A stretch of 64,000 bases of DNA, taken from the NCBI GenBank assembly GCA_964483315.1, contig CAZAAL010000002.1, forward strand, positions 8,689 to 72,688, in the 5' to 3' direction. Below the pieces are notes generated by a model that worked only from the letters and a program-made list of their open reading frames with translations, searched no databases and was not told the origin of the DNA. This stretch comes from an uncultured Candidatus Saccharibacteria bacterium (lineage in GTDB: Bacteria; Patescibacteriota; Saccharimonadia; Saccharimonadales; UBA10212). Every line of letters begins with the position of its first letter. The stretch's first letter is position 1. The position numbers and the translations under genes were made by a program. This document shows positions 1-64,000 of this stretch, one piece after another.

Positions 1-1148
1 ATAAGACTGTTTATCAAGGACTGTACGATACCGCTTTAGGCCACTACGATTTGTATGTCCTTTTCTATGAAAGAGCCTTAAAGAGTCTAGTCAATGGAGG
101 TATATTAGCCTTTATTACAAGTAATAAGTGGATGGCTCAAAGTTACGGTTATGGTTTAAGAAAATTATTCTTAAGTAAACAAGTCCTTAAACTTTTAGAT
201 TTTTCAGCGCATCAAGTATTTGAGTCAGCTACAGTCGACACGCAAATCACAATAATTAAGAATGAAAATAAAGAACTTGACTATGAATTACTTGCTTATA
301 GACACGATAATACAAGCCCTCCGGATTTTGATAAATTGAATTATAGCTCATTAAACACTTCTATATTCAAACAAAATGATGAGTTAAATTTTAAGATTAA
401 TCTAACCGAGGATTCGGTGAAGATAATTAACAAAATAAACTCGAAGTCCATTCCTCTTGATGAAATTTTATATACAAGCAAAGGAGCTGAACTCCACAGC
501 ACCAAAAATAAAATAAAAAAAGAAGTTTACATCAAGGATGAATATGATGAGGGATTAGTAAATTATATTGAAGGTAAGTACTTTGAGAAGTATCGAATCA
601 AAGATAGGAAGTACTTAGATTATCAACCTACTAAACATAAAGCTCCGGTATTCCCTGAACTTTTTGAGTCAGAAAAAATCATAGTTAAGAACGTTGTTGG
701 GAGAGGCGGAATACACGCAATTTTAGATAAAGATAAACTGTATAATAATGATGCCCTAATTAATGCTGTACCGTACTTTGAACTTGCTAACCTAAATTAT
801 AGACAAATTACAAGTTCATTAACTGAAGATAAGATATTAGAGTCTAAGAAATATCCGTTGGAGTTTATCTTAGCAGTGATTAATTCTAAAGTATCAACTT
901 GGTACTTTATGCAGCTCTTTGCAAACGGTTTGCACTTTTACCCCAGACATCTGCGGAGTGTTCGAATTCCAAAAATTGAAGGTAATCAGGAAATAGTAAA
1001 CATAATTGTTGAATCGGTTAACGAGATACACAGGAGGATATCTAATGAAATGGACTTTAGTGATCTCGAAAAAACAATAGATTCTCACTTGTATGAGTTG
1101 TATAACCTTGACACTGAAGATGTAAAGCTAATTAGTGAGAGTCACTAA
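1..1148 (+). CDS. Type II N6-adenine DNA methyltransferase, Eco57I/TaqI-like (5' end outside the window)
   Basis: The frame stays open back to base 3 (KTVYQGLYDTALGHYD precedes the listed TTG), so the window edge truncates the gene. GHYDLYVLFYERAL...GGILAFITSNKWM and a long C-terminal target-recognition-like half fit gamma-class MTases. The NPPY motif would lie upstream of the window. The sequence is visibly AT-richer than its neighbours. Confidence 0.7.
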   Translation, partial: KTVYQGLYDTALGHYDLYVLFYERALKSLVNGGILAFITSNKWMAQSYGYGLRKLFLSKQVLKLLDFSAHQVFESATVDTQITIIKNENKELDYELLAYRHDNTSPPDFDKLNYSSLNTSIFKQNDELNFKINLTEDSVKIINKINSKSIPLDEILYTSKGAELHSTKNKIKKEVYIKDEYDEGLVNYIEGKYFEKYRIKDRKYLDYQPTKHKAPVFPELFESEKIIVKNVVGRGGIHAILDKDKLYNNDALINAVPYFELANLNYRQITSSLTEDKILESKKYPLEFILAVINSKVSTWYFMQLFANGLHFYPRHLRSVRIPKIEGNQEIVNIIVESVNEIHRRISNEMDFSDLEKTIDSHLYELYNLDTEDVKLISESH

Positions 1149-1151
1149 GAT

Positions 1152-1784
1152 ATGAGTCCTGAAGGGTTTCTTGAAAGAATCATTCGCCTCTATCAAGACG
1201 CTCGAGTATCCAAGTATGCCGACTCCAAAATTAGTAGAGGCAGATCACACTCAATCTCATCAGTCGTCGAAGATTTATTTGCGAGCTATCTGATACTGAA
1301 CGATAAAGAAATAGATAAAATTTTAGTTGATCAACCAGTTTTTATCGTAGGCACTAAATCTACTTTTTATCCGGATATTACAGTTGTGCGAAATGGCAAA
1401 ATTACTGCATTCTTTGACCTAAAGATGGACTTGGGCTGGAATCGTGATGGCCTAAGTAGCTTATGTGAGAAAGACAAAGAGTTAGTTGAAGCCATACGTT
1501 CAAAATCATGTACCTTTAAAGATGGGTCGACTAAGGAGCGTGGCACTTACGAAATATCTGATTCTGCTGTCTATGACATAGTGATAATTTCAGACCAAAA
1601 TATCGCAAAGCCGAAGCTAGAAGCACAGTTGAGTGAAGTAGATGCATTATCCGACTTTGTGAAAGTACACATTTTATCTCAGAATGAACATCCAAACACC
1701 TACGGGCTAGAGCCAGCTGAGTTGTTAGAAAAGATTGAAGTAAACATTAATGCGTTTATCGAACTTGCAGGCAGAATTAAATAA
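1152..1784 (+). CDS. Putative cognate type II restriction endonuclease (PD-(D/E)xK fold candidate)
   Basis: The ORF starts 3 nt after the MTase stop on the same strand. It contains TFYPD(75)ITVVRNGKITAFFD(89)LK(91), a PD...DxK arrangement with 14-aa spacing typical of PD-(D/E)xK nucleases. I recognised no other family. Confidence 0.5.
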   Translation: MSPEGFLERIIRLYQDARVSKYADSKISRGRSHSISSVVEDLFASYLILNDKEIDKILVDQPVFIVGTKSTFYPDITVVRNGKITAFFDLKMDLGWNRDGLSSLCEKDKELVEAIRSKSCTFKDGSTKERGTYEISDSAVYDIVIISDQNIAKPKLEAQLSEVDALSDFVKVHILSQNEHPNTYGLEPAELLEKIEVNINAFIELAGRIK

Positions 1785-1823
1785 CGTGGCATAGGTTGGT
1801 GAAGTTACTGGGACCGATTAAAA

Positions 1824-4364
1824 ATGAATGAATCTGCTAAAACCTACACAAAATACAAAAAAGACTTGTCGGACCTATACGATGCAAATATCTATATATC
1901 GAAAAACCAGCTTGAGAACATTAAATCTGTTAACTCCGGTGTAAGTCTTAACCTTTTTGTAGTAGTTAAAATCGCAGCGAATGAACTAGTAAAGCTGAGA
2001 TTGCCTAGCGCTGTTAATGTAATGCGTAATTATCGATACATTAAGAAAAAACTTTCTGTGCGCGTGTCTCATAATAGCGAGTTTATTGACAAGGAAAAAC
2101 AGAATAAATACACCATCGAAGGCAATTCACTTGATTATCAGCAAATTGAAGCAGTAGTTGCCTGTGAAGATGCAAACCTCGTACTAGCAGCAGCTGGTAG
2201 TGGCAAAACTTTGAGTCTTCTAGCGAAGATAAAATACATACACCAGGAACTAAAGATTCCTCTATCTAAAGTTCTCACAATTTCATTTACGAATAATACG
2301 ACGATTGAGCTTAAAGAAAGATTGAAGGACCTGGGACTTGATTCAGATGGAGTTCGTACATTTCACTCACTCGGAAACTGGATTCTAAAGGAGTCAAGTG
2401 GTAAGCAGAAGAAATTATTTCAAGATGATGCCATCAAGCGCTTTGTTACTAAGACTGTAAAGGAAATGCGTGAGAACGACGAATCTTTTGCACGTAAGTA
2501 CAACGACTATTTGCTTTACTACCACACTACACCAATCGACCCATTAGAAATTAAGGATGAAAAAGAAGCTATCAATTTCAATAAATCGTTCCTAAGAAAA
2601 ACACTTCAAAGTGTGTCCATGCAAAAGAAACTATACGATAAGTCCCGCCCAGCCCTAGCAGGTGAATACGTTAAATCGAAAGAAGAGCAAATCATAGCTA
2701 ACTTCTTGTTTATTAATCAAGTCCCATATGAATATGAAAAACAGTATCCCTACATGGATACAAAATATCGACCTGATTTTACAATTGAAGAATTTGATGA
2801 ACCGATTTATTTAGAACACTGGGGAATGGATAGAAGCGGCAAGGTCTCCCCTTTGAATGGTAACCCTACTACTTACGTAAAACGCAAAGCTTGGGCTAAG
2901 CATACACATGAAGTAAACAATACAATTTTAATTGAGTCTTTCAGCTATCAATGGCGCGAAGGTACACTGTTATCTCACATTGAAGCAGAATTAAAACGTG
3001 TTGGCGCTGAGCTAATACGAAGAAAAGAAACTGAAATTGCATCCCTTATAAATAAATCGTACCGACACGATATACGCTCCTTTGTAGAACTCTGTAATAC
3101 CTTCTTGAACTTGTTTAAAAATAGTGCCCTATCCCTTGAAGAGCTGGAGCAACGAATCAGCTCAATTGAGAGTGACTATCAGAGAGATCGTACTGAAAAA
3201 TTCTACGAAGTATTTAAGCCAGTTTATGAGTCATACCAAAATCACCTTTCTGAAAATAATCTCCAAGATTTTGCAGACATGATTAAACTCGCTACCAAGA
3301 AAATTCAGCAACTCCCAGAACGTTCCTTCGAGTTCGATTATATTCTCGTAGATGAAGTGCAAGACTTATCATTTGGCAGATTCTCGCTATTGAAATCTCT
3401 GCTGGACTCTAACCCTAATGCAAGATTGTTCTGTGTAGGAGACGACTGGCAATCAATATACAGGTTTACAGGAAGCGACCTTACCCTTATCCAGGACTTT
3501 GAATCGTTTTTCGACCGTGAAACTTACCGGAGCATGATTGAGCAAACACATCGATTTGGTGACCCAACGGTACAGCTTAGCGGTGATTTTATACAGAAAA
3601 ACCCTAAGCAATCTACCAAGAATGTCTTATTCGATCCTGCCAGAAACACGCCTATTAGCATCAACATCAATGATGAACTGACATCTAAGAATCGATCCGA
3701 GTGTATTGTTAGTAATTCAAAATACGAAGATCGTGTTGTTGATATTCGCGATGGCATGACTCTAAACAAGATTCTAGGCGAGCTTGCTGATGCACATGGA
3801 ATTGAACGCCTGAAAGAAAAAGAGATCCAGATCATTTCTCGTTATAACTGGGACATAGACAGAATTGCCAACCATCCTGCTTTCAGCATAGAAGAAGACA
3901 ACGACACTAAAGATATCAAGGTCTCATGGCAGCACCGTGGAAGCTCTGAGTCATTGGAATTGTACTACTCAACAATGCATAGAGCTAAAGGTCTTACACG
4001 CGACATGGTGTTTGTTTTAAACTGCAACGACGGTGCTGCTGGAATGCCAGCAACCCAAAATGACGACCCAGTCCTTGAACTTCTATTAGCGCATCCTGAT
4101 GGTTACCAATACTCTGAAGAAAGAAGACTTTTCTACGTATCAATTACTAGAGCAAAAGAAGTCACTTATCTTCTGGCAAACCCTGAAACACCCTCGCAAT
4201 TTTTGTTTGAGCTTGAGCCACAACTAGCCAACAGTGAGCGCAAAGTATGTCCTGTATGCAAAACAGGAGAGTTAGTGATCAGAAAATCTGTACGCGGACA
4301 GTTTGAGGGCTGCACTAACTTCAAACACGGCTGTACCTACACTTCTAATACTAATGTGTTTTAA
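1824..4364 (+). CDS. UvrD/Rep superfamily-1 helicase, helicase IV-like, with an embedded nuclease-like domain and a C-terminal zinc ribbon
   Basis: Walker A is AAAGSGKT. Other SF1 motifs are ILVDEVQDLS (II), GDDWQSIYRFTGS (III), TMHRAKGLTRDMVFVL and RRLFYVSITRAKE (VI). An insert reads KSKEEQIIANFLF..YEYEK...YRPDFTI..PIYLEHWG. The C-terminus is CPVCKTGELV...GCTNFKHGC, a topoisomerase-type C4 ribbon. Confidence 0.8.
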   Translation: MNESAKTYTKYKKDLSDLYDANIYISKNQLENIKSVNSGVSLNLFVVVKIAANELVKLRLPSAVNVMRNYRYIKKKLSVRVSHNSEFIDKEKQNKYTIEGNSLDYQQIEAVVACEDANLVLAAAGSGKTLSLLAKIKYIHQELKIPLSKVLTISFTNNTTIELKERLKDLGLDSDGVRTFHSLGNWILKESSGKQKKLFQDDAIKRFVTKTVKEMRENDESFARKYNDYLLYYHTTPIDPLEIKDEKEAINFNKSFLRKTLQSVSMQKKLYDKSRPALAGEYVKSKEEQIIANFLFINQVPYEYEKQYPYMDTKYRPDFTIEEFDEPIYLEHWGMDRSGKVSPLNGNPTTYVKRKAWAKHTHEVNNTILIESFSYQWREGTLLSHIEAELKRVGAELIRRKETEIASLINKSYRHDIRSFVELCNTFLNLFKNSALSLEELEQRISSIESDYQRDRTEKFYEVFKPVYESYQNHLSENNLQDFADMIKLATKKIQQLPERSFEFDYILVDEVQDLSFGRFSLLKSLLDSNPNARLFCVGDDWQSIYRFTGSDLTLIQDFESFFDRETYRSMIEQTHRFGDPTVQLSGDFIQKNPKQSTKNVLFDPARNTPISININDELTSKNRSECIVSNSKYEDRVVDIRDGMTLNKILGELADAHGIERLKEKEIQIISRYNWDIDRIANHPAFSIEEDNDTKDIKVSWQHRGSSESLELYYSTMHRAKGLTRDMVFVLNCNDGAAGMPATQNDDPVLELLLAHPDGYQYSEERRLFYVSITRAKEVTYLLANPETPSQFLFELEPQLANSERKVCPVCKTGELVIRKSVRGQFEGCTNFKHGCTYTSNTNVF

Positions 4365-4372
4365 TACCATAG

Positions 4373-5884
4373 CTATTTCCGTTTCCGCTCATCTAAATAC
4401 TTTATTGCGTAGTATTCATGATGCTCCCAGCCATGTGCGGTATGCATAGCCCAGCCAAATGACACTTCCCAGCGGACATTGGACTGGATGTAGTTTAAAC
4501 CCATCGACAAAGCGTCTGCCAGGTCGTCGTACTTTTCGACACCAAAGCCAACCAGCTGCTGTACCATTGGTGCTATTCTTCTATCCTTGGGGAAATAAAC
4601 CTTACCCATCTGAAACAGAGCACTAACAAGCTGTAGTCTGGCGCGTTTATCCGTATGTACTTTTACACCTTTTGCTTTAATATCTCGGCTATGTAGCTGC
4701 TCAGTGACCGCTGCCTGATATTGCACCGACTCTACCAGCACCATCGGCTCCTTTTTGCTTGCCGCGTTAAGTGCCTGGTAGATCTGCTCTATTCGGTTAA
4801 GCGTATCGAGATGTGTTATGCGCTCGTTTACGTACTGAATATCGATGTAGTAGCGCCTATCCTCAGTCTTATAGCCAAAGAGGTGGATTACCACAATTGC
4901 TGTCTTGTCTGCGGTATCGGACTGGGATATTGCTAGGTCAACCGACACAAATGAATTGATATATTCATTTTTCTTGGTGCGCTCTGGAAGTTCTTCGTAG
5001 TACTGAATCCACTTTGAATCGATAACCTGATCTTCGTCTGGAATTATCCGTAACATGTACTCTCGCTCCCATGATATTGGGTTGCCTATGGACCGCCTTA
5101 GCTTGTTTAGTGCTGCTTTGTCAGGATACTTACCAGGCCAAAGACTTTTGTTGCCACGCATAATCGGCCACTCATCGTAGCTGCCATCAACTTCGCGTTT
5201 ATCAATCCGCTCTTTAAGTCGCATCAACAGCGAATCTTCGTGTAGCAGGTTACCAACTGCAATTCGCTTGGTATTTGTATCACCCGCAGGGATTATCTCG
5301 CTGGTATACCAGTCAAATGTCTTGTTACGGCCTTCACGGGTCTTCACAGACGCCATATCTTCTACGTCATCGGCAATTATTAGATCAGGGCGATAGCGAC
5401 CGTGACGGATGCCACGGACACTTTGCTCCGTAGATATGGCCGTTATGCGAGCATTGTATTTAGGAATATAGAGTGATGTAGAACCCCACTCCTCACGCTG
5501 TTCTACAAATGGACCCATATCGTTCTTGAGTAGGTCATTGCTTTCCAGCTCACGCTTGATGTTCATTAGGTGAACCCTTGCTTGATACTGAGTTTGGCTG
5601 GCAATTAGCACAAATTTCTTCTGCTGTCTACCAAGCACAGCCCAAATTGGGTAGCTCATGGTCATGATAGTCGATTTGCCCGATCCCCGAAACGCTACGA
5701 CTACTGACAATGGATTGCTCTCATCTTCAGTTAGGGCAAAGAGCTGTCGGTGCAAGTCTGCTGTTTCATGAGTTAAATAGCCTGCAAAATATGTCGAAAA
5801 AAACCACTCGTGGCTCTGCGAAGTAACTGCTGTACGCAGCTCTCGATCTGTAAATAACTTCTCCTGTAATTCATTTGGTTCCAT
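4373..5884 (-). CDS. Phage terminase large subunit (TerL)
   Basis: Walker A is FRGSGKSTIMT and Walker B is PDLIIADDVED. The C-terminal half is RNaseH-like nuclease (SVDLAISQSDTADKTAIVV, YDDLADAL). Its start overlaps the TerS-like gene by 14 nt. Confidence 0.85.
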   Translation of the reverse strand: MEPNELQEKLFTDRELRTAVTSQSHEWFFSTYFAGYLTHETADLHRQLFALTEDESNPLSVVVAFRGSGKSTIMTMSYPIWAVLGRQQKKFVLIASQTQYQARVHLMNIKRELESNDLLKNDMGPFVEQREEWGSTSLYIPKYNARITAISTEQSVRGIRHGRYRPDLIIADDVEDMASVKTREGRNKTFDWYTSEIIPAGDTNTKRIAVGNLLHEDSLLMRLKERIDKREVDGSYDEWPIMRGNKSLWPGKYPDKAALNKLRRSIGNPISWEREYMLRIIPDEDQVIDSKWIQYYEELPERTKKNEYINSFVSVDLAISQSDTADKTAIVVIHLFGYKTEDRRYYIDIQYVNERITHLDTLNRIEQIYQALNAASKKEPMVLVESVQYQAAVTEQLHSRDIKAKGVKVHTDKRARLQLVSALFQMGKVYFPKDRRIAPMVQQLVGFGVEKYDDLADALSMGLNYIQSNVRWEVSFGWAMHTAHGWEHHEYYAIKYLDERKRK

Positions 5885-6287
5885 TTTCTTGGTCTCCCTC
5901 TTCTTTAATTAGTCCGGCTAAACGCAGAGCTTGTGATACAAGCTCGGTTTGCTCGGGTGTTAGTCCTTGTTGAACGCCTTCAATCTTGGCGTCAACTTCT
6001 ACGCGGTTGCGGTAGGCACGCCGGTGATGCTTCAGCCAAAACATGATTGCGGTCATGTTCTGATCTTTGATGGCGCTTATGAGCTGGCTTTCAGCCATGT
6101 CGCTAATTAGCCCAGCACTTTGATCAATAGCTTCGTCTACTGCATCGGCAAACGTTTCATCATCTTTACGCCAGCGATAAAAGGTACTGCGAGGGATGCC
6201 TGCTTGTTTGCAGGCAGCCTCCACAATTGGCGTACGTTTTAACTTGGCGAGTACTTTTGCCTTGTCTTTATCTTGATTCCGGCTCAT
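5871..6287 (-). CDS. Putative terminase small subunit / HTH DNA-binding protein
   Basis: The N-terminal HTH reads IVEAACKQAGIPRSTFYRWRKDDETFADAV. The gene lies immediately upstream of and overlapping TerL. Its 138-aa size fits TerS. Confidence 0.6.
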   Translation of the reverse strand: MSRNQDKDKAKVLAKLKRTPIVEAACKQAGIPRSTFYRWRKDDETFADAVDEAIDQSAGLISDMAESQLISAIKDQNMTAIMFWLKHHRRAYRNRVEVDAKIEGVQQGLTPEQTELVSQALRLAGLIKEEGDQENGTK

Positions 6288-7603
6288 GACAGCAGCTCTC
6301 GCTTTTGGCCTGTCAGCTTTTCCCAGCGTTTCAAAGCCACCTCGGCATATACTGGAGATTTCTCCATGATGTAACAGCGGCGCTTTAGCTTGGTGCTAGC
6401 AATTAATGTCGATCCGCTACCACAGAAGGGCTCAACCACTAGGTCGCCACGCTTTGTAAGTACTTTGATGTAAGGTATTAAGATCTCTAGTGGTTTAGTG
6501 CCGAATATAACACCTTGCCCTGAGTGTTTCTCGTCACTGGCCTGAAATTCAATAAAGTCAGTCGGCTGGTACTTCTTACCACCTTTGTAGCCCTCCCATT
6601 GGGGTTTACCGCTAATGGCGTACAGTGCAGTTTCGTACTCCTCTTGCAAACCATCAGTTTCTATATCGTGGTTGTACGGTACTGTGCCGCTACCCCCAAC
6701 CATAGCGATGTCATGCTTACTAAAGAACTTATATTTGGCACTAAAACCCTGGTGACGATTCGGCAAGTGCCAGACGATCATATTTTTGACCTTCCAGTAT
6801 TTTTCCATCTCAGCCCATATAACACGGAGGTTCTTCCAGTTTTCATAGACAATAATGCTGTAGTCGGGCTTGGCATACTTAGCTACATTCGCCATCCATA
6901 GCTCTGTAAAGTTGTCAGGCAGTTCGTCAGTCTCAAGGTAGCGGCGATTCTTTTTTGCACCGAAACCAGTTGTTGGCTTACCGCCACGCTTAGCATGCAG
7001 GTAATCTAAGATGTACGGAGGATCCGTACACGTCATGTCCGCCAGCTCGCCATTCATGAGCTTATCGAAATCCTCTGGTATGGTGCTGTCACCAACCATC
7101 AGTCGCGAATCACCAAGCTTATATACGTCGCCCTTTTTGGCTTTAACTTGCTTGATATCCAGCTTCTTGAGCTCTTTTTCAAGGTCGAAGTTTTCTGGCT
7201 CGTCTACTTCAATATCAAAGATGGTGTCTAGCTCCTCACTACTAAAGCCAATGTCATCTAGTAGTGATTCATCAAACTCGGACAGCAAATCCCAGTCCCA
7301 ATCACCTTGGTTCTTGTTGAGCCGGAGGTTTAGCTCACGCTCTTTTTCTTCCTCAGGTATATCAAGATACACCACTGGCACTTCAGTTAATCCCAGGTCT
7401 TTAGCCACCTTGAGACGGAAATGCCCACCAATTACGATGTTTTTGCGCTGTGATGAACCGTTGACTAGTATTGGATCTACCAACCCGAACCGTTTAATGC
7501 TTTCTGTTAACTGTTCGGTAGTGTCTTCGTTCCACGACCGTGGGTTATATTCGGACGGTTTTAGGTTGCCGATTTTCACCTGTTGAATTGATAAGTTACT
7601 CAT
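6284..7603 (-). CDS. ParB-like nuclease domain fused to an N4/N6 DNA methyltransferase (phage-type)
   Basis: The N-terminus has ParB motifs (EYNPRSW, GGHFRL). The middle has the catalytic motif TDPPY. The C-terminus has the SAM-binding motif FCGSGSTLIA. A 4-nt overlap links it to the downstream TerS-like gene. Confidence 0.85.
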   Translation of the reverse strand: MSNLSIQQVKIGNLKPSEYNPRSWNEDTTEQLTESIKRFGLVDPILVNGSSQRKNIVIGGHFRLKVAKDLGLTEVPVVYLDIPEEEKERELNLRLNKNQGDWDWDLLSEFDESLLDDIGFSSEELDTIFDIEVDEPENFDLEKELKKLDIKQVKAKKGDVYKLGDSRLMVGDSTIPEDFDKLMNGELADMTCTDPPYILDYLHAKRGGKPTTGFGAKKNRRYLETDELPDNFTELWMANVAKYAKPDYSIIVYENWKNLRVIWAEMEKYWKVKNMIVWHLPNRHQGFSAKYKFFSKHDIAMVGGSGTVPYNHDIETDGLQEEYETALYAISGKPQWEGYKGGKKYQPTDFIEFQASDEKHSGQGVIFGTKPLEILIPYIKVLTKRGDLVVEPFCGSGSTLIASTKLKRRCYIMEKSPVYAEVALKRWEKLTGQKRELLS

Positions 7604-7646
7604 AAACGTAATTCCTTTCTTGTTAGTTTGCGTTTACGAGCTCAAT

Positions 7647-7680
7647 TAAAAAGAATCCCACCGTTTTACGGCAGGACTCT
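7647..7680 (-). terminator. Rho-independent terminator (minus strand)
   Basis: The minus strand reads AGAGTCCTGCCGT-AAA-ACGGTGGGATTCT followed by TTTTT. That is a 13-bp stem including 3 G-U pairs. It lies just downstream of the 7703 stop. Confidence 0.7.
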
Positions 7681-7702
7681 TAAGGGTCTCTACTACTGTT
7701 AT

Positions 7703-8284
7703 TTAGATGGCGATAATACCATTTAAGGCTATGCCTTCAGTACGAACCAACACATAATCTAGCTGGTAGCCTTCTTGCTTGAGTTTATATTTCAAATCTT
7801 TAAAAGCCTTTATGCGATCACCAGATCCGATATGTTCCTGGATTTCTTCGTAGGTGACAACTTCTGAAATATGCATCAATAGCTTATGGAGAAATCTACC
7901 ACTTCGTGACCCTCGCGAATGAAGGCGAGGTAACACTTTGTTACCGAAAATAAACCGGCCGTATGGATCTATATCCGCTACTAAGTGCCGATCTAGCCGC
8001 TTAACCGGTGCTTCTGAAGGCGGTACTACATAGATTAGTGGTCGCCAACTAAAAACAGCTGTAACTACAGCCTTAATTCTATCCACGATAGCCTTAAAGG
8101 ACTTAGCTATCTGCTTCACGTGGTCGTTTAAAACCTCAAAAGCGCGTCGCATCGGAGCCAGTTGCTGCTGCAGCACTTTGGCGACAGTAGCCTGAGCGGC
8201 GAAAACACCGCTCATAGCTGACATGCTGCTGCCTAAGTTGAAAGCACTGGCCAATTTGATCTGAAGAATCTTATTTGCATCCAT
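7703..8284 (-). CDS. Hypothetical protein with a C-terminal winged-helix (OmpR/trans_reg_C-like) region
   Basis: The C-terminus FLHKLLMHISEVVTYEEIQEHIGSGDRIKAFKDLKYKLKQEGYQLDYVLVRTEGIAL resembles trans_reg_C. I prefer the ATG at 8284, which is preceded by GCGAGG, over the listed GTG at 8317. Confidence 0.45.
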   Translation of the reverse strand: MDANKILQIKLASAFNLGSSMSAMSGVFAAQATVAKVLQQQLAPMRRAFEVLNDHVKQIAKSFKAIVDRIKAVVTAVFSWRPLIYVVPPSEAPVKRLDRHLVADIDPYGRFIFGNKVLPRLHSRGSRSGRFLHKLLMHISEVVTYEEIQEHIGSGDRIKAFKDLKYKLKQEGYQLDYVLVRTEGIALNGIIAI

Positions 8285-8303
8285 ATCATTAGACCTCGCA
8301 ACT

Positions 8304-8615
8304 TTAACGAACCCCACAGGGTGGGTTATGGGCTTCCCGCACTAGGCTTTCAAGCGCCATTCGACTTGCATCATCACAGTAGTAGACTGAAGCGTACAGG
8401 CCATCAATAATATGCTGTTTCCATAAATGGGCACGATCGTGGCTGCCGACACGCGTCTTGACTGCGTGTGACTCGCCTGCGTCTATAACCTTGTGGTGAC
8501 TACCGGCGTTAGTTGATATTACATATACCCCAGATTGATCTTGGAGTGGATCAGTGGTCGGGTGCGGACCATCAAATTGGTATGCTCCCTGGTTTGTGTG
8601 AACTGTTAAGCTCAT
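8304..8615 (-). CDS. Small hypothetical protein, weakly GIY-YIG-like
   Basis: I prefer the start MSLTVH at 8615, which follows GAGGG. SGVYVIST...IDAGES..VKTRVGSHDR...E loosely recalls the GIY-YIG layout. This is a weak call. Confidence 0.3.
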   Translation of the reverse strand: MSLTVHTNQGAYQFDGPHPTTDPLQDQSGVYVISTNAGSHHKVIDAGESHAVKTRVGSHDRAHLWKQHIIDGLYASVYYCDDASRMALESLVREAHNPPCGVR

Positions 8616-8751
8616 TTTACCCTCACTTTTATTAGTTAGTAACTTGTTGTTTAAGTGTTTGTCTCTAGCGTCTCTCTTGCTGAGGCTTGCACTATATGTA
8701 GAGAATAACAACCCTTGTATACCCCGTCAATAGATAGGTTGAGGTATTTTT

Positions 8752-8763
8752 TACCATATGTTA
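8752..8763. promoter_or_regulatory. Candidate LexA (Cheo-like) operator TACCATATGTTA
   Basis: It matches 11 of 12 positions of the perfect palindrome TAACATATGTTA found upstream of uvrB. It lies inside a putative TTGAGG(8739)-17 nt-TAGTAT(8762) promoter of the LexA-like gene. Confidence 0.4.
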
Positions 8764-8775
8764 GTATTAGTTCAT

Positions 8776-9426
8776 ATGCACCCCCTACAAGAGAAGTTAG
8801 TCACCTTGGCTAAAATGCGTGATCTATCAAGACTGAGCTATAGAGAAATTGGTCGGCAGCTAGCTGCTGACGATGAAGCGCGCGTTCACCCAACCAACGT
8901 CAAATACCATTTAGACCAACTGATTAAACAAGGTATTCTTACCGAGTCATCTAGGCCTGTTGTCCGCAAGACATCAGATAGGATAGCCAAAAATACACTT
9001 AACCTTATTAAGATCCCTATTGTGGGTAGTGCGAACTGTGGACCTGCAACAATATTTGCAGACGATAAAATTGAAGGATACCTTGAAATATCCCCACAGT
9101 TGCTAAAATCACGGAACTACAACGATATATTCGCCCTGCGCGCTAGCGGCGATTCAATGAACGACACCAAAATCATGGGGCAAGCCATCGATGATGGAGA
9201 CTTTGTTGTTGTTGACCGCTCCAAAATTACGCCTCGCGATGGAGAGCGCGTAGTTGTAGTACGAGATGATATGGCCAACATCAAGCAGATATTTTTTAAG
9301 CCAAATGACGGAGTAATCGTCCTAAAATCCGAGTCAAAAACTGATTATCAGCCAATAATTGTTAGCCCAGACGATAACTGGGATGGCCTGATTAGTGGAA
9401 CAGTGATCCAGGTGGTGAAGGTATAG
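8776..9426 (+). CDS. lexA: LexA/CI-family repressor (N-terminal wHTH plus C-terminal S24 peptidase)
   Basis: The S24 catalytic region is ALRASGDSMND...GDFVVVDR...VVVVRDDMANIKQIFFK (Ser/Lys dyad context). The N-terminus is LSYREIGRQL..VKYHLDQLIKQGIL. The start could be 8758 or 8776. The symbol is tentative. Confidence 0.7.
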   Translation: MHPLQEKLVTLAKMRDLSRLSYREIGRQLAADDEARVHPTNVKYHLDQLIKQGILTESSRPVVRKTSDRIAKNTLNLIKIPIVGSANCGPATIFADDKIEGYLEISPQLLKSRNYNDIFALRASGDSMNDTKIMGQAIDDGDFVVVDRSKITPRDGERVVVVRDDMANIKQIFFKPNDGVIVLKSESKTDYQPIIVSPDDNWDGLISGTVIQVVKV

Positions 9427-9431
9427 GCGTT

Positions 9432-10310
9432 ATGATAGATAATTTTGACGAGAAAATCAGAGCTGACAAGAGAGTTAAAATTCATGAAGATCCGTCAGCT
9501 TACGACAAGTTAAAGATAATAACCGATGCTGCTCAAGAAGGAAGTCTCAGTCCTTGGGGTGGTGCTGTAGAGCGTTTAATTAACACATACGGTGTCAATG
9601 TAGCGCGCAAAACTCACCAAAAAATTCAGGTTAATCTTTCGTTCCCTAAATCAACAAAAAACAGGTCCATGGCTATAGGCTTTCGCCACATCAAGTCGGA
9701 TGAAAGTAATGCAGAGGATCTCTACGTATTTATAGAGACTATTGGCTTATTTTGTTTTTATCGGGGTTCACAAGAAGAATACCTCAAGGAATATGCGGGT
9801 TCACACCATGCGAAGATAGAGCTACAGGAATTTTTGCCCGACATACAAGCCGAAATCGCCGACATAAAGAAGATAATGAATAACCAACCGAAATTAAGTA
9901 ACACAAATCCTGTCGATATAGTGACAGATGCTGAGTTTGCACAAGAAATTCGCCAAATCGATGAAGACTTTAAGCAGAAGTCTGATAGCTTTGCCCGTAC
10001 TCATGGCAACTCGAGTGCCCCAATTGCTTACTCTAGGGCGCTACAGATCGAAGCAACCAAAAAGCGTGCTGCAATTAGAGCCAAGAAGCAAGCAAGTGAC
10101 CGTATGTATGAGCTTGAATTGATGGATGTTGAAGACGAATATAATGACAAACTCAAGTTGAAGAGAACGGATTTAGCGCATCGTAATATGCTGGAGTCTG
10201 GGTTTGGACGTCAAGAGATTGAAGATATCGCTGCCAAGAAGGAACGATCTATCGAAAAACTTAACCTAAAATACGGCAAAACTAGTCCAGGTGTTGTTGT
10301 TTCAGAGTAA
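9432..10310 (+). CDS. Hypothetical protein (292 aa), coiled-coil-rich C-terminal half
   Basis: A long ORF 5 nt after the LexA-like stop. It is charged and helical (KKRAAIRAKKQASDRMYELELMDVEDEYNDKLKLKR). I recognised no family. Confidence 0.5.
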   Translation: MIDNFDEKIRADKRVKIHEDPSAYDKLKIITDAAQEGSLSPWGGAVERLINTYGVNVARKTHQKIQVNLSFPKSTKNRSMAIGFRHIKSDESNAEDLYVFIETIGLFCFYRGSQEEYLKEYAGSHHAKIELQEFLPDIQAEIADIKKIMNNQPKLSNTNPVDIVTDAEFAQEIRQIDEDFKQKSDSFARTHGNSSAPIAYSRALQIEATKKRAAIRAKKQASDRMYELELMDVEDEYNDKLKLKRTDLAHRNMLESGFGRQEIEDIAAKKERSIEKLNLKYGKTSPGVVVSE

Positions 10311-10319
10311 AATACAGAT

Positions 10320-11513
10320 GTGTACACACATCTTAAAGAACGCCAGTATTACGAAGATCTGTACGACCGATTAACGGTTGATTATGCCCGTGATCACATC
10401 GGCTACTACGATAAATTCCACGATGAATTTAAGGAAAAGCTGCCCAAGGGCGAAAAGATCGATCGTCCGGGCAACGCTTTCCTGCTAAACATTTTTTATA
10501 TGCAAACCATTGGGAACGAACTACTCCGGCGCTACGAAAAACGCGAGCAGCAGATCGCCGAATGGATTGCTCGTGATGAGTCAAAAGACAACCAAATTGT
10601 CGCTGCACGACTGCATGAAGAACCACTATGTAGCCACTGCAAAAAGCAGGGCCTACGAATTATAGACAAGTCACTCATGCATCGACGAGAAAATTCTAAG
10701 TACGACGATCCTGAAGAAGTGTTATTTATGCTGAAGTGCCCGAACTGCGATAAAAACAGCGCATTCTGGGAAGACGGCACCGCCTGGAAAACCAAACCAA
10801 CGCTATGTCCAAAATGCAGCACTGAAGTCACCCATAAAACAACTAGCTCCAAGAAATTCATAACCATTATGTACAGTTGCCCCAATTGTAAGCACAGCTT
10901 CAAAGAAAAGTTAGATATTGGTACTAAGGAAGAAAAACCCGATCCAGACTTCGAAAAAGACCGTGCCCACTACTGTCTGCACGACAAAGAATTTCGGGAT
11001 CACTTGTTTGCTATTAGGCAAGGTTTTGAGGATATGGCTCGGCTCGGCATGGAGATGAAGGAAAAGCAAGATAACAAGCACATCTATGATGCCGTAAAAG
11101 AGATGAAGAAGCCAAAGATTGCAGAACTGATACCACTATTATCCGAACCTCTCGAAAAAGCTGGCTACATTGAGTTTCATATAGATAAACCCGAAATGGG
11201 TCGTGACGTGTATGTTGGCTTCAGCTGCCTTGACAGCAAGTCTGACCGAAACGATTACGACAGCAGAAAGACATTGAAAAAGCTAGTCGATAGCGCATTA
11301 GAGGAAACCAATTGGCGACTTATGAACGACGGCATCTCATATCGGCTCGGCTATTTAAACGGCCGAGTAAAAGCATACGAGGGCGAAGAAGATCTGAAGA
11401 AGCTAGTTATGAAGAGCAAGAAGTTAAAGCCCAAGCAAACAAGTAGCAAGGTTACCGATAAAAGCAGCGAAAGGACGCTCAAAGCTCCAGATGGAACTGA
11501 AATAATTCTATAA
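10320..11513 (+). CDS. Hypothetical protein with two CxxC...CxxC zinc-ribbon pairs
   Basis: GTG start 9 nt after the previous stop. The cysteine pairs are CSHC...CPNC and CPKC...CPNC. I recognised no family. Confidence 0.5.
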   Translation: MYTHLKERQYYEDLYDRLTVDYARDHIGYYDKFHDEFKEKLPKGEKIDRPGNAFLLNIFYMQTIGNELLRRYEKREQQIAEWIARDESKDNQIVAARLHEEPLCSHCKKQGLRIIDKSLMHRRENSKYDDPEEVLFMLKCPNCDKNSAFWEDGTAWKTKPTLCPKCSTEVTHKTTSSKKFITIMYSCPNCKHSFKEKLDIGTKEEKPDPDFEKDRAHYCLHDKEFRDHLFAIRQGFEDMARLGMEMKEKQDNKHIYDAVKEMKKPKIAELIPLLSEPLEKAGYIEFHIDKPEMGRDVYVGFSCLDSKSDRNDYDSRKTLKKLVDSALEETNWRLMNDGISYRLGYLNGRVKAYEGEEDLKKLVMKSKKLKPKQTSSKVTDKSSERTLKAPDGTEIIL

Positions 11514-11515
11514 AT

Positions 11516-11544
11516 TGAGACATACCCGTTTCGTGTCTCATTTG
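11516..11544 (+). terminator. Possible intrinsic terminator
   Basis: TGAGACA-11 nt-TGTCTCA followed by TTTG, immediately after the 11513 stop. The stem is short and the U-tract is weak. Confidence 0.4.
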
Positions 11545-11619
11545 TCCCATTTACCCCTGTAATTAAAGTTCTAGACCAAGACGCTCAGCCACATAGTGCA
11601 GCTTTGCTATACTGCAATT

Positions 11620-11928
11620 ATGGATATAGAACTACTCTCACCTTCTGAGGCGCTAGATAGTTTTAGTCTTATTGTGGCACTTGGATTATTTATTTTTTAT
11701 TTGATTGTTGAAGTGCTGGATTCGTCTTTAACTTTTTCTTTGGTTCAGCACAAATCTATACGTTCGGCTATCGTGACTTTTATTCTATATACAACAATTG
11801 CTATAGAGGTGATAGCCATAATTGCAAATTATTTATATATCATTCCTGTCGCGGTTGGTGCCGGTCTTGGTACTTATATAGTAGTTGAATACGAAAAGAA
11901 AAAACGCCCTATAAAGCAGACTGACTGA
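11620..11928 (+). CDS. Small integral membrane protein
   Basis: There are three hydrophobic spans. I prefer the ATG at 11620, which lies 6 nt after TATACT (11608-11613). Confidence 0.5.
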   Translation: MDIELLSPSEALDSFSLIVALGLFIFYLIVEVLDSSLTFSLVQHKSIRSAIVTFILYTTIAIEVIAIIANYLYIIPVAVGAGLGTYIVVEYEKKKRPIKQTD

Positions 11929-11969
11929 GTATTGGGTTATTTTTTAAGTGAATGTATGATGAGGGTTAG

Positions 11970-12389
11970 ATGTTAAAAGATCAAAGTAAAAAGCAACAAA
12001 TATTTCAAGAGATGGTTTTGGGCATATTGTTGTACACGGTAGTACTTGGTTTTTTTAACGATTATAGCGACATTTTGTACATCAGTTCGTACTCAGTAAT
12101 ATTTTTAGTGGCAGTTGTAATGCAGGTTTTAACTTACTTTACATTTATAGTTAAAGGCAAGGTTGCAGGCTTTTTTAAGAATAAGGACGGATTCTTTAAC
12201 AAATCAGCACTTGTTTTTGGGGTCTGGTTGGTACTGTTTTTATCAAAATTTGTATTTTTATGGGTTATCGAGCTTTTGTTCCCAGAGTCGGTTCAAATCA
12301 GTGGGTTTATTGGGCTGCTAATCATAATTGCTTTGTTAACAATTTCCCAAAAAATCATAGAACAAGCCTATAACAAACTTTCAGATTAA
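11970..12389 (+). CDS. Integral membrane protein (4 predicted TM segments)
   Basis: The sequence is hydrophobic throughout (LGILLYTVVLGFF, VIFLVAVVMQVLTYFTFIV, ALVFGVWLVLFL, GFIGLLIIIALL). Confidence 0.55.
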   Translation: MLKDQSKKQQIFQEMVLGILLYTVVLGFFNDYSDILYISSYSVIFLVAVVMQVLTYFTFIVKGKVAGFFKNKDGFFNKSALVFGVWLVLFLSKFVFLWVIELLFPESVQISGFIGLLIIIALLTISQKIIEQAYNKLSD

Positions 12390-12532
12390 GATGTTAAATC
12401 AACTAAGCTATAAATAATTCATCTTTTATGGTATAATTATGCTTACCAAAGCCTAATACTTTTTAAGAAAACTCTTTTAGCAAATCTGCATTCTTAATAT
12501 CTTGGCAGATAAAATCAACTAAGGAGTAAATT

Positions 12533-13528
12533 TTGATTTCATTTATTTGGCCACCTGGTACGCCAATGCTGGCAGGAACTGGTGGATCCGAAACTTATAC
12601 AGCCGGCCAAGTCCGCGAGCTATTAAGACGTGGCATAAACGCCCAAGTCGTCACAATCGGACATGGTAATAATGACGGCAGGCAAGATTTTAAGGACATC
12701 CCATTTTTATCCTTAAAAACAGCATCTGGAATAAGTGACCTAACTGGTACAGTGGTGTTTATAAATAGAGCGTATGATGTATCAACAAGAAACAAATCAG
12801 CAATTATATTGCACTGTGTAACTCCAAAATCAGAGGAGCGGAGACAGCTAAAGGCAGATGTTAAAAACAAGACCATTATCGCTACAAGCATATTTAGTGG
12901 TCAACAATGGGCACTTTTTTTACAAATTCCGTATAGCCAAATTAAAATCGTTTTACCATTTGCTGATCCAATTTTTGGCAATATAAAAAGATCAAAACCC
13001 GCCAAAAGGACACGAATCCTGTTTGCTGGTCGACTGCACCCCGATAAAGGCATATATACATTACTAGAAATGATGCACCAAAAAGAAATGCAAAAAAACG
13101 GATTTACTGTAAGTATTGTAACTGCTGGTCAACACGCTGAAGTTGGAGTAACGATTGCAAGAATGCTTAAAAACTACCCCTACGCTAGATTAGTTTTACC
13201 CCAAAAATCAGTTTCAGATATGGCTAGGTTGCTCGCTCACAGTGATATTTTACTTATGCCGTCGGTTTACGCTGAACCATTTGGTATGCTCTCCGTTGAA
13301 GCTCAGCATGCTGGCTGCAGAGTAGTTGCAAGCAATATTGGCGGACTGCCCGAAACCAATTGTGGGCTTCTAACTTTGGTTGAGCCACGTAGCCCAAAGA
13401 CCTTAAAATCAGGCATTAAGCAGGCAGTAGCATTAGGCCAGGCTACAAAAAAAGAGCGCTCCACTGCCAAAGCAGATTTTACACTTGATGCATCTGTCGA
13501 TGAACTTTTAGCTGTTTTGCATCTATAA
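12533..13528 (+). CDS. Glycosyltransferase family 4 (GT-B, GT1-type)
   Basis: The C-terminal motif is MPSVYAEPFGMLSVEAQHAGCRVVASNIGGLPE (the E-x7-E region). TTG start preceded by AAGGAG. Confidence 0.75.
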   Translation: MISFIWPPGTPMLAGTGGSETYTAGQVRELLRRGINAQVVTIGHGNNDGRQDFKDIPFLSLKTASGISDLTGTVVFINRAYDVSTRNKSAIILHCVTPKSEERRQLKADVKNKTIIATSIFSGQQWALFLQIPYSQIKIVLPFADPIFGNIKRSKPAKRTRILFAGRLHPDKGIYTLLEMMHQKEMQKNGFTVSIVTAGQHAEVGVTIARMLKNYPYARLVLPQKSVSDMARLLAHSDILLMPSVYAEPFGMLSVEAQHAGCRVVASNIGGLPETNCGLLTLVEPRSPKTLKSGIKQAVALGQATKKERSTAKADFTLDASVDELLAVLHL

Positions 13529-13588
13529 CCACAATATTAAGATGTTATTTAGTAGAAAATTCTACAACATATTTTTAAACTTAAGCAT

Positions 13589-13617
13589 TTGCATACTGCT
13601 TTTAATAGCTATAAACT
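13589..13617 (+). promoter_or_regulatory. Putative sigma70-type promoter TTGCAT-17 nt-TAAACT
   Basis: The hexamers and the 17-nt spacer were read directly from the sequence. It lies upstream of the candidate small RNA. Confidence 0.4.
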
Positions 13618-13619
13618 AT

Positions 13620-13708
13620 AGACAGTTCATCGTGAGGTGAATTAGCGAACTAGCAACCTTCGGGAAGCTAACAAGCGAACAAAGAACGCTACTTCGGTAG
13701 CGTTTTTT
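13620..13708 (+). ncRNA. Candidate small RNA or structured leader (two UUCG-tetraloop hairpins, the second a terminator)
   Basis: TAGCAACC-TTCG-GGAAGCTA is flanked by a duplicated AGCGAAC. It is followed by AACGCTAC-TTCG-GTAGCGTT plus TTTT. There is no ORF. The element lies 90-180 nt past the glycosyltransferase stop. Confidence 0.35.
13685..13708 (+). terminator. Rho-independent terminator
   Basis: AACGCTAC-TTCG-GTAGCGTT (8-bp perfect stem, UUCG loop) followed by TTTT. Confidence 0.8.
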
Positions 13709-13709
13709 G

Positions 13710-13737
13710 TTGGATTTTTAAATTTGTAGAGTATCAT
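13710..13737 (+). promoter_or_regulatory. Putative promoter TTGGAT-16 nt-TATCAT placed for a leaderless transcript
   Basis: The -10 hexamer ends exactly 6 nt before the ATG at 13744. No Shine-Dalgarno site is present. Confidence 0.45.
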
Positions 13738-13743
13738 TAGATT

Positions 13744-14133
13744 ATGATTAGGTTGTTAATCTCAGCTGGCATTCACCTGCTGGCAAATGCAATCGGACTT
13801 TATAGCGCATCGCTATTACTCGATGGCTTTAGTATCGATTTTGTATCTGGCTTAGGGGCAGTATTAATATTCACGGGTATCGAAGTACTGGCAGGTCCGC
13901 TTTTAATTAAAGTATCGCTACAGCATGTACCGGCTTTAGCTGGTGGGGTAGCGCTTGTAACCACGTTTGTGGGTTTGGCTTTGACCAATGTGCTATCTGA
14001 TGGACTCACTATTAATGGAATTGATTCGTTGCTGGCTGCGACATTTATTGTATGGCTCGTAACACTTTTAGCCAACCTTCTGCTGCCTATTATTTTTGTT
14101 AAAAAAGCAGTAGATAATAACAAATCTAAATAA
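13744..14133 (+). CDS. 4-TM membrane protein, Phage_holin_4_2-like
   Basis: The overall pattern (LLANAIGLY..LLDGF.I......VLIFTGIEVLAGPLL, 4 TM segments, about 125 aa) resembles the PF04020 family. This is motif-level recognition only. Confidence 0.45.
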   Translation: MIRLLISAGIHLLANAIGLYSASLLLDGFSIDFVSGLGAVLIFTGIEVLAGPLLIKVSLQHVPALAGGVALVTTFVGLALTNVLSDGLTINGIDSLLAATFIVWLVTLLANLLLPIIFVKKAVDNNKSK

Positions 14134-14202
14134 AAGTATTGCAATAAAATAGAGCAGTGCTAAAATGATTAACAAGTTAAGTATTATTTGGGAGTATAAT
14201 TT

Positions 14203-15648
14203 ATGGCAAAAAAATTGAGCAAACATTCTGAAAACAAATGGGCGATTCTTGCCTTGTTGGCGTTAGCTCAATTTATGGTAGTTTTAGACGTGGCAATAGT
14301 AAATGTTGCCTTGCCATCAATTGCAGTTGACTTAAACTTTGCTGAAAATAACCTACAGTGGGTTGTAACGGCGTATACTTTAACTTTTGGTGGATTTTTA
14401 CTTTTAGGTGGACGAGCTTCGGACTTGTACGGCAGGCGCAAGGTTTTTATAGCTGGTACAGCAGCCTTTACCTTAATGTCTCTGCTTTGTGGACTGGCTG
14501 AGACAGAGTCACAACTGATTATAGCTAGAGCGGCACAAGGCCTTGCAGCTGCCATAATGTCGCCAGCGGCACTATCGATTGTTTTGAGTGAGTTTAAGGA
14601 AGGTGAAGAGCGCAACAGGGCTATGGGTGTTTGGGCGGGTGTAGCCGCCGGTGGTGCAGCTGCCGGCGTACTACTAGGCGGTATACTTACTCAATATTTG
14701 AATTGGCGCTGGAATTTTATTGTAAATGTACCGGTCGGTATATTGGTTGTTTTTGCATCACTAAGAATGTTGCCACATCATATTGGAGAAGAAAACAAAA
14801 AACTAAAACTAGATACGGTTGGGGCTATTTTGGCCACAGGTGGTTTGATGACACTCGTGTATGGGCTCTCCAAGGCTCCAGAATATGGCTGGGGATCAGT
14901 AAGCGTTTGGAGCTTTATATTCGCCGGATTAATACTTTTGGTAGCCTTTATATGGAACGAAAAACGAGTAGATCAACCGCTAATGCCACTAAAGATATTT
15001 AAGATCCGAAATGTGCTTGGCGGAAACTTGGCATTTTTAGCAATTGCATGTACGTTATTTTCGATGTTTTTCTTTTTGACACTATATATTCAACAGGTCC
15101 TGGGCTACTCGCCAGTAAAAACCGGTCTTTCATTTTTGCCGGTGACAATAATTATTGGAGCAACCTCGGCAATCATGTCTAACTTAGTAGGCAAGATTGG
15201 CTATAAGCCACCTATGCTAGCTGGCCCAATAGTTTTAGCATTGGGTCTTTATGTACTAAGCGCAACAATGGAGGTGGGCGGTGACTACTGGCATAATGTC
15301 TTTCCGGGTCTTGCAATTTGTGCCGTAGGTATGGGCTTAACATTTTTGTCTGGAACTTTGGCTGCAACTTCAGGTGTGCCCAAACACTTTTCGGGGCTTG
15401 CATCTGGAGTACTAAACACCTCGCAACAAGTTGGTGGCGCGTTAGGGCTTGGTATATTATCAGCGGTTGCTTTTACGACTTTAAAGTCTGATGTATCAAA
15501 TGGAATTAACCCGGCTGAGGCCCAAATCAATGGCTACTCGGCAGCATTAAAGGTTGGAATTGCATTGGCTCTCTTGGGCGCAGTAGCTGTGCTAGTTCTT
15601 GTTAAAAACCACAAGGTTGATGCTAAAGAGGCAATGGTCGCAGGCTAA
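14203..15648 (+). CDS. MFS transporter, DHA2 (EmrB/QacA-like, 14-TM) family
   Basis: FMVVLDVAIVNVALPSI and the motif-A-like GGRASDLYGRRKVF. The 481-aa length with many TM segments fits the family. Confidence 0.8.
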   Translation: MAKKLSKHSENKWAILALLALAQFMVVLDVAIVNVALPSIAVDLNFAENNLQWVVTAYTLTFGGFLLLGGRASDLYGRRKVFIAGTAAFTLMSLLCGLAETESQLIIARAAQGLAAAIMSPAALSIVLSEFKEGEERNRAMGVWAGVAAGGAAAGVLLGGILTQYLNWRWNFIVNVPVGILVVFASLRMLPHHIGEENKKLKLDTVGAILATGGLMTLVYGLSKAPEYGWGSVSVWSFIFAGLILLVAFIWNEKRVDQPLMPLKIFKIRNVLGGNLAFLAIACTLFSMFFFLTLYIQQVLGYSPVKTGLSFLPVTIIIGATSAIMSNLVGKIGYKPPMLAGPIVLALGLYVLSATMEVGGDYWHNVFPGLAICAVGMGLTFLSGTLAATSGVPKHFSGLASGVLNTSQQVGGALGLGILSAVAFTTLKSDVSNGINPAEAQINGYSAALKVGIALALLGAVAVLVLVKNHKVDAKEAMVAG

Positions 15649-15653
15649 GGACA

Positions 15654-15911
15654 TTACTTATCTTTTTGTTTTTGTAGCTTTAATTTAGATAGATAAATAC
15701 CTACCGATACGACGCTAAGATATGCAAGTCCGCTAAAACAAGCCGAAACTAAATGAGCATTAGTCGATGTAACTAGTGCAATGCCACTTATTAGAGTTGA
15801 GCCTAGTAAAGCATAACTTAAATACAATTTATGCTGACTTGGGCTGATATAGCAAAAAGCGGTGCTTACTAAGCCCATGAACGCTGCTAAGATGTGTAGC
15901 GTTAAAAACAT
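15654..15911 (-). CDS. Small membrane protein downstream of cyoE
   Basis: 85 aa with 3 hydrophobic spans. Its start is 7 nt after the cyoE stop on the same strand. Confidence 0.45.
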   Translation of the reverse strand: MFLTLHILAAFMGLVSTAFCYISPSQHKLYLSYALLGSTLISGIALVTSTNAHLVSACFSGLAYLSVVSVGIYLSKLKLQKQKDK

Positions 15912-15918
15912 AAGCTAA

Positions 15919-16767
15919 TTATACTACACCTTCTATGGCAATCATTACACAAAAAGACACTAAAACGAATAACGAAACTCTGAACATTTTACGTGCCCAG
16001 GCTACGTCATTTCTTGTATCGAATCCAGAAATTGCCACCCATAGCCAATATAGCCCAAAAGCGCTAACTACCATAAGATAGGTTAATCCAGTTATGCCGT
16101 AGACCATTAGCAATAAAACTGCCAGTAAATAACCTATAATGTACAACAGAATGTGACGCTTAGTTACATCGTTTCCTTTTACAACCGGCAATACCGGGAT
16201 ACCAGCTAATTTGTAGTCGCGCTTTTTATACATGGCAATTGAGTAAAAATGGGGCATCTGCCAAAATACTAATACAAAAAATAGCAACACTGCACCAGCA
16301 TCGACTTGGCCTGATACCGCGCAGTAGCCTACAACTGGTGGGACTGCTCCTGAAATGCTACCAACTAAAGTGCCGTACTGGCTTTTTCGTTTGGCTATTG
16401 AATAAACGACTACATACATAAAAAAACCAAAAATTGCGACTAGCGTTGCCACCCAATTAGTAAAAATTGCTAGTATTACTACGCCAATGACACCTAAAAC
16501 CAAGCCGAAGTAGATAGCTTTATTGAATGCTATTGCTCCCTGGGCGAGAGCTCGGTTTTTTGTTCGGGGCATTTTTTTATCAATATCACGATCAATGTAG
16601 TTGTTAAAGACGCAGGCTGAGGCGATAACTAATCCCAGTCCAAAAAGAGTTGCTAGGTAAAGCCAAAAATCAACATTATCCTCAGATGCTAATAAAAACG
16701 CTCCAGCAGTTGCAAGTAAATTGCCAAAAATTATTCCAGGTTTAGTTAGTAAATAGTAGGTTCTCAA
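15919..16767 (-). CDS. cyoE: Protoheme IX farnesyltransferase (heme O synthase)
   Basis: The UbiA-family motif is NNYIDRDIDKKMPRTKNRAL. It is polytopic and lies downstream of cyoABCD. Confidence 0.85.
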   Translation of the reverse strand: MRTYYLLTKPGIIFGNLLATAGAFLLASEDNVDFWLYLATLFGLGLVIASACVFNNYIDRDIDKKMPRTKNRALAQGAIAFNKAIYFGLVLGVIGVVILAIFTNWVATLVAIFGFFMYVVVYSIAKRKSQYGTLVGSISGAVPPVVGYCAVSGQVDAGAVLLFFVLVFWQMPHFYSIAMYKKRDYKLAGIPVLPVVKGNDVTKRHILLYIIGYLLAVLLLMVYGITGLTYLMVVSAFGLYWLWVAISGFDTRNDVAWARKMFRVSLFVLVSFCVMIAIEGVV

Positions 16768-16785
16768 ATAATGTTCCAGATAAAC

Positions 16786-17169
16786 TTAACGTTTGTAATT
16801 TTCATCGTTAATTAAAGTGTTTTCAAGCTCTTGTGGATTTTGGTTCATCGGGTGAGCATTATAATCAAGTTCGTACATGATCCAGATCGAGCCAATAACT
16901 AAAACGACAACAAAGAACATTGCAAATACAAAAGAAGTCTGTTGCCATTTGGGTTTTTGTTCGTCACCCAAATGCAGAAAGTATACTAGCTGTATAAAGA
17001 GTTGAGCTACTGCAAACATCATCAGTAAAAGTACAAGAGTCCAGCCTTCAGCTAGGTCTTGCATAACTATCCAAAAAGGGACTAAGGTTAAAATAACCGA
17101 TAGTATAAAGCCGGTAGTATATTTTTGCGGATTAGCTGTGGCTGGGCGTTTTGAATCTACGTTAGACAT
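16786..17169 (-). CDS. cyoD: Quinol oxidase subunit IV
   Basis: 127 aa with 3 TM segments. It overlaps the cyoC end by 8 nt and sits at the position expected in a cyo/qox operon. Confidence 0.7.
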   Translation of the reverse strand: MSNVDSKRPATANPQKYTTGFILSVILTLVPFWIVMQDLAEGWTLVLLLMMFAVAQLFIQLVYFLHLGDEQKPKWQQTSFVFAMFFVVVLVIGSIWIMYELDYNAHPMNQNPQELENTLINDENYKR

Positions 17170-17764
17170 TAGCTACTCCCATCAAAAACACGATTGTAAA
17201 TATAAAAATCCAAACAATATCCAAAAAGTGCCAGAACATACTAAACATCATTAAGCGCTTACTGATTGGCGATTTAAGGCCATATTTAGTAATTTGGAAA
17301 AACAAAACCGCTAGCCAAATTAGTCCTGCGCTTATATGCAGACCGTGAGTGCCAACTAATGTAAAAAAAGCCGATAAAAATCCACTTGCTCGCCAACTGT
17401 GCCCTTCGTTGTAAAGACTAGTAAATTCATTAATCTCCATGCCCAAAAAAACCAACCCAAGCATAAATGTAATCAGTAGCCACTTTAAAACGGCCTTTTT
17501 ATCTTTGATTCTTAAACTGAGCATTGCCAGACCAGCAGTGAAGCTACTGGTAAGTAGCACCAATGTCTCGACAAGAACATAAGGCATGCTAAATAAATCA
17601 CTAGCACCAGGGCCACCAAACGTGTTATTTCTTAAAACTATAAAAGTAGCAAACAAACTGGCAAAAACCAAACAGTCGGTCATTAAATACAGCCAAAAAC
17701 CTAAAATCGTTTTTGAATCATTTTCTTGCTCTGAATTTTCAGCCAATAGCTCGTTACTAGCCAT
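17162..17764 (-). CDS. cyoC: Quinol oxidase subunit III
   Basis: Heme-copper oxidase subunit III pattern (FWLYLMTDCLVFA, HGLHISAG, FWHFLDIVWIFIFT). I prefer the ATG at 17764, 1 nt after the cyoB stop. Confidence 0.85.
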   Translation of the reverse strand: MASNELLAENSEQENDSKTILGFWLYLMTDCLVFASLFATFIVLRNNTFGGPGASDLFSMPYVLVETLVLLTSSFTAGLAMLSLRIKDKKAVLKWLLITFMLGLVFLGMEINEFTSLYNEGHSWRASGFLSAFFTLVGTHGLHISAGLIWLAVLFFQITKYGLKSPISKRLMMFSMFWHFLDIVWIFIFTIVFLMGVANV

Positions 17765-17765
17765 A

Positions 17766-19721
17766 TTAGACACCCTTACTTTCAAGTTTTTTTATCTGAG
17801 CTTTAGTTACTGTATATTCTGTATCGAGTGAGTTTGCTCTTATAATTATTGTGGCGATAATTCCAAAAAGACCAATAATCGCTAGCCACCAAATGTGCCA
17901 AATTATCGCAAAGCAGCAAATAAAACCAAATGAGGCAGTGATTAGACCAGCCGGTGTGTTTTTAGGTAGTTTAAACGATTGGTATTCAGCATCGGCTTTG
18001 GGTTTTTTAGATTGTTTTTGAGCCCAAAATGCATCTTTTGAGTTAACCGGTGCAAGGGTAGCAAAGTTATAAAAAGGCGGTGGTGAGCTTGTTGACCATT
18101 CTAGTGTTCGGCCATTCCATGGGTCGCCACTTAAATCAAGGTTGTCTTTTCTTTTATAAACACTGTATCCCAATTGAGCAACCTGGAGTGCTACGCCGAC
18201 GCCAATTAACATAACGCCAATTGCAGACACAATGAATAGTTCTTGCCAACCAAGGGAAGAGTCATAAGTGTTTAAACGACGTGTTGCACCCATTATTCCC
18301 AAGATGTACAACGGGCCAAATGCCAGGATAAAGCCAATTAGCCAGTTCCAAAAAGCGTATTTGCCAAGTCGCTCATTGAGTTTAAAACCAAAAATTTTGG
18401 GGAACCAATAGATTAATCCGGCAAAATAACCAAACACTACGCCACCAATAATCATGTTGTGAAAATGTGCAACTAAGAACAAGCTATTGTGTACCTGAAA
18501 ATCGATAGCCGGAATAGCCAAAAGAACCCCAGTCATACCACCAATAGCGAAAGTTGTCACAAATCCCATAAACCATAGCATTGGCGTCGAAAATTTAATA
18601 CGACCCTTATACATTGTAAATAACCAGTTAAAGACTTTTACACCTGTTGGTATGGCAATAATCATAGTCATTATTCCGAAGAAGGCGTTGACATTGGCAC
18701 CGGCGCCCATAGTAAAGAAGTGATGTGCCCAAACCAAGTAAGAAAGCACAGTGATTGCAATTATTGCCCATACCATAGACTTATATCCAAATAAACTTTT
18801 TCGCGAAAAAGTCGCAACTACTTCTGAAAAAATTCCGAACGCTGGTAAAATTAGAACGTAAACTTCGGGGTGCCCCCAGGCCCAAATAAGATTTATATAC
18901 ATCATCGGGTTACCGCCAAAATCGGCAGTGAAAAAGTGCATTCCAAGTGCTCTGTCTAATGCCAAAAGCGTCAGGGTTGCTGTTAGAACTGGGAAAGCGA
19001 ATACCACTAGCGTCATACTACCTAATACGCTCCACACAAAAACAGGCATTTTCATTAAGTTCATGCCCGGGCGACGCATTTTTAGTATAGTGATTATAAA
19101 ATTAATTCCTGCTAGCAAGCTACCAATACCAGCTATTTGCAATGACCAAATCCAGTAGTCAACTCCAACGCCTGGGCTAAACTTAATGCCAGAAAGCGGT
19201 GGATAAGCAAGCCACCCGGCTGCCGCGAATTCGCCAATTACTAGAGATAGGTTTGCTAACATTGCGCCAGATACGAACAGCCAAAAACTTAATGAGTTTA
19301 AAAAAGGAAAAGCTACATCGCGTGAGCCAATTTGTAATGGCACAATCCAGTTTATTAATCCAAACATCAGCCCCATTGCCACAAAGAAAATCATAATTGT
19401 TCCATGGGCTGTAAAAATTTGTTGATAATGATCTGCTTGCAAAAAACCATCGTTTCCTGAAGCTACCGCTTGCTGAGCTCTAATCATGAGAGCATCGGAA
19501 AATCCCCTCAGAAGCATAACTAGTGCTACGACTATATACATCACACCAATTTTTTTTGGGTCTTGAGTGGTTAGCCACTCTTTATATAGCCACTTCCATT
19601 TTTTAAAATAAGTTAGTAGTGCAAGGACTAATAACCCTGAAAGACCCATCATAATTGCACCGCCCATCACAATTGGGTCGTGAGGCAAGGCGTCAGGTGT
19701 TAATCTTCCTAGTAAGTTCAA
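17766..19721 (-). CDS. cyoB: Quinol oxidase subunit I (heme-copper oxidase)
   Basis: [20 protein letters not shown] and [11 protein letters not shown] are the His ligand regions. The protein is 651 aa. Confidence 0.9.
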
Positions 19722-19737
19722 CTTTTTAACCTCATAA

Positions 19738-20637
19738 TTATTCCCCGTGCCCCCAGTGTTGTTCTGATGCAGTTGGCATCATGTAATTCATGATTATCTT
19801 ATCATAAAGATGGGCGTCGCTTAGCCTAAAATATGATACCGAATTATTTGAGGAAGGCTGTGCTAGTTGGGTATAACTTTTTTCGTCTAAATTGTTGCGC
19901 TCGAGTTTAGCTTTAGTCGTCCATTGCAAAAATTCAACTTCATTTGAAGCTCTTATTACAAAGTCCATTCCGGCAAAACCCTCGCCACTTAGGTTGGCTG
20001 AGACACCTCTATAGTCTCCGACCTCGTCGGCTTGTAAATTAAGCTTTGTGCTCATACCGGGCATAGCATATATTTGGCCACCAAGCTGGGGTACCCAGAA
20101 TGAATTCATTGGAGCATCGGATGTTATAGTAAAGCTGACAGGTCTATCCTTAGGTATTTGTGCAAAGTTTACAGATGCAATTTTTTGTTCGGGGTATATA
20201 AAAAGCCATTTATACTGAAGGGCCACAACTTGAATCTCTAGTGTTTTACTAGATGAATCTAATGGCTTAAATGGATCTAGAGCATGGCTGGATTGGTAGG
20301 TGGCTATACCTAGAATAAAAATAATCACAAAGGGTATTGCCCACCAAGTTAGTTCGACTTTAGTATCGGAATCCCACTTTGGTTCGTAGGTGCTTTTTTT
20401 CCCTTCGCGGTATTTATAGGCAAACCAAAAGGCCATTATATAAACAGGTATTATCACTAACAGCATAATTCCGGTGGCAAACAGCAATAGATTTTTTTGC
20501 GCTAGTGCTATTGGGCCAACCGGGCTTAAAACTGCAAAAACATTGTCACTTATCAAGTAATAGAAGGATGCCAAGAACAGGATAATCGCACCAGCAATTG
20601 CTAGGTATTTGGGGGTGTTATCCTTTTTCTTTGCCAT
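19738..20637 (-). CDS. cyoA: Quinol oxidase subunit II (no CuA site)
   Basis: [18 protein letters not shown] and [14 protein letters not shown]. Ser occupies the positions where CuA cysteines would be, as in quinol oxidases. Confidence 0.85.
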
Positions 20638-20700
20638 ATATTAAAACCGCCGCCTAAAAAGCATATACGTTATTAATATAGCACTTTTTGCTAGTAATTT

Positions 20701-20973
20701 TTAAAACTTCGAGGTTGTAGACGAAGATTCTATGGTTTCTTGGATACTATCTATAAAATCTTGTAATAGTGGCACATTTTCAAAAAAGCCAAGTATCCAT
20801 AAAAGTAGTGCGATAAGTACAGTACCACCTAAAAATATTCCAAAACCTGTCGCTAAGCCTTTTAAAAAGGAATAAAACATCATTTGACCTTTGCTTACAT
20901 AGCCAAGTTGATGAATATCAACAACCATTTGACCAATTTCTCTTAGCTCTTTGTCTGTAAATTTCTTTGCCAT
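20701..20973 (-). CDS. Small membrane protein (DUF5665-like)
   Basis: 90 aa. FYSFLKGLATGFGIFLGGTVLIALLLWILG resembles the DUF5665 pattern. This is a weak call. Confidence 0.4.
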   Translation of the reverse strand: MAKKFTDKELREIGQMVVDIHQLGYVSKGQMMFYSFLKGLATGFGIFLGGTVLIALLLWILGFFENVPLLQDFIDSIQETIESSSTTSKF

Positions 20974-21018
20974 AATTTTACTGCTTATAGCTTACAGGGT
21001 TTAAGCATAAAAATAAAA

Positions 21019-21429
21019 TCACGAATTACAATTTGCGCAAGTGCCTGTAATTTCGAGCTGGTGATCTGCGGGTGTAAAGCCATTATTTTTGGCAACCGAG
21101 TTAATTCGCTGTTCAAGCACTTGATCGCTCGGTAGGGGAATAATCAAACCACAATTTTTACAATTAAGATGATGGTGGTGCTCGTGAAACAAATCAGTAA
21201 GTTCTATTTTATATTTCCAGCCAATATTTATTTTGTGAACTATCCCTAACTGTTCAAAAAGTAATATTGTACGGTAAACGCTAGCTCTGTCGATAGTATC
21301 AGCTTTTTTGACAATCTCAGACATTGTTTGAGGCTCACTACCTTTTAACACCATAAATACAACTCGACGGGCTTTTGTTAATGAGTAGCCTGAATGTCTT
21401 AATGAATCATGTAAAACACCTATGTCCAT
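21019..21429 (-). CDS. Fur-family metalloregulator (Fur/Zur/PerR type)
   Basis: The winged helix is ASVYRTILLFEQLGIV. It has an HHHH run, CKNCG and a C-terminal CANC, which together form the structural Zn site. Confidence 0.8.
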   Translation of the reverse strand: MDIGVLHDSLRHSGYSLTKARRVVFMVLKGSEPQTMSEIVKKADTIDRASVYRTILLFEQLGIVHKINIGWKYKIELTDLFHEHHHHLNCKNCGLIIPLPSDQVLEQRINSVAKNNGFTPADHQLEITGTCANCNS

Positions 21430-21446
21430 ACAGCCAGTATAACGAA

Positions 21447-21463
21447 TTGCGACAATGTTGCAA
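21447..21463. promoter_or_regulatory. Imperfect palindrome TTGCGACAATGTTGCAA, candidate operator
   Basis: 14 of 17 positions are self-complementary. It lies 18 nt upstream of the Fur-family start, in the divergent region shared with rmuC. Confidence 0.25.
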
Positions 21464-21512
21464 AACGATATACCTTTATTTTCTTAAGACTTGACTGATA
21501 CAATACATAGAT

Positions 21513-22577
21513 ATGGAAATTGCACTAGGGGTTTTAGGTATAAGCGTATTGGTTTTAATTGGCCTAGTAGTGTTTTTACTAGTTAAAAGACCTAGCTCAT
21601 CAGATCAGTCAAATATAATGATAAAAAGTGATATAACCGAACTGAATAAATCTGTTAATCAGTTAAAAGACGGATTGCAAAGTCAGCTAAACCAACAGCT
21701 TGGCGCAAGCAACAAGCAGATGGCTCAACAATTTGCATCTAGCGCAAAAATTATCAAGGATGTAACAGAACGACTTACAAAGTTAGATGAAACAAATAGA
21801 CAAGTTGTTAACGTTGCCGACGAGCTTAAGTCGCTCCAAAATGTACTTCAAAACCCTAAACAGCGTGGGGTATTAGGGGAGTTTTATCTAGAACAGATTC
21901 TTCAAAACCTTTTACCGCCGAGTGCCTACGAGCTACAGTATAAGTTATCCGAAGGCACAGTTGTTGATGCCGTCATCAAGCTAGACGATAAGCTCCTGCC
22001 AATCGATAGTAAATTTTCTTTAGAAAATTACAACCGACTTGTTGAAGAAAAATCAGCCGAAAAAAGAGTAATCCTAGAAAAGCAATTCAAAGAAGATCTA
22101 AAAAAACGTATTGATGAAACAGCCAAATACATTCAACCCAGAAAGGGTACGCTCGAACAAGCGTTAATGTTTATACCAAGTGAGGCAATTTTTTATGACC
22201 TTTTGGCTAACAAAGTTGGAACTGGCGGGGTCAATGGCAGGGATTTAATGCAATATGCCGCAATTGATAAAAAAGTTACTATCGTAGGGCCGAGTACCAT
22301 TTCGGCAATGTTGCAAGTAATCGTTCAGGGCTTACGCTCCATTGAAATCCAAAAAGATACTGAAATTATTCGTAAAAATGTAGAACAGTTGACTCGCCAC
22401 TTAGTAAACTATGACGGATATTTTAAACGATTAGGTAATTCGCTTGGTACGACAGTTGGTCATTATAATAACGCCTCAAAAGAACTTGGAAAAATCGATA
22501 AAGACATAGTAAAAATTGCTGGCAGTGAGCCAGTTATTGAAAACCTAGTCCTAGATAAACCCCATAATGACGACTAA
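21513..22577 (+). CDS. rmuC: DNA recombination protein RmuC
   Basis: N-terminal TM segment, a long coiled coil, then the RmuC core (NPKQRGVLGEFYLEQIL, AVIKLDDKLLPIDSKF, MFIPSEAIFYDL). Confidence 0.8.
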   Translation: MEIALGVLGISVLVLIGLVVFLLVKRPSSSDQSNIMIKSDITELNKSVNQLKDGLQSQLNQQLGASNKQMAQQFASSAKIIKDVTERLTKLDETNRQVVNVADELKSLQNVLQNPKQRGVLGEFYLEQILQNLLPPSAYELQYKLSEGTVVDAVIKLDDKLLPIDSKFSLENYNRLVEEKSAEKRVILEKQFKEDLKKRIDETAKYIQPRKGTLEQALMFIPSEAIFYDLLANKVGTGGVNGRDLMQYAAIDKKVTIVGPSTISAMLQVIVQGLRSIEIQKDTEIIRKNVEQLTRHLVNYDGYFKRLGNSLGTTVGHYNNASKELGKIDKDIVKIAGSEPVIENLVLDKPHNDD

Positions 22578-23896
22578 TTATCATTGAGTAAATCAATCAA
22601 TAAAGCAGGTGTCCAACTAAAGCCTTCAGCCCCTTCTGGCTCACCATTTTTAGGATTAAAGTACTCATAAAAGCTGGATTTTTCAATTAACTTAAGTGTT
22701 CTATTTTTTAGCTCCTGGGCTTCGCTTTCATAACCGTATCGCTTAAGTCCGTCAATAATCAACCAGTTGATATTAATCCAAGAAGGCCCCTGCCAATACT
22801 TAATTGGATTGAAATACTTAGAGTGTGCAGGTACGCTCGGCAAAGGGAACTTTAACCAATAACTAGCTGGATTTTTTAATTCTAAAACAATATCTTTGGC
22901 ACGTTCTTGGGTTATGCTACCGCTATATAGGCTAAGCAGGTGAGCAACTGAGGACTGCTTAATTAGCAAGTTGTTAGGGTAGCTCTTTGAAAAGTACTCT
23001 GCGCGAGATGCATCCCAAAGCTCATCAAGTGATTCGCTTGAGAGAGTTATTTTTTCTTGCAGGTTTTTAGGTAGTTGCCTGCCGATATCTTTAGCGATTT
23101 TTTCAAGGATTTGGTTTGATCTATAAAAAATACAGTTAAATGCCAAGTCATAATTTATTAACTTAGGATTTGCTAGTATTTTGTTTATATCGTAATTTTT
23201 GCGCCTCAATTTTAAAACAGCCATCATGTAGGCTAATGCTTCGAATGTATTCATGCGTTGGCCGGGTGGAATACGTTTGGTATCGCGCCTGAATACGTTG
23301 GCTAAACGTTCAAGCTTAACTGCTTCCATTGCACCAATCCAGCGAGGTATTGCCCCATTATTAAGCGATTCAATCCATGGGGGGCTATTATCCATACCCG
23401 ATTCATAAGGATGTATACATAAAACTAGGCCTAAATTTTGCGGATCTCGTTCTTTATAAAGCCACTTATGATATTTAACAAGAGCCGGGTAGACACTCTG
23501 ATACCACGAACGTTTTTCGCCCGACGACATTACCTGACCAATTCTAAAAACCGCTTCAGCAATCAAAGGCGGTTGGGTCACACCGCTTGTTGATATATCT
23601 GATGGCGCAAAAGGGCTAACGTGGCTACGCCAAAACTGCCTTTCAGTTCGAAAATGAGGAGCGGAGTTGAAAATAATGTTTGGAACCATACCATTTGACC
23701 ACTGCCCCCTGAGCAAGCTTAAAACTTCGGCCTTGGCTCTATCAATATCTTTATGTCTAAGGCCAATTGCTATAAAACAGCTATCCCACAGCCATTGGTG
23801 AGGGTATAAGCCCATAGCCGGAATTGTAAATGCACCCTGATCATTAGTCTCTAAAATATCCCATGCCTTTTGAGTCAAAGCTTCATAGTCACTCAT
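22574..23896 (-). CDS. (alpha/alpha)6-barrel glycoside hydrolase, GH63/MGH1-like
   Basis: MGLYPHQWLWDSCFIAIGL, HPYESGMDNSPPW and WQGPSWININW are characteristic of the MGH1/GDE_C-type hydrolase fold. Confidence 0.6.
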   Translation of the reverse strand: MSDYEALTQKAWDILETNDQGAFTIPAMGLYPHQWLWDSCFIAIGLRHKDIDRAKAEVLSLLRGQWSNGMVPNIIFNSAPHFRTERQFWRSHVSPFAPSDISTSGVTQPPLIAEAVFRIGQVMSSGEKRSWYQSVYPALVKYHKWLYKERDPQNLGLVLCIHPYESGMDNSPPWIESLNNGAIPRWIGAMEAVKLERLANVFRRDTKRIPPGQRMNTFEALAYMMAVLKLRRKNYDINKILANPKLINYDLAFNCIFYRSNQILEKIAKDIGRQLPKNLQEKITLSSESLDELWDASRAEYFSKSYPNNLLIKQSSVAHLLSLYSGSITQERAKDIVLELKNPASYWLKFPLPSVPAHSKYFNPIKYWQGPSWININWLIIDGLKRYGYESEAQELKNRTLKLIEKSSFYEYFNPKNGEPEGAEGFSWTPALLIDLLNDN

Positions 23897-23959
23897 TATG
23901 CTTATGAGTATATCAGCAGGGGGAGGTATTATTAAAAAATATATGTTAAACTTTTACAA

Positions 23960-24625
23960 ATGCAGTATGGACGTAAACAATCAGATCAGTTCTGCTATAA
24001 CAGTTATGTAGAGCTGACCACTGGGGATAAATTAAAAATGTATGAGGGCTTGTCTTTAGAAAACTATCAAGCGGTCCCGCCTTCAACTATTATTTGCAAT
24101 CAAATATGTAGCTATGGTCTTTTTGCTGAGCAAAGTGGGAATTTAATCCAAAAATACTTTGTTACATCAAGGGATTTACAATCGAGAGCAGAGGTTGTTA
24201 AGCGTTCGACTGAAATTTTGGGTCAATTTTTGAGCCAAGAAATTACCAAAGAGTCTGTGGAGGATGCCGAGTTCGAGGACTGGGGTTTTACTCGAGATCT
24301 TATGTGGCATGATGCACAACAAAAAGGCCTAGGCTATCTAGGCGGAGTCGAGGTGTATCAGCTTGAACCGCTTACCCCCTTAAAACTGGGCGTAATATAT
24401 CCGTCGTGTTATATAGACTGGGTGCTGGAAGAGGGCGAAAAGCAAATCAAAAACAGATTAGTTAAACAGTCGATGCAGGGCAGGGACGAAGAATTCTTGC
24501 GGCATCTAAGAGTTAATACACCACATGTGACACGAAAAATTTGTGCAAATGGAGTAATTGATACCCTACTTAGTGTTAGCGTCCAAGAGATACCGGAGCT
24601 AAAGATAATTACCGAAAATTCGTAA
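23960..24625 (+). CDS. Hypothetical protein (221 aa)
   Basis: A long ORF of typical composition. I recognised no motif. Confidence 0.45.
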   Translation: MQYGRKQSDQFCYNSYVELTTGDKLKMYEGLSLENYQAVPPSTIICNQICSYGLFAEQSGNLIQKYFVTSRDLQSRAEVVKRSTEILGQFLSQEITKESVEDAEFEDWGFTRDLMWHDAQQKGLGYLGGVEVYQLEPLTPLKLGVIYPSCYIDWVLEEGEKQIKNRLVKQSMQGRDEEFLRHLRVNTPHVTRKICANGVIDTLLSVSVQEIPELKIITENS

Positions 24626-25106
24626 AGCTAATCGGAAAGTCAAAATCTTGTTGTTTTATAAGTTGCATTACTGATTGAAGCTCATCTTTTTTAGGACTAA
24701 CTATTCTGATTTCTTGACCTTGCACCTGTGCCTTAATTTTCGGGTGTTTATCCCTGACTAACGTAGTAATTTTTTTTGCTTTTTCATGATCGAGACCTTT
24801 TTTAAAAGGAACTTCTTTGTAAGTTTTTAGACTGTTAAGATTAGGCTCTTTAGATGTATCAAGTAATTTTTGACTCTGGCCTCTAGTGGCAAGTTTTTTC
24901 CTGAAAATATCAATAATTGCGTCAATTTGCCAATCGCTGTTCCCACTTATAAGCAGACCTGACTTTTCGTCATTGAGCCATTCAAGTTGGGCAGGGGTAC
25001 CTTTAAAATCATAGCGGTTTGCTATCTCGCGCTGAGCTTGATCAAAAACATTATTTAGCTCGGCCTTATCCCAATCGGAGACAATATCAAAACTGAAATC
25101 AGCCAT
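24609..25106 (-). CDS. yajQ: YajQ-family nucleotide-binding protein (UPF0234)
   Basis: MADFSFDIVSDWDKAELNNVFDQAQREIANRYDFKG is the family's signature N-terminus. I prefer the start at 25106. Confidence 0.8.
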   Translation of the reverse strand: MADFSFDIVSDWDKAELNNVFDQAQREIANRYDFKGTPAQLEWLNDEKSGLLISGNSDWQIDAIIDIFRKKLATRGQSQKLLDTSKEPNLNSLKTYKEVPFKKGLDHEKAKKITTLVRDKHPKIKAQVQGQEIRIVSPKKDELQSVMQLIKQQDFDFPISFTNFR

Positions 25107-25153
25107 AGATGTATTATAAACCAAATTCATATCTGTTATACTTTTAAATAATT

Positions 25154-26191
25154 ATGGCGCAAACGTTTAACGAGGTTGCGAGGGTCGCCGAGACTCTTAA
25201 ACAACGATTTGATGAGCTTGAAGATAAGCGGGCAATATTAAGAGCGGTTGAGTTAAGAGCATTGTATGAGGGTATAAAAAATATTGAGCCTCACGATAGG
25301 GCTGAGTATGGTCAGGCTATAAATCAATTAAAACAAGAGCTTGAGCAAATGGTCGCAGATCACGAAGATTCAAGCTATGAAGTTCAGGCAATCGACGTCA
25401 GTGCACCTTTTGGTGTTAACTTGTCATCTGACGAGCGATTATCAGTAACAACACAAAATCCCGGTAGCTTACATCCATTAATGAAGGAACTCAAAAAACT
25501 AACTGATATTTTAGAATCAATGGGCTTTACGACTATCGAGTCACGTGAGATTGATGACGACTATCATATGTTTACTAGCTTAAATTTTCCAAAGGATCAT
25601 CCAGCCAGATACGATTACGATACATTTATTACTGAAGATGGCTACATTGCTCCGGCGCATACATCCACCATGCAAAACCGTGTCTTAAGGCAGTTTGGTT
25701 CAAATTTGGATAATGGTCAGGCTATAGCCGTAGCTATACCTGGGAGAGTTTTTAGGAACGAAGACCTAGACGCTCGACATGAGCATACTTTTTATCAACT
25801 TGAGGGTGTGTATGTCGATAGAGGTGTAAATGCCGGGCACTTAATATCGACCCTAAAAATTTTTTTAGAATCTTATTACCAACAAGATTTAGAAGTAAAA
25901 ACTCAGCCATTTTACTTCCCTTTTACCGAGCCTAGTTTTGAGTTTGCAATGAGTTGCCCATTTTGTAAAAAAACAGGTTGCCATATTTGTAGCCAAACCG
26001 GCTGGATAGAAATATTGGGTTGCGGGCTGATTCATCCAAATGTCTTAAAAGAAGCCGGAATTGACCCAATAGCTTATAGCGGTTTTGCTTGGGGTGGTGG
26101 CATAGACCGGTTAGTTATGATGAAATACGGTATTGAAGATGTGCGACATTTTCATTCCGGTAATCTTAATTTTTTAAGGCAATTTAAGTAG
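25154..26191 (+). CDS. pheS: Phenylalanine--tRNA ligase alpha subunit
   Basis: FPKDHPARYDYDTF, GRVFRNEDLDARHEHTFYQLEG and FAWGGGIDRLVMMKYGI are class II aaRS motifs. Confidence 0.92.
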   Translation: MAQTFNEVARVAETLKQRFDELEDKRAILRAVELRALYEGIKNIEPHDRAEYGQAINQLKQELEQMVADHEDSSYEVQAIDVSAPFGVNLSSDERLSVTTQNPGSLHPLMKELKKLTDILESMGFTTIESREIDDDYHMFTSLNFPKDHPARYDYDTFITEDGYIAPAHTSTMQNRVLRQFGSNLDNGQAIAVAIPGRVFRNEDLDARHEHTFYQLEGVYVDRGVNAGHLISTLKIFLESYYQQDLEVKTQPFYFPFTEPSFEFAMSCPFCKKTGCHICSQTGWIEILGCGLIHPNVLKEAGIDPIAYSGFAWGGGIDRLVMMKYGIEDVRHFHSGNLNFLRQFK

Positions 26192-26201
26192 GTCCGATAT
26201 C

Positions 26202-28706
26202 ATGAAACTAAGCTTACGTTGGGCACAACAATTTACCACAACTGATCTGTTTAAGGATGTAAATCAGACTATCCAAAAAATCGGTTCACAGCTTGGCGCA
26301 GTTGATGAGGTTATAGATTACTCGGTCCGATATGATGATATCCTGGTTGTAAAAATTGTTAAATGTCAGCCACATCCTGACGCTGACAAGCTAAAAATAT
26401 GTTGGATTGACGATGGCAAAATAGCTGATGGTGTTGAAAGGGACGCAGATGGCTTAGTCCAAGTTGTCTGTGGTGGTCCAAATGCCAGAGCAGATATATT
26501 CACCGCTTGGATTCGACCAAAAACTGTAGTTCCAAGTAGCTGGGACAAGGATAAATTTACAATAAGTGCCCGCGAAATACGGGGCAAGATATCTTACGGG
26601 ATGCTAGCCAGCCCATCGGAGCTGGCAATAAGCGATGAGCATGAGGGAATAATTGAGATTACCGAACAAGATATTGGTAAACCGCCTGCAGTTGGTGAGT
26701 CAATTAAAAAATTATACGGGCTTGATGACATTGTTATTGATATAGAAAATAAAATGTTTACGCATCGACCCGATCTATTTGGTACCCTTGGTCTTTCGAG
26801 GGAGCTAACCGCTATTTTCGGTGACCAATTTATTAGTCCACAATGGTATAAAGATGTTTCAGACATCGACCTAAAGCCCTCAGTTTCCGACCAGCTGGAG
26901 CTAAATGTTCAAAATATGGCAGGCGAGGCTGTAAGTCGATTTACAGCTATTGCCTTAAGTGACGTTAAAGTTGAACCTAGTCCATATTGGCTACAAGCAA
27001 TCCTCACCAAGGTAGGTGTTAAACCGATAAACAACATAGTTGATGTAACTAACTTTGTAATGTATTTAACGGGTCAGCCGTTGCACGCATTTGACTACGA
27101 TAAAGTCAAAGCAAAAGGCAAAGCCGGGCTTGAATCTAGATTAGCTGTCGATGGTGAATCATTAAAACTTTTAAATGGCAAAACGATCAACTTAAGCAAT
27201 GATAACATCGTTATTGCCAATCCAGGTGGCGAGCCGATGGCTCTGGCTGGGGTGATGGGTGGAGTTGAAACCGAGGTAGATGAATCTACGACTAAAATCA
27301 TATTTGAGTGCGCTACGTTTGATATGTACACCATACGCAAGACTGCAATGCAGTTTGGTTTATTTACTGATGCAGTAACTAGGTACACAAAAGGCCAGAG
27401 CCCAAGACAGAATCTATCTGCGCTGTCTCAAGCAGTTGCTCTTGCTACTAAACTTTCGGGTGGTAAGGTTGCCTCCTCCTTAGTAGACCTAAATCAAAAC
27501 GCCTATGCGAATCCTAAAGTTGAAGTAAGTACAGAATTTATTAACAGCCGGTTAGGACTTAGGCTTGAACACGATGCTGTGGTCAGTACGCTTAGCGCAG
27601 TTGAGTTCGACGTCCAAAACAATAAGGGCAATCTAATCATCACAGCGCCATTTTGGCGAACTGATATACATATTGCCGAAGATATTGTTGAGGAAGTCGG
27701 ACGCTTAATCGGCTATGATAAATTGCCAAAAAACTTACCGGCTAGGGATTTATCACCCAACCAGATAAATCACAATGTTGAATTCAAATATGATTTACGA
27801 CAATTACTTGTAAGTATTGGTGCAAATGAGTTGTTAACCTATAGCTTTGTAAATACCAAGCTCATAGAATCAGCTGGCCAGGACGCTAATATAAGTTTTA
27901 AAATTCGGAATGCTCTGAGCCCTGATCTGCAAAATTATCGACTTAGCCTAACGCCAAGTTTGCTAGAAAAGGTGCACCCTAATGCCAAGCTCGGCTATAA
28001 ACAGCTCACATTATTCGAACTTGGTAATATCTATATAAAAGATGAGCTAGTGGATGACGTGCCAAAAGAGCATCAACGGTTGTCGCTAGTGTCTGTTAAA
28101 ACATCAAATCAGCCAGCTTACTTTACCGTAAAAAATATTCTTTTAGCCATATTAGACAAGTTAAATATTGAAAATGTTGATTTTGAACCATTAGAAAACT
28201 GCAGTCGTAGCCTTTCGCCAGCATGGTCGCAGGTTAGTCGATCTTTTGAATCCAAGCGGAGCGCCGTGGTACTAGTTGATTCCGAAATAATTGGTTTAGT
28301 TGGTGAGCCAATCATAAAACTAAAAAAAGCCCTCAAGCTACCAAATTATTCGGCTTGCTTTGAGCTGGATACTGAACTTTTAAACAAACGGTCTAAGCAG
28401 ATCAAATATAACCCAGTTAATAGGTATCCAAGTTCTACTCAGGACATCACCTATAAAGTTAGCGTCGATCAAAACTATAAATTAATTTATCAGCACACCA
28501 AACAACAGCTTGAACAATCAGGCTATAATTTTAGACTAAACCCAGTTGACATTTATGCTAAACCTGAAGATCCGGCACACATTAACTATTCATTTAGGAT
28601 TGAACTTTGGCATCCAGAAAAAACACTGGTCACTGAAGAGTTTAATAGGGTACTTGACGCCGTTGCAAAATCCACAAAAGAGCACTTACATGCAGAGCGA
28701 GTTTAA
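26202..28706 (+). CDS. pheT: Phenylalanine--tRNA ligase beta subunit
   Basis: The N-terminal tRNA-binding domain is VVKIVKCQPHPDADKLKIC. B3/4 and B5 regions follow. It lies downstream of pheS and is 834 aa. Confidence 0.9.
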   Translation: MKLSLRWAQQFTTTDLFKDVNQTIQKIGSQLGAVDEVIDYSVRYDDILVVKIVKCQPHPDADKLKICWIDDGKIADGVERDADGLVQVVCGGPNARADIFTAWIRPKTVVPSSWDKDKFTISAREIRGKISYGMLASPSELAISDEHEGIIEITEQDIGKPPAVGESIKKLYGLDDIVIDIENKMFTHRPDLFGTLGLSRELTAIFGDQFISPQWYKDVSDIDLKPSVSDQLELNVQNMAGEAVSRFTAIALSDVKVEPSPYWLQAILTKVGVKPINNIVDVTNFVMYLTGQPLHAFDYDKVKAKGKAGLESRLAVDGESLKLLNGKTINLSNDNIVIANPGGEPMALAGVMGGVETEVDESTTKIIFECATFDMYTIRKTAMQFGLFTDAVTRYTKGQSPRQNLSALSQAVALATKLSGGKVASSLVDLNQNAYANPKVEVSTEFINSRLGLRLEHDAVVSTLSAVEFDVQNNKGNLIITAPFWRTDIHIAEDIVEEVGRLIGYDKLPKNLPARDLSPNQINHNVEFKYDLRQLLVSIGANELLTYSFVNTKLIESAGQDANISFKIRNALSPDLQNYRLSLTPSLLEKVHPNAKLGYKQLTLFELGNIYIKDELVDDVPKEHQRLSLVSVKTSNQPAYFTVKNILLAILDKLNIENVDFEPLENCSRSLSPAWSQVSRSFESKRSAVVLVDSEIIGLVGEPIIKLKKALKLPNYSACFELDTELLNKRSKQIKYNPVNRYPSSTQDITYKVSVDQNYKLIYQHTKQQLEQSGYNFRLNPVDIYAKPEDPAHINYSFRIELWHPEKTLVTEEFNRVLDAVAKSTKEHLHAERV

Positions 28707-28710
28707 ATAC

Positions 28711-28739
28711 TTAACATGTTAATAATTTTTTCGTATAAT
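28711..28739 (+). promoter_or_regulatory. Putative promoter TTAACA-17 nt-TATAAT
   Basis: Consensus -10 hexamer and a 17-nt spacer, about 27 nt upstream of the GTG at 28766. The GTG is preceded by GAGGG. Confidence 0.55.
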
Positions 28740-28765
28740 TATGATTAATAAACGAGAGGGAAAAC

Positions 28766-31606
28766 GTGCCTAACAAAACAACCACCAAATCAGTTCTAAC
28801 AACTTTTCAAAAAATTAGCTTATTCTTTTTTAGTCGCCCGAAGCTTACCTTTGGTATTTGGTTAATTGTATTTGTGTTCGGTATTGTATCCTATACAACG
28901 CTTTTGAAACGTGAAGGATTTCCTAGTGTCAATTTGCCATTTTCGTTAGTTACTACAACCTATTTGGTAAACGACGCTGAAAGAGTTGATAGGGACGTAT
29001 CCAAACCGATAAGTGATGAAATTTTAAAACAAGAGAAAATTAAATCAGTCCAAGCTGTTTCTGCTGGCAACTTCTCAACTGTGATTGTCCAGTTCGAAGA
29101 AGATGTTAATGCCCAGAGTGCGACCGACAAGATTCAGACAGCTGTTGATCAAAATTTAAACCTGCCCGAACAAGCAAAATCAGAGTTTGAAGTCCCTAGG
29201 TTTGGCTTTACTGAGCGGGGTGATGACTTAGTAATATCATTTTATTCCAAAGACCCAAATGTATCTGAAAAAGATTTAGTAGCCGAGGCAAATAAAGCAG
29301 TAGAGTTTTTGAAGACCCAAAATGTCTCACTAGCTGAGGATATTTCAATAATTGATCCATTTTTAAATGGCCAAGACCCGGCTACAGGGCAAGTTATTCA
29401 GCGACAGGTTGGTTTTGATAGGTATGGCGAGCGCCAGGAAAATCAAAACAACTTTTTTAATTCTGTTATCATTGGCGCCACAATCGCTAAAGGAGCGGAT
29501 TTAATCGAGTTTGATGAGCAAATGCAAACAGCGGTTGCTGAATACAATAATCAAAATGCCAATCAAAACTATGTTGCGACAGTAAGCGCCAGTTTTGCTC
29601 CAGACATAAAGTCACAAATCTCAGTCCTACAAAAAGCTTTGTTAGAAGGCCTATTAGCTGCCCTAGTTGTTGGGGCGTTAGTGATTGCATTTAGAGCATC
29701 ATTAATAACAGTTATATCAATGGTAACTGTCATTAGTATTACGATTGGAATTTTGTTTTTGATTGGCTATAGCCTAAATACAATTACACTTTTTGCATTA
29801 ATTTTGGGCCTAGCCTTAATAGTAGATGACACAATAATCATGATCGAGGCAATTGATTCCAGGCGTAGGCGTACAAAAAATGCCGCCGATGCAGTTACTC
29901 AGGCTACAGGGAAGATTAGTCGGGCGATGATTGCCGCAACAACCACAGCTGTGTTGAGCTTTACCCCACTATTGTTTGTTGGTGGAATTTTAGGCGGATT
30001 TATTCGGGCTATTCCGGTAACTGTAATAATTGGGCTTATTACTAGCCTGGTAGTTGCTCTAGTCTTTATACCATTCTTTGCTCGATACATTATTTTAGGC
30101 AAAAAACAAATGGGCGAAGATGGTGTACACGAGGTAGCTGCCGGATTCGAAGCCGCTATTGCTAGGTTTATTGGTAAACCAATGTTGTGGGCCAGAAACT
30201 CGCGCAAGAAAAAACTTTTTGCAGGCCTAGCCGCTACTTTCATCGGTATCGGATTTATTATGGTGGGTGGCTTCTTGTTCTCAAAAGTAACCTTTAATAT
30301 ATTCCCACCATCAAAAGATAGTAACGGGGTGATTGTAACGATGGACTATGCTCCGGGTACAACTATTGAGCAAGCCCAAAATATTGCCGACCAGGCCAAT
30401 AAAATAGCCGGTGACACCATTGATGTAGAGTTTGAAAAGGCGTCATATTTAGGAACAGGTAGAGTCACTGGTGCGACACTTTCATCCTACCTTACACCTT
30501 TTGATAAACGGGATATAACAGCACCCCAAATAGTTGAGCAGTTAGAAAAAGCTTACGCCGACTTTGATCAAGCAAAAGTTCAAGTTGGGCAGATGGATGT
30601 AGGTCCGCCAACTGCACCATTTAAGCTTAGGATTGAATCTGATGATACCCAAAAGGCCTACATACTTGCAAATGATGTATCGGCATTTTTGCAAACCACA
30701 ACTCTTACAAGGGTATCTGGAGAACAAGCAAAAATTGTTAGCACAACAGTTGCAAACCCCGCAGCAATTACTCGAAATGACAGTAAAAAATATGTAGAAG
30801 TAAGTGCGGTTTTTGAAGACGACGATACATCCACTTTGTTTACCCTTGCTCAGGATGCAGTTAAAAATGAATTTACCAAAGAACGATTAGCGGAATACGG
30901 ATTTAACGAAGACGTAATAAAGTTTGATTTAGGCCAAGAACAAGACAACCAAGATTCGTTCAAAACACTGGTATTTGCTTTTCCGATTGTTCTTTTGGTA
31001 ATTTTCCTACTGCTTTCAATACAGTTTAGGTCTCTGTTGCAACCAGCACTTATATTTATGGCTATTCCATTTAGTTTATTTGGTATCACGCTGGGGCTAT
31101 ACGTTACGAACAACGCTTTTAGCTTCTTTGCAATGCTCGGGTTCTTCGCTTTAATTGGCCTAAGTATTAAAAATACAATTCTACTTGTCGATTATGCTAA
31201 CCAGGCTAGACGAAAAGGTAAAAATGCCGTTGACGCGGTATACGAATCACTGCAGGAACGCTTTAGGCCGCTAATTGCAACTAGCTTTACGGCAGTTGTT
31301 GCTTTGATACCATTAGCGCTTAGTGATCCATTCTGGGAAGGCCTAACAGTTGTGTTAATCTTTGGTTTGCTCTCAAGCACCTTCCTGGTCGTAACAGTAT
31401 TCCCTTACTATTATCTTGGAGCTGAGTTTATGCGTATGCATATTAGCCGAAAAAGTTTCTTTATATGGTTGGCCGTAGTTGTAGCTGTGTCTATCGGGCT
31501 AAGCGCCTTGGGATTAAGTCCAAGTATTGTCAGCCTTACAGTTCTAGCTGTCGCAGTACTTAGTGCTCTAGGCCTAAGAAAACGCAGCCTGAAGCAAAAA
31601 ACATAG
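28766..31606 (+). CDS. RND-superfamily efflux permease (AcrB/MMPL-like)
   Basis: 946 aa with two 6-TM bundles, each followed by a large periplasmic-type loop. LALIVDDTIIMIEAI and GLSIKNTILLVDYAN are typical RND TM4/TM10 regions. Confidence 0.75.
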   Translation: MPNKTTTKSVLTTFQKISLFFFSRPKLTFGIWLIVFVFGIVSYTTLLKREGFPSVNLPFSLVTTTYLVNDAERVDRDVSKPISDEILKQEKIKSVQAVSAGNFSTVIVQFEEDVNAQSATDKIQTAVDQNLNLPEQAKSEFEVPRFGFTERGDDLVISFYSKDPNVSEKDLVAEANKAVEFLKTQNVSLAEDISIIDPFLNGQDPATGQVIQRQVGFDRYGERQENQNNFFNSVIIGATIAKGADLIEFDEQMQTAVAEYNNQNANQNYVATVSASFAPDIKSQISVLQKALLEGLLAALVVGALVIAFRASLITVISMVTVISITIGILFLIGYSLNTITLFALILGLALIVDDTIIMIEAIDSRRRRTKNAADAVTQATGKISRAMIAATTTAVLSFTPLLFVGGILGGFIRAIPVTVIIGLITSLVVALVFIPFFARYIILGKKQMGEDGVHEVAAGFEAAIARFIGKPMLWARNSRKKKLFAGLAATFIGIGFIMVGGFLFSKVTFNIFPPSKDSNGVIVTMDYAPGTTIEQAQNIADQANKIAGDTIDVEFEKASYLGTGRVTGATLSSYLTPFDKRDITAPQIVEQLEKAYADFDQAKVQVGQMDVGPPTAPFKLRIESDDTQKAYILANDVSAFLQTTTLTRVSGEQAKIVSTTVANPAAITRNDSKKYVEVSAVFEDDDTSTLFTLAQDAVKNEFTKERLAEYGFNEDVIKFDLGQEQDNQDSFKTLVFAFPIVLLVIFLLLSIQFRSLLQPALIFMAIPFSLFGITLGLYVTNNAFSFFAMLGFFALIGLSIKNTILLVDYANQARRKGKNAVDAVYESLQERFRPLIATSFTAVVALIPLALSDPFWEGLTVVLIFGLLSSTFLVVTVFPYYYLGAEFMRMHISRKSFFIWLAVVVAVSIGLSALGLSPSIVSLTVLAVAVLSALGLRKRSLKQKT

Positions 31607-31671
31607 CTAAAACTACTACATAAATTAATAGGTCATTAGGCTATAATAGATTTACGAATTGGGGGAATAAG

Positions 31672-32208
31672 ATGAGTAAGACGCAAAGAGCGATCTGGCT
31701 TGCGATTGCGCTAGTTTTTGTAGCTACATCAATCGGTTTTAGCGCACTAACAATTTGGCAAGCAAGCAAAGATCGTGAAAATCAAAAAGTACAAGAAGGC
31801 CTCGAGGAGGCTCTAAATCAACAAAGTCAGGAGGACACATTGGGAACATTAGCCGGCTTTACGCCAACCGATCAACGGGCAGCGGAACTTCAAAAAATTG
31901 ATACACAAACTGGCACAGGGCAAGAGGTGCCAACTGACCCAAGCGTAAAAGTAACGGTTCACTATACTGGAGCTTTGGTAAAAGATGGCAAAGTCTTTGA
32001 TTCGTCGGTTAGTCGCGGTACGCCTGCAACATTTACACTTAACCAGGTAATTCCTGGTTGGACCCAAGGTATCCCCGGTATGAAAGAGGGCGGCAAGCGA
32101 CGCTTAATTATCCCAGCAAGCCTAGCCTATGGTAGTCAAGGAAATTCATCAATACCGCCGGATTCCGATTTAGTATTTGATGTTGAACTAATCAAGATTG
32201 GTGAATAA
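31672..32208 (+). CDS. FKBP-type peptidyl-prolyl cis-trans isomerase, membrane-anchored
   Basis: VHYTGALVKDGKVFDSS, FTLNQVIPGWTQGIPGMKEGGKRRLIIPASLAYG and LVFDVELI. There is an N-terminal TM segment. Confidence 0.88.
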   Translation: MSKTQRAIWLAIALVFVATSIGFSALTIWQASKDRENQKVQEGLEEALNQQSQEDTLGTLAGFTPTDQRAAELQKIDTQTGTGQEVPTDPSVKVTVHYTGALVKDGKVFDSSVSRGTPATFTLNQVIPGWTQGIPGMKEGGKRRLIIPASLAYGSQGNSSIPPDSDLVFDVELIKIGE

Positions 32209-32216
32209 AACACAAC

Positions 32217-32256
32217 ATATAGCGTACTTGCAATATAACTACACGCTATATATAAT
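32217..32256 (+). promoter_or_regulatory. Promoter TTGCAA-17 nt-TATAAT overlapped by the 9-bp perfect inverted repeat ATATAGCGT/ACGCTATAT
   Basis: The -35 hexamer is at 32228-32233 and the -10 at 32251-32256. The repeat arms are at 32217-32225 and 32243-32251, bracketing the -35 and spacer. It lies upstream of the Grx-like/trxB genes. Confidence 0.5.
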
Positions 32257-32295
32257 AAAGAACCATAACCAATATAAAATTAAAAAGGAAGCAAT

Positions 32296-32544
32296 ATGCC
32301 CAAAAATATAACAGTATTTTCAACTCCAACCTGCGCTTACTGTCCAATGGTAAAGCAATGGTTAAAATCAAAAGGTTTAAATTATGACGAAGTTGATTTA
32401 GTCGAAAATCCCGACAGACAGCAAGAAGTGCTCGAAATGAGTGGCGCTTTAACCGTACCGGTTACTATTGTGACTAAACAGGATGACACTAAAGAAGTAA
32501 TAGTTGGATTTAACTTGGCCAGATTGGCGCCGGCAGTAGCTTAA
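32296..32544 (+). CDS. Glutaredoxin-like (NrdH/Grx family) protein
   Basis: CAYC redox motif in a thioredoxin-fold context (ITVFSTPTCAYCPMVKQWL...TVPV). The protein is 82 aa. Confidence 0.8.
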   Translation: MPKNITVFSTPTCAYCPMVKQWLKSKGLNYDEVDLVENPDRQQEVLEMSGALTVPVTIVTKQDDTKEVIVGFNLARLAPAVA

Positions 32545-32552
32545 GTCTTAGT

Positions 32553-33515
32553 ATGGATCAAAAAAAAGTACACGAACTTGTAATTATTGGAGCAGGACCT
32601 GCTGCTTTATCGGCTGCAATTTATACGACTCGTGAAGATATTGACACAGTTCTGATTGAGAAAGGTGCTATTGGTGGGTTGGCAGCCATAACCGATTGGG
32701 TCGATAATTACCCGGGCTTTAAGGATGGCGTAGCTGGGCTTGAGCTTTCAGAACAAATGCGTCAACAAGCCGAAAGGTTTGGAGCGAAAATTGAGCTAGG
32801 TGAAGTCCTGAGTTTGACTGATGAAGGTAAGCTAAAAAAATTAACTACAACCGATGGTGATATTTATACCAAAGCAGTTATAATTGCCACCGGTAGCGCT
32901 TACAAGCAACTTGGCATAGAAGGAGAACAAAAATACTTTGGCAGGGGTGTACACTATTGCGCTACTTGTGATGGTGCTTTTTATCGGGACAAAAAACTGG
33001 TTGTGGTTGGTGGTGGTAATTCAGCGGTACAGGAATCTATTTATTTAACAAAATTTGCCAGCCATATTGATTTGTTGGTGCGAGGCGATAGCTTCAGAGC
33101 CAGTGAAGTCTTGCAGGATGAACTTAAAAAACACCAAGATAAAATCAAAGTTCATTTTAATACTACAATTGATGAGATCGTAGGAGGGCAAAAAGACGGG
33201 ATGGACAAGGTTATAAAGGTGTTAGCCACCGACAAAAAAACTGGCAAAAAAATTGAATTTGTAACTGATGGAGTGTTTGTATTTATTGGACTTAAGCCAA
33301 ATACCGATTTTTTAAAGGAATCTAAAATCAAGCTTGATGAGTTTAATTTTGTGAAAACAAATCAAAAACTCGAGACAAACATTAAGGGAATATACTGTGC
33401 GGGCGACGTACGCAGTGGCGCAACCATGCAAATAGCCAGCGCAACCGGCGAGGGAGCTACTTCGGCTTTAATGATCCGTGAATATCTCAAAGAACATTCA
33501 AAAGTCGAGTGGTAG
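32553..33515 (+). CDS. trxB: Thioredoxin-disulfide reductase
   Basis: GAGPAAL (FAD), the CATCDG redox centre, GGGNSAVQE (NADPH) and a C-terminal GDV...A.G.G motif. Confidence 0.9.
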   Translation: MDQKKVHELVIIGAGPAALSAAIYTTREDIDTVLIEKGAIGGLAAITDWVDNYPGFKDGVAGLELSEQMRQQAERFGAKIELGEVLSLTDEGKLKKLTTTDGDIYTKAVIIATGSAYKQLGIEGEQKYFGRGVHYCATCDGAFYRDKKLVVVGGGNSAVQESIYLTKFASHIDLLVRGDSFRASEVLQDELKKHQDKIKVHFNTTIDEIVGGQKDGMDKVIKVLATDKKTGKKIEFVTDGVFVFIGLKPNTDFLKESKIKLDEFNFVKTNQKLETNIKGIYCAGDVRSGATMQIASATGEGATSALMIREYLKEHSKVEW

Positions 33516-34196
33516 TTAAGATTTATTTAAAATATTAAGAGCGATATCCGGGCGATTTGTGCATAGCCAAGCATCTTTAAATATTCTATTGGCTTTTTCG
33601 ATCTGATTTGGATCATCAACTGTAAAAATAATCATATCAAAATTATTTTTTCTGATTTGCCAAAATGAGAGCGGATTTAAGAGTGTGTAATTTATGCTTA
33701 GCCCATCAGCATTAAGATTTTTTACTTGCTTTGTTAAGCTTTTCCATACCCAATCATTAGTCGGATAAATTTTAAGCTTTGGGTTAAATTCTTTTATTTT
33801 TGCCAAAAGTCCGTGTTCTCGGGTGGTGTATCGAATGTCGGCAGTATAATCTTTAGTTATTTTGATCAGCTCGTTAAACATATCGCTATCCTTTGGTTCT
33901 AAAAAGATAGTTTTGCTATTTCCGATTAGCTCTAGAGCCTGTACAAGGGTCGGTATTGGCTCTCCCGATAAAGTCGGAATTCTTAACAATTGTTTTAGAC
34001 TCAAATCTCTTATCTTAGTTTTTTGCCCACAAGTTCGTTCCAAATCATCATCGTGCATCAGCACTAGTTGTCGATCTTTAGTAAGCCTAACGTCAAATTC
34101 AACTGCATCAACCCCAAGCTCAAGTGCGACCTTAAGGGACGCAAGTGTATTTTCGGGCGCTAAGCCGGCGGCACCACGGTGACCAACAATTTTCAT
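33516..34196 (-). CDS. Glycerophosphodiester phosphodiesterase
   Basis: The GDPD signature is [16 protein letters not shown]....D. The protein is 226 aa. Confidence 0.8.
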
Positions 34197-34636
34197 TGGT
34201 TTTTAAGTTCGCCAATTATTAGCTTGTTTAACTGATCTTGTGCAGAAGCTGAATGCGGTGTACCAGTGCCTAGTTCTTCACCCGAGCTAGTCTTGCGCTC
34301 AGTAAATAGAGTAGTGCCGTCAATACCGCAAGCTCTTAAAATTTCGTCTCCACCATCGTGCCTATCAATGTATGTAGTAATATTGTAAACTTTGCCTGAA
34401 ATTATGGTCCAACAATCAGTAGCTGAATTATGAACAGCTACTTCGGTGGAGCTATATGTTTTACCGGATGAATTTGATGATTCGTTAGAATCGGAGTTGG
34501 TTTGATTAGTAGGATTAGATGAAGCTTGCTCGGAGTTCGCTTGATTGCTCGAATCGCCTTTTAGTACAAAAAATGCGCCAACGACGGCTACGACAAGAAC
34601 AACTATACTAATAGCAACAGTTGTTGATTTTGACAT
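34193..34636 (-). CDS. Membrane-anchored cytochrome b5-like heme/steroid-binding domain protein
   Basis: N-terminal TM segment, an S/N-rich linker, then [33 protein letters not shown] 4-nt overlap links it to the GDPD gene. Confidence 0.65.
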
Positions 34637-34754
34637 TTATGTTTCCCCAATTAATTTACCTTAGGGCTATTATAACTTTAAAAACCTAGACCAAGCAAAC
34701 AGCCAAAAACTAAGGTATAATTTATACTAAATCAAATATTATATGGGAGTTAAT

Positions 34755-35282
34755 ATGTCAGAACCAAGTTATGGGGATAAAGCACCTGAAGTCGTAAATG
34801 TGATTATCGAAATAAGACGAGGTGAGCGTAACAAATATGAGTTTGATAAGCAAACTGGCAGATTATTTTTAGATAGGGTAAATGGTACTTTGCTTGGGTA
34901 CCCTACTGACTATGGTTACGTGCCAGATACTTTATGTGATGATGGGGATCCATTGGATGCTTTGTTGATTATTGACGAAAGCGTGCCACACGGAGTGGTT
35001 GTGCCGTCTCGACCAATCGGAGTCTTAAAGTTCGAAGACGAAGGCGAGATGGACGAAAAACTAATCTGTGTTCCTGCCGACGACGTGTCAAAAGATCATA
35101 TTCAAGAACTTGATGATTTGGGCGAAAACTTTAAAAAAGTAATTGAACATTTTTATTCTCACTATAAAGACTGGAAAAAGAACTGGTCGGGCGTGGAAGG
35201 TCAGCTAAATGGATGGGGAGATAGCTCCGAAGCCAAACAAGTTGTAAATAATTCTATAGATCTAGCCAAAAATAAAAACTAG
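34755..35282 (+). CDS. ppa: Inorganic pyrophosphatase (family I)
   Basis: VIIEI..G..NKYEFD, YGYVPDTLCDDGDPLDALL and DEKLI. I prefer the ATG at 34755, which follows GGGAG. Confidence 0.9.
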   Translation: MSEPSYGDKAPEVVNVIIEIRRGERNKYEFDKQTGRLFLDRVNGTLLGYPTDYGYVPDTLCDDGDPLDALLIIDESVPHGVVVPSRPIGVLKFEDEGEMDEKLICVPADDVSKDHIQELDDLGENFKKVIEHFYSHYKDWKKNWSGVEGQLNGWGDSSEAKQVVNNSIDLAKNKN

Positions 35283-36745
35283 TCTTTTTTTAGAGCGGAC
35301 TTAAGCTTGTGTCTGGCACGAGCCGTATGTACAACTTTCAACCAATCATCTCTTGGTTTGATATTATTTTTTGTTTCAATTTCGATAATATCACCATTTT
35401 GTAAAACTCTATCGAATGGGGCGATTTTGCCATTTATTTTTACACTATGGGCGTGTTTTGCTATATCGCTATGGACATAAAAGGCGAAATCAAGCGGGTA
35501 ACTGCCTTCGGGTAGGTCATATATGTCGCCTTTCGGGCTATATACAAATATTCTATCGGCAAATAAATCTACGGCTAATTCACCATCATTTAATTCTTCG
35601 CCATCCATCATTTTCTGGGTTAATTCCTGTAAACGCGTTATCCATTCTAAGTTCCTGGGTAATTGGGTGGCTACGCCTCGTGTGTAATTTTTAGTTAATT
35701 TTTGTTCATTATAGTGAAAACCAGCAGCTAAGCCCCTGTCGGCATGATCGTTCATGGCCGTTGTTCTGATTTGGAATTCGACAATTTGCTTATTTGGCGT
35801 GATAACAGTTGTATGAAGACTTTGATAGCCGTTTGGTTTTGGTACGGCAATATAGTCTTTAATTTTCGTTAAGACTGGTTGGTACATGCTGTGTAAAATG
35901 CCCAGCACTTGATAGCAGTTTTCTTTTTCGCTTACGACTATTCTGAGCGCCATTAAGTCGTAAACTTGGTCGATATCGCCATCGACCTTTTTTAGCTTTT
36001 TATAAAGGCTGTAAGTACTTTTGATTCGCCCATCCATTTCGTATTCTATTGAATTTTGTTTTAATGCACCTGAAACATCATGACGAACCTGCTCGAGCTG
36101 TTTGTGCGATCGGCCAAGTTTTTTCTTAATTATTTTTTGTAGTCTGGCATACTCTTTTGGATGCAGATAACTAAACGACATTTCTTCAAACTCGACACGT
36201 AATTTGCCCATACCTAGCCGATCAGCTAATGGCGCAAAAACTTCCAGGGATTCAGTAGCAATCTTCTTTTGCCGATCTGGGGGTAAATAATTTAGCGTCT
36301 GCAAATTATGTAGTCGATCGGCAAGTTTAATCAACAAAACACGTAAGTCATGGCTGACTGCGATTAGTAGTTTAGTTAAGTTATCTTTAGTTTGCGGCAA
36401 GTAGGTTGTAATATCTTGCATACCACTCCGAACGTTACCAACTTTTGTAACACCGTCTACTAAAAATGCTACATCGTGCCCAAAATCTTTTTCGATTTGT
36501 TCCAATGTGGCTGTTCCATCTTCAACACTGTCATGTAAGATGCCCGCAATAACCGAATGGGCGTCCATTTTCCATTCTATCAAAATTCCAGCAACGCTAT
36601 AGCAGTGGCTAATATATGGTTCACCACTCATCCTTTTTTGGCCTCTATGTGCTTTAGTTGCTAGATCTATCGCATTTTCAAAAACAGCGATATCGCTCTT
36701 TGGGTAATGCAAACTTGCTTGATTTATTAAAGCCAACCGTCTCAT
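35279..36745 (-). CDS. rel: Bifunctional (p)ppGpp synthetase/hydrolase (RSH), short form ending after the TGS domain
   Basis: The HD domain has HRGQKR.SGEPYISH and HD.VED. The synthetase has GRIKSTYSLYKKL and YQSLHTTV. The TGS region is IFVYSPKGDIYDLPEGS..DFA. No ACT region is present. Confidence 0.88.
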   Translation of the reverse strand: MRRLALINQASLHYPKSDIAVFENAIDLATKAHRGQKRMSGEPYISHCYSVAGILIEWKMDAHSVIAGILHDSVEDGTATLEQIEKDFGHDVAFLVDGVTKVGNVRSGMQDITTYLPQTKDNLTKLLIAVSHDLRVLLIKLADRLHNLQTLNYLPPDRQKKIATESLEVFAPLADRLGMGKLRVEFEEMSFSYLHPKEYARLQKIIKKKLGRSHKQLEQVRHDVSGALKQNSIEYEMDGRIKSTYSLYKKLKKVDGDIDQVYDLMALRIVVSEKENCYQVLGILHSMYQPVLTKIKDYIAVPKPNGYQSLHTTVITPNKQIVEFQIRTTAMNDHADRGLAAGFHYNEQKLTKNYTRGVATQLPRNLEWITRLQELTQKMMDGEELNDGELAVDLFADRIFVYSPKGDIYDLPEGSYPLDFAFYVHSDIAKHAHSVKINGKIAPFDRVLQNGDIIEIETKNNIKPRDDWLKVVHTARARHKLKSALKKD

Positions 36746-36849
36746 ATCTATTATTATAGTCTAAAAAAACCTCATTAAGTGTTGCTAAGCTTAAAAAACA
36801 AAAGTAAAATAAGCATGAGCAATTAACTAATTTTTAAAGGTGGGGCAAA

Positions 36850-37896
36850 TTGAAAACCAAAGTAGCAATTAATGGATTTGGCCGAATCGGGCGTAATGCT
36901 TTTAAAATAGCATTTGATAGAGATGATCTAGAAATCGTCGCTATTAATGATTTAACTGATACAAAAACTCTGGCATATTTACTCAAAAACGACAGCAACT
37001 ACGGAACCTATAAAAACAAGGTTAGCTATGACGAAAAAAACATTATTGTAAATGATAAATCAATTATTGTTTGTTCAGAGAAAGAACCAACCAAGTTACC
37101 TTGGGCTGATTTGGGTGTTGATGTTGTCATTGAAAGTACCGGGCGTTTTACTGATATAGATGGTGCCGGGCAACATCTTCAGGCCGGAGCTAAGCGGGTT
37201 GTGATATCTGGCCCAACAAAAAGCGATGGCGTAGACACGATTGTTATAGGCGCCAACGAAGATAATTTAAAAGATGCCACGCCCATTATAAGTAACGCTA
37301 GTTGTACAACAAACTCGCTTGGTGCCGTAATGGCAATTTTGGATCACGAATTTGGTGTTGAAAAGTCGTTGCTAACAACAGTTCACAGCTACACTGCTAG
37401 TCAGGTTTTACAGGATGCTCCTTCAAAAGACCTACGAGAGGGTAGGAACGCTGCCGAAAATATCGTACCAACCACCACCGGAGCTGCGATTGCTGTAACC
37501 CTAACAATGCCTCAGCTAAAGGGCAAATTTGACGGTTTGAGTATAAGGGTGCCAACACCGGTAGTATCCTTAAGTGATGTAACTGTACTGCTAAAACGAA
37601 ACGCGAGTGTGGATGATATTAACAATGCTTTTAAAAAAGCATCAAAAGATCCTTATTATCAAGGCATTATTGCCGTCAGCGAAGAACCACTAGTGAGTAG
37701 TGATTATATTGGTAATAGTCACTCTGGTGTTGTTGATTTATTGCTAACAAAGGTAGTTGATGGGAACCTGGCAAAAATTATGGTTTGGTATGACAACGAA
37801 TGGGGCTATTCGAACCGACTAGTTGAACTAGTTGCCGACATTGGTAAATTACTAACCTCAGCACCTGCTCAACCTAAACATCCACAAGAACAGTAA
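36850..37896 (+). CDS. gap: Glyceraldehyde-3-phosphate dehydrogenase
   Basis: INGFGRIGR, SNASCTTNSL and WYDNEWGYS. TTG start preceded by GGTGGGG. Confidence 0.93.
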   Translation: MKTKVAINGFGRIGRNAFKIAFDRDDLEIVAINDLTDTKTLAYLLKNDSNYGTYKNKVSYDEKNIIVNDKSIIVCSEKEPTKLPWADLGVDVVIESTGRFTDIDGAGQHLQAGAKRVVISGPTKSDGVDTIVIGANEDNLKDATPIISNASCTTNSLGAVMAILDHEFGVEKSLLTTVHSYTASQVLQDAPSKDLREGRNAAENIVPTTTGAAIAVTLTMPQLKGKFDGLSIRVPTPVVSLSDVTVLLKRNASVDDINNAFKKASKDPYYQGIIAVSEEPLVSSDYIGNSHSGVVDLLLTKVVDGNLAKIMVWYDNEWGYSNRLVELVADIGKLLTSAPAQPKHPQEQ

Positions 37897-37897
37897 C

Positions 37898-38353
37898 ATG
37901 AAATTAGCCCTAAGTTCTGATCATGTCGGCTACGCAGTAGCGATGATGCTTAAACAGCAATTAGCAAAAGACGGTCACGAAGTAATTTATTTTGGTCCTG
38001 ATTCATTTAACCCAGATGATGACTATCCCGATTATATAAAGCCGGCAGCCGAATCTGTAAGTAATGGTCAAGTAGAAAAGGGCATAATTTTAGGCGGAAG
38101 CGGACAGGGTGAGGCTATTGTTGCAAATCGCTATAAGGGCGTTCGCTGTGTTGTATATTATGGTCCACCACCAGAAAGCTCAGGGCTCGATATAATCGTT
38201 TTATCAAGAGAGCATAATGATGCCAATATGATAAGTATTGGTGCGCGATTTGTATCGAGCGGCAGAAGCCTAGAGCTAATTAGACAATGGCTGACAGTAC
38301 CCTTTAGCCATGACGAGCGTCACGTCAGGCGAATAAATAAAATAGACGGATAA
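37898..38353 (+). CDS. rpiB: Ribose-5-phosphate isomerase B (RpiB/LacAB family)
   Basis: 151 aa. The pattern is SDHVGY...GILLGGSGQGEAIVANR..GVRC. Confidence 0.8.
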   Translation: MKLALSSDHVGYAVAMMLKQQLAKDGHEVIYFGPDSFNPDDDYPDYIKPAAESVSNGQVEKGIILGGSGQGEAIVANRYKGVRCVVYYGPPPESSGLDIIVLSREHNDANMISIGARFVSSGRSLELIRQWLTVPFSHDERHVRRINKIDG

Positions 38354-38357
38354 TTTT

Positions 38358-39002
38358 ATGCCCCAAATATGCCCATCAATCCTATCAGCCACCGAAGCGG
38401 ATTATAAAATTCAAGCTGAAGCAGTGGCGGGATTTGCGCATCGTATCCAAATCGATTTAACCGATGGGGTGTTTGCTGACGGGGCTAACCTTAACCCAGA
38501 AACTATTTGGTGGCCAGTCGGCATAAAGGCCGATATTCATCTTATGCATCAAAAGCCACTTGATTCAGCTCGTGCTGTTTTGAAGCATCGACCAAATATG
38601 TTAATTGCGCATGTTGAATCTGACGTTCATTTTGAAGAACTAAAGACTGTGGTTAAGAGCTATGGCGTATTGCTAGGTATCGCCTTACTACCAAAAAGCC
38701 CAGTTGATCTTATTGAACCAATTCTTGATCAGATTGACCATGTTTTAATTTTTAGTGGCAATTTAGGACGATTTGGTGGTACAGCGGATTTGTCGCAGCT
38801 TGACAAGGTATCGCAAATTAAATCAATTAGATCGGATATTGAAGTTGGCTGGGACGGTGGGATAAATGATCAAAATATAGCCGAGCTGGCTATGGGCGGT
38901 GTAGATGTCTTGAATGTAGGTGGGTTCATACAAAGAGCCGAAAACCCACATAACGCTTATGCTATACTTGAACGGATAGCAGAAGAGGCGGGCACAACAT
39001 GA
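38358..39002 (+). CDS. rpe: Ribulose-phosphate 3-epimerase
   Basis: ICPSILSA, IQIDLTDG, HLM and VGWDGGIN give a TIM-barrel epimerase pattern. It sits in pentose-phosphate context. Confidence 0.75.
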   Translation: MPQICPSILSATEADYKIQAEAVAGFAHRIQIDLTDGVFADGANLNPETIWWPVGIKADIHLMHQKPLDSARAVLKHRPNMLIAHVESDVHFEELKTVVKSYGVLLGIALLPKSPVDLIEPILDQIDHVLIFSGNLGRFGGTADLSQLDKVSQIKSIRSDIEVGWDGGINDQNIAELAMGGVDVLNVGGFIQRAENPHNAYAILERIAEEAGTT

Positions 39003-39883
39003 AACGCTTAGATATTGAAGGGCTTGAAAAAAAAGCTAACGACATTCGCATTGACATAATTAAAATGCTCGAAATTGCTGGCAGTGGTCATAGCGCAGGT
39101 CCTTTAGGATTGGCAGATATATTTTCAGCCCTGTATTTTAATATCTTAAATCACGATCCTAAAAATCCCGATTGGTCGGATAGGGACATGCTTGTTTTAA
39201 GTAATGGTCACTGTGCGCCAGTTTTGTATGCGACCATGGCAAATGCTGGGTATTTTCCAAAAAAGGAACTCCAAACTCTTAGAAAATTTGGTTCTCGGCT
39301 ACAAGGTCATCCGGAAAGACTTAGGCTGCCAGGTGTCGAAACAACCAGCGGCCCACTCGGTGAAGGCCTTGGCCAGTCCGCTGGTATGGCATTGGCTATG
39401 AAAATGGACGGGCAAAATCATCGTTGGGTATATTGCATAACTGGCGATGGTGAATTAAATGAAGGCAATATTTGGGAATCGGCTATGCTAATTGGCAAGT
39501 ATAAGCTCCATAACTTAATTGCAATCGTTGATCGCAATAACATACAAATTGATGGCACGACTGAATTCGTGATGCCGCTAGAAGATTTACGAGCTAAGTG
39601 GGAAGCTTTCGGCTGGCACGTCATTGAAATTGATGGCCATAACATTGACGGATTTATAGATTCTGTGGCAATGGCTAAGGCTATTGTCGAAAAGCCATCA
39701 GTTATTTTAGCGCACACCATCCCTGGTAAAGGCGTTGATTTTATGGAATATGATTATCATTGGCATGGTATCCCGGTCGGCATTCAGGACGTTGGCGGGG
39801 CGCCACCAAAAAATGAACAAGCTAAGGTTGCACTTGATGAGCTACGAAGTCTTGGTGGCAAGATTCTAGGGGAACATAAATGA
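38999..39883 (+). CDS. tkt: Transketolase, N-terminal (TPP-binding) subunit
   Basis: GSGHSAGPLGLADI, LSNGHCAPVLYA and GDGELNEGNIWE. A 4-nt overlap links it to the C-terminal subunit gene. Confidence 0.9.
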   Translation: MKRLDIEGLEKKANDIRIDIIKMLEIAGSGHSAGPLGLADIFSALYFNILNHDPKNPDWSDRDMLVLSNGHCAPVLYATMANAGYFPKKELQTLRKFGSRLQGHPERLRLPGVETTSGPLGEGLGQSAGMALAMKMDGQNHRWVYCITGDGELNEGNIWESAMLIGKYKLHNLIAIVDRNNIQIDGTTEFVMPLEDLRAKWEAFGWHVIEIDGHNIDGFIDSVAMAKAIVEKPSVILAHTIPGKGVDFMEYDYHWHGIPVGIQDVGGAPPKNEQAKVALDELRSLGGKILGEHK

Positions 39884-40875
39884 TACATTTGTTTTTAAAC
39901 CCTGGGATAGATAAAGATGCTCTAGAATCTGAGCCAATTCGCAAAGGCTTTGGACGTGGTCTACTTGAAGCAGGTAAACGCAATCCTAATGTTGTAGCGT
40001 TGTGTGCTGACTTAACTGACTCAACTCAAATTAGCCTGTTTGCAAAGGAGTTCCCTGAAAGATTTGTTGAAGTTGGGGTTGCTGAACAAAACCTTGCAAC
40101 AGTTGGTGCTGGCTTGGCGGCTATGGGTAAAGTGCCATTTATAAGTAGTTATGCGGCCTTTAGTCCTGGTCGTAATTGGGAGCAAATCAAGACTACTTCA
40201 GCATTAAATGATAGGCCTCTAAAGGTCGTTGGTTCGCATGCTGGGCTATATACCGGGCCAGACGGAGCAACTCATCAAATGCTAGAGGATGTATCATTAA
40301 TGCGCGCTATGCCTAATATGGTTGTGGTAGTTCCTTGCGATTCTATGGAAGCTGAAAAAGCCACCATTGCTTTAGCCGATGATAATCGCCCGGCTTATTT
40401 AAGGCTTGCTCGAGATAGCTCCCCAATCATAACCAGTGGTCGAACTCCCTTTGAGATTGGTAAAGCCTATGTTTTTGCTAGTGGAACCGACATTAGTATT
40501 ATTGCTAATGGTACGATGACATATCAGGCTCTTAGGGCAGCCGAAATTTTATTTAAGGACGGGATCGATGCCGAGGTCGTGCACGTGCCAACCGTCAAAC
40601 CACTAGATTCCGAGACTATACTCAGAACAGCAAGACGCACTAGGCACGTAATAACAGTCGAAGAGGCTCAAATTAATGGTGGTCTTGGTAGTGCCATAGC
40701 AGAGCTTTTGAGCGAAAGACTACCAACGCCCATCAAAAGAATGGGCGTCAATGACCGATTTGGTGAATCAGGTACACCTGAAGAGCTTCTGCATGAATTT
40801 AAGCTAACCGCTAAACATATCGCGCTTGAAGCGCATCATATGCTTGGTGACCATACTCATCATAAACATCGCTAA
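39880..40875 (+). CDS. tkt: Transketolase, C-terminal (pyrimidine-binding) subunit
   Basis: FVEVGVAEQNLATVGAGLA, GPDGATHQMLEDV and a C-terminal TKC domain. It ends in a His-rich tail (HHMLGDHTHHKHR). Confidence 0.9.
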   Translation: MIHLFLNPGIDKDALESEPIRKGFGRGLLEAGKRNPNVVALCADLTDSTQISLFAKEFPERFVEVGVAEQNLATVGAGLAAMGKVPFISSYAAFSPGRNWEQIKTTSALNDRPLKVVGSHAGLYTGPDGATHQMLEDVSLMRAMPNMVVVVPCDSMEAEKATIALADDNRPAYLRLARDSSPIITSGRTPFEIGKAYVFASGTDISIIANGTMTYQALRAAEILFKDGIDAEVVHVPTVKPLDSETILRTARRTRHVITVEEAQINGGLGSAIAELLSERLPTPIKRMGVNDRFGESGTPEELLHEFKLTAKHIALEAHHMLGDHTHHKHR

Positions 40876-40886
40876 AGGAGCCGTAC

Positions 40887-41801
40887 ATGCCACTAACATT
40901 AAGACAAATAAGAAAAAACTGTGAAGATGCTCGCGCAACTATGGCACGAGCAAGATCCGAACATTTTGCGCTTGGAGCATTTAATCTTGATAACCAAGAA
41001 ACTTTAATTGCCGTAGCTCGGGCTGCTCAAAAAAAATCAGCACCGGTGCTGGTAGAGGTAAGTAAGGGTGAAGTTGATGCGCTTGGCCTAGATAATGTTC
41101 GTGACATGGTCGAAAACTACAAACATGAATATGGCATAGAGATGTACATTAACCTAGACCATAGCCCAAGTATAGAAGATTCGATTGCTGGTATTGAGGC
41201 TGGATTTGAGTTTATTCATATTGACGTATCACAAGCCGAACACGATGCACCAGAGGGCAAAATAATTGCCGACACCAAAGAGGTTGTTGAATACGCAAGA
41301 CTAACAGGTGCTTTAGTAGAAAGCGAGCCCCATTATTTTGGTGGTAGCTCTAATGTCCATAAAGAGGCCTTTGATTATGAAGAAATCAAAAAGACATTCT
41401 CAACACCAGAAGGCGCAAGGGAGTTTGTGGTAGCCACAGGTATTGACACATTTGCAGCCGCAGTTGGCAATTTACACGGTAGTTACCCTGTTCCCAAAGT
41501 ACTTGACCTTGAGCTACTAGCAAAAATTCGCGAAGCAATTGATTGCAATATTAGTCTTCATGGTGGTAGTGGAACGGCAGCGCATTATTTTATTGAGGCA
41601 GTCAAAATTGGCGTAACTAAAATTAACATCAACAGTGATATGCGTGTAGCCTATCGGAATACTCTGGAAAGGGTTTTAGCTGAAAATAAATCCGAATACG
41701 CTGTCGTTAAATTAATGGGTACGGTTATAGACGAAGTTCAAAAAGTTGTTGAATCAAAAATAGATATGTTTGGCTCGGCTGGCAAAGCTGTTGTCGACTA
41801 A
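40887..41801 (+). CDS. fba: Class II fructose-bisphosphate aldolase
   Basis: NLDHS, LHGGSG and KININSD are the F_bP_aldolase class II motifs. The protein is 304 aa. Confidence 0.85.
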   Translation: MPLTLRQIRKNCEDARATMARARSEHFALGAFNLDNQETLIAVARAAQKKSAPVLVEVSKGEVDALGLDNVRDMVENYKHEYGIEMYINLDHSPSIEDSIAGIEAGFEFIHIDVSQAEHDAPEGKIIADTKEVVEYARLTGALVESEPHYFGGSSNVHKEAFDYEEIKKTFSTPEGAREFVVATGIDTFAAAVGNLHGSYPVPKVLDLELLAKIREAIDCNISLHGGSGTAAHYFIEAVKIGVTKININSDMRVAYRNTLERVLAENKSEYAVVKLMGTVIDEVQKVVESKIDMFGSAGKAVVD

Positions 41802-41862
41802 GCCTCAGGCTGTTACAATAAGCACAAGCAAAATATCTAAATCCAGGAGTGGTAAGTTTTAG

Positions 41863-42867
41863 ATGTCAGAAACAAAACTAGATGTGCTATCAATCGGGGA
41901 CGTAGTAACAGATGCCTTTATCAAGCTTCAAGAGGATAAGGCTTGGGCTGAGGAAGGCGAAAAAGGTCCTACACTTACCATGCCATTCGCTACCAAGATT
42001 CCATTTCAGGATTCGATTGTACTTGAAGCTGTCGGCAATGCTGCTAACGCCAGCGTATCTTTTGCTAGGCTTGGCTTAAAATCTGGATTAGTTAGTAATG
42101 TTGGCGAGGATGATTGGGGTAGGGATATCATTCGCTCATTAAAGAAAAAAAAGGTTGATGCGCGTTTTGTTCATATAAACGAAGATAAAAAAAGTAATTA
42201 TCACTATGTTCTTTGGTATAAAGATGAACGCACAATTTTAATTAAACACGAAGAATATGATTACCACTGGCCAAGGTTCAGAGCCAATGACATACCAAGG
42301 TGGGTCTACTTTAGCTCAATTAGTAAAAATGCTATGGCCTACCATGATCAAATAAGTGAATGGCTTGAAGATCATCCAGAGGTTAAAATGGCATTCCAAC
42401 CCGGGACTTTCCAGATGGAGGTTGGTGTGGATAGGCTAAAACGGATTTACGCTCGCAGTGAAGTGGTTGTTTTAAATCGTGAAGAAGCGGTTTTTGTAAG
42501 CGGCGGCGAATATAACGACTTGCATGATTTGTTTGATAGGATGCACCATCTTGGCGTAAAAATTGTAGTTATAACGGATGGTCCGGATGGAGCTTATGCC
42601 TCGGATGGTGCAAACCGATATTCAATGCCCAATTACCCCGATCCAGCTCCCCCATTTGAAAGAACCGGTGCAGGTGATAGCTTTGCATCTACATTTGTAG
42701 CAGCCTTGATGCATGGTGCAAGTGTAGAAGCTGCACTCTTGTGGGCACCGATAAACTCAATGAATGTTGTCCAACATGTTGGTGCACAAGAGGGTCTTTT
42801 AACTGTAAAAGAGATTGAAAAGTATCTACACTCAGCACCTGATTGGTATCATCCAACTCGACTCTAA
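41863..42867 (+). CDS. PfkB-family carbohydrate kinase
   Basis: The ribokinase-like fold has N-terminal GD.V.D and the C-terminal anion hole TGAGDSFASTF. Substrate specificity cannot be determined from sequence. Confidence 0.8.
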   Translation: MSETKLDVLSIGDVVTDAFIKLQEDKAWAEEGEKGPTLTMPFATKIPFQDSIVLEAVGNAANASVSFARLGLKSGLVSNVGEDDWGRDIIRSLKKKKVDARFVHINEDKKSNYHYVLWYKDERTILIKHEEYDYHWPRFRANDIPRWVYFSSISKNAMAYHDQISEWLEDHPEVKMAFQPGTFQMEVGVDRLKRIYARSEVVVLNREEAVFVSGGEYNDLHDLFDRMHHLGVKIVVITDGPDGAYASDGANRYSMPNYPDPAPPFERTGAGDSFASTFVAALMHGASVEAALLWAPINSMNVVQHVGAQEGLLTVKEIEKYLHSAPDWYHPTRL

Positions 42868-42872
42868 AAACC

Positions 42873-44129
42873 ATGTCTAGGCTATTATCAGAATTGTTAG
42901 GCGCTGAAGAACCACTTTTTAGCTTGGCTCTTAAGCAACTTGAGCGTGTGGCCGCTAACCCAAGTAGCGATATCCATCTGTCTGCTGAAATTATTGGCAA
43001 GAGCCAAATTAAGGCACGCGAGCTTGGCCTTGATCCAAAAGACTCAACAGGCAAGGAATTTTATTTTGCCTTGCTAGCCCAAGCCGAACGCCACAATGAA
43101 CACTTGACACAAATACTTGGCGCAAGCCACTCCGAAGATATTGCTAGCTTGGCGCCGTTAATTGTAAGGCAGATTAGTAGTCTAAACATTCCTAAATCTT
43201 CATGGTCGCTCAAAAAATCGGTTGCCAAAGAAATATTAAAAACCTATCCCCCAAAACAGCTAATGAAACATCTTCACTATAAGTCGGTTGCATCGATGAT
43301 TAAAAACGAACCAATTCAAGAACTATTCTTAGGCTCGATGTTAGTAGAAGGCCAAGCTTGGCACAAGCAAAAACTAAAAGCTTATTCAAAATTAAAACCC
43401 TCAGATTTTGAGACACGCCCAATTGAACTAATTAGCCTTAGGCCTGATAGATGGACTGATTACGGTACGCAGTATCTATTTGGCAAGCATCATAGTGTTA
43501 TGTTTAACATAGAGTTGGGCGTGGTAGGCTTGATACCAATACTTGGTGGCCGACAAAAAGCAGCGGCACTAGTAAATCTGCCGATGATTTTGCATGCGAT
43601 TAACGAAATTAGGATATACGGCTCATTTTTTAAGCTTAGGCAGATTGATGCTAATAAATTCGGTAGTGTATTGGTTGATACGCTGAATTTTGGTCCCCGT
43701 AGTGTATCAGTGGTAGCCGGGCAACAGATACAATGGCGGGTTTTCCATCAATTTTTTGGCGAACAGTCAGCTGATAACCATCCAGAATTTTTTGAACCTC
43801 ATATCCAAAGTGAAGATTTAAGATGGCGTAGTGTCGAGAGTACACTGGCTGAACTTGACTCGGAGCTGTCTTGGTGGCAAGACACAAGCTATGTGGGCGT
43901 GCTATGGAGCCAGAGTCCGGTGTCGTTTAACTTGCTAGATGTTGCCCATAATTACGCCGTATCAGCCTCATTAGAACAGCGGCAAGCATATTACTTTAAA
44001 GAGTCACTATGGAACGAAATACTTATGCGCTATCTAGGTGAAAGGCCGGTGCTGAATAAAGTGATTAACGAACTTGATGAAACGGTATTTTTGCCTAGTT
44101 CATTGGCTTTTGATATAGGGGATAAGTAG
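42873..44129 (+). CDS. Hypothetical protein (418 aa)
   Basis: A long ORF. I prefer the start MSRLLSELL at 42873, just after the kinase stop. I recognised no motif. Confidence 0.5.
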   Translation: MSRLLSELLGAEEPLFSLALKQLERVAANPSSDIHLSAEIIGKSQIKARELGLDPKDSTGKEFYFALLAQAERHNEHLTQILGASHSEDIASLAPLIVRQISSLNIPKSSWSLKKSVAKEILKTYPPKQLMKHLHYKSVASMIKNEPIQELFLGSMLVEGQAWHKQKLKAYSKLKPSDFETRPIELISLRPDRWTDYGTQYLFGKHHSVMFNIELGVVGLIPILGGRQKAAALVNLPMILHAINEIRIYGSFFKLRQIDANKFGSVLVDTLNFGPRSVSVVAGQQIQWRVFHQFFGEQSADNHPEFFEPHIQSEDLRWRSVESTLAELDSELSWWQDTSYVGVLWSQSPVSFNLLDVAHNYAVSASLEQRQAYYFKESLWNEILMRYLGERPVLNKVINELDETVFLPSSLAFDIGDK

Positions 44130-44173
44130 TATATAATCCGTATAAACATAAGCATTAATAAGGCAAACAAACA

Positions 44174-44740
44174 ATGTATCAAATTTGCGTATCAGGAGCT
44201 TCAAAAGGCGAAAGTGTCGAAGAGGGCAAGGCGCTGGCTTTAATGGCTGGCGAGGCAATTGCCAAGGCAGGATATAGTCTTATGACGGGTGCGACGGTAG
44301 GCCTGCCGAATTACTCAGCTATTGCCTACAAAAAAGCCGGTGGAAAAATGAGTGTTGGTATTAGCCCTGCTTCTTCGAAGGTTGAGCATGTCTTAAAATA
44401 TCGTTTGCCAACCGAAGACTACGACACAATTTTATATACAGGCCTGCACTACGTTGGGCGGGATACTCTGCTTATCAACTCTTCTGACGCGGTGGTTAGT
44501 ATTGGCGGAAGGCTCGGGACACTACACGAATTTACAATTGCCATGGAAACCGACACTCCAATTGGTTTTTTGCAGGGTGGTGGGGGTATTAGCGATCAAA
44601 TACAGGGAATCTTAAAATCAGTAAATCAAGATAAGAATAAATTGGTGGTTTTTGAAACCGACGCCGAAAAACTAATAGAAAAATTAGGCAAAATCCTAAG
44701 GCGCATAAATCAGGATTACAAACATATTTATAACCTCTAA
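44174..44740 (+). CDS. TIGR00725/LOG-like Rossmann-fold (SLOG) protein
   Basis: ICVSGAS....E.A...G.....G..LMTGA..G, then GGRLGTLHEF. The pattern matches the LOG/DprA-like family. Confidence 0.55.
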   Translation: MYQICVSGASKGESVEEGKALALMAGEAIAKAGYSLMTGATVGLPNYSAIAYKKAGGKMSVGISPASSKVEHVLKYRLPTEDYDTILYTGLHYVGRDTLLINSSDAVVSIGGRLGTLHEFTIAMETDTPIGFLQGGGGISDQIQGILKSVNQDKNKLVVFETDAEKLIEKLGKILRRINQDYKHIYNL

Positions 44741-44774
44741 TAAAAAATAACAGATTATAACATCTACATAATTT

Positions 44775-44786
44775 TAACATATGTTA
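44775..44786. promoter_or_regulatory. Candidate LexA (Cheo-like) operator TAACATATGTTA
   Basis: A perfect 12-bp palindrome whose 10-bp core AACATATGTT equals the core of the Gram-positive SOS box CGAACATATGTTCG. It lies 53 nt upstream of the uvrB start. Confidence 0.4.
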
Positions 44787-44838
44787 TTTTTTTGTAGATG
44801 CTATAAGTGTTAATAGGACGGTGGTGTAAAATAAGCAG

Positions 44839-46797
44839 GTGAATAAGCTACAACTTGTTTCTGACTATAAACCGACTGGCGATCAGCCTAAGGCTATTGA
44901 TTTAATTACAAAAAATATATTAAGCGGTCAAAAAGAACAAGTTTTACTCGGTGTAACTGGCTCTGGTAAAACATTTACTATGGCCAATGTGATTCAAAAC
45001 GTCCAAAGGCCAACTCTTGTTTTAAGCCACAACAAAACCTTGGCCGCACAACTTTACGGCGAATTTAAGCAGTTTTTTCCAAATAATGCCGTTCATTATT
45101 TTGTTAGTTACTTTGATTATTATCAACCAGAAGCCTACATAGTCAGAAGCGATACTTATATCGAAAAGGACAGCCAAATCAATGAGGAGATTGACAGGTT
45201 AAGACATGCTGCCACTAGCGCACTATTATCTAGACGAGATGTAATCATTGTTGCCAGTGTGAGCTGTATTTATGGGATTGGTTCAGTCGAGGATTACGGT
45301 GATATGGCCGTATCAATTTCAGCCGGTGAACGTCGTGTGCGGGATAAATTACTAAGACAACTCACTGATATTCAGTACCAAAGAAACGATATAGATTTTC
45401 ATCGTTCAACTTTTCGAGTGCGTGGTGACGTGGTAGATGTTTTTCCGGCGGGCGAAGAATCAGCTTATCGCATTGAGTTCTTTGGTGACAGCGTTGAGCG
45501 GATAGTTAAAATCAATCCGCTAACTGGCGAGGTTGAGTCAAGCCTAAAATCGCTTAAAGTTTTTCCTTCAAGCCACTATGTTACCCCCGAACAAAAACTT
45601 AAAGGAGCGCTTGGCAAAATTGCAAAAGAGTGCGACGAAAGAGTTAATTGGTTCAAAAAGCAAGGTCTGCTTGTTGAAGCTCAGCGACTTGCTCAAAGAG
45701 TTAAATATGACCTTGAGATGCTCGAGCAAACCGGCTTTGTTAAGGGGATAGAAAATTATTCAAGGTATCTCACTAACCGTGAGCCAGGCGAACAGCCAGC
45801 AACTCTTTTGGATTATTTTCCAGACGATTATTTAATGGTTATCGATGAAAGTCATATGACAATCCCACAAGTTAGGGGAATGTATAATGGCGACCGAGCG
45901 CGTAAAGAAGTTTTAGTTGAACATGGGTTTAGATTGCCAAGCGCGCTAGATAATCGACCGCTAACTTTTAGTGAGTTTGAGCGCCATCTAAATCAGGTAG
46001 TTTACGTAAGTGCAACCCCGGCCGAATACGAAATTAGTCGTGCTGGTGAGCCTATAAAACAAGTTATCAGACCAACCGGCCTTTTAGACCCAATGATCGA
46101 AGTTAGGACGATAGATGGTCAAATTGATGATTTAATTGCCGAAATTCGCTCAACTGTCGAAAAAACTCAAAGAGTTTTAGTTACCACTCTTACTAAGCGA
46201 ATGGCCGAGGATTTAACTGAGTATCTAGCCGATTTAAACATAAAAGTTACCTATATTCATAGTGATGTCGACACGCTTGATCGAACAGATATCTTACGCG
46301 ATTTAAGATTAGGTGTATTTGATGTTCTAGTCGGCATTAATCTGCTTCGCGAGGGTCTAGATTTACCAGAGGTGAGCTTAGTAGCTATTTTAGACGCTGA
46401 TAAAGAAGGCTTTTTAAGGAGCGAGCAAGCTCTGATTCAAACTGTTGGCCGTGCTGCACGTCACGAAGAGGGACGTGTAATCATGTATGCCGATAATATA
46501 ACCGGCAGTATGCAAAGAACAATAGACGTAACAAATCAGCGAAGAGTCTTGCAAGATAAATATAATAAAGAGCATAAAATTACGCCAAAAAGCATTAACC
46601 GAGCAGTAGGCGAAGGCTTACCAAGGTCTAAAGTTGATGATAAGCCAAAACTTGATTTAAAAAAGATTCCAAAAGACGAATATGCGCATCTGATACGTGA
46701 GCTGACTTCGCAGATGGATTTGGCGGCTGCTAATCTAGAATTTGAAAAAGCCGCGGAACTTAGGGACGTGATAAACGAAATTAAACAAAAAATTTAA
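44839..46797 (+). CDS. uvrB: Excinuclease ABC subunit B
   Basis: [28 protein letters not shown] and a C-terminal UVR domain ([17 protein letters not shown]). GTG start. Confidence 0.95.
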
Positions 46798-46809
46798 GAA
46801 AAGCAGAGA
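46795..46809. repeat. Left arm of a perfect 15-bp inverted repeat (TAAGAAAAGCAGAGA)
   Basis: It is the exact reverse complement of 47486-47500. It overlaps the uvrB stop codon. Confidence 0.9.
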
Positions 46810-46828
46810 GTTAGCTTGATTGACCCGA

Positions 46829-46862
46829 GCGCGACTGGTGACAGAGATGTCACCAGTCGCGC
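46829..46862 (-). terminator. GC-rich hairpin downstream of the cassette ORFs (probable terminator)
   Basis: GCGCGACTGGTGAC-AGAGAT-GTCACCAGTCGCGC is a 14-bp perfect stem lying 8 nt after the TGA at 46871. It has no U-tract, a style I associate with high-GC genomes. Confidence 0.6.
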
Positions 46863-46870
46863 TTCGAGGG

Positions 46871-47155
46871 TCAGCTACTCGTTACCGCCTCGATTGCACT
46901 GCAGATCTCAGCCTCGATGGCCGAGGCGATTCTGCTGTCCATCAAGGAGCCTTCCTTCACCGCGAAGGTGATGGCGATTCCGTACTCGTTCACGATGATG
47001 CCGACCACATCGATGAGCGAGGAGTCCATCAGCATCGTGCGCAGCGCCTCTTGCCCTTGCTGACGGACGAGAGCCGATCTGGCCTTCGGATTCCCACCGA
47101 AGCGCCAGGTTGTCGTTGCCCTTGAGGCTTGGCCGTTGAGGATGGTGGTGCTCAT
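46871..47155 (-). CDS. Cassette ORF-B, hypothetical 94-aa protein
   Basis: ATG overlaps the ORF-A stop (ATGA). Codon choice is GC-rich. The N-terminus looks disordered (NGQASRATTTWRFGGNPKARS) and the C-terminal half looks ordered (LIDVVGIIVNEYGIAITFAVKEG...). I recognised no family. Confidence 0.6.
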   Translation of the reverse strand: MSTTILNGQASRATTTWRFGGNPKARSALVRQQGQEALRTMLMDSSLIDVVGIIVNEYGIAITFAVKEGSLMDSRIASAIEAEICSAIEAVTSS

Positions 47156-47460
47156 GTTGTTGCACCTGCCAGCTCGCCAGACCTTGCCATGATCTTCTCA
47201 AGCACCGCAGTCGGCAGGTCGATGTAGGTGATCTTGTGACCGCCGTAACGGTAGGTGTCATCCCACCGCAGGTCGCTTGCCAGCTCGAGCTTGATGATCC
47301 CACCCTCACGGCGCATTGCCATGAACAGGTGCATCTGTTCGAGCTCCATGAGGAATGCCTCCCACTGACTGTGAGAGGGCTCACAGCTCATTGGCAAGGC
47401 GAACACCTTCCGACGCTCATCACTGAGCGTCTCTAGAAGCTTGAAACGGACTTGGGGCAC
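47152..47460 (-). CDS. Cassette ORF-A, hypothetical 102-aa protein
   Basis: GTG at 47460 lies 4 nt after AAAGGAGG (47472-47465). The listed ATG at 47529 would read through the inverted repeat and AT-rich flank. I recognised no family (see findings). Confidence 0.6.
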   Translation of the reverse strand: MPQVRFKLLETLSDERRKVFALPMSCEPSHSQWEAFLMELEQMHLFMAMRREGGIIKLELASDLRWDDTYRYGGHKITYIDLPTAVLEKIMARSGELAGATT

Positions 47461-47485
47461 CGTGCCTCCTTTGGTTATGGGGCTG

Positions 47486-47500
47486 TCTCTGCTTTTCTTA
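47486..47500. repeat. Right arm of the perfect 15-bp inverted repeat (TCTCTGCTTTTCTTA)
   Basis: It is the exact reverse complement of 46795-46809. Confidence 0.9.
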
Positions 47501-47637
47501 GGTACATCAACGCAAAAAACCTTGAGCACGTCGTGGTGCCTAAGATAACAGAGCGTATGACCGTAATAATCTACAATAAATAAATTCTTATGTCAATGTA
47601 TTGAAAGGCTTGTTTTTGTTATACTGTTATATAAGAT

Positions 47638-47931
47638 ATGAGCAAACTAACAAAAGAAGATGTCTTGAAGTTGGCAAAATTAAGCCGACTAAAGCTAACA
47701 GATAACGAGGTAGATAAATTTATAATCGAACTAAGTTCGATACTAGATTATGTTGAACAGTTAGATAAAGCTGATGTTCAGGGGCTTGAGCCTACCTACC
47801 AGGTTACTGGTCTTAAAAACATAATGCGGGAAGATCAAATAGTGGATTATGGATATAAAACTCAAGATCTTGTTGAGCTAAACGCGCCAGATTCAGCTAA
47901 TCATCAGTTTAAGGTAAAACGAGTTTTATAA
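47638..47931 (+). CDS. gatC: Glu/Asp-tRNA amidotransferase subunit C
   Basis: LAKLSRLKLTDNEVDKF...ILDYVEQLDKAD. 97 aa, upstream of gatA. Confidence 0.9.
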   Translation: MSKLTKEDVLKLAKLSRLKLTDNEVDKFIIELSSILDYVEQLDKADVQGLEPTYQVTGLKNIMREDQIVDYGYKTQDLVELNAPDSANHQFKVKRVL

Positions 47932-47933
47932 AA

Positions 47934-49358
47934 ATGTCTAAAAACTTACATGATATTGCAAGTGACGTGAATAGTGGCAAACAATCCGCAGTTGAGTTAG
48001 TTAAAGATGCTCTAAAACTTTTAGATAATAAATCAGAATTCAATACGACAATTTCTGCCTTAAATGATAGAGCCTTAGAGCAAGCAAATGCCATCGATAA
48101 AAAAGTAAAATCTGGTAAAAATGCTGGGCGACTGGCAGGCATTCCATTTATCGCAAAGGATAATTTTTTAACATTTGGTGGTAAAACCACGGCTGGTAGC
48201 AATATTTTAAAAAACTTTAATGCACCATATCAATCGACGGCAATACAAAAGCTAGAAGCCGAAGGCGCTATTTGTATCGCCAAAGCTAACCTGGATGCCT
48301 TTGCACACGGAAGTTCTACCGAAAATAGTGATTTTTTTGTAACAAAAAACCCACACGACAAAAGCCGCGTGCCCGGGGGTAGCTCAGGCGGATCAGCTGC
48401 GTCGGTCGCTTTAGACATCGTTCCGTTCGCGCTGGGAACCGATACTGGTGGCTCAATAAGATTACCAGCTAGTTTTTGTGGGGTTGTAGGCTACAAACCA
48501 ACCTATGGATTAGTTAGCAGAAGCGGAGTGGTCGCTATGGCGTCCAGTACAGACGTGATTGGTCCTTTAACTAAATCCGTAGAAGACAGCGGACTTGTAC
48601 TTGATGTAATGTCTGGCAAAGATCAGCTCGATTCAACTATGATAGATAAGGATAAAAATGGCTACGAAATTAAAAACGATAGCGTTGATTTAAAAGATTT
48701 AAAAATTGGAGTCATAAAAGAATATTTATCCGACGGGCTTGAGCCCAATGTTGAATCTGCAGTTAATCGTGCTATTGAACTGGCAAAAAAAGCTGGCGCT
48801 AAAGTAGAAGTGGTAAGTCTGCCTAGCCTAGACTTAGCCCTGGCGGTTTATTATGTAATATGTCCAGCCGAAGTATCATCAAATTTGGGTCGTTACGACG
48901 GCCAGCGCTACGGACATAGCTCAAGTTCGGCTAATGATTTAATTGATAGCTACGAGCTCTCCCGCGAGGAAGGTTTTGGCCCAGAAGCCAAGAGGCGAAT
49001 AATGATTGGTACCTATGTACTGTCTAGCGGTTACTACGACGCATATTACAAAAAAGCCCAAACCGTAAGAACCAAAATTATAAACGAGTTTAGTAAGGCT
49101 TTTGAGCAGTTCGATATACTTTTAGGGCCTACCGCACCAGAAACAGCATTTAAAATTGGTCAAAATTCTGATGATCCGCTAAAGATGTATTTAACAGATA
49201 TCATGACAGTCGCTAGTAACATTTCTGGTGTACCGTCAATTTCAATCCCATTACCGACAGATGGCATGCCAATAGGTCTGCAGCTTATTGCACCTCAAGG
49301 CGCAGACAGGCAACTTTTACTAACTGCAAAAAGTTTTGAGCAGGAGCTTAAAAGATGA
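47934..49358 (+). CDS. gatA: Glu/Asp-tRNA amidotransferase subunit A
   Basis: The amidase signature is GGSSGGSAASVA, GTDTGGSIRLPA. Confidence 0.93.
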   Translation: MSKNLHDIASDVNSGKQSAVELVKDALKLLDNKSEFNTTISALNDRALEQANAIDKKVKSGKNAGRLAGIPFIAKDNFLTFGGKTTAGSNILKNFNAPYQSTAIQKLEAEGAICIAKANLDAFAHGSSTENSDFFVTKNPHDKSRVPGGSSGGSAASVALDIVPFALGTDTGGSIRLPASFCGVVGYKPTYGLVSRSGVVAMASSTDVIGPLTKSVEDSGLVLDVMSGKDQLDSTMIDKDKNGYEIKNDSVDLKDLKIGVIKEYLSDGLEPNVESAVNRAIELAKKAGAKVEVVSLPSLDLALAVYYVICPAEVSSNLGRYDGQRYGHSSSSANDLIDSYELSREEGFGPEAKRRIMIGTYVLSSGYYDAYYKKAQTVRTKIINEFSKAFEQFDILLGPTAPETAFKIGQNSDDPLKMYLTDIMTVASNISGVPSISIPLPTDGMPIGLQLIAPQGADRQLLLTAKSFEQELKR

Positions 49359-49765
49359 GTCTAGAAATGATTGTTGCGATTGCCGTCAGCGGTATCTTAT
49401 TGCTAATCATTATTAGTATTACTGCAAAAAAAGCTCCAAAGAGAACCTTAAACAAAGAGCAGTTCCAAAACCATTGGATTGAGCTGTTAGCAAAAGTTAA
49501 GACTCCCGAAGGCATGTCTATGGCAGTCATTGATGCCGATAAATTACTCGATTCTGCACTAAAAAAACGTGGCTATAAAGGTAAGACTATGGGCGAAAGA
49601 CTAGTGGCAGCTCAAAGGCAACTAAGTGATAATGATGGAATATGGCAAGCTCATAAGCTCCGTAATCGCTTAGTTCACGAACCAGGCATTAGGCTAAAAG
49701 AGTACGAAGCAAAACGGGCCTTGGCTAGCTTTAGGCAGGCGCTTAGGGATTTGGGGGCTTTATAA
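49355..49765 (+). CDS. Membrane-anchored small protein with a HEPN-like R-N-x3-H motif, embedded in gatCAB
   Basis: ATGA overlap with gatA, and the stop abuts the gatB ATG. N-terminal TM segment (IVAIAVSGILLLIIISI), then a helical domain ending in WQAHKLRNRLVHEP. Confidence 0.6.
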   Translation: MSLEMIVAIAVSGILLLIIISITAKKAPKRTLNKEQFQNHWIELLAKVKTPEGMSMAVIDADKLLDSALKKRGYKGKTMGERLVAAQRQLSDNDGIWQAHKLRNRLVHEPGIRLKEYEAKRALASFRQALRDLGAL

Positions 49766-51178
49766 ATGTCTAAATACATTCCGACAATTGGTATTGAAAC
49801 TCACGTTCAGTTAAAAACGGCTACAAAATTGTTTTCAGCTGTAGGTAATGACGCACGAGACGCCAGCCCCAATACTTTAATCAGTCATATCTGTGTTGGT
49901 ATGCCAGGAGCTTTGCCAGTCCTAAACAGGCATGCTGTTGAGCTATCAGCAAAAGCTGCGGTTGCACTTGGCACTAAACCCCAAAAATTTTCAAAATTCG
50001 ACAGAAAGCATTATTTTTACCCTGATTTGCCCAAAGGCTACCAAATCAGCCAGTTTGATCAGCCGATAATTATTGGTGGTCAAGTTGAGGTATTAGTCGA
50101 TGGTCAAATGAGTACAATTGGTATAACTCGTGCCCACCTTGAAGAAGATGCAGGTAAAAATATACACCCTGAGGGGGCAGATTATTCGTTAGTAGACTTA
50201 AATCGAGCCGGAACACCACTGCTCGAGATAGTATCTGAACCGCAAATTCACAGTCCGGCTGAGGCCAAAGCTTACGCCCGAGAGCTGTATTTATTAATGA
50301 AATACTCTGGAGTTAGCGACTGTGATTTATATCACGGAAATATGCGCTTTGATGTAAATGTAAGCCTAAGTAAAGATAACAGTAGCCTCGGCACACGGGC
50401 TGAAATAAAAAATCTAAATAGCTTTAGAAGTGTTGAAAACGCTGTAGCCTATGAAATTAAGCGTCAAAGTGAACTTTTAGATAAAGGCCAAAAGGTCGTC
50501 CAAGAGACAAGAGGCTGGGATGAGGCTAAACAAAAAACTACTCCACAGCGCACCAAAGAGGAGGCTCATGATTATCGTTATATGCCGGAACCTGATGTCC
50601 CGCCAGTTGAGCTAAGTGACGATCTGATAAAAAAATACATCTCTGATTTACCAGAGCTACCCAAATCGATTCGACAAAAACTTACCACGCTAAAAATTGA
50701 CGAAAAAGTCATTGAGGATATTCTTGATATGCCAGAATTCGTACCTTCAATTTTAGATGTACTGGCTAACTCAAACCCAGAAAATGCTAAAAATACTGCT
50801 TTTTGGTACATCCAGTCCGAAGATGCTTCAAAGGTAGTTGAGACCAAAAAGCTGATTGAGCTAGGTGATATGCTTAACGCAGGTAAACTAAGCTCAACTT
50901 CGGCAAAAGCTGTTTTTAAAGAACTACAAAAATCAGCAAAAAATCCAGCCGAGATTGCAACTGATTTAAAACTAATTCAGGTTTCCGATGAATCCCAAAT
51001 CGAATCTATTGTTGCTGATGTGATCGCCCAAAACCAAAAAGCAGCAGAAGATGTCAAAAATGGTGAGCTAAAAGCCATCGGATTTTTAGTTGGGCAAGTG
51101 ATGGCCAAGTCAAAGGGACAAGCCAATCCCGCAGTAGCCCAAAAACTTATCAAAAAACACCTTAGTATTGAAAATTAG
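49766..51178 (+). CDS. gatB: Glu/Asp-tRNA amidotransferase subunit B
   Basis: IGIETHVQL, RAHLEEDAGK, YMPEPDVPP and a C-terminal GatB_Yqey domain. Confidence 0.93.
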   Translation: MSKYIPTIGIETHVQLKTATKLFSAVGNDARDASPNTLISHICVGMPGALPVLNRHAVELSAKAAVALGTKPQKFSKFDRKHYFYPDLPKGYQISQFDQPIIIGGQVEVLVDGQMSTIGITRAHLEEDAGKNIHPEGADYSLVDLNRAGTPLLEIVSEPQIHSPAEAKAYARELYLLMKYSGVSDCDLYHGNMRFDVNVSLSKDNSSLGTRAEIKNLNSFRSVENAVAYEIKRQSELLDKGQKVVQETRGWDEAKQKTTPQRTKEEAHDYRYMPEPDVPPVELSDDLIKKYISDLPELPKSIRQKLTTLKIDEKVIEDILDMPEFVPSILDVLANSNPENAKNTAFWYIQSEDASKVVETKKLIELGDMLNAGKLSSTSAKAVFKELQKSAKNPAEIATDLKLIQVSDESQIESIVADVIAQNQKAAEDVKNGELKAIGFLVGQVMAKSKGQANPAVAQKLIKKHLSIEN

Positions 51179-51202
51179 TCTAGTATCTGGTATACTATAA
51201 AT

Positions 51203-51463
51203 ATGGATACAACGGAACAGTGGCTATTAATTATAAACTCAGTGATGCTTGCTATTTTTTTAGTACTAAGCATTATTTTACTGATTAAAGCTTTGCAGGT
51301 TATTGGCGATATCAAGCGTTTGTCAAAAAAGGCAGACGACGTTGCGACAAACGTTCAAAATGCTGCGAATAATTTTCAAAAATTTGCTCCACTGGCTGGT
51401 ATTGCCAGTATGTTCTATCAAGCTAAAAAACGAAGCCAAAAAGGAGGCAATGATGAACGATAA
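51203..51463 (+). CDS. DUF948-like small membrane protein
   Basis: N-terminal TM segment plus a coiled coil (IGDIKRLSKKADDVATNVQNAANNF). Pairing with a YtxH gene is typical. TGGTATACT ends 6 nt before the ATG. Confidence 0.55.
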   Translation: MDTTEQWLLIINSVMLAIFLVLSIILLIKALQVIGDIKRLSKKADDVATNVQNAANNFQKFAPLAGIASMFYQAKKRSQKGGNDER

Positions 51464-51860
51464 AAATAACAGCGGCAAACTTGTAGTAGGTATGTTTATT
51501 GCCGGACTTGCTGGTTTTGCGGCCGGTGTATTAACTGCGCCAAAAAGCGGTAGCGAAACACGCCAAGATATTAAACGAACGGCTAATCGCGTTGTTGCTG
51601 ATTTACAAGAACGAATCGAAAACCTTCGTGAAGATATTGATGATCTTATCATTATCGCAACCGATAAAAGTTATGAACTTAAAGGTCGAGCCAAAAATCA
51701 ACTAGATGATGCTATCGAAAAAGCAAAAGACGCGCGAACCAAAGCATCAACTGTTGCTAAAGCCGTAAAAAATGGCGAGGCAGAAGAGCCCGAGCTTAAC
51801 CGAGCAATTAAACAACTTAGCGACGCAAAAAAGAACCTAACTAAATATCTAAAAAGCTAA
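51453..51860 (+). CDS. YtxH domain protein
   Basis: FIAGLAGFAAGVLTAPKSGSETRQDIK is the YtxH signature. AAGGAGG lies at 51441-51447. ATG candidates are 51450 and 51453. The listed 51303 start is an out-of-context extension. Confidence 0.75.
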   Translation: MNDKNNSGKLVVGMFIAGLAGFAAGVLTAPKSGSETRQDIKRTANRVVADLQERIENLREDIDDLIIIATDKSYELKGRAKNQLDDAIEKAKDARTKASTVAKAVKNGEAEEPELNRAIKQLSDAKKNLTKYLKS

Positions 51861-51882
51861 GTAAAATAGCTATGTTGTAAAA

Positions 51883-51913
51883 ATAAGCTGCGACAGTTCG
51901 TAGCTTATTTTTT
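51883..51913 (+). terminator. Rho-independent terminator after the YtxH gene
   Basis: ATAAGCTGCGA-CAGT-TCGTAGCTTAT (one G-U pair) followed by a T-run. Confidence 0.7.
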
Positions 51914-51918
51914 ATAAT
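51913..51918 (+). promoter_or_regulatory. Consensus -10 hexamer TATAAT positioned for a leaderless dnaE mRNA
   Basis: The hexamer ends 7 nt before the ATG at 51926. There is no Shine-Dalgarno site. The -35-like GCGACA lies 17 nt upstream. Confidence 0.45.
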
Positions 51919-51925
51919 AGTAGTA

Positions 51926-54900
51926 ATGGCAAAAAATGGGGTAAAAATTAATCCAAAAGATTTTGTGCATTTACACAACCATACACAGTACAGTCTACTG
52001 GATGGCTTGACTAAAGTTCCCGAGCTAATTGATTATGTCGCTGAAAAGCAAATGTCGGCAATTGCAGTAACCGATCATGGAACAATGAGCGGAGCGATCG
52101 AGTTTTATAAAACGGCAACAGCTAAAGGTATAAAGCCAATCGTTGGAATGGAAGCCTATGTTGCCAGTAGATCACACACTGACAAAGACGTTACTAAAGA
52201 TAAACAAAACTATCACCTAACGGTTTTAGCGATGAATGAAACCGGCTATAAAAACCTGATGCGACTTAGTACCATCGCTAATCTTGATGGCTTTTATTAC
52301 AAACCCCGTATAGATCATGATTTAATTAAAAAATACAATGAAGGCTTGATAATTCTGAGTGGCTGTATGGGCGGAGAGGTATCCGATGCCCTAAGGCAAG
52401 ATCAGTACAAACAAGCAAAGGAGATTGCATCTTGGTATAAGTCGATCTTTGGTGATAGGTACTACATCGAGCTTCAAGACCATGGTCATCCTAAGCACCC
52501 GAGCGCATGGTCTGAGCAGCAAAAAGTAAACGAACAACTTCTAAAGTTGGCCGAAGAGCTAAACCTAAAAGCGGTTGTTACCTGCGATGCCCACTATCTT
52601 AAAGTTGACGATCAAGAAGCTCACGAAGTTTTGCTTTGTGTCCAAACTGGAGCTTACTTAAGTGACAAAGCCAGAATGAGCCTCAAAGAGTTTCAGCTAC
52701 ACGTTGCCGACCCGGCCGATATTGTAGACAGGTGGGGTGAGGAGCACCCGCAGCTAATATTAAACACCAAAGAGATCGCTAGTAGATGCGATTTAAATAT
52801 TGAGCTGGGTAAAATTTTAATTCCTAAATTTCCAGTACCGAAAGGTGAATCCGAAAAATCTTACCTCGAAAAACAAGTTTGGCAGGGTTTGTTGCGTCGC
52901 TATAAAGGTTATACCGCTAAAAAAGCCGAACAATCATCAAAAGCTGATGCAAAAAAGGCCCTAGATGCGCCAATTGTCGAGCGAGCCGAATATGAGCTGG
53001 GCGTCATTGATAGCATGGGGTTTAATGGCTATTTTTTGATTGTATCTGACTTTATAAATTGGGGTAAAGATCGTGGTATTGTTTTTGGTCCGGGTCGGGG
53101 TAGTGCAGCTGGCTCGATAATTGCATACGCCACCCGTATAACTGACTTAGACCCACTGGCATACGATTTACTTTTTGAACGATTTTTGAACCCTGACCGT
53201 ATTAGCATGCCCGATATGGATATTGACATTCAGGATTCGCGCCGCGACGAAGTAATAGACTACTGCATAAACAAGTATGGGCGTGACAGAGTTGCTAATA
53301 TTGTTACGTTTGGTCGCATGGCTGCTCGCAATGCAGTACGCGATGTAGCTAGAGTTCTAGAAGTCCCGTACGCCGATGCCGATCGGATTGCAAAGCTAAT
53401 ACCTCCACCAGTTCAAGGCCGACACATACCCCTAGCAAAATCGCTTGAGTCGAATTCTGAGCTCAAGCACGAACAAGAATCTAACCAGCAAGCCTCAAGA
53501 GTCTTTGAACTTGCCTCTCGGCTCGAGATGACAATCCGTAGTCACGGGGTACATGCTGCAGGGGTGGTTATTGCTCCGGATGATATTGTTAACTATACGC
53601 CACTTGAAATGGCTCAAAAAGGGGTAATCGCAACCCAATATTCAATGCTTCCGATTGAAGACCTCGGACTTTTAAAGATGGATTTTTTGGGTCTTTCAAA
53701 CCTTACGACAATCAAAAACGCACTTCGGATAATTAAAAAGGTCTATAACAAGAACATCGATATTGGTGCTATCCCGCTAGATGACGAAAAAACTTTTGAG
53801 TTGCTACAACGTGGCGAATCAACAGGAGTTTTTCAACTCGAATCAGCAGGTATGCGACGTTATCTAAAAGATTTAAAGCCAACCGCTTTTGACGACATTG
53901 TAGCTATGGTTGCGCTATATCGTCCTGGCCCCATGCAGTGGATAGATGATTTTATTGCTCGAAAACACGGCATGAAAGAGATTGAATACATACATCCGGC
54001 TGTTGAACCGGCTCTAGACAACACTTACGGGGTTATTGTTTACCAGGAACAAGTTATGCAAATATCTAAAGATATGTGCGGCTTTAGCGGTGGCCAAGCT
54101 GACACTTTAAGAAAAGCGATAGGTAAAAAAATTCCAGAAGTAATGGCAAAGATGAAGGACGAATTCATTGAAGGTGGAGTCAAAACCGTTAATGCCGATC
54201 GAAAGCTAATGGAAAAGTTCTGGAAACAACTCGAAGATTTTGCTGCATATTGCTTTAACAAAAGCCATGCCGCCTGTTATGGGTTAATCGCTTACCAAAC
54301 AGCTTATTTAAAAGCTCATTTTCCATCGGCATTTATGGCAGCTCTTATGACTAGCGATTACGATAACACTGATAGACTAGCAATCGAAATCACCGAATGT
54401 TCGCACATGGGGATTGAGGTACTGCCGCCTGATGTAAATCAATCATTTCATGAGTTTGCAGTTGTGCCCGATAGCCAGCAAATCAGGTTCGGGCTGGATG
54501 CTATCAAAAATGTAGGCCATGGCGCAGCTGAAGAGATAATAGCCGTCCGCGAAAAAGATGGTAGTTTTAAATCAATTGAAGATTTCTTTAGAAGAGTAAA
54601 CCTGCGCACGGCAAATCGCAAAACCATCGAAAGTTTAATTAAGTCTGGTGCTTTTGATAGCCTAGAAAGTCGAGCAAAACTTCTATTTAACATCGATAAT
54701 TTAATGAATTTTGGAACCAAAATCCAAAAAGAGGCAGCCGTTGGGCAGGTAGACTTGTTTGGTGAGCTAACCTCTAAAGAAGTTACTAATTCAATAAATT
54801 GGCTTGAGCCAGATGAAAGTGTTGGCTCTAGGGAGTTGCTTAGTTGGGAGCGTGATTTATTGGGCATTTATTTAAGCCATCATCCACTTGAAGATTTTGA

Positions 54901-55516
54901 ACCGATTTTAGCCGACCTAGCAATATCTTCCTCGAAGTTAATACCAGAGATGGATGGCAAAAACGCCACAGTTGGGGGCAGTATTATAGATATTCGTGAA
55001 ATAACTACCAAGAATGGCGCAAAGATGGCTTTTGTTAAAATTGCCGATATTGATGGCGAGTTTGAACTGGTGGTTTTCCCGGGTGTTTACAAAGACATTG
55101 CACCACTTTTAAATCGCGATACCATAGTGCTCGCTAAAGGTAAATTAACTGCCAAAGGGCGCGATGGCCAAATGGAGTCAGAGGTAAAACTGTTAGTCGA
55201 TGAACTGCGCGAGATTACCCAAGAAGAAGCCAAAGACTACAAACCCCAATCAATTAAATCTAATGACGATATGAGTATAGTCCAACCGTCAGCCAGTCGG
55301 GTTTATATAAGACTAGAAAACGGGCAAGATGCTGATCAGTTGTTAGCACTTAAAGAGCAGCTCGATCAAAAAAAGGGTCAAACAGAAGTAGTTTTAGTAA
55401 CCGGCCCAACCTCAAACAAACAAATTATAAGATTACCCCAACGAATTGAGCCCGACGAACCTGCACTTCGTGGGTTGGCTGACATTTTTGGTACAGCCAA
55501 TGTAGTTGTTAAGTAG
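51926..55516 (+). CDS. dnaE: DNA polymerase III alpha subunit
   Basis: The PHP domain is FVHLHNHTQYSLLDG. GPGRGSAAGS, MPDMDIDI, FNKSHAACY and a C-terminal OB fold follow. The protein is 1196 aa. Confidence 0.95.
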   Translation: MAKNGVKINPKDFVHLHNHTQYSLLDGLTKVPELIDYVAEKQMSAIAVTDHGTMSGAIEFYKTATAKGIKPIVGMEAYVASRSHTDKDVTKDKQNYHLTVLAMNETGYKNLMRLSTIANLDGFYYKPRIDHDLIKKYNEGLIILSGCMGGEVSDALRQDQYKQAKEIASWYKSIFGDRYYIELQDHGHPKHPSAWSEQQKVNEQLLKLAEELNLKAVVTCDAHYLKVDDQEAHEVLLCVQTGAYLSDKARMSLKEFQLHVADPADIVDRWGEEHPQLILNTKEIASRCDLNIELGKILIPKFPVPKGESEKSYLEKQVWQGLLRRYKGYTAKKAEQSSKADAKKALDAPIVERAEYELGVIDSMGFNGYFLIVSDFINWGKDRGIVFGPGRGSAAGSIIAYATRITDLDPLAYDLLFERFLNPDRISMPDMDIDIQDSRRDEVIDYCINKYGRDRVANIVTFGRMAARNAVRDVARVLEVPYADADRIAKLIPPPVQGRHIPLAKSLESNSELKHEQESNQQASRVFELASRLEMTIRSHGVHAAGVVIAPDDIVNYTPLEMAQKGVIATQYSMLPIEDLGLLKMDFLGLSNLTTIKNALRIIKKVYNKNIDIGAIPLDDEKTFELLQRGESTGVFQLESAGMRRYLKDLKPTAFDDIVAMVALYRPGPMQWIDDFIARKHGMKEIEYIHPAVEPALDNTYGVIVYQEQVMQISKDMCGFSGGQADTLRKAIGKKIPEVMAKMKDEFIEGGVKTVNADRKLMEKFWKQLEDFAAYCFNKSHAACYGLIAYQTAYLKAHFPSAFMAALMTSDYDNTDRLAIEITECSHMGIEVLPPDVNQSFHEFAVVPDSQQIRFGLDAIKNVGHGAAEEIIAVREKDGSFKSIEDFFRRVNLRTANRKTIESLIKSGAFDSLESRAKLLFNIDNLMNFGTKIQKEAAVGQVDLFGELTSKEVTNSINWLEPDESVGSRELLSWERDLLGIYLSHHPLEDFEPILADLAISSSKLIPEMDGKNATVGGSIIDIREITTKNGAKMAFVKIADIDGEFELVVFPGVYKDIAPLLNRDTIVLAKGKLTAKGRDGQMESEVKLLVDELREITQEEAKDYKPQSIKSNDDMSIVQPSASRVYIRLENGQDADQLLALKEQLDQKKGQTEVVLVTGPTSNKQIIRLPQRIEPDEPALRGLADIFGTANVVVK

Positions 55517-55522
55517 ACCGGT

Positions 55523-56587
55523 TTATAAGACCAGTCCACTTGTTCGGCTCATCAAATAAGCCACAGCTAGGATTGTCAAAAATCCAACGTCAATCAATGG
55601 GTGGTGAATTACAAAGTTTTCGCCATTGATTAATGCCCGTCGGGCTATAACTGCGTGTCTGGTAATCCAAAGTCCACCAACTATAACCATTACAATCATT
55701 GTAGCCGAGGCAGTCCAAGCAGTTGCCGACGCCCCTAACACAACCTCAAGCTGAGAAGATTTTTTTGTAGGCATATTAATTGGGATTACCCCTTGGTTTG
55801 TAATCGGCTGTTTGGTTGGATTACTCCCAGGAACTGGTTGTGTGGCCGGAGTTGTGGTTTTGGTTGGAGTCGGTGGTGTTGGGGTTGGAGCTGGCGGTGT
55901 AGCTTTTGGCGCTGTAGCAACTTGCTTTGGAGGATCCGCACAGTTAGGAGGAGTCCCGATTTGACCATTAGGACAGGGCGTAGGTATAACTGCAGCTTTT
56001 GTAACTCCGTAAAATGCAACAACGATCGTCATTGGGCCACCTCCAGCCGAGGTGTAATCGGCATTATTTGCGTAGCCAAATCCGACTTCTGTAAATGCAA
56101 TGTCGAGCATGTTTGCACGGTGCGCAGCACTATTCATCCAACCAGTTATAGTTGAGGACTCGTTTGAAAAGCCAGCCGCTAAGTTTTCACCAATCTTTTG
56201 ATACGGATAACCTTGAGCATCAACAAACACCCATGGCGGGTTGCCTTCAGGCGTGTTATGGCTCCAGTAGTTTCGGCTGGCCATATCATTGGCTTTTGCT
56301 TGCGCTGCTGCTGATAATTTTGAATTCAGCGATAAGGCCCCAGCACCGTTTTCGGCGCGCTTTTGGTTGGTGTTACTTAGCAGTCCACTAGCACTCATAC
56401 TAGTCGAGTAAGCCAAAACCCCGCCCCTTAAATCTGTCATGGCACGGGCGCTCAAGCCACCAAATGCCAAAACTAAAGATACCACTATTACCAGCGGTAA
56501 ATAAGGCCAATAAACGCGTTCGAAATCACGCTTTGAAACGCCTTTAGGGCGATGTTCGTTGTAGTGCGAGCGGTGTCTTTTTGCCAT
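55523..56587 (-). CDS. Membrane-anchored CAP/SCP (PR-1-like) domain protein with a Pro/Thr-rich linker
   Basis: The CAP core is NQKRAENGAGALSLNSKLSAAAQAKANDMASRNYWSHNTP...GWMNSAAHRANML. The linker is PKATPPAPTPTPPTPTKTTTPATQP. TM segments flank both ends. Confidence 0.7.
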   Translation of the reverse strand: MAKRHRSHYNEHRPKGVSKRDFERVYWPYLPLVIVVSLVLAFGGLSARAMTDLRGGVLAYSTSMSASGLLSNTNQKRAENGAGALSLNSKLSAAAQAKANDMASRNYWSHNTPEGNPPWVFVDAQGYPYQKIGENLAAGFSNESSTITGWMNSAAHRANMLDIAFTEVGFGYANNADYTSAGGGPMTIVVAFYGVTKAAVIPTPCPNGQIGTPPNCADPPKQVATAPKATPPAPTPTPPTPTKTTTPATQPVPGSNPTKQPITNQGVIPINMPTKKSSQLEVVLGASATAWTASATMIVMVIVGGLWITRHAVIARRALINGENFVIHHPLIDVGFLTILAVAYLMSRTSGLVL

Positions 56588-56641
56588 TGTTTTTATTTTT
56601 TGCTCTACTAAGGTGTAACTATAGCATAAATTGGTAGTGTT

Positions 56642-57148
56642 TTAAAGTCTTATTTGCTCAAAATACCTTACATGGTAAAGCATCATTGCGCCAGCCTGGA
56701 CAACATTAAAAGATTCTTTAGAACCGTTCATTGGAATTTCGACAATCTGGTCACATTTTGCTAGCAGTTCGGTATCAATGCCAGTAACTTCGTTACCTAA
56801 GATCACTACCGTTTTTTTTGTTGGCACAAAATTCGGCAACTTTATTGATTTTTTAGATTGCTCTAAACCGATAATTGCCCAATCCTGTTGCTTTAAAGAG
56901 TCAATCAGTTTAAATATATCATCAACTTTAAGCCATTTTTGAGACTGTTCGCTACCCAAAGATGTTTTTACGATTTGGTAGTTAACTTTTTGAGCAATGT
57001 GCGGTAAGCGACTATCATTTTTTTGGATAGGGTAGGGGGTGTAGCCGGACAGGTAAATCTGCTCAACGCCAATTCCTTCAGCTGTTCTAAAAATCGAGCC
57101 AACATTATGGCTTGAGCGAATATTGTGAGCAATTAGGCAAATTTTCAT
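56642..57148 (-). CDS. SpoU/TrmH-family RNA 2'-O-methyltransferase
   Basis: SHNVGSIFRTAEGIGV, VILGNEVTGI and IPMNGSKESFNVVQAGAMMLY are the SPOUT motifs. Confidence 0.8.
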   Translation of the reverse strand: MKICLIAHNIRSSHNVGSIFRTAEGIGVEQIYLSGYTPYPIQKNDSRLPHIAQKVNYQIVKTSLGSEQSQKWLKVDDIFKLIDSLKQQDWAIIGLEQSKKSIKLPNFVPTKKTVVILGNEVTGIDTELLAKCDQIVEIPMNGSKESFNVVQAGAMMLYHVRYFEQIRL

Positions 57149-57214
57149 ACTAATACTATAGACTTTAACATCTCGTATGTTTAACGCTTATGTTTTATAC
57201 TGTAGACTAGCAAT

Positions 57215-58810
57215 ATGTCTCAGGATCCTCGTGCAGATGAAGAATTGACGACTCAGCGTCGTGCTGGTGTTTTGGGTTTGAATTATTATGACTCAAGTCA
57301 AGGCGAAAAAGTCCTTTACAAGGGCATACTTACAGTGCCCGAGCTTTATGCCCAAAAGGTTATACCGTTATCTGCCGATTCTAGCCATATTCACTTTGGG
57401 ATAACCACCACAACTTCGCAACAAACTATGAACAATTTAAGACAACGATTTCTAGATCAAAGAGTCGACTTTTCGATTATTTCTGATACAGGTTACAGCG
57501 ATTACATGCATCTGTATGATCCGCCAAAACAAGTCGTTTATCAGGACATTTCGCTAACTGGATCAACCGACGAAATAATCCAAAACATAAGTGCAACACT
57601 TGACCAGGTTCGGTCTGACGATATGTTGGCATACATCGTACAGCAAGCCTATCGACTAAAAGCTAGCGACATTCATCTTGAGTGCCAAAAAGAGCATATC
57701 AGAATCCGCTTGCGCGTAGATGGCGTTTTGCACCCTGTGGCATTCGTTTCGCATCAAAAATACCGATTGTTAATGAGCTCTATCGCCAGTTTGGCTAATG
57801 TCTCAACTGGGTCAGATGATGCCCAAACTGGGCACATAAACAAAACATATAAACTCGCAACAGGCGAAGAGGTAACACTTAACCTCAGAGTCGAGACAGT
57901 CCCAAGTGCTTATGGTATCGACGTGGTTATGCGACTGTTTAATCTAAAGCTAGAATTTTTCAAACTTGAAAATCTAGGCCTAAGTCCTGAAGAGATGAAC
58001 GAAGTTCAGGATGTAATTAAGCATCCAACGGGTATGGTTTTAATTGTTGGACCAACAGGTTCTGGTAAAACCACCACACTATATTCGTTGATAAATACTT
58101 TGAATACAGATGAAAATAAAATTATTACGCTCGAGGATCCAATTGAGTATTTTATGCCCGGTGTAGTACAAATTCCGGTTCATGGCGACAATAACGAAAA
58201 GGGTTTTGCCGAAAAACTCAGGGCAATTTTAAGGCTTGACCCAGACGTTGTAATGGTCGGTGAAATTCGTGATCAAGATACGGCAAAAACCGCTTTGCAA
58301 GCGGCTCTAACTGGGCACTTAGTTTTGTCTACTTTTCACGCCAGTTCGGCTGCAGCAGCCTTAACCAGAATGCTAGATGCAATCGGCATCAACCCGCTTT
58401 TTTCAAGTGCCATGCACCTTGTTATGGCGCAAAGACTGGTCAGAAAGTTAGATGACTCCAACAAAGTTGCCTACCAGCCTGATGACGCTTTAAAAGCCCA
58501 ACTTTCAGAGGTTATCAATACCTTCCCAAGCCACATAAATAAACCAGACGTAAATCAAATAACGCTTTACAAAGCTGGTCAATCTCCCGAAAATCCATTT
58601 GGCTATTCCGGCCAAATTGCCTTACGGGAACAACTTAAAATGACGCCAGGGGTAAAACAACTTTTAAGACTACCACCAAATCAACTAACCACCGAAATGC
58701 TTCAGCAAAAAGCGGTAGAAGAGGGTATGCTGACCATGCTACACGATGGACTTTTAAAGGCGTTTGCGGGCCAAACCACCCTCGAAGAAGTTTATCGAGT
58801 TGTCGGTTAA
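57215..58810 (+). CDS. pilB: GspE/PilB-family type IV pilus or type II secretion assembly ATPase
   Basis: Walker A is VGPTGSGKTTTLYS. An Asp box, Walker B (VMVGEIRD) and a His box (TGHLVLSTFH) follow. The pilus assignment is by family context only. Confidence 0.8.
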   Translation: MSQDPRADEELTTQRRAGVLGLNYYDSSQGEKVLYKGILTVPELYAQKVIPLSADSSHIHFGITTTTSQQTMNNLRQRFLDQRVDFSIISDTGYSDYMHLYDPPKQVVYQDISLTGSTDEIIQNISATLDQVRSDDMLAYIVQQAYRLKASDIHLECQKEHIRIRLRVDGVLHPVAFVSHQKYRLLMSSIASLANVSTGSDDAQTGHINKTYKLATGEEVTLNLRVETVPSAYGIDVVMRLFNLKLEFFKLENLGLSPEEMNEVQDVIKHPTGMVLIVGPTGSGKTTTLYSLINTLNTDENKIITLEDPIEYFMPGVVQIPVHGDNNEKGFAEKLRAILRLDPDVVMVGEIRDQDTAKTALQAALTGHLVLSTFHASSAAAALTRMLDAIGINPLFSSAMHLVMAQRLVRKLDDSNKVAYQPDDALKAQLSEVINTFPSHINKPDVNQITLYKAGQSPENPFGYSGQIALREQLKMTPGVKQLLRLPPNQLTTEMLQQKAVEEGMLTMLHDGLLKAFAGQTTLEEVYRVVG

Positions 58811-59139
58811 TAACCCCGGCTTTTATCAACCATAACTACCTGTACAACTCCACAAATAATTTGAGCCACCTTACTAGCTTCGTCTAGTGGTTCACCTATA
58901 ATTTTTACTTTATGAGTTTCAAATTTTTCTAATCCCTTAAAACAAACTTCAATTATGTCAATGTTTTGCCTGTCATAATAATTTTCAAAATCTCGCTGCT
59001 CACCGTTGTAATAAAACACTTTAGCAGAATCAAATAAATAACTATGATGAGAGTTCCAGGTTGCGCTAAGCTCTGGAGCCTCACCTAATAAGCTAAGCTG
59101 TTCTGCAAAAACAGGCTGAAAACTATGTTCCCGATTCAT
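58807..59139 (-). CDS. Hypothetical protein (110 aa)
   Basis: I prefer the ATG at 59139, 8 nt after TATACT on the minus strand. I recognised no motif. Confidence 0.4.
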   Translation of the reverse strand: MNREHSFQPVFAEQLSLLGEAPELSATWNSHHSYLFDSAKVFYYNGEQRDFENYYDRQNIDIIEVCFKGLEKFETHKVKIIGEPLDEASKVAQIICGVVQVVMVDKSRGY

Positions 59140-59212
59140 TACTTCAAAGTATAGCAAAACCACAACGGAGCTATTGATTATTTTAGCTATTTACTGTAAG
59201 ATATACAGCTGT

Positions 59213-59767
59213 ATGCAAGGTGTAGCTCAAAAAGTTTCTGCAAAGTATCAAAAGAAAAGTGTCGTAGATGTTAAATCAGGCGACACTGTTAAAGTGCACC
59301 AACGAGTCAAAGAGGGCAACAAAACCCGTATTCAGATTTTTGAAGGTTTAGTTATTAGGGTTGGCAAAAAGCAAAGCCTAACATCTACATTTACTGTAAG
59401 ACGAATCGCTTCAGGGGTTGGCGTTGAAAAATCCTACCTAATTCACTCACCAAATGTTGTTAAAGTCGAAGTAGTAAAGCGCTCAAAAGTCCGCCGGAAC
59501 TACTTAAGCTATATGCGTGAGTTAACTGGTAAAAGCGCCAGATTGACCGGTGTTGAATTTGATAAAACAGCCGTAAACGCTCAGGGCGAAATAGCTGAAG
59601 AAGAAAAACCAAGTTCAAATGAGTCTGAACCAGCAGAGCCTGCTGAACCAACAGAACAAAAAGAAACTAAAAAAGAAGATTCTAGCAACGAACCTTCCGT
59701 TGAATCGCCTGAACCAGCAGAGCCAGAAGCTCAAGCTGAGCCTCAGCCAGAAGCCGAATCAAAATAA
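59213..59767 (+). CDS. rplS: 50S ribosomal protein L19 with a roughly 70-aa acidic Pro/Glu-rich C-terminal extension
   Basis: VKSGDTVKVHQRVKEGNKTRIQIFEGLVI and FTVRRIASGVGVEK form the L19 core. The start is the ATG at 59213. The tail is EPAEPAEPTEQ...PEPAEPEAQAEPQPEAESK. Confidence 0.9.
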   Translation: MQGVAQKVSAKYQKKSVVDVKSGDTVKVHQRVKEGNKTRIQIFEGLVIRVGKKQSLTSTFTVRRIASGVGVEKSYLIHSPNVVKVEVVKRSKVRRNYLSYMRELTGKSARLTGVEFDKTAVNAQGEIAEEEKPSSNESEPAEPAEPTEQKETKKEDSSNEPSVESPEPAEPEAQAEPQPEAESK

Positions 59768-59793
59768 AAAGCGCTAAGTCAGGGCGCTTTTTT
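59766..59793 (+). terminator. Intrinsic terminator after rplS
   Basis: AAAAAGCGC-taagtcagg-GCGCTTTTTT, with an A-tract and T-tract flanking a short GC stem. Confidence 0.6.
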
Positions 59794-59856
59794 AATAATC
59801 CAAGATAGTTAAAATAAGCTAGACAACAATTTGGCGCGGTGTAATACTTTAGCTAT

Positions 59857-60420
59857 ATGATCGGAGTAGACGAAGTAGGTCGAGGCGCATGGGCCGGACC
59901 GATGTTGGTAGTTGCCGCCAGGCAAATAAGTGATCTTCCGGCTGGCCTAAAAGATTCCAAAAAGCTGTCGCGGGCCAGACGTGAAAAACTTGCCCTATCA
60001 ATCAAGCAAAAATGTGATATTGGCGAAGGCTGGGTGACTTCTGACGAAATTGATAAACTTGGCTTAAGCGACTCGCTCAGGCTTGCTACCAAACGGGCGC
60101 TAACATCTATAAAAGCCAAAAAATACGAAAAAATTATTATCGATGGCAATATAAATTTTGCGGGTGAGGGTTATCTATTATCTAAATGCTTGGTAAATGC
60201 CGATGAATCTGAGCCTCTGGTTAGTGCGGCATCGATCGTTGCAAAGGTTACACGGGATGCGGTGATGCGACAAATAGATGGTGACCATCCGCAATATGGT
60301 TTTAATACAAATGTCGGCTATGGTACCTCGGGCCACATCCAAGCTCTAAAAAAGCATGGGGTTGTTAAAGGTCTGCATAGGCTATCGTTTAAACCAATTA
60401 GGCAAATTAAATATGAATAG
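59857..60420 (+). CDS. rnhB: Ribonuclease HII
   Basis: IGVDEVGRGAWAGPM, DSKKLS and SIVAKV are the RNase HII catalytic motifs. Confidence 0.9.
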   Translation: MIGVDEVGRGAWAGPMLVVAARQISDLPAGLKDSKKLSRARREKLALSIKQKCDIGEGWVTSDEIDKLGLSDSLRLATKRALTSIKAKKYEKIIIDGNINFAGEGYLLSKCLVNADESEPLVSAASIVAKVTRDAVMRQIDGDHPQYGFNTNVGYGTSGHIQALKKHGVVKGLHRLSFKPIRQIKYE

Positions 60421-60748
60421 CGGCAATCTGGCTGAACGCGCCGTGGCTAATCATCTAACCCAGCAGGGCTATAAAATAATTGCTTTAAATTGGCGCAATA
60501 AATATGTAGAAGTCGATATTATTGCTCAAAAATCTGGGGTAGTTTATTTTATCGAATCTAAGTATCGCTCAAACACAATGTTTGGTGATGGCACCGATTA
60601 TATAAACAAAGCAAAACTCAGCAAAATGCAGCTTGGGGCCGAACTATGGGTTGAGCAAAACAACTGGAACGGTGACTACCAACTCCTAGCCGTCAGCATT
60701 AGTGGACCAAATTTTGAACATATTGAACTGTTCGAAATTTTAGATTAG
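60413..60748 (+). CDS. yraN: YraN-family (UPF0102) endonuclease-like protein
   Basis: GNLAERAVANHLTQQGYKIIALNWRNKYVEVDIIA....VYFIESKYR. The ATG at 60413 overlaps the rnhB end. Confidence 0.8.
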   Translation: MNSGNLAERAVANHLTQQGYKIIALNWRNKYVEVDIIAQKSGVVYFIESKYRSNTMFGDGTDYINKAKLSKMQLGAELWVEQNNWNGDYQLLAVSISGPNFEHIELFEILD

Positions 60749-62436
60749 CTTAGTAATTTTTTAGCATGTCCGGACAAATCACTAATCAACTTTTGTTCAA
60801 AAGGTGATCTAAGCCCGGCAGATTTAAATGCATCTAAGATGCTTTTTGTACCACCAATTTTACATAACTCCATATAGATTTTTAGGGTTTTGGGGTAATC
60901 TTTGCTTGCCATCATTGCAAGTTGTAAAGCTCCGGTTTCGGCTAAGGCATAATCAATGTAGTAAAACGGGGCACTAAAAATATGATGTTGCATGTACCAA
61001 CGAGCTTTTTTGAATTCTTTAATACCACTAAAGTCAAACCCTGGTAAATATTTATCGTAAAGCTTATCCCACATTTTATCGCGTGCAGGTATGCCGGACT
61101 TTGGATTTTCATATACCCAATGCTGGAACTCATCAACCACGCAAATATAGCAAAGTGTATAAATTGCCTCGTGCCAGCGTTCTTTGGCAAACTTCGTGGA
61201 CTGCTCTTTATCAAAGTAAACGTCAATGTAGGGCAATGATAAAAATTCCATACCCATAGAATGCACTTCGCACAAATCAAATGTTGGTTGTTGCAAATCA
61301 ACTGATTCAATATGCATGCTTTCGAGGCCCTGGAAAGCATGCCCCATCTCATGAATTAGGGTTCTAACATCATCTGCCTCACCGGTGGAATTACACAAAA
61401 CTGCAACCTTTTGCTCGTCGCTAAAATGCGTGCAGTAGGCGCCGGTGCGTTTATTGGCCCGAGTTTTTAGATCAATCAAATCATTATCAATCATAAATTT
61501 AAAATGCTTACCTAAAGTCGGTGACATTTTGTTAAAAAGTTTTTGAGTGTTTTTAATCTGGCTATCTACCGGCACGATTCCCATTGGTAGGGTAAATTCT
61601 GGGTTGTATAAAAGATCCCATGGCTTTAGTTTTTTTGTACCATTTGCTTTGGCTTGCTTTTTAGATAATTCTTCCCATAAAGGACTCATATATTTGTGAA
61701 CACTATCGCGGAACTTTTTGACATCCTTTGGCCCATAGTCAGTGCGTCCCATTGATTCATAGGCCAGCGGAGTATAGGTTGTATAGCCAACATTTTTTGC
61801 CATTTGCGTCCTTAGCCCCACCAACTGATCAAATATATAAGCCATACGGCCATGTCGTTTTAGATACCACTTTGTTCGGGCATTGTAACTTTTTTTACGG
61901 ATTGATTCGTCAGCCGAAAAGCCTAAGGATCGTGCTTCCCAGGAGTTATATTTTTTACCATTTATAGTTATTTGTGCTTTGGCCAGAATTTTTTCGTATT
62001 TAGTGGTTAAGTTTGATGCTTTTACCCTAGCATTTGTGTTAATTGGATCTAGCGGCTTTAGTTGCGTTTGATAAGTTACGTCTAGTAGTTTACCGAAGCG
62101 TTTTAACATGGCTGGTTTGTGACGGCTGTCTAAAAACGCCTTAGTTAATAAAAACTCCTGCTCAACGATTGCCGGCATGAGCTTGTCGTTGATGTATTTT
62201 TCCTTGGCTTCAAGCTTTTTATCAGCCATGTTTTTGTTAAACTCGTGACCAATTCGACTAGCTTCTGACGAAACGTATGATTTAAGCTCGTTCCATTCAG
62301 TAAATAATTTTAGCCAATCATCAGCTGTTTTTGATGCCTCAGCGGGCTCAATTCTATCCAGTAGGTTTTGGTACTGGTTTTTTGCAAACTCAGCAGTTAG
62401 GTTTTTTGGTCGATTCTTAAAATGGATATAGCTCAT
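60745..62436 (-). CDS. pepF: M3B-family oligoendopeptidase F
   Basis: The zinc motif is LIHEMGHAF. The 563-aa length and overall layout fit PepF. Confidence 0.85.
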   Translation of the reverse strand: MSYIHFKNRPKNLTAEFAKNQYQNLLDRIEPAEASKTADDWLKLFTEWNELKSYVSSEASRIGHEFNKNMADKKLEAKEKYINDKLMPAIVEQEFLLTKAFLDSRHKPAMLKRFGKLLDVTYQTQLKPLDPINTNARVKASNLTTKYEKILAKAQITINGKKYNSWEARSLGFSADESIRKKSYNARTKWYLKRHGRMAYIFDQLVGLRTQMAKNVGYTTYTPLAYESMGRTDYGPKDVKKFRDSVHKYMSPLWEELSKKQAKANGTKKLKPWDLLYNPEFTLPMGIVPVDSQIKNTQKLFNKMSPTLGKHFKFMIDNDLIDLKTRANKRTGAYCTHFSDEQKVAVLCNSTGEADDVRTLIHEMGHAFQGLESMHIESVDLQQPTFDLCEVHSMGMEFLSLPYIDVYFDKEQSTKFAKERWHEAIYTLCYICVVDEFQHWVYENPKSGIPARDKMWDKLYDKYLPGFDFSGIKEFKKARWYMQHHIFSAPFYYIDYALAETGALQLAMMASKDYPKTLKIYMELCKIGGTKSILDAFKSAGLRSPFEQKLISDLSGHAKKLLS

Positions 62437-62889
62437 TTAATCCCTAGTCCTTACATGTGGCATTAATTTTGTTAATAAATCTTTTTCCAGGTCCAATTTA
62501 TCGCTAGATAATATCTTAACATCTAAACTTGTGAAGACGTGGTTTTTTAGTTCATCATCTAGCTTGCCGTAGTAACTCAGTTTAAGTTCGTAGTCGCCCG
62601 CAAAAAGCATAGTATTGGTGTGCAGTCGTAGCTCGCCGCGTTTTTTTAAGTGGTTGATTCTGGCGATTTCATGAACTGTCTGACCTTGTTTGCCAACATG
62701 GGTAATTTCGGCACGGGTTATTTTTAGCTTATCCTGATGCATCCATATTCGTTTACTGGGTCGCCCAAGCTTTTTACCAGATATTTTTAGCTCGCCATAA
62801 AAGCGATTAGTCAGTTCATCTGGGCGTAGGCTGAGCTCAAAACTTTCAATACTAAATATAGGGGGCTGTTTTTTACCTTGGTTGCTCAT
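62437..62889 (-). CDS. Stand-alone domain resembling the N-terminal beta-domain of M1 aminopeptidases
   Basis: FELSLRPDELTNRFYGELKISGKKLG.....IWMHQDKLKITRAEI follows the y-l-l-pd...f-G-v-i...i-lH...l-i pattern of Peptidase_M1_N. The stop directly abuts the pepF ATG (TAAATG). Confidence 0.4.
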   Translation of the reverse strand: MSNQGKKQPPIFSIESFELSLRPDELTNRFYGELKISGKKLGRPSKRIWMHQDKLKITRAEITHVGKQGQTVHEIARINHLKKRGELRLHTNTMLFAGDYELKLSYYGKLDDELKNHVFTSLDVKILSSDKLDLEKDLLTKLMPHVRTRD

Positions 62890-62914
62890 CTTGGTCTAAT
62901 TCTACTTTATTTAG

Positions 62915-62943
62915 TTGTATTTTGCCCGAAACTCGTGTACAAT
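62915..62943 (+). promoter_or_regulatory. Putative promoter TTGTAT-17 nt-TACAAT of the nusA leader
   Basis: The hexamers and spacer were read directly. The predicted transcription start is near 62950. Confidence 0.5.
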
Positions 62944-62955
62944 TGCTATATCAAA

Positions 62956-62980
62956 TCCGACCGGCAGGTCGGAATTTTTT
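62956..62980 (+). terminator. Intrinsic terminator or attenuator at the very 5' end of the nusA leader
   Basis: TCCGACC-GGCA-GGTCGGA, then A and TTTTTT. It begins about 6 nt after the predicted transcription start. No upstream plus-strand gene exists for it to terminate. Confidence 0.6.
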
Positions 62981-63110
62981 ATGCCAATTAACAACTAAAA
63001 TTCATCGTGCATTTGGATGTAGTGCAAGGATGTGACGAGCAACGGACCGAGTCGTATATCTAATACGTCGAAGGGAGTAGCGCAGTCACAGACACAGCAA
63101 TTCGCCAAAA

Positions 63111-63153
63111 GTGCCTGCGGAACAAGTGGCTTGAACACTTGGCAGGCAGGCAC
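63111..63153 (+). promoter_or_regulatory. Nested stem-loop in the nusA 5' UTR
   Basis: The outer stem is GTGCCTGC...GCAGGCAC and the inner stem is CAAGTG-gcttgaa-CACTTG. It ends about 6 nt before the GAGAGGA Shine-Dalgarno site of nusA. Confidence 0.45.
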
Positions 63154-63172
63154 GGTGCGAGAGGAATAAATT

Positions 63173-64000
63173 ATGGAAATGGATTTCAAACAACTAGCAG
63201 TGGCAATCAAAACCATCGCTGAAGAAAAAAACCTAGACGAAGATCAGGTGCAAGAAATCGTCGAGCAGGCGCTAGCAGCTGCCTATCGGCGTGATTATGG
63301 CGAACGAGAACAAGAAGTTCGAGTAACTATGAACCTAAACACAGGCGACGTCACAGCTTTTATCACCAAAGAAATTGTCGATGAGGTCGAAGATGATCTA
63401 GTCCAGATAAGCCAAAAAGACGCCAGTGTTATGCGTAAAAACGCCAAGGTTGGCGAAACAATCGAAATAGCCCAAGAGGTTAAAGAATTCGGTCGGGTTG
63501 CAGCCCAAACCGCCAAGCAGGTTATTTTACAAAGACTACGCGAAGCCGAGCGCGAAATCGTCTTAGCCGAATACGAAGATAAAATCGGAACAATAGTTAA
63601 TGGTGTTGTACAGCGCGCCGAAGGTCGGATTGTACGTGTGGAGCTAGGTAAAGCTCAAGGCATCATGCCAGCCAGTGAACAAATTCAAGGCGAGCGCTAT
63701 TACCCGGGTCAACGCCTAAAATTCTTCTTAAAAGATGTCGAAAAAGGCTTTAGAGGCCCACAACTTGTAGTTAGTCGCGGTAATAAAGAATTTGTCGAAC
63801 AACTGTTTAGAGCCGAAGTTCCAGAGATGGAGCCAGGTGCAGTCGAAATCAAAGAGATCGCCCGCGAAGCTGGAGTCCGCTCAAAGATCGCCGTAACATC
63901 CAATGTTCAAGGAGTCGATCCGGTCGGAACATTTGTTGGTGGTCATGGCACTCGCATAAATGCGGTTCGTGACGAAATTGGCAACCAAGAGATGATCGAC
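63173..64000 (+). CDS. nusA: Transcription termination/antitermination factor NusA (3' end outside the window)
   Basis: Hand translation gives MEMDFKQLAVAIKTIAEEKNLDEDQV...IGTIVNGVVQRAEGRIVRVELGKAQGIMPASEQ (S1 domain)...VSRGNKEFVEQLF..EVPEM..GAVEIKEIAREAGVRSKIAV..VDPVGTFVGGHGTRINAV (KH domain). The frame is open to base 64000, which is why the ORF track omits it. Confidence 0.92.
   Translation, partial: MEMDFKQLAVAIKTIAEEKNLDEDQVQEIVEQALAAAYRRDYGEREQEVRVTMNLNTGDVTAFITKEIVDEVEDDLVQISQKDASVMRKNAKVGETIEIAQEVKEFGRVAAQTAKQVILQRLREAEREIVLAEYEDKIGTIVNGVVQRAEGRIVRVELGKAQGIMPASEQIQGERYYPGQRLKFFLKDVEKGFRGPQLVVSRGNKEFVEQLFRAEVPEMEPGAVEIKEIAREAGVRSKIAVTSNVQGVDPVGTFVGGHGTRINAVRDEIGNQEMID

Follow-up and report, generated by a model that had tools for sequence, protein, structure and literature searches.

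Predicted self-cleaving S24 repressor and candidate defence gene as variable cargo beside a conserved zinc-ribbon gene in Candidatus Saccharibacteria

Three closely spaced genes of an uncultured Candidatus Saccharibacteria bacterium, encoding a predicted S24 repressor and two proteins termed ORF2 and ORF3, are best explained as an S24-controlled, damage- or phage-inducible cargo gene in an ORF3-anchored, mainly anti-phage hotspot of the Saccharibacteria chromosome, a reading to which we give a probability of about 0.6. As judged from their sequences and distributions, the three genes appear to have three separate histories and not to form a single dedicated unit. ORF3 is not cargo but the conserved anchor of the hotspot, and an operon running leftward from the same intergenic region is the other conserved flank. 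The leftward ParB-methylase/terminase-like operon on one side and ORF3 with a downstream non-coding element on the other would bracket a swap-in slot, filled here by a 1.7-kb insert that would comprise the promoter/operator region, the S24 gene and ORF2.

The DNA studied, hereafter the window, is a stretch of 64,000 nt from assembly GCA_964483315.1 (contig CAZAAL010000002.1, positions 8,689–72,688, forward strand; GTDB lineage Bacteria; Patescibacteriota; Saccharimonadia; Saccharimonadales; UBA10212). Its features are listed in Table 1, and other loci are cited by number (L001, L002 and so on). The gene order, the gaps of 5 nt between the S24 gene and ORF2 and of 9 nt between ORF2 and ORF3, the four CxxC pairs of ORF3 and the hairpin behind it are all present as an earlier note on this DNA had described them. 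A longer version of the S24 reading frame begins at 8758; we placed the start at 8776 because homologues open with MHPLQEK.

Table 1 Features of the locus, in positions of the window.
Feature	Position	Strand	Description
Leftward operon	4373–8615	-	103-aa and 204-aa unknowns, ParB-N6/N4 methylase, terminase-small-like HTH, terminase-large-like; from domain matches
Divergent promoter/operator region	8616–8775		between leftward phage-like operon and rightward S24 operon
Leftward promoter	8730–8702	-	TTGACG-17-TATTCT; from promoter scan
Rightward S24 promoter	8739–8767	+	TTGAGG (8739–8744), 17 nt, TAGTAT (8762–8767); read by eye, scores under consensus-scan threshold
Candidate S24 operator	8755–8778	+	CATATG-TTAGTATTAGTT-CATATG; spans -10 box and start codon
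S24 gene	8776–9426	+	216 aa
ORF2	9432–10310	+	292 aa
-10 box, probable ORF3 promoter	10308–10313	+	TAAAAT; overlaps ORF2 stop codon
ORF3	10320–11513	+	397 aa, GTG start
Conserved non-coding element	11516–11591	+	hairpin, tandem 9-mers and GTTCTAGACC-N5-GCTCAGCC
Hairpin of element	11516–11544	+	TGAGACA-N11-TGTCTCA
Tandem 9-mers of element	11535–11552	+	GTCTCATTT/GTCCCATTT
Last motif of element	11568–11590	+	GTTCTAGACC-N5-GCTCAGCC

The ORF3 family spans Patescibacteria, with at least 752 close matches and 619 clusters at 50% identity. Its members keep their length throughout, those of Saccharibacteria and of Parcubacteria-type genomes being 30–42% identical, and the gene is found on contigs of 0.6–1 Mb. 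The CxxC pairs (C104/C107, C140/C143, C163/C166 and C187/C190) had been read as two zinc ribbons; all eight cysteines are invariant or nearly so in alignments down to 30% identity, and Y11, Y15, S315 and R342 are also invariant. Library searches (Pfam, PHROGs, PADLOC, NCBIfam and PDB) returned only weak zinc-ribbon matches. In an AlphaFold2 model (pLDDT 87), a helical N-terminal domain is followed by the two zinc ribbons and by a C-terminal domain of the order beta-beta-alpha-beta-beta-beta-alpha; the model matched no PDB or BFVD structure at E ≤ 0.001 and showed a weak likeness to RNA-binding ribosomal proteins and to the RPB9/TFIIS ribbons. The dN/dS of 0.04 indicates strong purifying selection. 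ORF3 is probably a nucleic-acid-binding zinc-ribbon protein constrained across the whole lineage.

Three other assignments of ORF3 were rejected. A phage gene was ruled out by the lack of matches in IMG/VR and in 50,697 phage genomes, and a TnpB/IS-type protein by matches that were generic to zinc ribbons and below threshold, with no RuvC or OrfB domain. The toxin reading was dropped because ORF3 lacks any co-directional partner in L002, L004 and L023. Pfam and NCBIfam searches found no recombinase domain in it, nor did its predicted structure match any in PDB.

A TANNWT hexamer ends 5–9 nt (mostly 6) 5′ of the ORF3 start in 26 of 41 loci, against a background of 5.9% (p = 2e-22), and this short distance of about 6 nt between -10 box and start codon makes it probable that ORF3 has a leaderless promoter of its own. 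In the window, DNA homology with L006–L009 starts at 10307. The single transcript proposed earlier for all three genes stands in part: the S24–ORF2 junction contains neither a plus-strand terminator nor a consensus promoter, whereas ORF3 is probably served by a -10 box of its own. Since ORF3 often overlaps the upstream gene or starts no more than 40 nt from it, ORF3 could still act together with the cargo.

We found 71 ORF3 loci, and the count of S24 neighbours covers the 37 that are well flanked. ORF3 usually closes a run of genes that point the same way; the upstream members are nearly all singletons, and the sole recurrent neighbour of ORF3 is an S24/LexA gene (11 of 37 loci), which typically heads the cargo. 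Elsewhere the slot contains a CBASS cyclase with a 2TM effector, Avs4, Lamassu LmuA/LmuB, OLD, type I and type IIG restriction-modification, mads, DUF4238, HEPN and TIR genes, along with non-defence cargo such as FtsK-like proteins and exonuclease VII; a metal-ATPase cassette is found beyond the downstream element. S24 relatives directly head CBASS in L006, L019, L053 and L085, DUF4238 in L009 and L087, and a HEPN protein in L012; DUF4238 protects against T7 (bioRxiv 10.1101/2021.01.21.427644). Empty slots, in which the ParB-methylase gene adjoins ORF3, occur in L023 and L035. The edges of the variable segment can also be seen in the window, where homology with L001 stops at 8582 and returns near ORF3. 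The locus has conserved flanks, a content that changes from relative to relative, and known defence systems within that content, as expected of a defence hotspot.

The S24 protein matched Peptidase_S24 (PF00717) with an E-value of 1.7e-17 (63.6 bits; cut-off 23.3) and the PHROG 'transcriptional repressor' with 1.8e-19. Its catalytic dyad, Ser (GDSM) and Lys (ANIK), which are S127 and K170 counted from the 8776 start, is invariant across 11 family members, and upstream of the dyad lies a cleavage site reading ANCG/ADCG or ASAG, with Cys-Gly in the window's protein. The domain, dyad and cleavage site agree with the earlier suggestion that a LexA-like repressor heads the cluster, and the protein is predicted to be competent for autocleavage. 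The N-terminus gave only a weak HTH_20 match (E = 0.0074), and the L087 relative matches LexA_DNA_bind. In comparison with the LexA equivalog cut-off (NCBIfam TIGR00498, 110.95 bits), the window's protein fell short at 62.5 bits, whereas L087 encodes a bona fide LexA (142.5 bits) directly downstream of ORF3. S24 proteins are 35–47% identical between loci whose ORF3 proteins are 60–94% identical. The S24 gene is predicted to encode a LexA/cI-type autocleaving repressor that belongs to the variable cargo.

These comparisons bear on another account, in which ORF3 would be an ordinary vertical gene with an incidental link to variable DNA, the S24 gene would be the organism's lexA, and ORF2 would be a random orphan insertion. 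The conserved length, the identity between Saccharibacteria and Parcubacteria-type members, the large contigs, the low dN/dS and the faint resemblance to ribosomal proteins and RPB9/TFIIS ribbons all suit such a gene. We nevertheless consider this account unlikely: no housekeeping synteny was seen on either side of ORF3, both flanks being variable even where ORF3 is 93–94% identical, and defence systems are frequent among the neighbours. The S24 proteins of close relatives also diverge in a manner unlike orthologous lexA, and the one in the window scores under the LexA cut-off.

Within the divergent promoter/operator region, the sequence ACYATATGT occurs at 8691 and 8753, its only two copies in the window. 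The candidate operator, composed of two CATATG palindromes, has one match in the window against 0.03 expected, and its assignment to the S24 protein is a guess from the sequence. The S24 genes of other loci carry different repeats over their promoters, and no canonical SOS box was found.

ORF2 belongs to a sporadic family of 23 homologues that share a conserved stretch of 140 aa at the N-terminus and vary at the C-terminus. The protein, which the earlier note had called coiled-coil-rich, lacks membrane segments, and 36% of its C-terminal half consists of charged residues. Searches of Pfam, PHROGs, PADLOC, NCBIfam and PDB gave it no significant match, and it had no match among the 50,697 phage genomes. 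Consistent with the earlier statement that ORF2 and ORF3 are unlike the known LexA-linked cassettes, neither matched imuA/imuB/dnaE2, sulA or umuDC in Pfam, NCBIfam or PHROGs. The neighbours of ORF2 relatives include HEPN_AbiU2 (AbiU2-HEPN), an OLD-like ATPase, DUF6119 and prophage accessory regions, and ORF2 itself occupies the slot that known defence systems fill in other genomes. We regard it as a cargo gene and a candidate defence or exclusion effector. Because no close copy of the S24–ORF2 pair was recovered at other loci, the functional coupling of the two rests on their adjacency at one locus.

It had also been proposed that ORF2 and ORF3 work as a pair, and the survey of their neighbourhoods speaks against this. 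ORF3 occurs in hundreds of Patescibacteria lineages, and 26 of its 37 well-flanked loci have no S24 neighbour; ORF2 relatives in seven other contexts never adjoin an S24 gene or ORF3. The earlier note had named wide occurrence away from S24 or LexA genes, combined with clear housekeeping homology, as evidence against its proposal; the first was observed, but ORF3 shows no housekeeping homology, so only half of that combination was found. A single dedicated SOS-controlled module, with ORF2 and ORF3 as a joint damage-induced effector pair under the S24 repressor, would account for the close spacing and the lack of an internal plus-strand terminator, for the recurrence of S24/LexA genes as ORF3 neighbours (including the LexA of L087), and for the S24 genes immediately before ORF3 in L027 and L040. 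It is very unlikely given the unrelated distributions of the two families (23 homologues against more than 750), their separate neighbourhoods, the -10 box of ORF3 and the much faster divergence of S24 than of ORF3.

Under the preferred reading of inducible cargo in a hotspot, the S24 protein would bind the repeats that cover its leaderless promoter, and its binding would probably extend to the back-to-back leftward promoter. Single-stranded DNA with RecA, present when DNA is damaged or a phage replicates, would then provoke Ser/Lys self-cleavage at Cys-Gly, and the resulting derepression would allow ORF2 to be made, which may act as an abortive-infection or exclusion effector. ORF3 would probably be transcribed from its own -10 box, with additional read-through from the upstream insert.

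The leftward operon recurs with ORF3, its ParB-methylase gene being present at 16 ORF3 loci, the TerS-like gene at 15 and TerL at six. With dN/dS values of 0.01–0.08, its terminase and ParB-methylase genes are under strong purifying selection and are no remnant in decay. The suggestion of an abortive-infection module belonging to a phage remnant is retained for ORF2, which an abortive-infection or defence role would fit, and not for the remnant, whose decay is contradicted by these values. None of the ORFs tested between 51 and 19721 gave a capsid, portal, tail, replication or integrase match.

Positions 4373–11591 could alternatively be a domesticated or satellite-like phage-derived element, in which S24 would be a cI-type immunity repressor at a divergent switch, the terminases would serve packaging, the non-coding element would be att or pac/cos, and ORF3 would be an integration or replication protein. 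Such an origin would suit the repressor at divergent promoters, the very strong purifying selection on TerL, the TerS-like protein and the ParB-methylase, the GC content of the block (44–48% against 37–39% in the flanks), and the homology to relatives, which spans the interval between the stop codon of TerL and the element's 3′ edge. In L115, TerL-like, TerS-like and ParB-methylase genes occur together with the element on a tandemly repeated unit of 9117 bp that may be circular, and the P2/P4 hotspots likewise lie beside cos. We consider this origin improbable, however, since searches of the block detected no gene for an integrase, capsid, portal or replication protein, no flanking direct repeats of ≥14 nt surround it, neither ORF2 nor ORF3 appears in the 50,697 phage genomes, and ORF3 is also missing from IMG/VR. 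ORF3 and the element also occur at Parcubacteria-type loci with no terminase or ParB-methylase gene within 6 kb, and ORF3 adjoins T4SS genes in L002. Between the window and L001, dS is 1.2 for TerL but saturated for ORF3, indicating different divergence histories.

The hairpin directly after the ORF3 stop codon (-10.1 kcal/mol, z = -3.4) exists as reported earlier, but it is the start of a conserved element and not a private terminator of the three genes. Downstream of ORF3, the element is single and co-oriented in 15 of the 22 loci with ≥5 kb of downstream sequence. Homology between relatives stops at its 3′ edge, and the element appears to mark a recombination boundary or breakpoint.

Other identities of the element were ruled out. 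It is not a general genomic repeat, having a single copy in the window. A tRNA, tmRNA, SRP RNA or other RNA was rejected on empty ARAGORN and Rfam searches and the lack of a consensus fold, RNAalifold predicting no base pairs across 20 sequences. It is missing from S24 and lexA promoters, which excludes a LexA box, and a dif site was rejected because the element lacks inverted arms and does not resemble the dif consensus. A replication origin or terminus at this site was likewise set aside, GC skew being uninformative across the span. Most IMG/VR matches to an 18-mer of the element were low-complexity tandem repeats, and the full element was found there only in L099, L114 and L115.

A 3-kb cassette (P-type ATPase and metal repressor, with no recombinase of its own) lies between two core copies in L020. 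It is conceivable, though quite unlikely, that ORF3 and the element (two GTCTCATTT direct repeats and a GTWCNNGACC-N9-AGCCA core) constitute an unrecognised, integron-like gene-capture platform of Patescibacteria, in which a zinc-ribbon protein unrelated to known recombinases would act at or organise the landing site for defence and resistance cassettes, with the LexA-type S24 repressor as the usual switch travelling with them. Recombination at the element is directly testable, because homology between relatives breaks there, beside ORF3.

Patescibacteria are a large and poorly understood share of bacterial diversity and mostly lack CRISPR. One conserved protein and one DNA motif suffice to locate the hotspot, which makes the mining of Patescibacteria immune genes practical; the first candidates are ORF2 and several unknowns of 400 aa. 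The ORF3 family is itself large, strongly constrained and uncharacterised. The locus further suggests that a single LexA-type protein may switch CBASS and other immune operons, which would be an alternative to CapH/CapP, CapW and CapK/CapS.

Integrons (intI, attI and cassettes) and Xer-dependent dif modules share with this locus a conserved gene beside a direct-repeat and core site of about 60 bp at which homology breaks, and the L020 cassette between two core copies, without its own recombinase, is a further likeness. In contrast to them, ORF3 is unlike tyrosine and serine recombinases and co-directional with the site, and no attC-like hairpins were found. LexA, lambda cI and other S24 repressors have the same domain, Ser/Lys dyad, Cys/Ala-Gly site and divergent, repeat-bearing promoter region; the protein described here differs in its score below the LexA equivalog cut-off, in having no DNA-repair genes under its promoter, in a candidate operator that is no known SOS box, and in its high divergence between close genomes. 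CapH/CapP (bioRxiv 10.1101/2022.04.27.489752), CapW (PMC11662680) and CapK/CapS (PMC13373217) are alike in the position of a repressor gene directly upstream of CBASS or other immune cargo and in the predicted inactivation of the repressor by a DNA-damage signal. Whereas those systems involve a metallopeptidase, WYL domain or kinase, none is present here, and one LexA-type S24 protein would perform both DNA binding and self-cleavage; the CapK/CapS paper (PMC13373217) makes no mention of LexA or S24. In layout the locus resembles the hotspots of P2/P4 prophages (Rousset et al., bioRxiv 10.1101/2021.01.21.427644) and the Pseudomonas aeruginosa core defence hotspots (PMC10250203), in which conserved flanks likewise enclose a slot that varies between relatives and is rich in anti-phage systems, including DUF4238. 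In P2/P4, cos lies beside the slot, as the conserved non-coding site does here. The present locus differs from both in its Patescibacteria host, in a flank formed by the uncharacterised ORF3 family with no complete prophage, and in a second variable slot between ORF3 and the conserved element.

The S24 gene, ORF2 (292 aa) and ORF3 (397 aa) lie consecutively on the forward strand. Coordinates, alignments and folding confirmed the earlier note's description of the three reading frames, their gaps of 5 nt (S24 gene–ORF2) and 9 nt (ORF2–ORF3), the four CxxC pairs of ORF3 (CSHC, CPNC, CPKC and CPNC) and the hairpin past the ORF3 stop codon (−10.1 kcal/mol, z = −3.4). An autocleavable LexA-type repressor does head the cluster, as had been proposed: the product matched Peptidase_S24 (E 1.7e-17) and the PHROG ‘transcriptional repressor’, and the Ser of GDSM, the Lys of ANIK and a Cys-Gly (elsewhere also Ala-Gly) site are conserved. 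It scored below the NCBI LexA equivalog cut-off, and its relative in locus L087 above it; its start was supported by homologues beginning MHPLQEK. In Pfam, PHROGs, PADLOC, NCBIfam and a profile search against PDB sequences, ORF2 gave no significant match and ORF3 weak zinc-ribbon matches only, in agreement with the earlier description of both as uncharacterised.

Features of the region (window positions unless a comparison locus is named)
Feature	Position	Strand	Remark
Eco57I/TaqI_C-type methylase, 210-aa uncharacterised protein, UvrD-type helicase with Top1 zinc ribbon	51–4364		methylase cut by window start
Terminase-large-like, terminase-small-like and ParB-methylase genes	4373–7603	−
Leftward-operon ORF as listed	8304–8711	−	135 aa from TTG; probable ATG start at 8615 (103 aa)
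Leftward promoter			TTGACG-17-TATTCT; promoter scan
ACYATATGT sites	8691, 8753
TTAGTATTAGTT bracketed by two CATATG palindromes	8755–8778
Rightward promoter			TTGAGG-17-TAGTAT; ends 8 nt before S24 start codon; read from sequence
S24 gene	8776–9426	+	Peptidase_S24 match
ORF2	9432–10310	+
ORF3 −10 box	10308–10313		TAAAAT; ends 6 nt before GTG start
ORF3	10320–11513	+	GTG start
Conserved element	11516–11591		hairpin TGAGACA-N11-TGTCTCA; tandem 9-mers GTCTCATTT/GTCCCATTT; GTTCTAGACC-N5-GCTCAGCC
GT4 glycosyltransferase, Phage_holin_4_2-type membrane protein	12533–14133		just past element
UbiA prenyltransferase gene, haem-copper oxidase operon (COX4_pro, COX3, COX1)	15919–19721	−
XRE-HTH + SocA/Panacea gene	L001 5300–6001		abuts ORF3
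Segment between two element-core copies	L020 13528–16577		3 kb
Contig IMGVR_UViG_3300020195_001307	L115 1–14480		9117-bp unit in tandem repeat

Close relatives of ORF3 (93–94% identical) came from Candidatus Saccharibacteria and Saccharimonadales assemblies. A word-indexed search returned at least 752 proteins, the best 120 being 66–92% identical and mostly 395–398 aa long. Among 50%-identity representatives, searched exhaustively, 619 clusters matched at E ≤ 0.001 and 222 at E ≤ 1e-30, many of them over the full length at 30–42% identity. All are annotated only as ‘hypothetical protein’, from Saccharibacteria, Parcubacteria, Minisyncoccia or the Patescibacteria group, and several lie on contigs of 0.6–1 Mb; no match was found in IMG/VR or in 50,697 phage genomes. 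All eight cysteines were invariant or nearly so in alignments down to 30% identity. Judged by its sequence relatives, ORF3 is a lineage-wide family. Its AlphaFold2 model (65-sequence alignment, pLDDT 87) comprised an N-terminal three-helix domain, a beta region bearing both ribbons, a helical linker and a C-terminal domain of beta-beta-alpha-beta-beta-beta-alpha topology. Foldseek against PDB and BFVD found no match at E ≤ 0.001, its sole weak matches being S24e/S6-like ribosomal proteins, and the profile search against PDB sequences retrieved only RPB9/TFIIS-type ribbons.

Across 87 loci encoding ORF3 relatives, ORF3 was almost always last in a co-directional gene cluster, often <40 nt from the upstream gene or overlapping it, and the genes upstream were nearly all singletons by all-against-all BLAST. 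Divergent genes further upstream encoded ParB-methylase (16 loci), a TerS-like protein (15) and TerL (6), with a variable slot between them and ORF3; in L023 and L035 the ParB-methylase directly adjoins ORF3, leaving an empty slot. Pfam and PADLOC scans of 67 proteins encoded upstream of ORF3 matched CBASS cyclases, a Cap15-type 2TM effector and SLATT, as well as Avs4, LmuA/LmuB, OLD, type I and type IIG restriction-modification, mads genes, PDC-S46, DUF2130 and DUF6119. In nucleotide comparisons, homology between the window and L001 stopped at 8582 and resumed near ORF3, and that with L006–L009 spanned 10307–11591; the promoter region, S24 gene and ORF2 are therefore the variable segment of this genome. 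L001 has nearly the same leftward operon, and there a gene combining XRE-HTH with SocA/Panacea, an antitoxin-type domain, replaces S24. These neighbourhoods identify ORF3 as the conserved anchor of a Patescibacteria hotspot. The earlier proposal of an abortive-infection module survives in part: a defence role is plausible for S24-led cargo, but ORF3 is the anchor and not cargo.

S24 was the sole recurrent neighbour family of ORF3, present in 11 of the 37 loci with at least 2.5 kb upstream, so the association asked about in the earlier note is partial for ORF3; S24 was never seen beside ORF2 relatives in seven other contexts. S24 proteins were just 35–47% identical between loci where ORF3 proteins were 60–94% identical, and by this comparison the S24 protein is itself part of the variable cargo. 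S24-led cargo comprised a CBASS cyclase with a 2TM effector (L006), SMODS-AGS_C cyclases (L019, with SLATT; L053; L085), DUF4238 (L009, L087), a HEPN protein (L012) and a 418-aa uncharacterised protein (L015, L007); in L027 and L040, ORF3 directly follows S24. In L085 and L087, the two Parcubacteria-type loci, ORF3 is followed rather than preceded by the S24-led cargo. DUF4238 protects against T7 (bioRxiv 10.1101/2021.01.21.427644).

ORF2 had only 23 homologues. Common to them is an N-terminal domain of ~140 aa carrying invariant motifs; their C-termini are of two types, charged helical (as here, the C-terminal half being 36% charged) or longer and beta-rich. No membrane segment was found in ORF2. 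Relatives overlap a HEPN_AbiU2 gene at its end (L092), adjoin an OLD-like ATPase (L089), cluster with DUF6119 (L120), lie just upstream of a 615-aa uncharacterised gene and overlap its start (L119), or occur in accessory regions of prophage-like character (L088, L091) that also encode a large serine recombinase, an Ltp-type lipoprotein and an XRE regulator. In seven other contexts, none stood beside S24 or ORF3. ORF2 and ORF3 are thus unrelated in distribution, which argues against the proposed ORF2–ORF3 effector pair. Given these contexts and the slot that it occupies here, ORF2 is a candidate defence or exclusion effector.

The 160-nt divergent region between the leftward operon and the S24 gene contains two predicted promoters, the rightward one scoring under the scan threshold. 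The CATATG-bracketed sequence is the sole such match in the window (0.03 expected), ACYATATGT occurs only twice, and both kinds of site are candidate operators; S24 promoters of other loci bear different repeats, as expected from their diverged DNA-binding domains. A TANNWT hexamer ended 5–9 nt (mostly 6) before the ORF3 start in 26 of 41 loci, against a background of 5.9% (p = 2e-22). With the TAAAAT box, this conservation indicates that ORF3 is probably transcribed independently as a leaderless mRNA, besides any read-through, which weakens the idea of a single transcript. At S24 and ORF3 starts in the window and ~40 loci, −10 boxes end 6–10 nt upstream and no Shine-Dalgarno is visible; these genomes may commonly use leaderless transcription.

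The leftward operon, upstream of the S24 gene and divergent from it, encodes two uncharacterised proteins (103 and 204 aa), a ParB-N/N6-N4 methylase, a terminase-small-like HTH protein and a terminase-large-like protein. The ATG start of the 103-aa protein is favoured by a preceding GAGGG ribosome-binding site, by relatives matching ~103 aa only and by a predicted leftward −10 box downstream of the TTG. The dN/dS values against relatives were 0.01 for TerL, ~0.02 for ParB-methylase, 0.03–0.08 for the TerS-like gene and 0.04 for ORF3, so none of these is decaying, and the adjacent phage remnant previously assumed is not supported. The ORFs tested, which reach to 19.7 kb, included no capsid, portal, tail, integrase or replication gene. 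The terminase-like and ParB-methylase genes have no structural phage genes nearby, yet purifying selection on them is very strong (dN/dS 0.01–0.08 at dS about 1); they look like a module for packaging or methylation that has been domesticated, not a remnant. Between the window and L001, TerL dS was 1.2 and ORF3 was saturated; the flanks therefore have different histories. The block 4373–11513 has 44–48% GC, except ORF2 (41%), against 37–39% in its flanks, and no flanking direct repeats of at least 14 nt were found.

The hairpin after ORF3 is present as claimed, but forms part of a conserved element that occurs once in the window. Among 22 loci that extend at least 5 kb downstream, 15 had its 18-mer of tandem 9-mers (≤3 mismatches allowed), as one copy on the ORF3 strand, invariably downstream of ORF3 and 10 nt to 6.8 kb away; these 15 include L086 and L087, whose ORF3 is just 36–38% identical. 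The ORF3–element interval is likewise variable (DUF6994, a TIR protein, a helicase, LexA with DUF4238, an Eco57I-type methylase), and insertions split the element's two parts in some cases. An unstructured small RNA is a conceivable alternative, given the strong terminator hairpin after many copies; the element had no Rfam match, and RNAalifold predicted zero pairs for 20 sequences. At the element's 3′ edge the window ceases to match its relatives; L019 and L020 likewise share 98% identity as far as that edge (first core copy in L020) and are unrelated beyond. The L020 segment between two core copies encodes a P-type ATPase, a CsoR-type metal-sensing repressor and a DUF6653 protein. We read the element as a probable recombination boundary acting at the DNA level. 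The repeated L115 unit, which may be circular, has TerL-like, TerS-like, methylase and ParB-methylase genes, two uncharacterised genes and the GTCTCATTT element, then NUDIX, ribonucleotide reductase and PfkB; ORF3 is absent from it.

The UvrD-type helicase and Eco57I-type methylase lie further left than the leftward operon. The 210-aa protein has a homologue in L009 that is encoded across the ORF3 block, on its other side, a position that points to rearrangement or to a further mobile defence module. The glycosyltransferase past the element weakly matched the ‘GT4-conflict’ family (E 4.8e-7), and it and its neighbour may be further conflict-related cargo. The oxidase operon is an aerobic respiratory module atypical of the reduced Saccharibacteria lineage.

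No description of S24-led immune operons was found in the literature searched. Defence hotspots that include a damage-responsive regulator are a kind of system already known; the new components are the ORF3 family, the element, the S24-led immune cassettes and ORF2. The arrangement resembles CapH/CapP, CapW and CapK/CapS, in which a regulator stands upstream of an immune operon as S24 does here, but in the present loci the regulator would be a single LexA-type protein.
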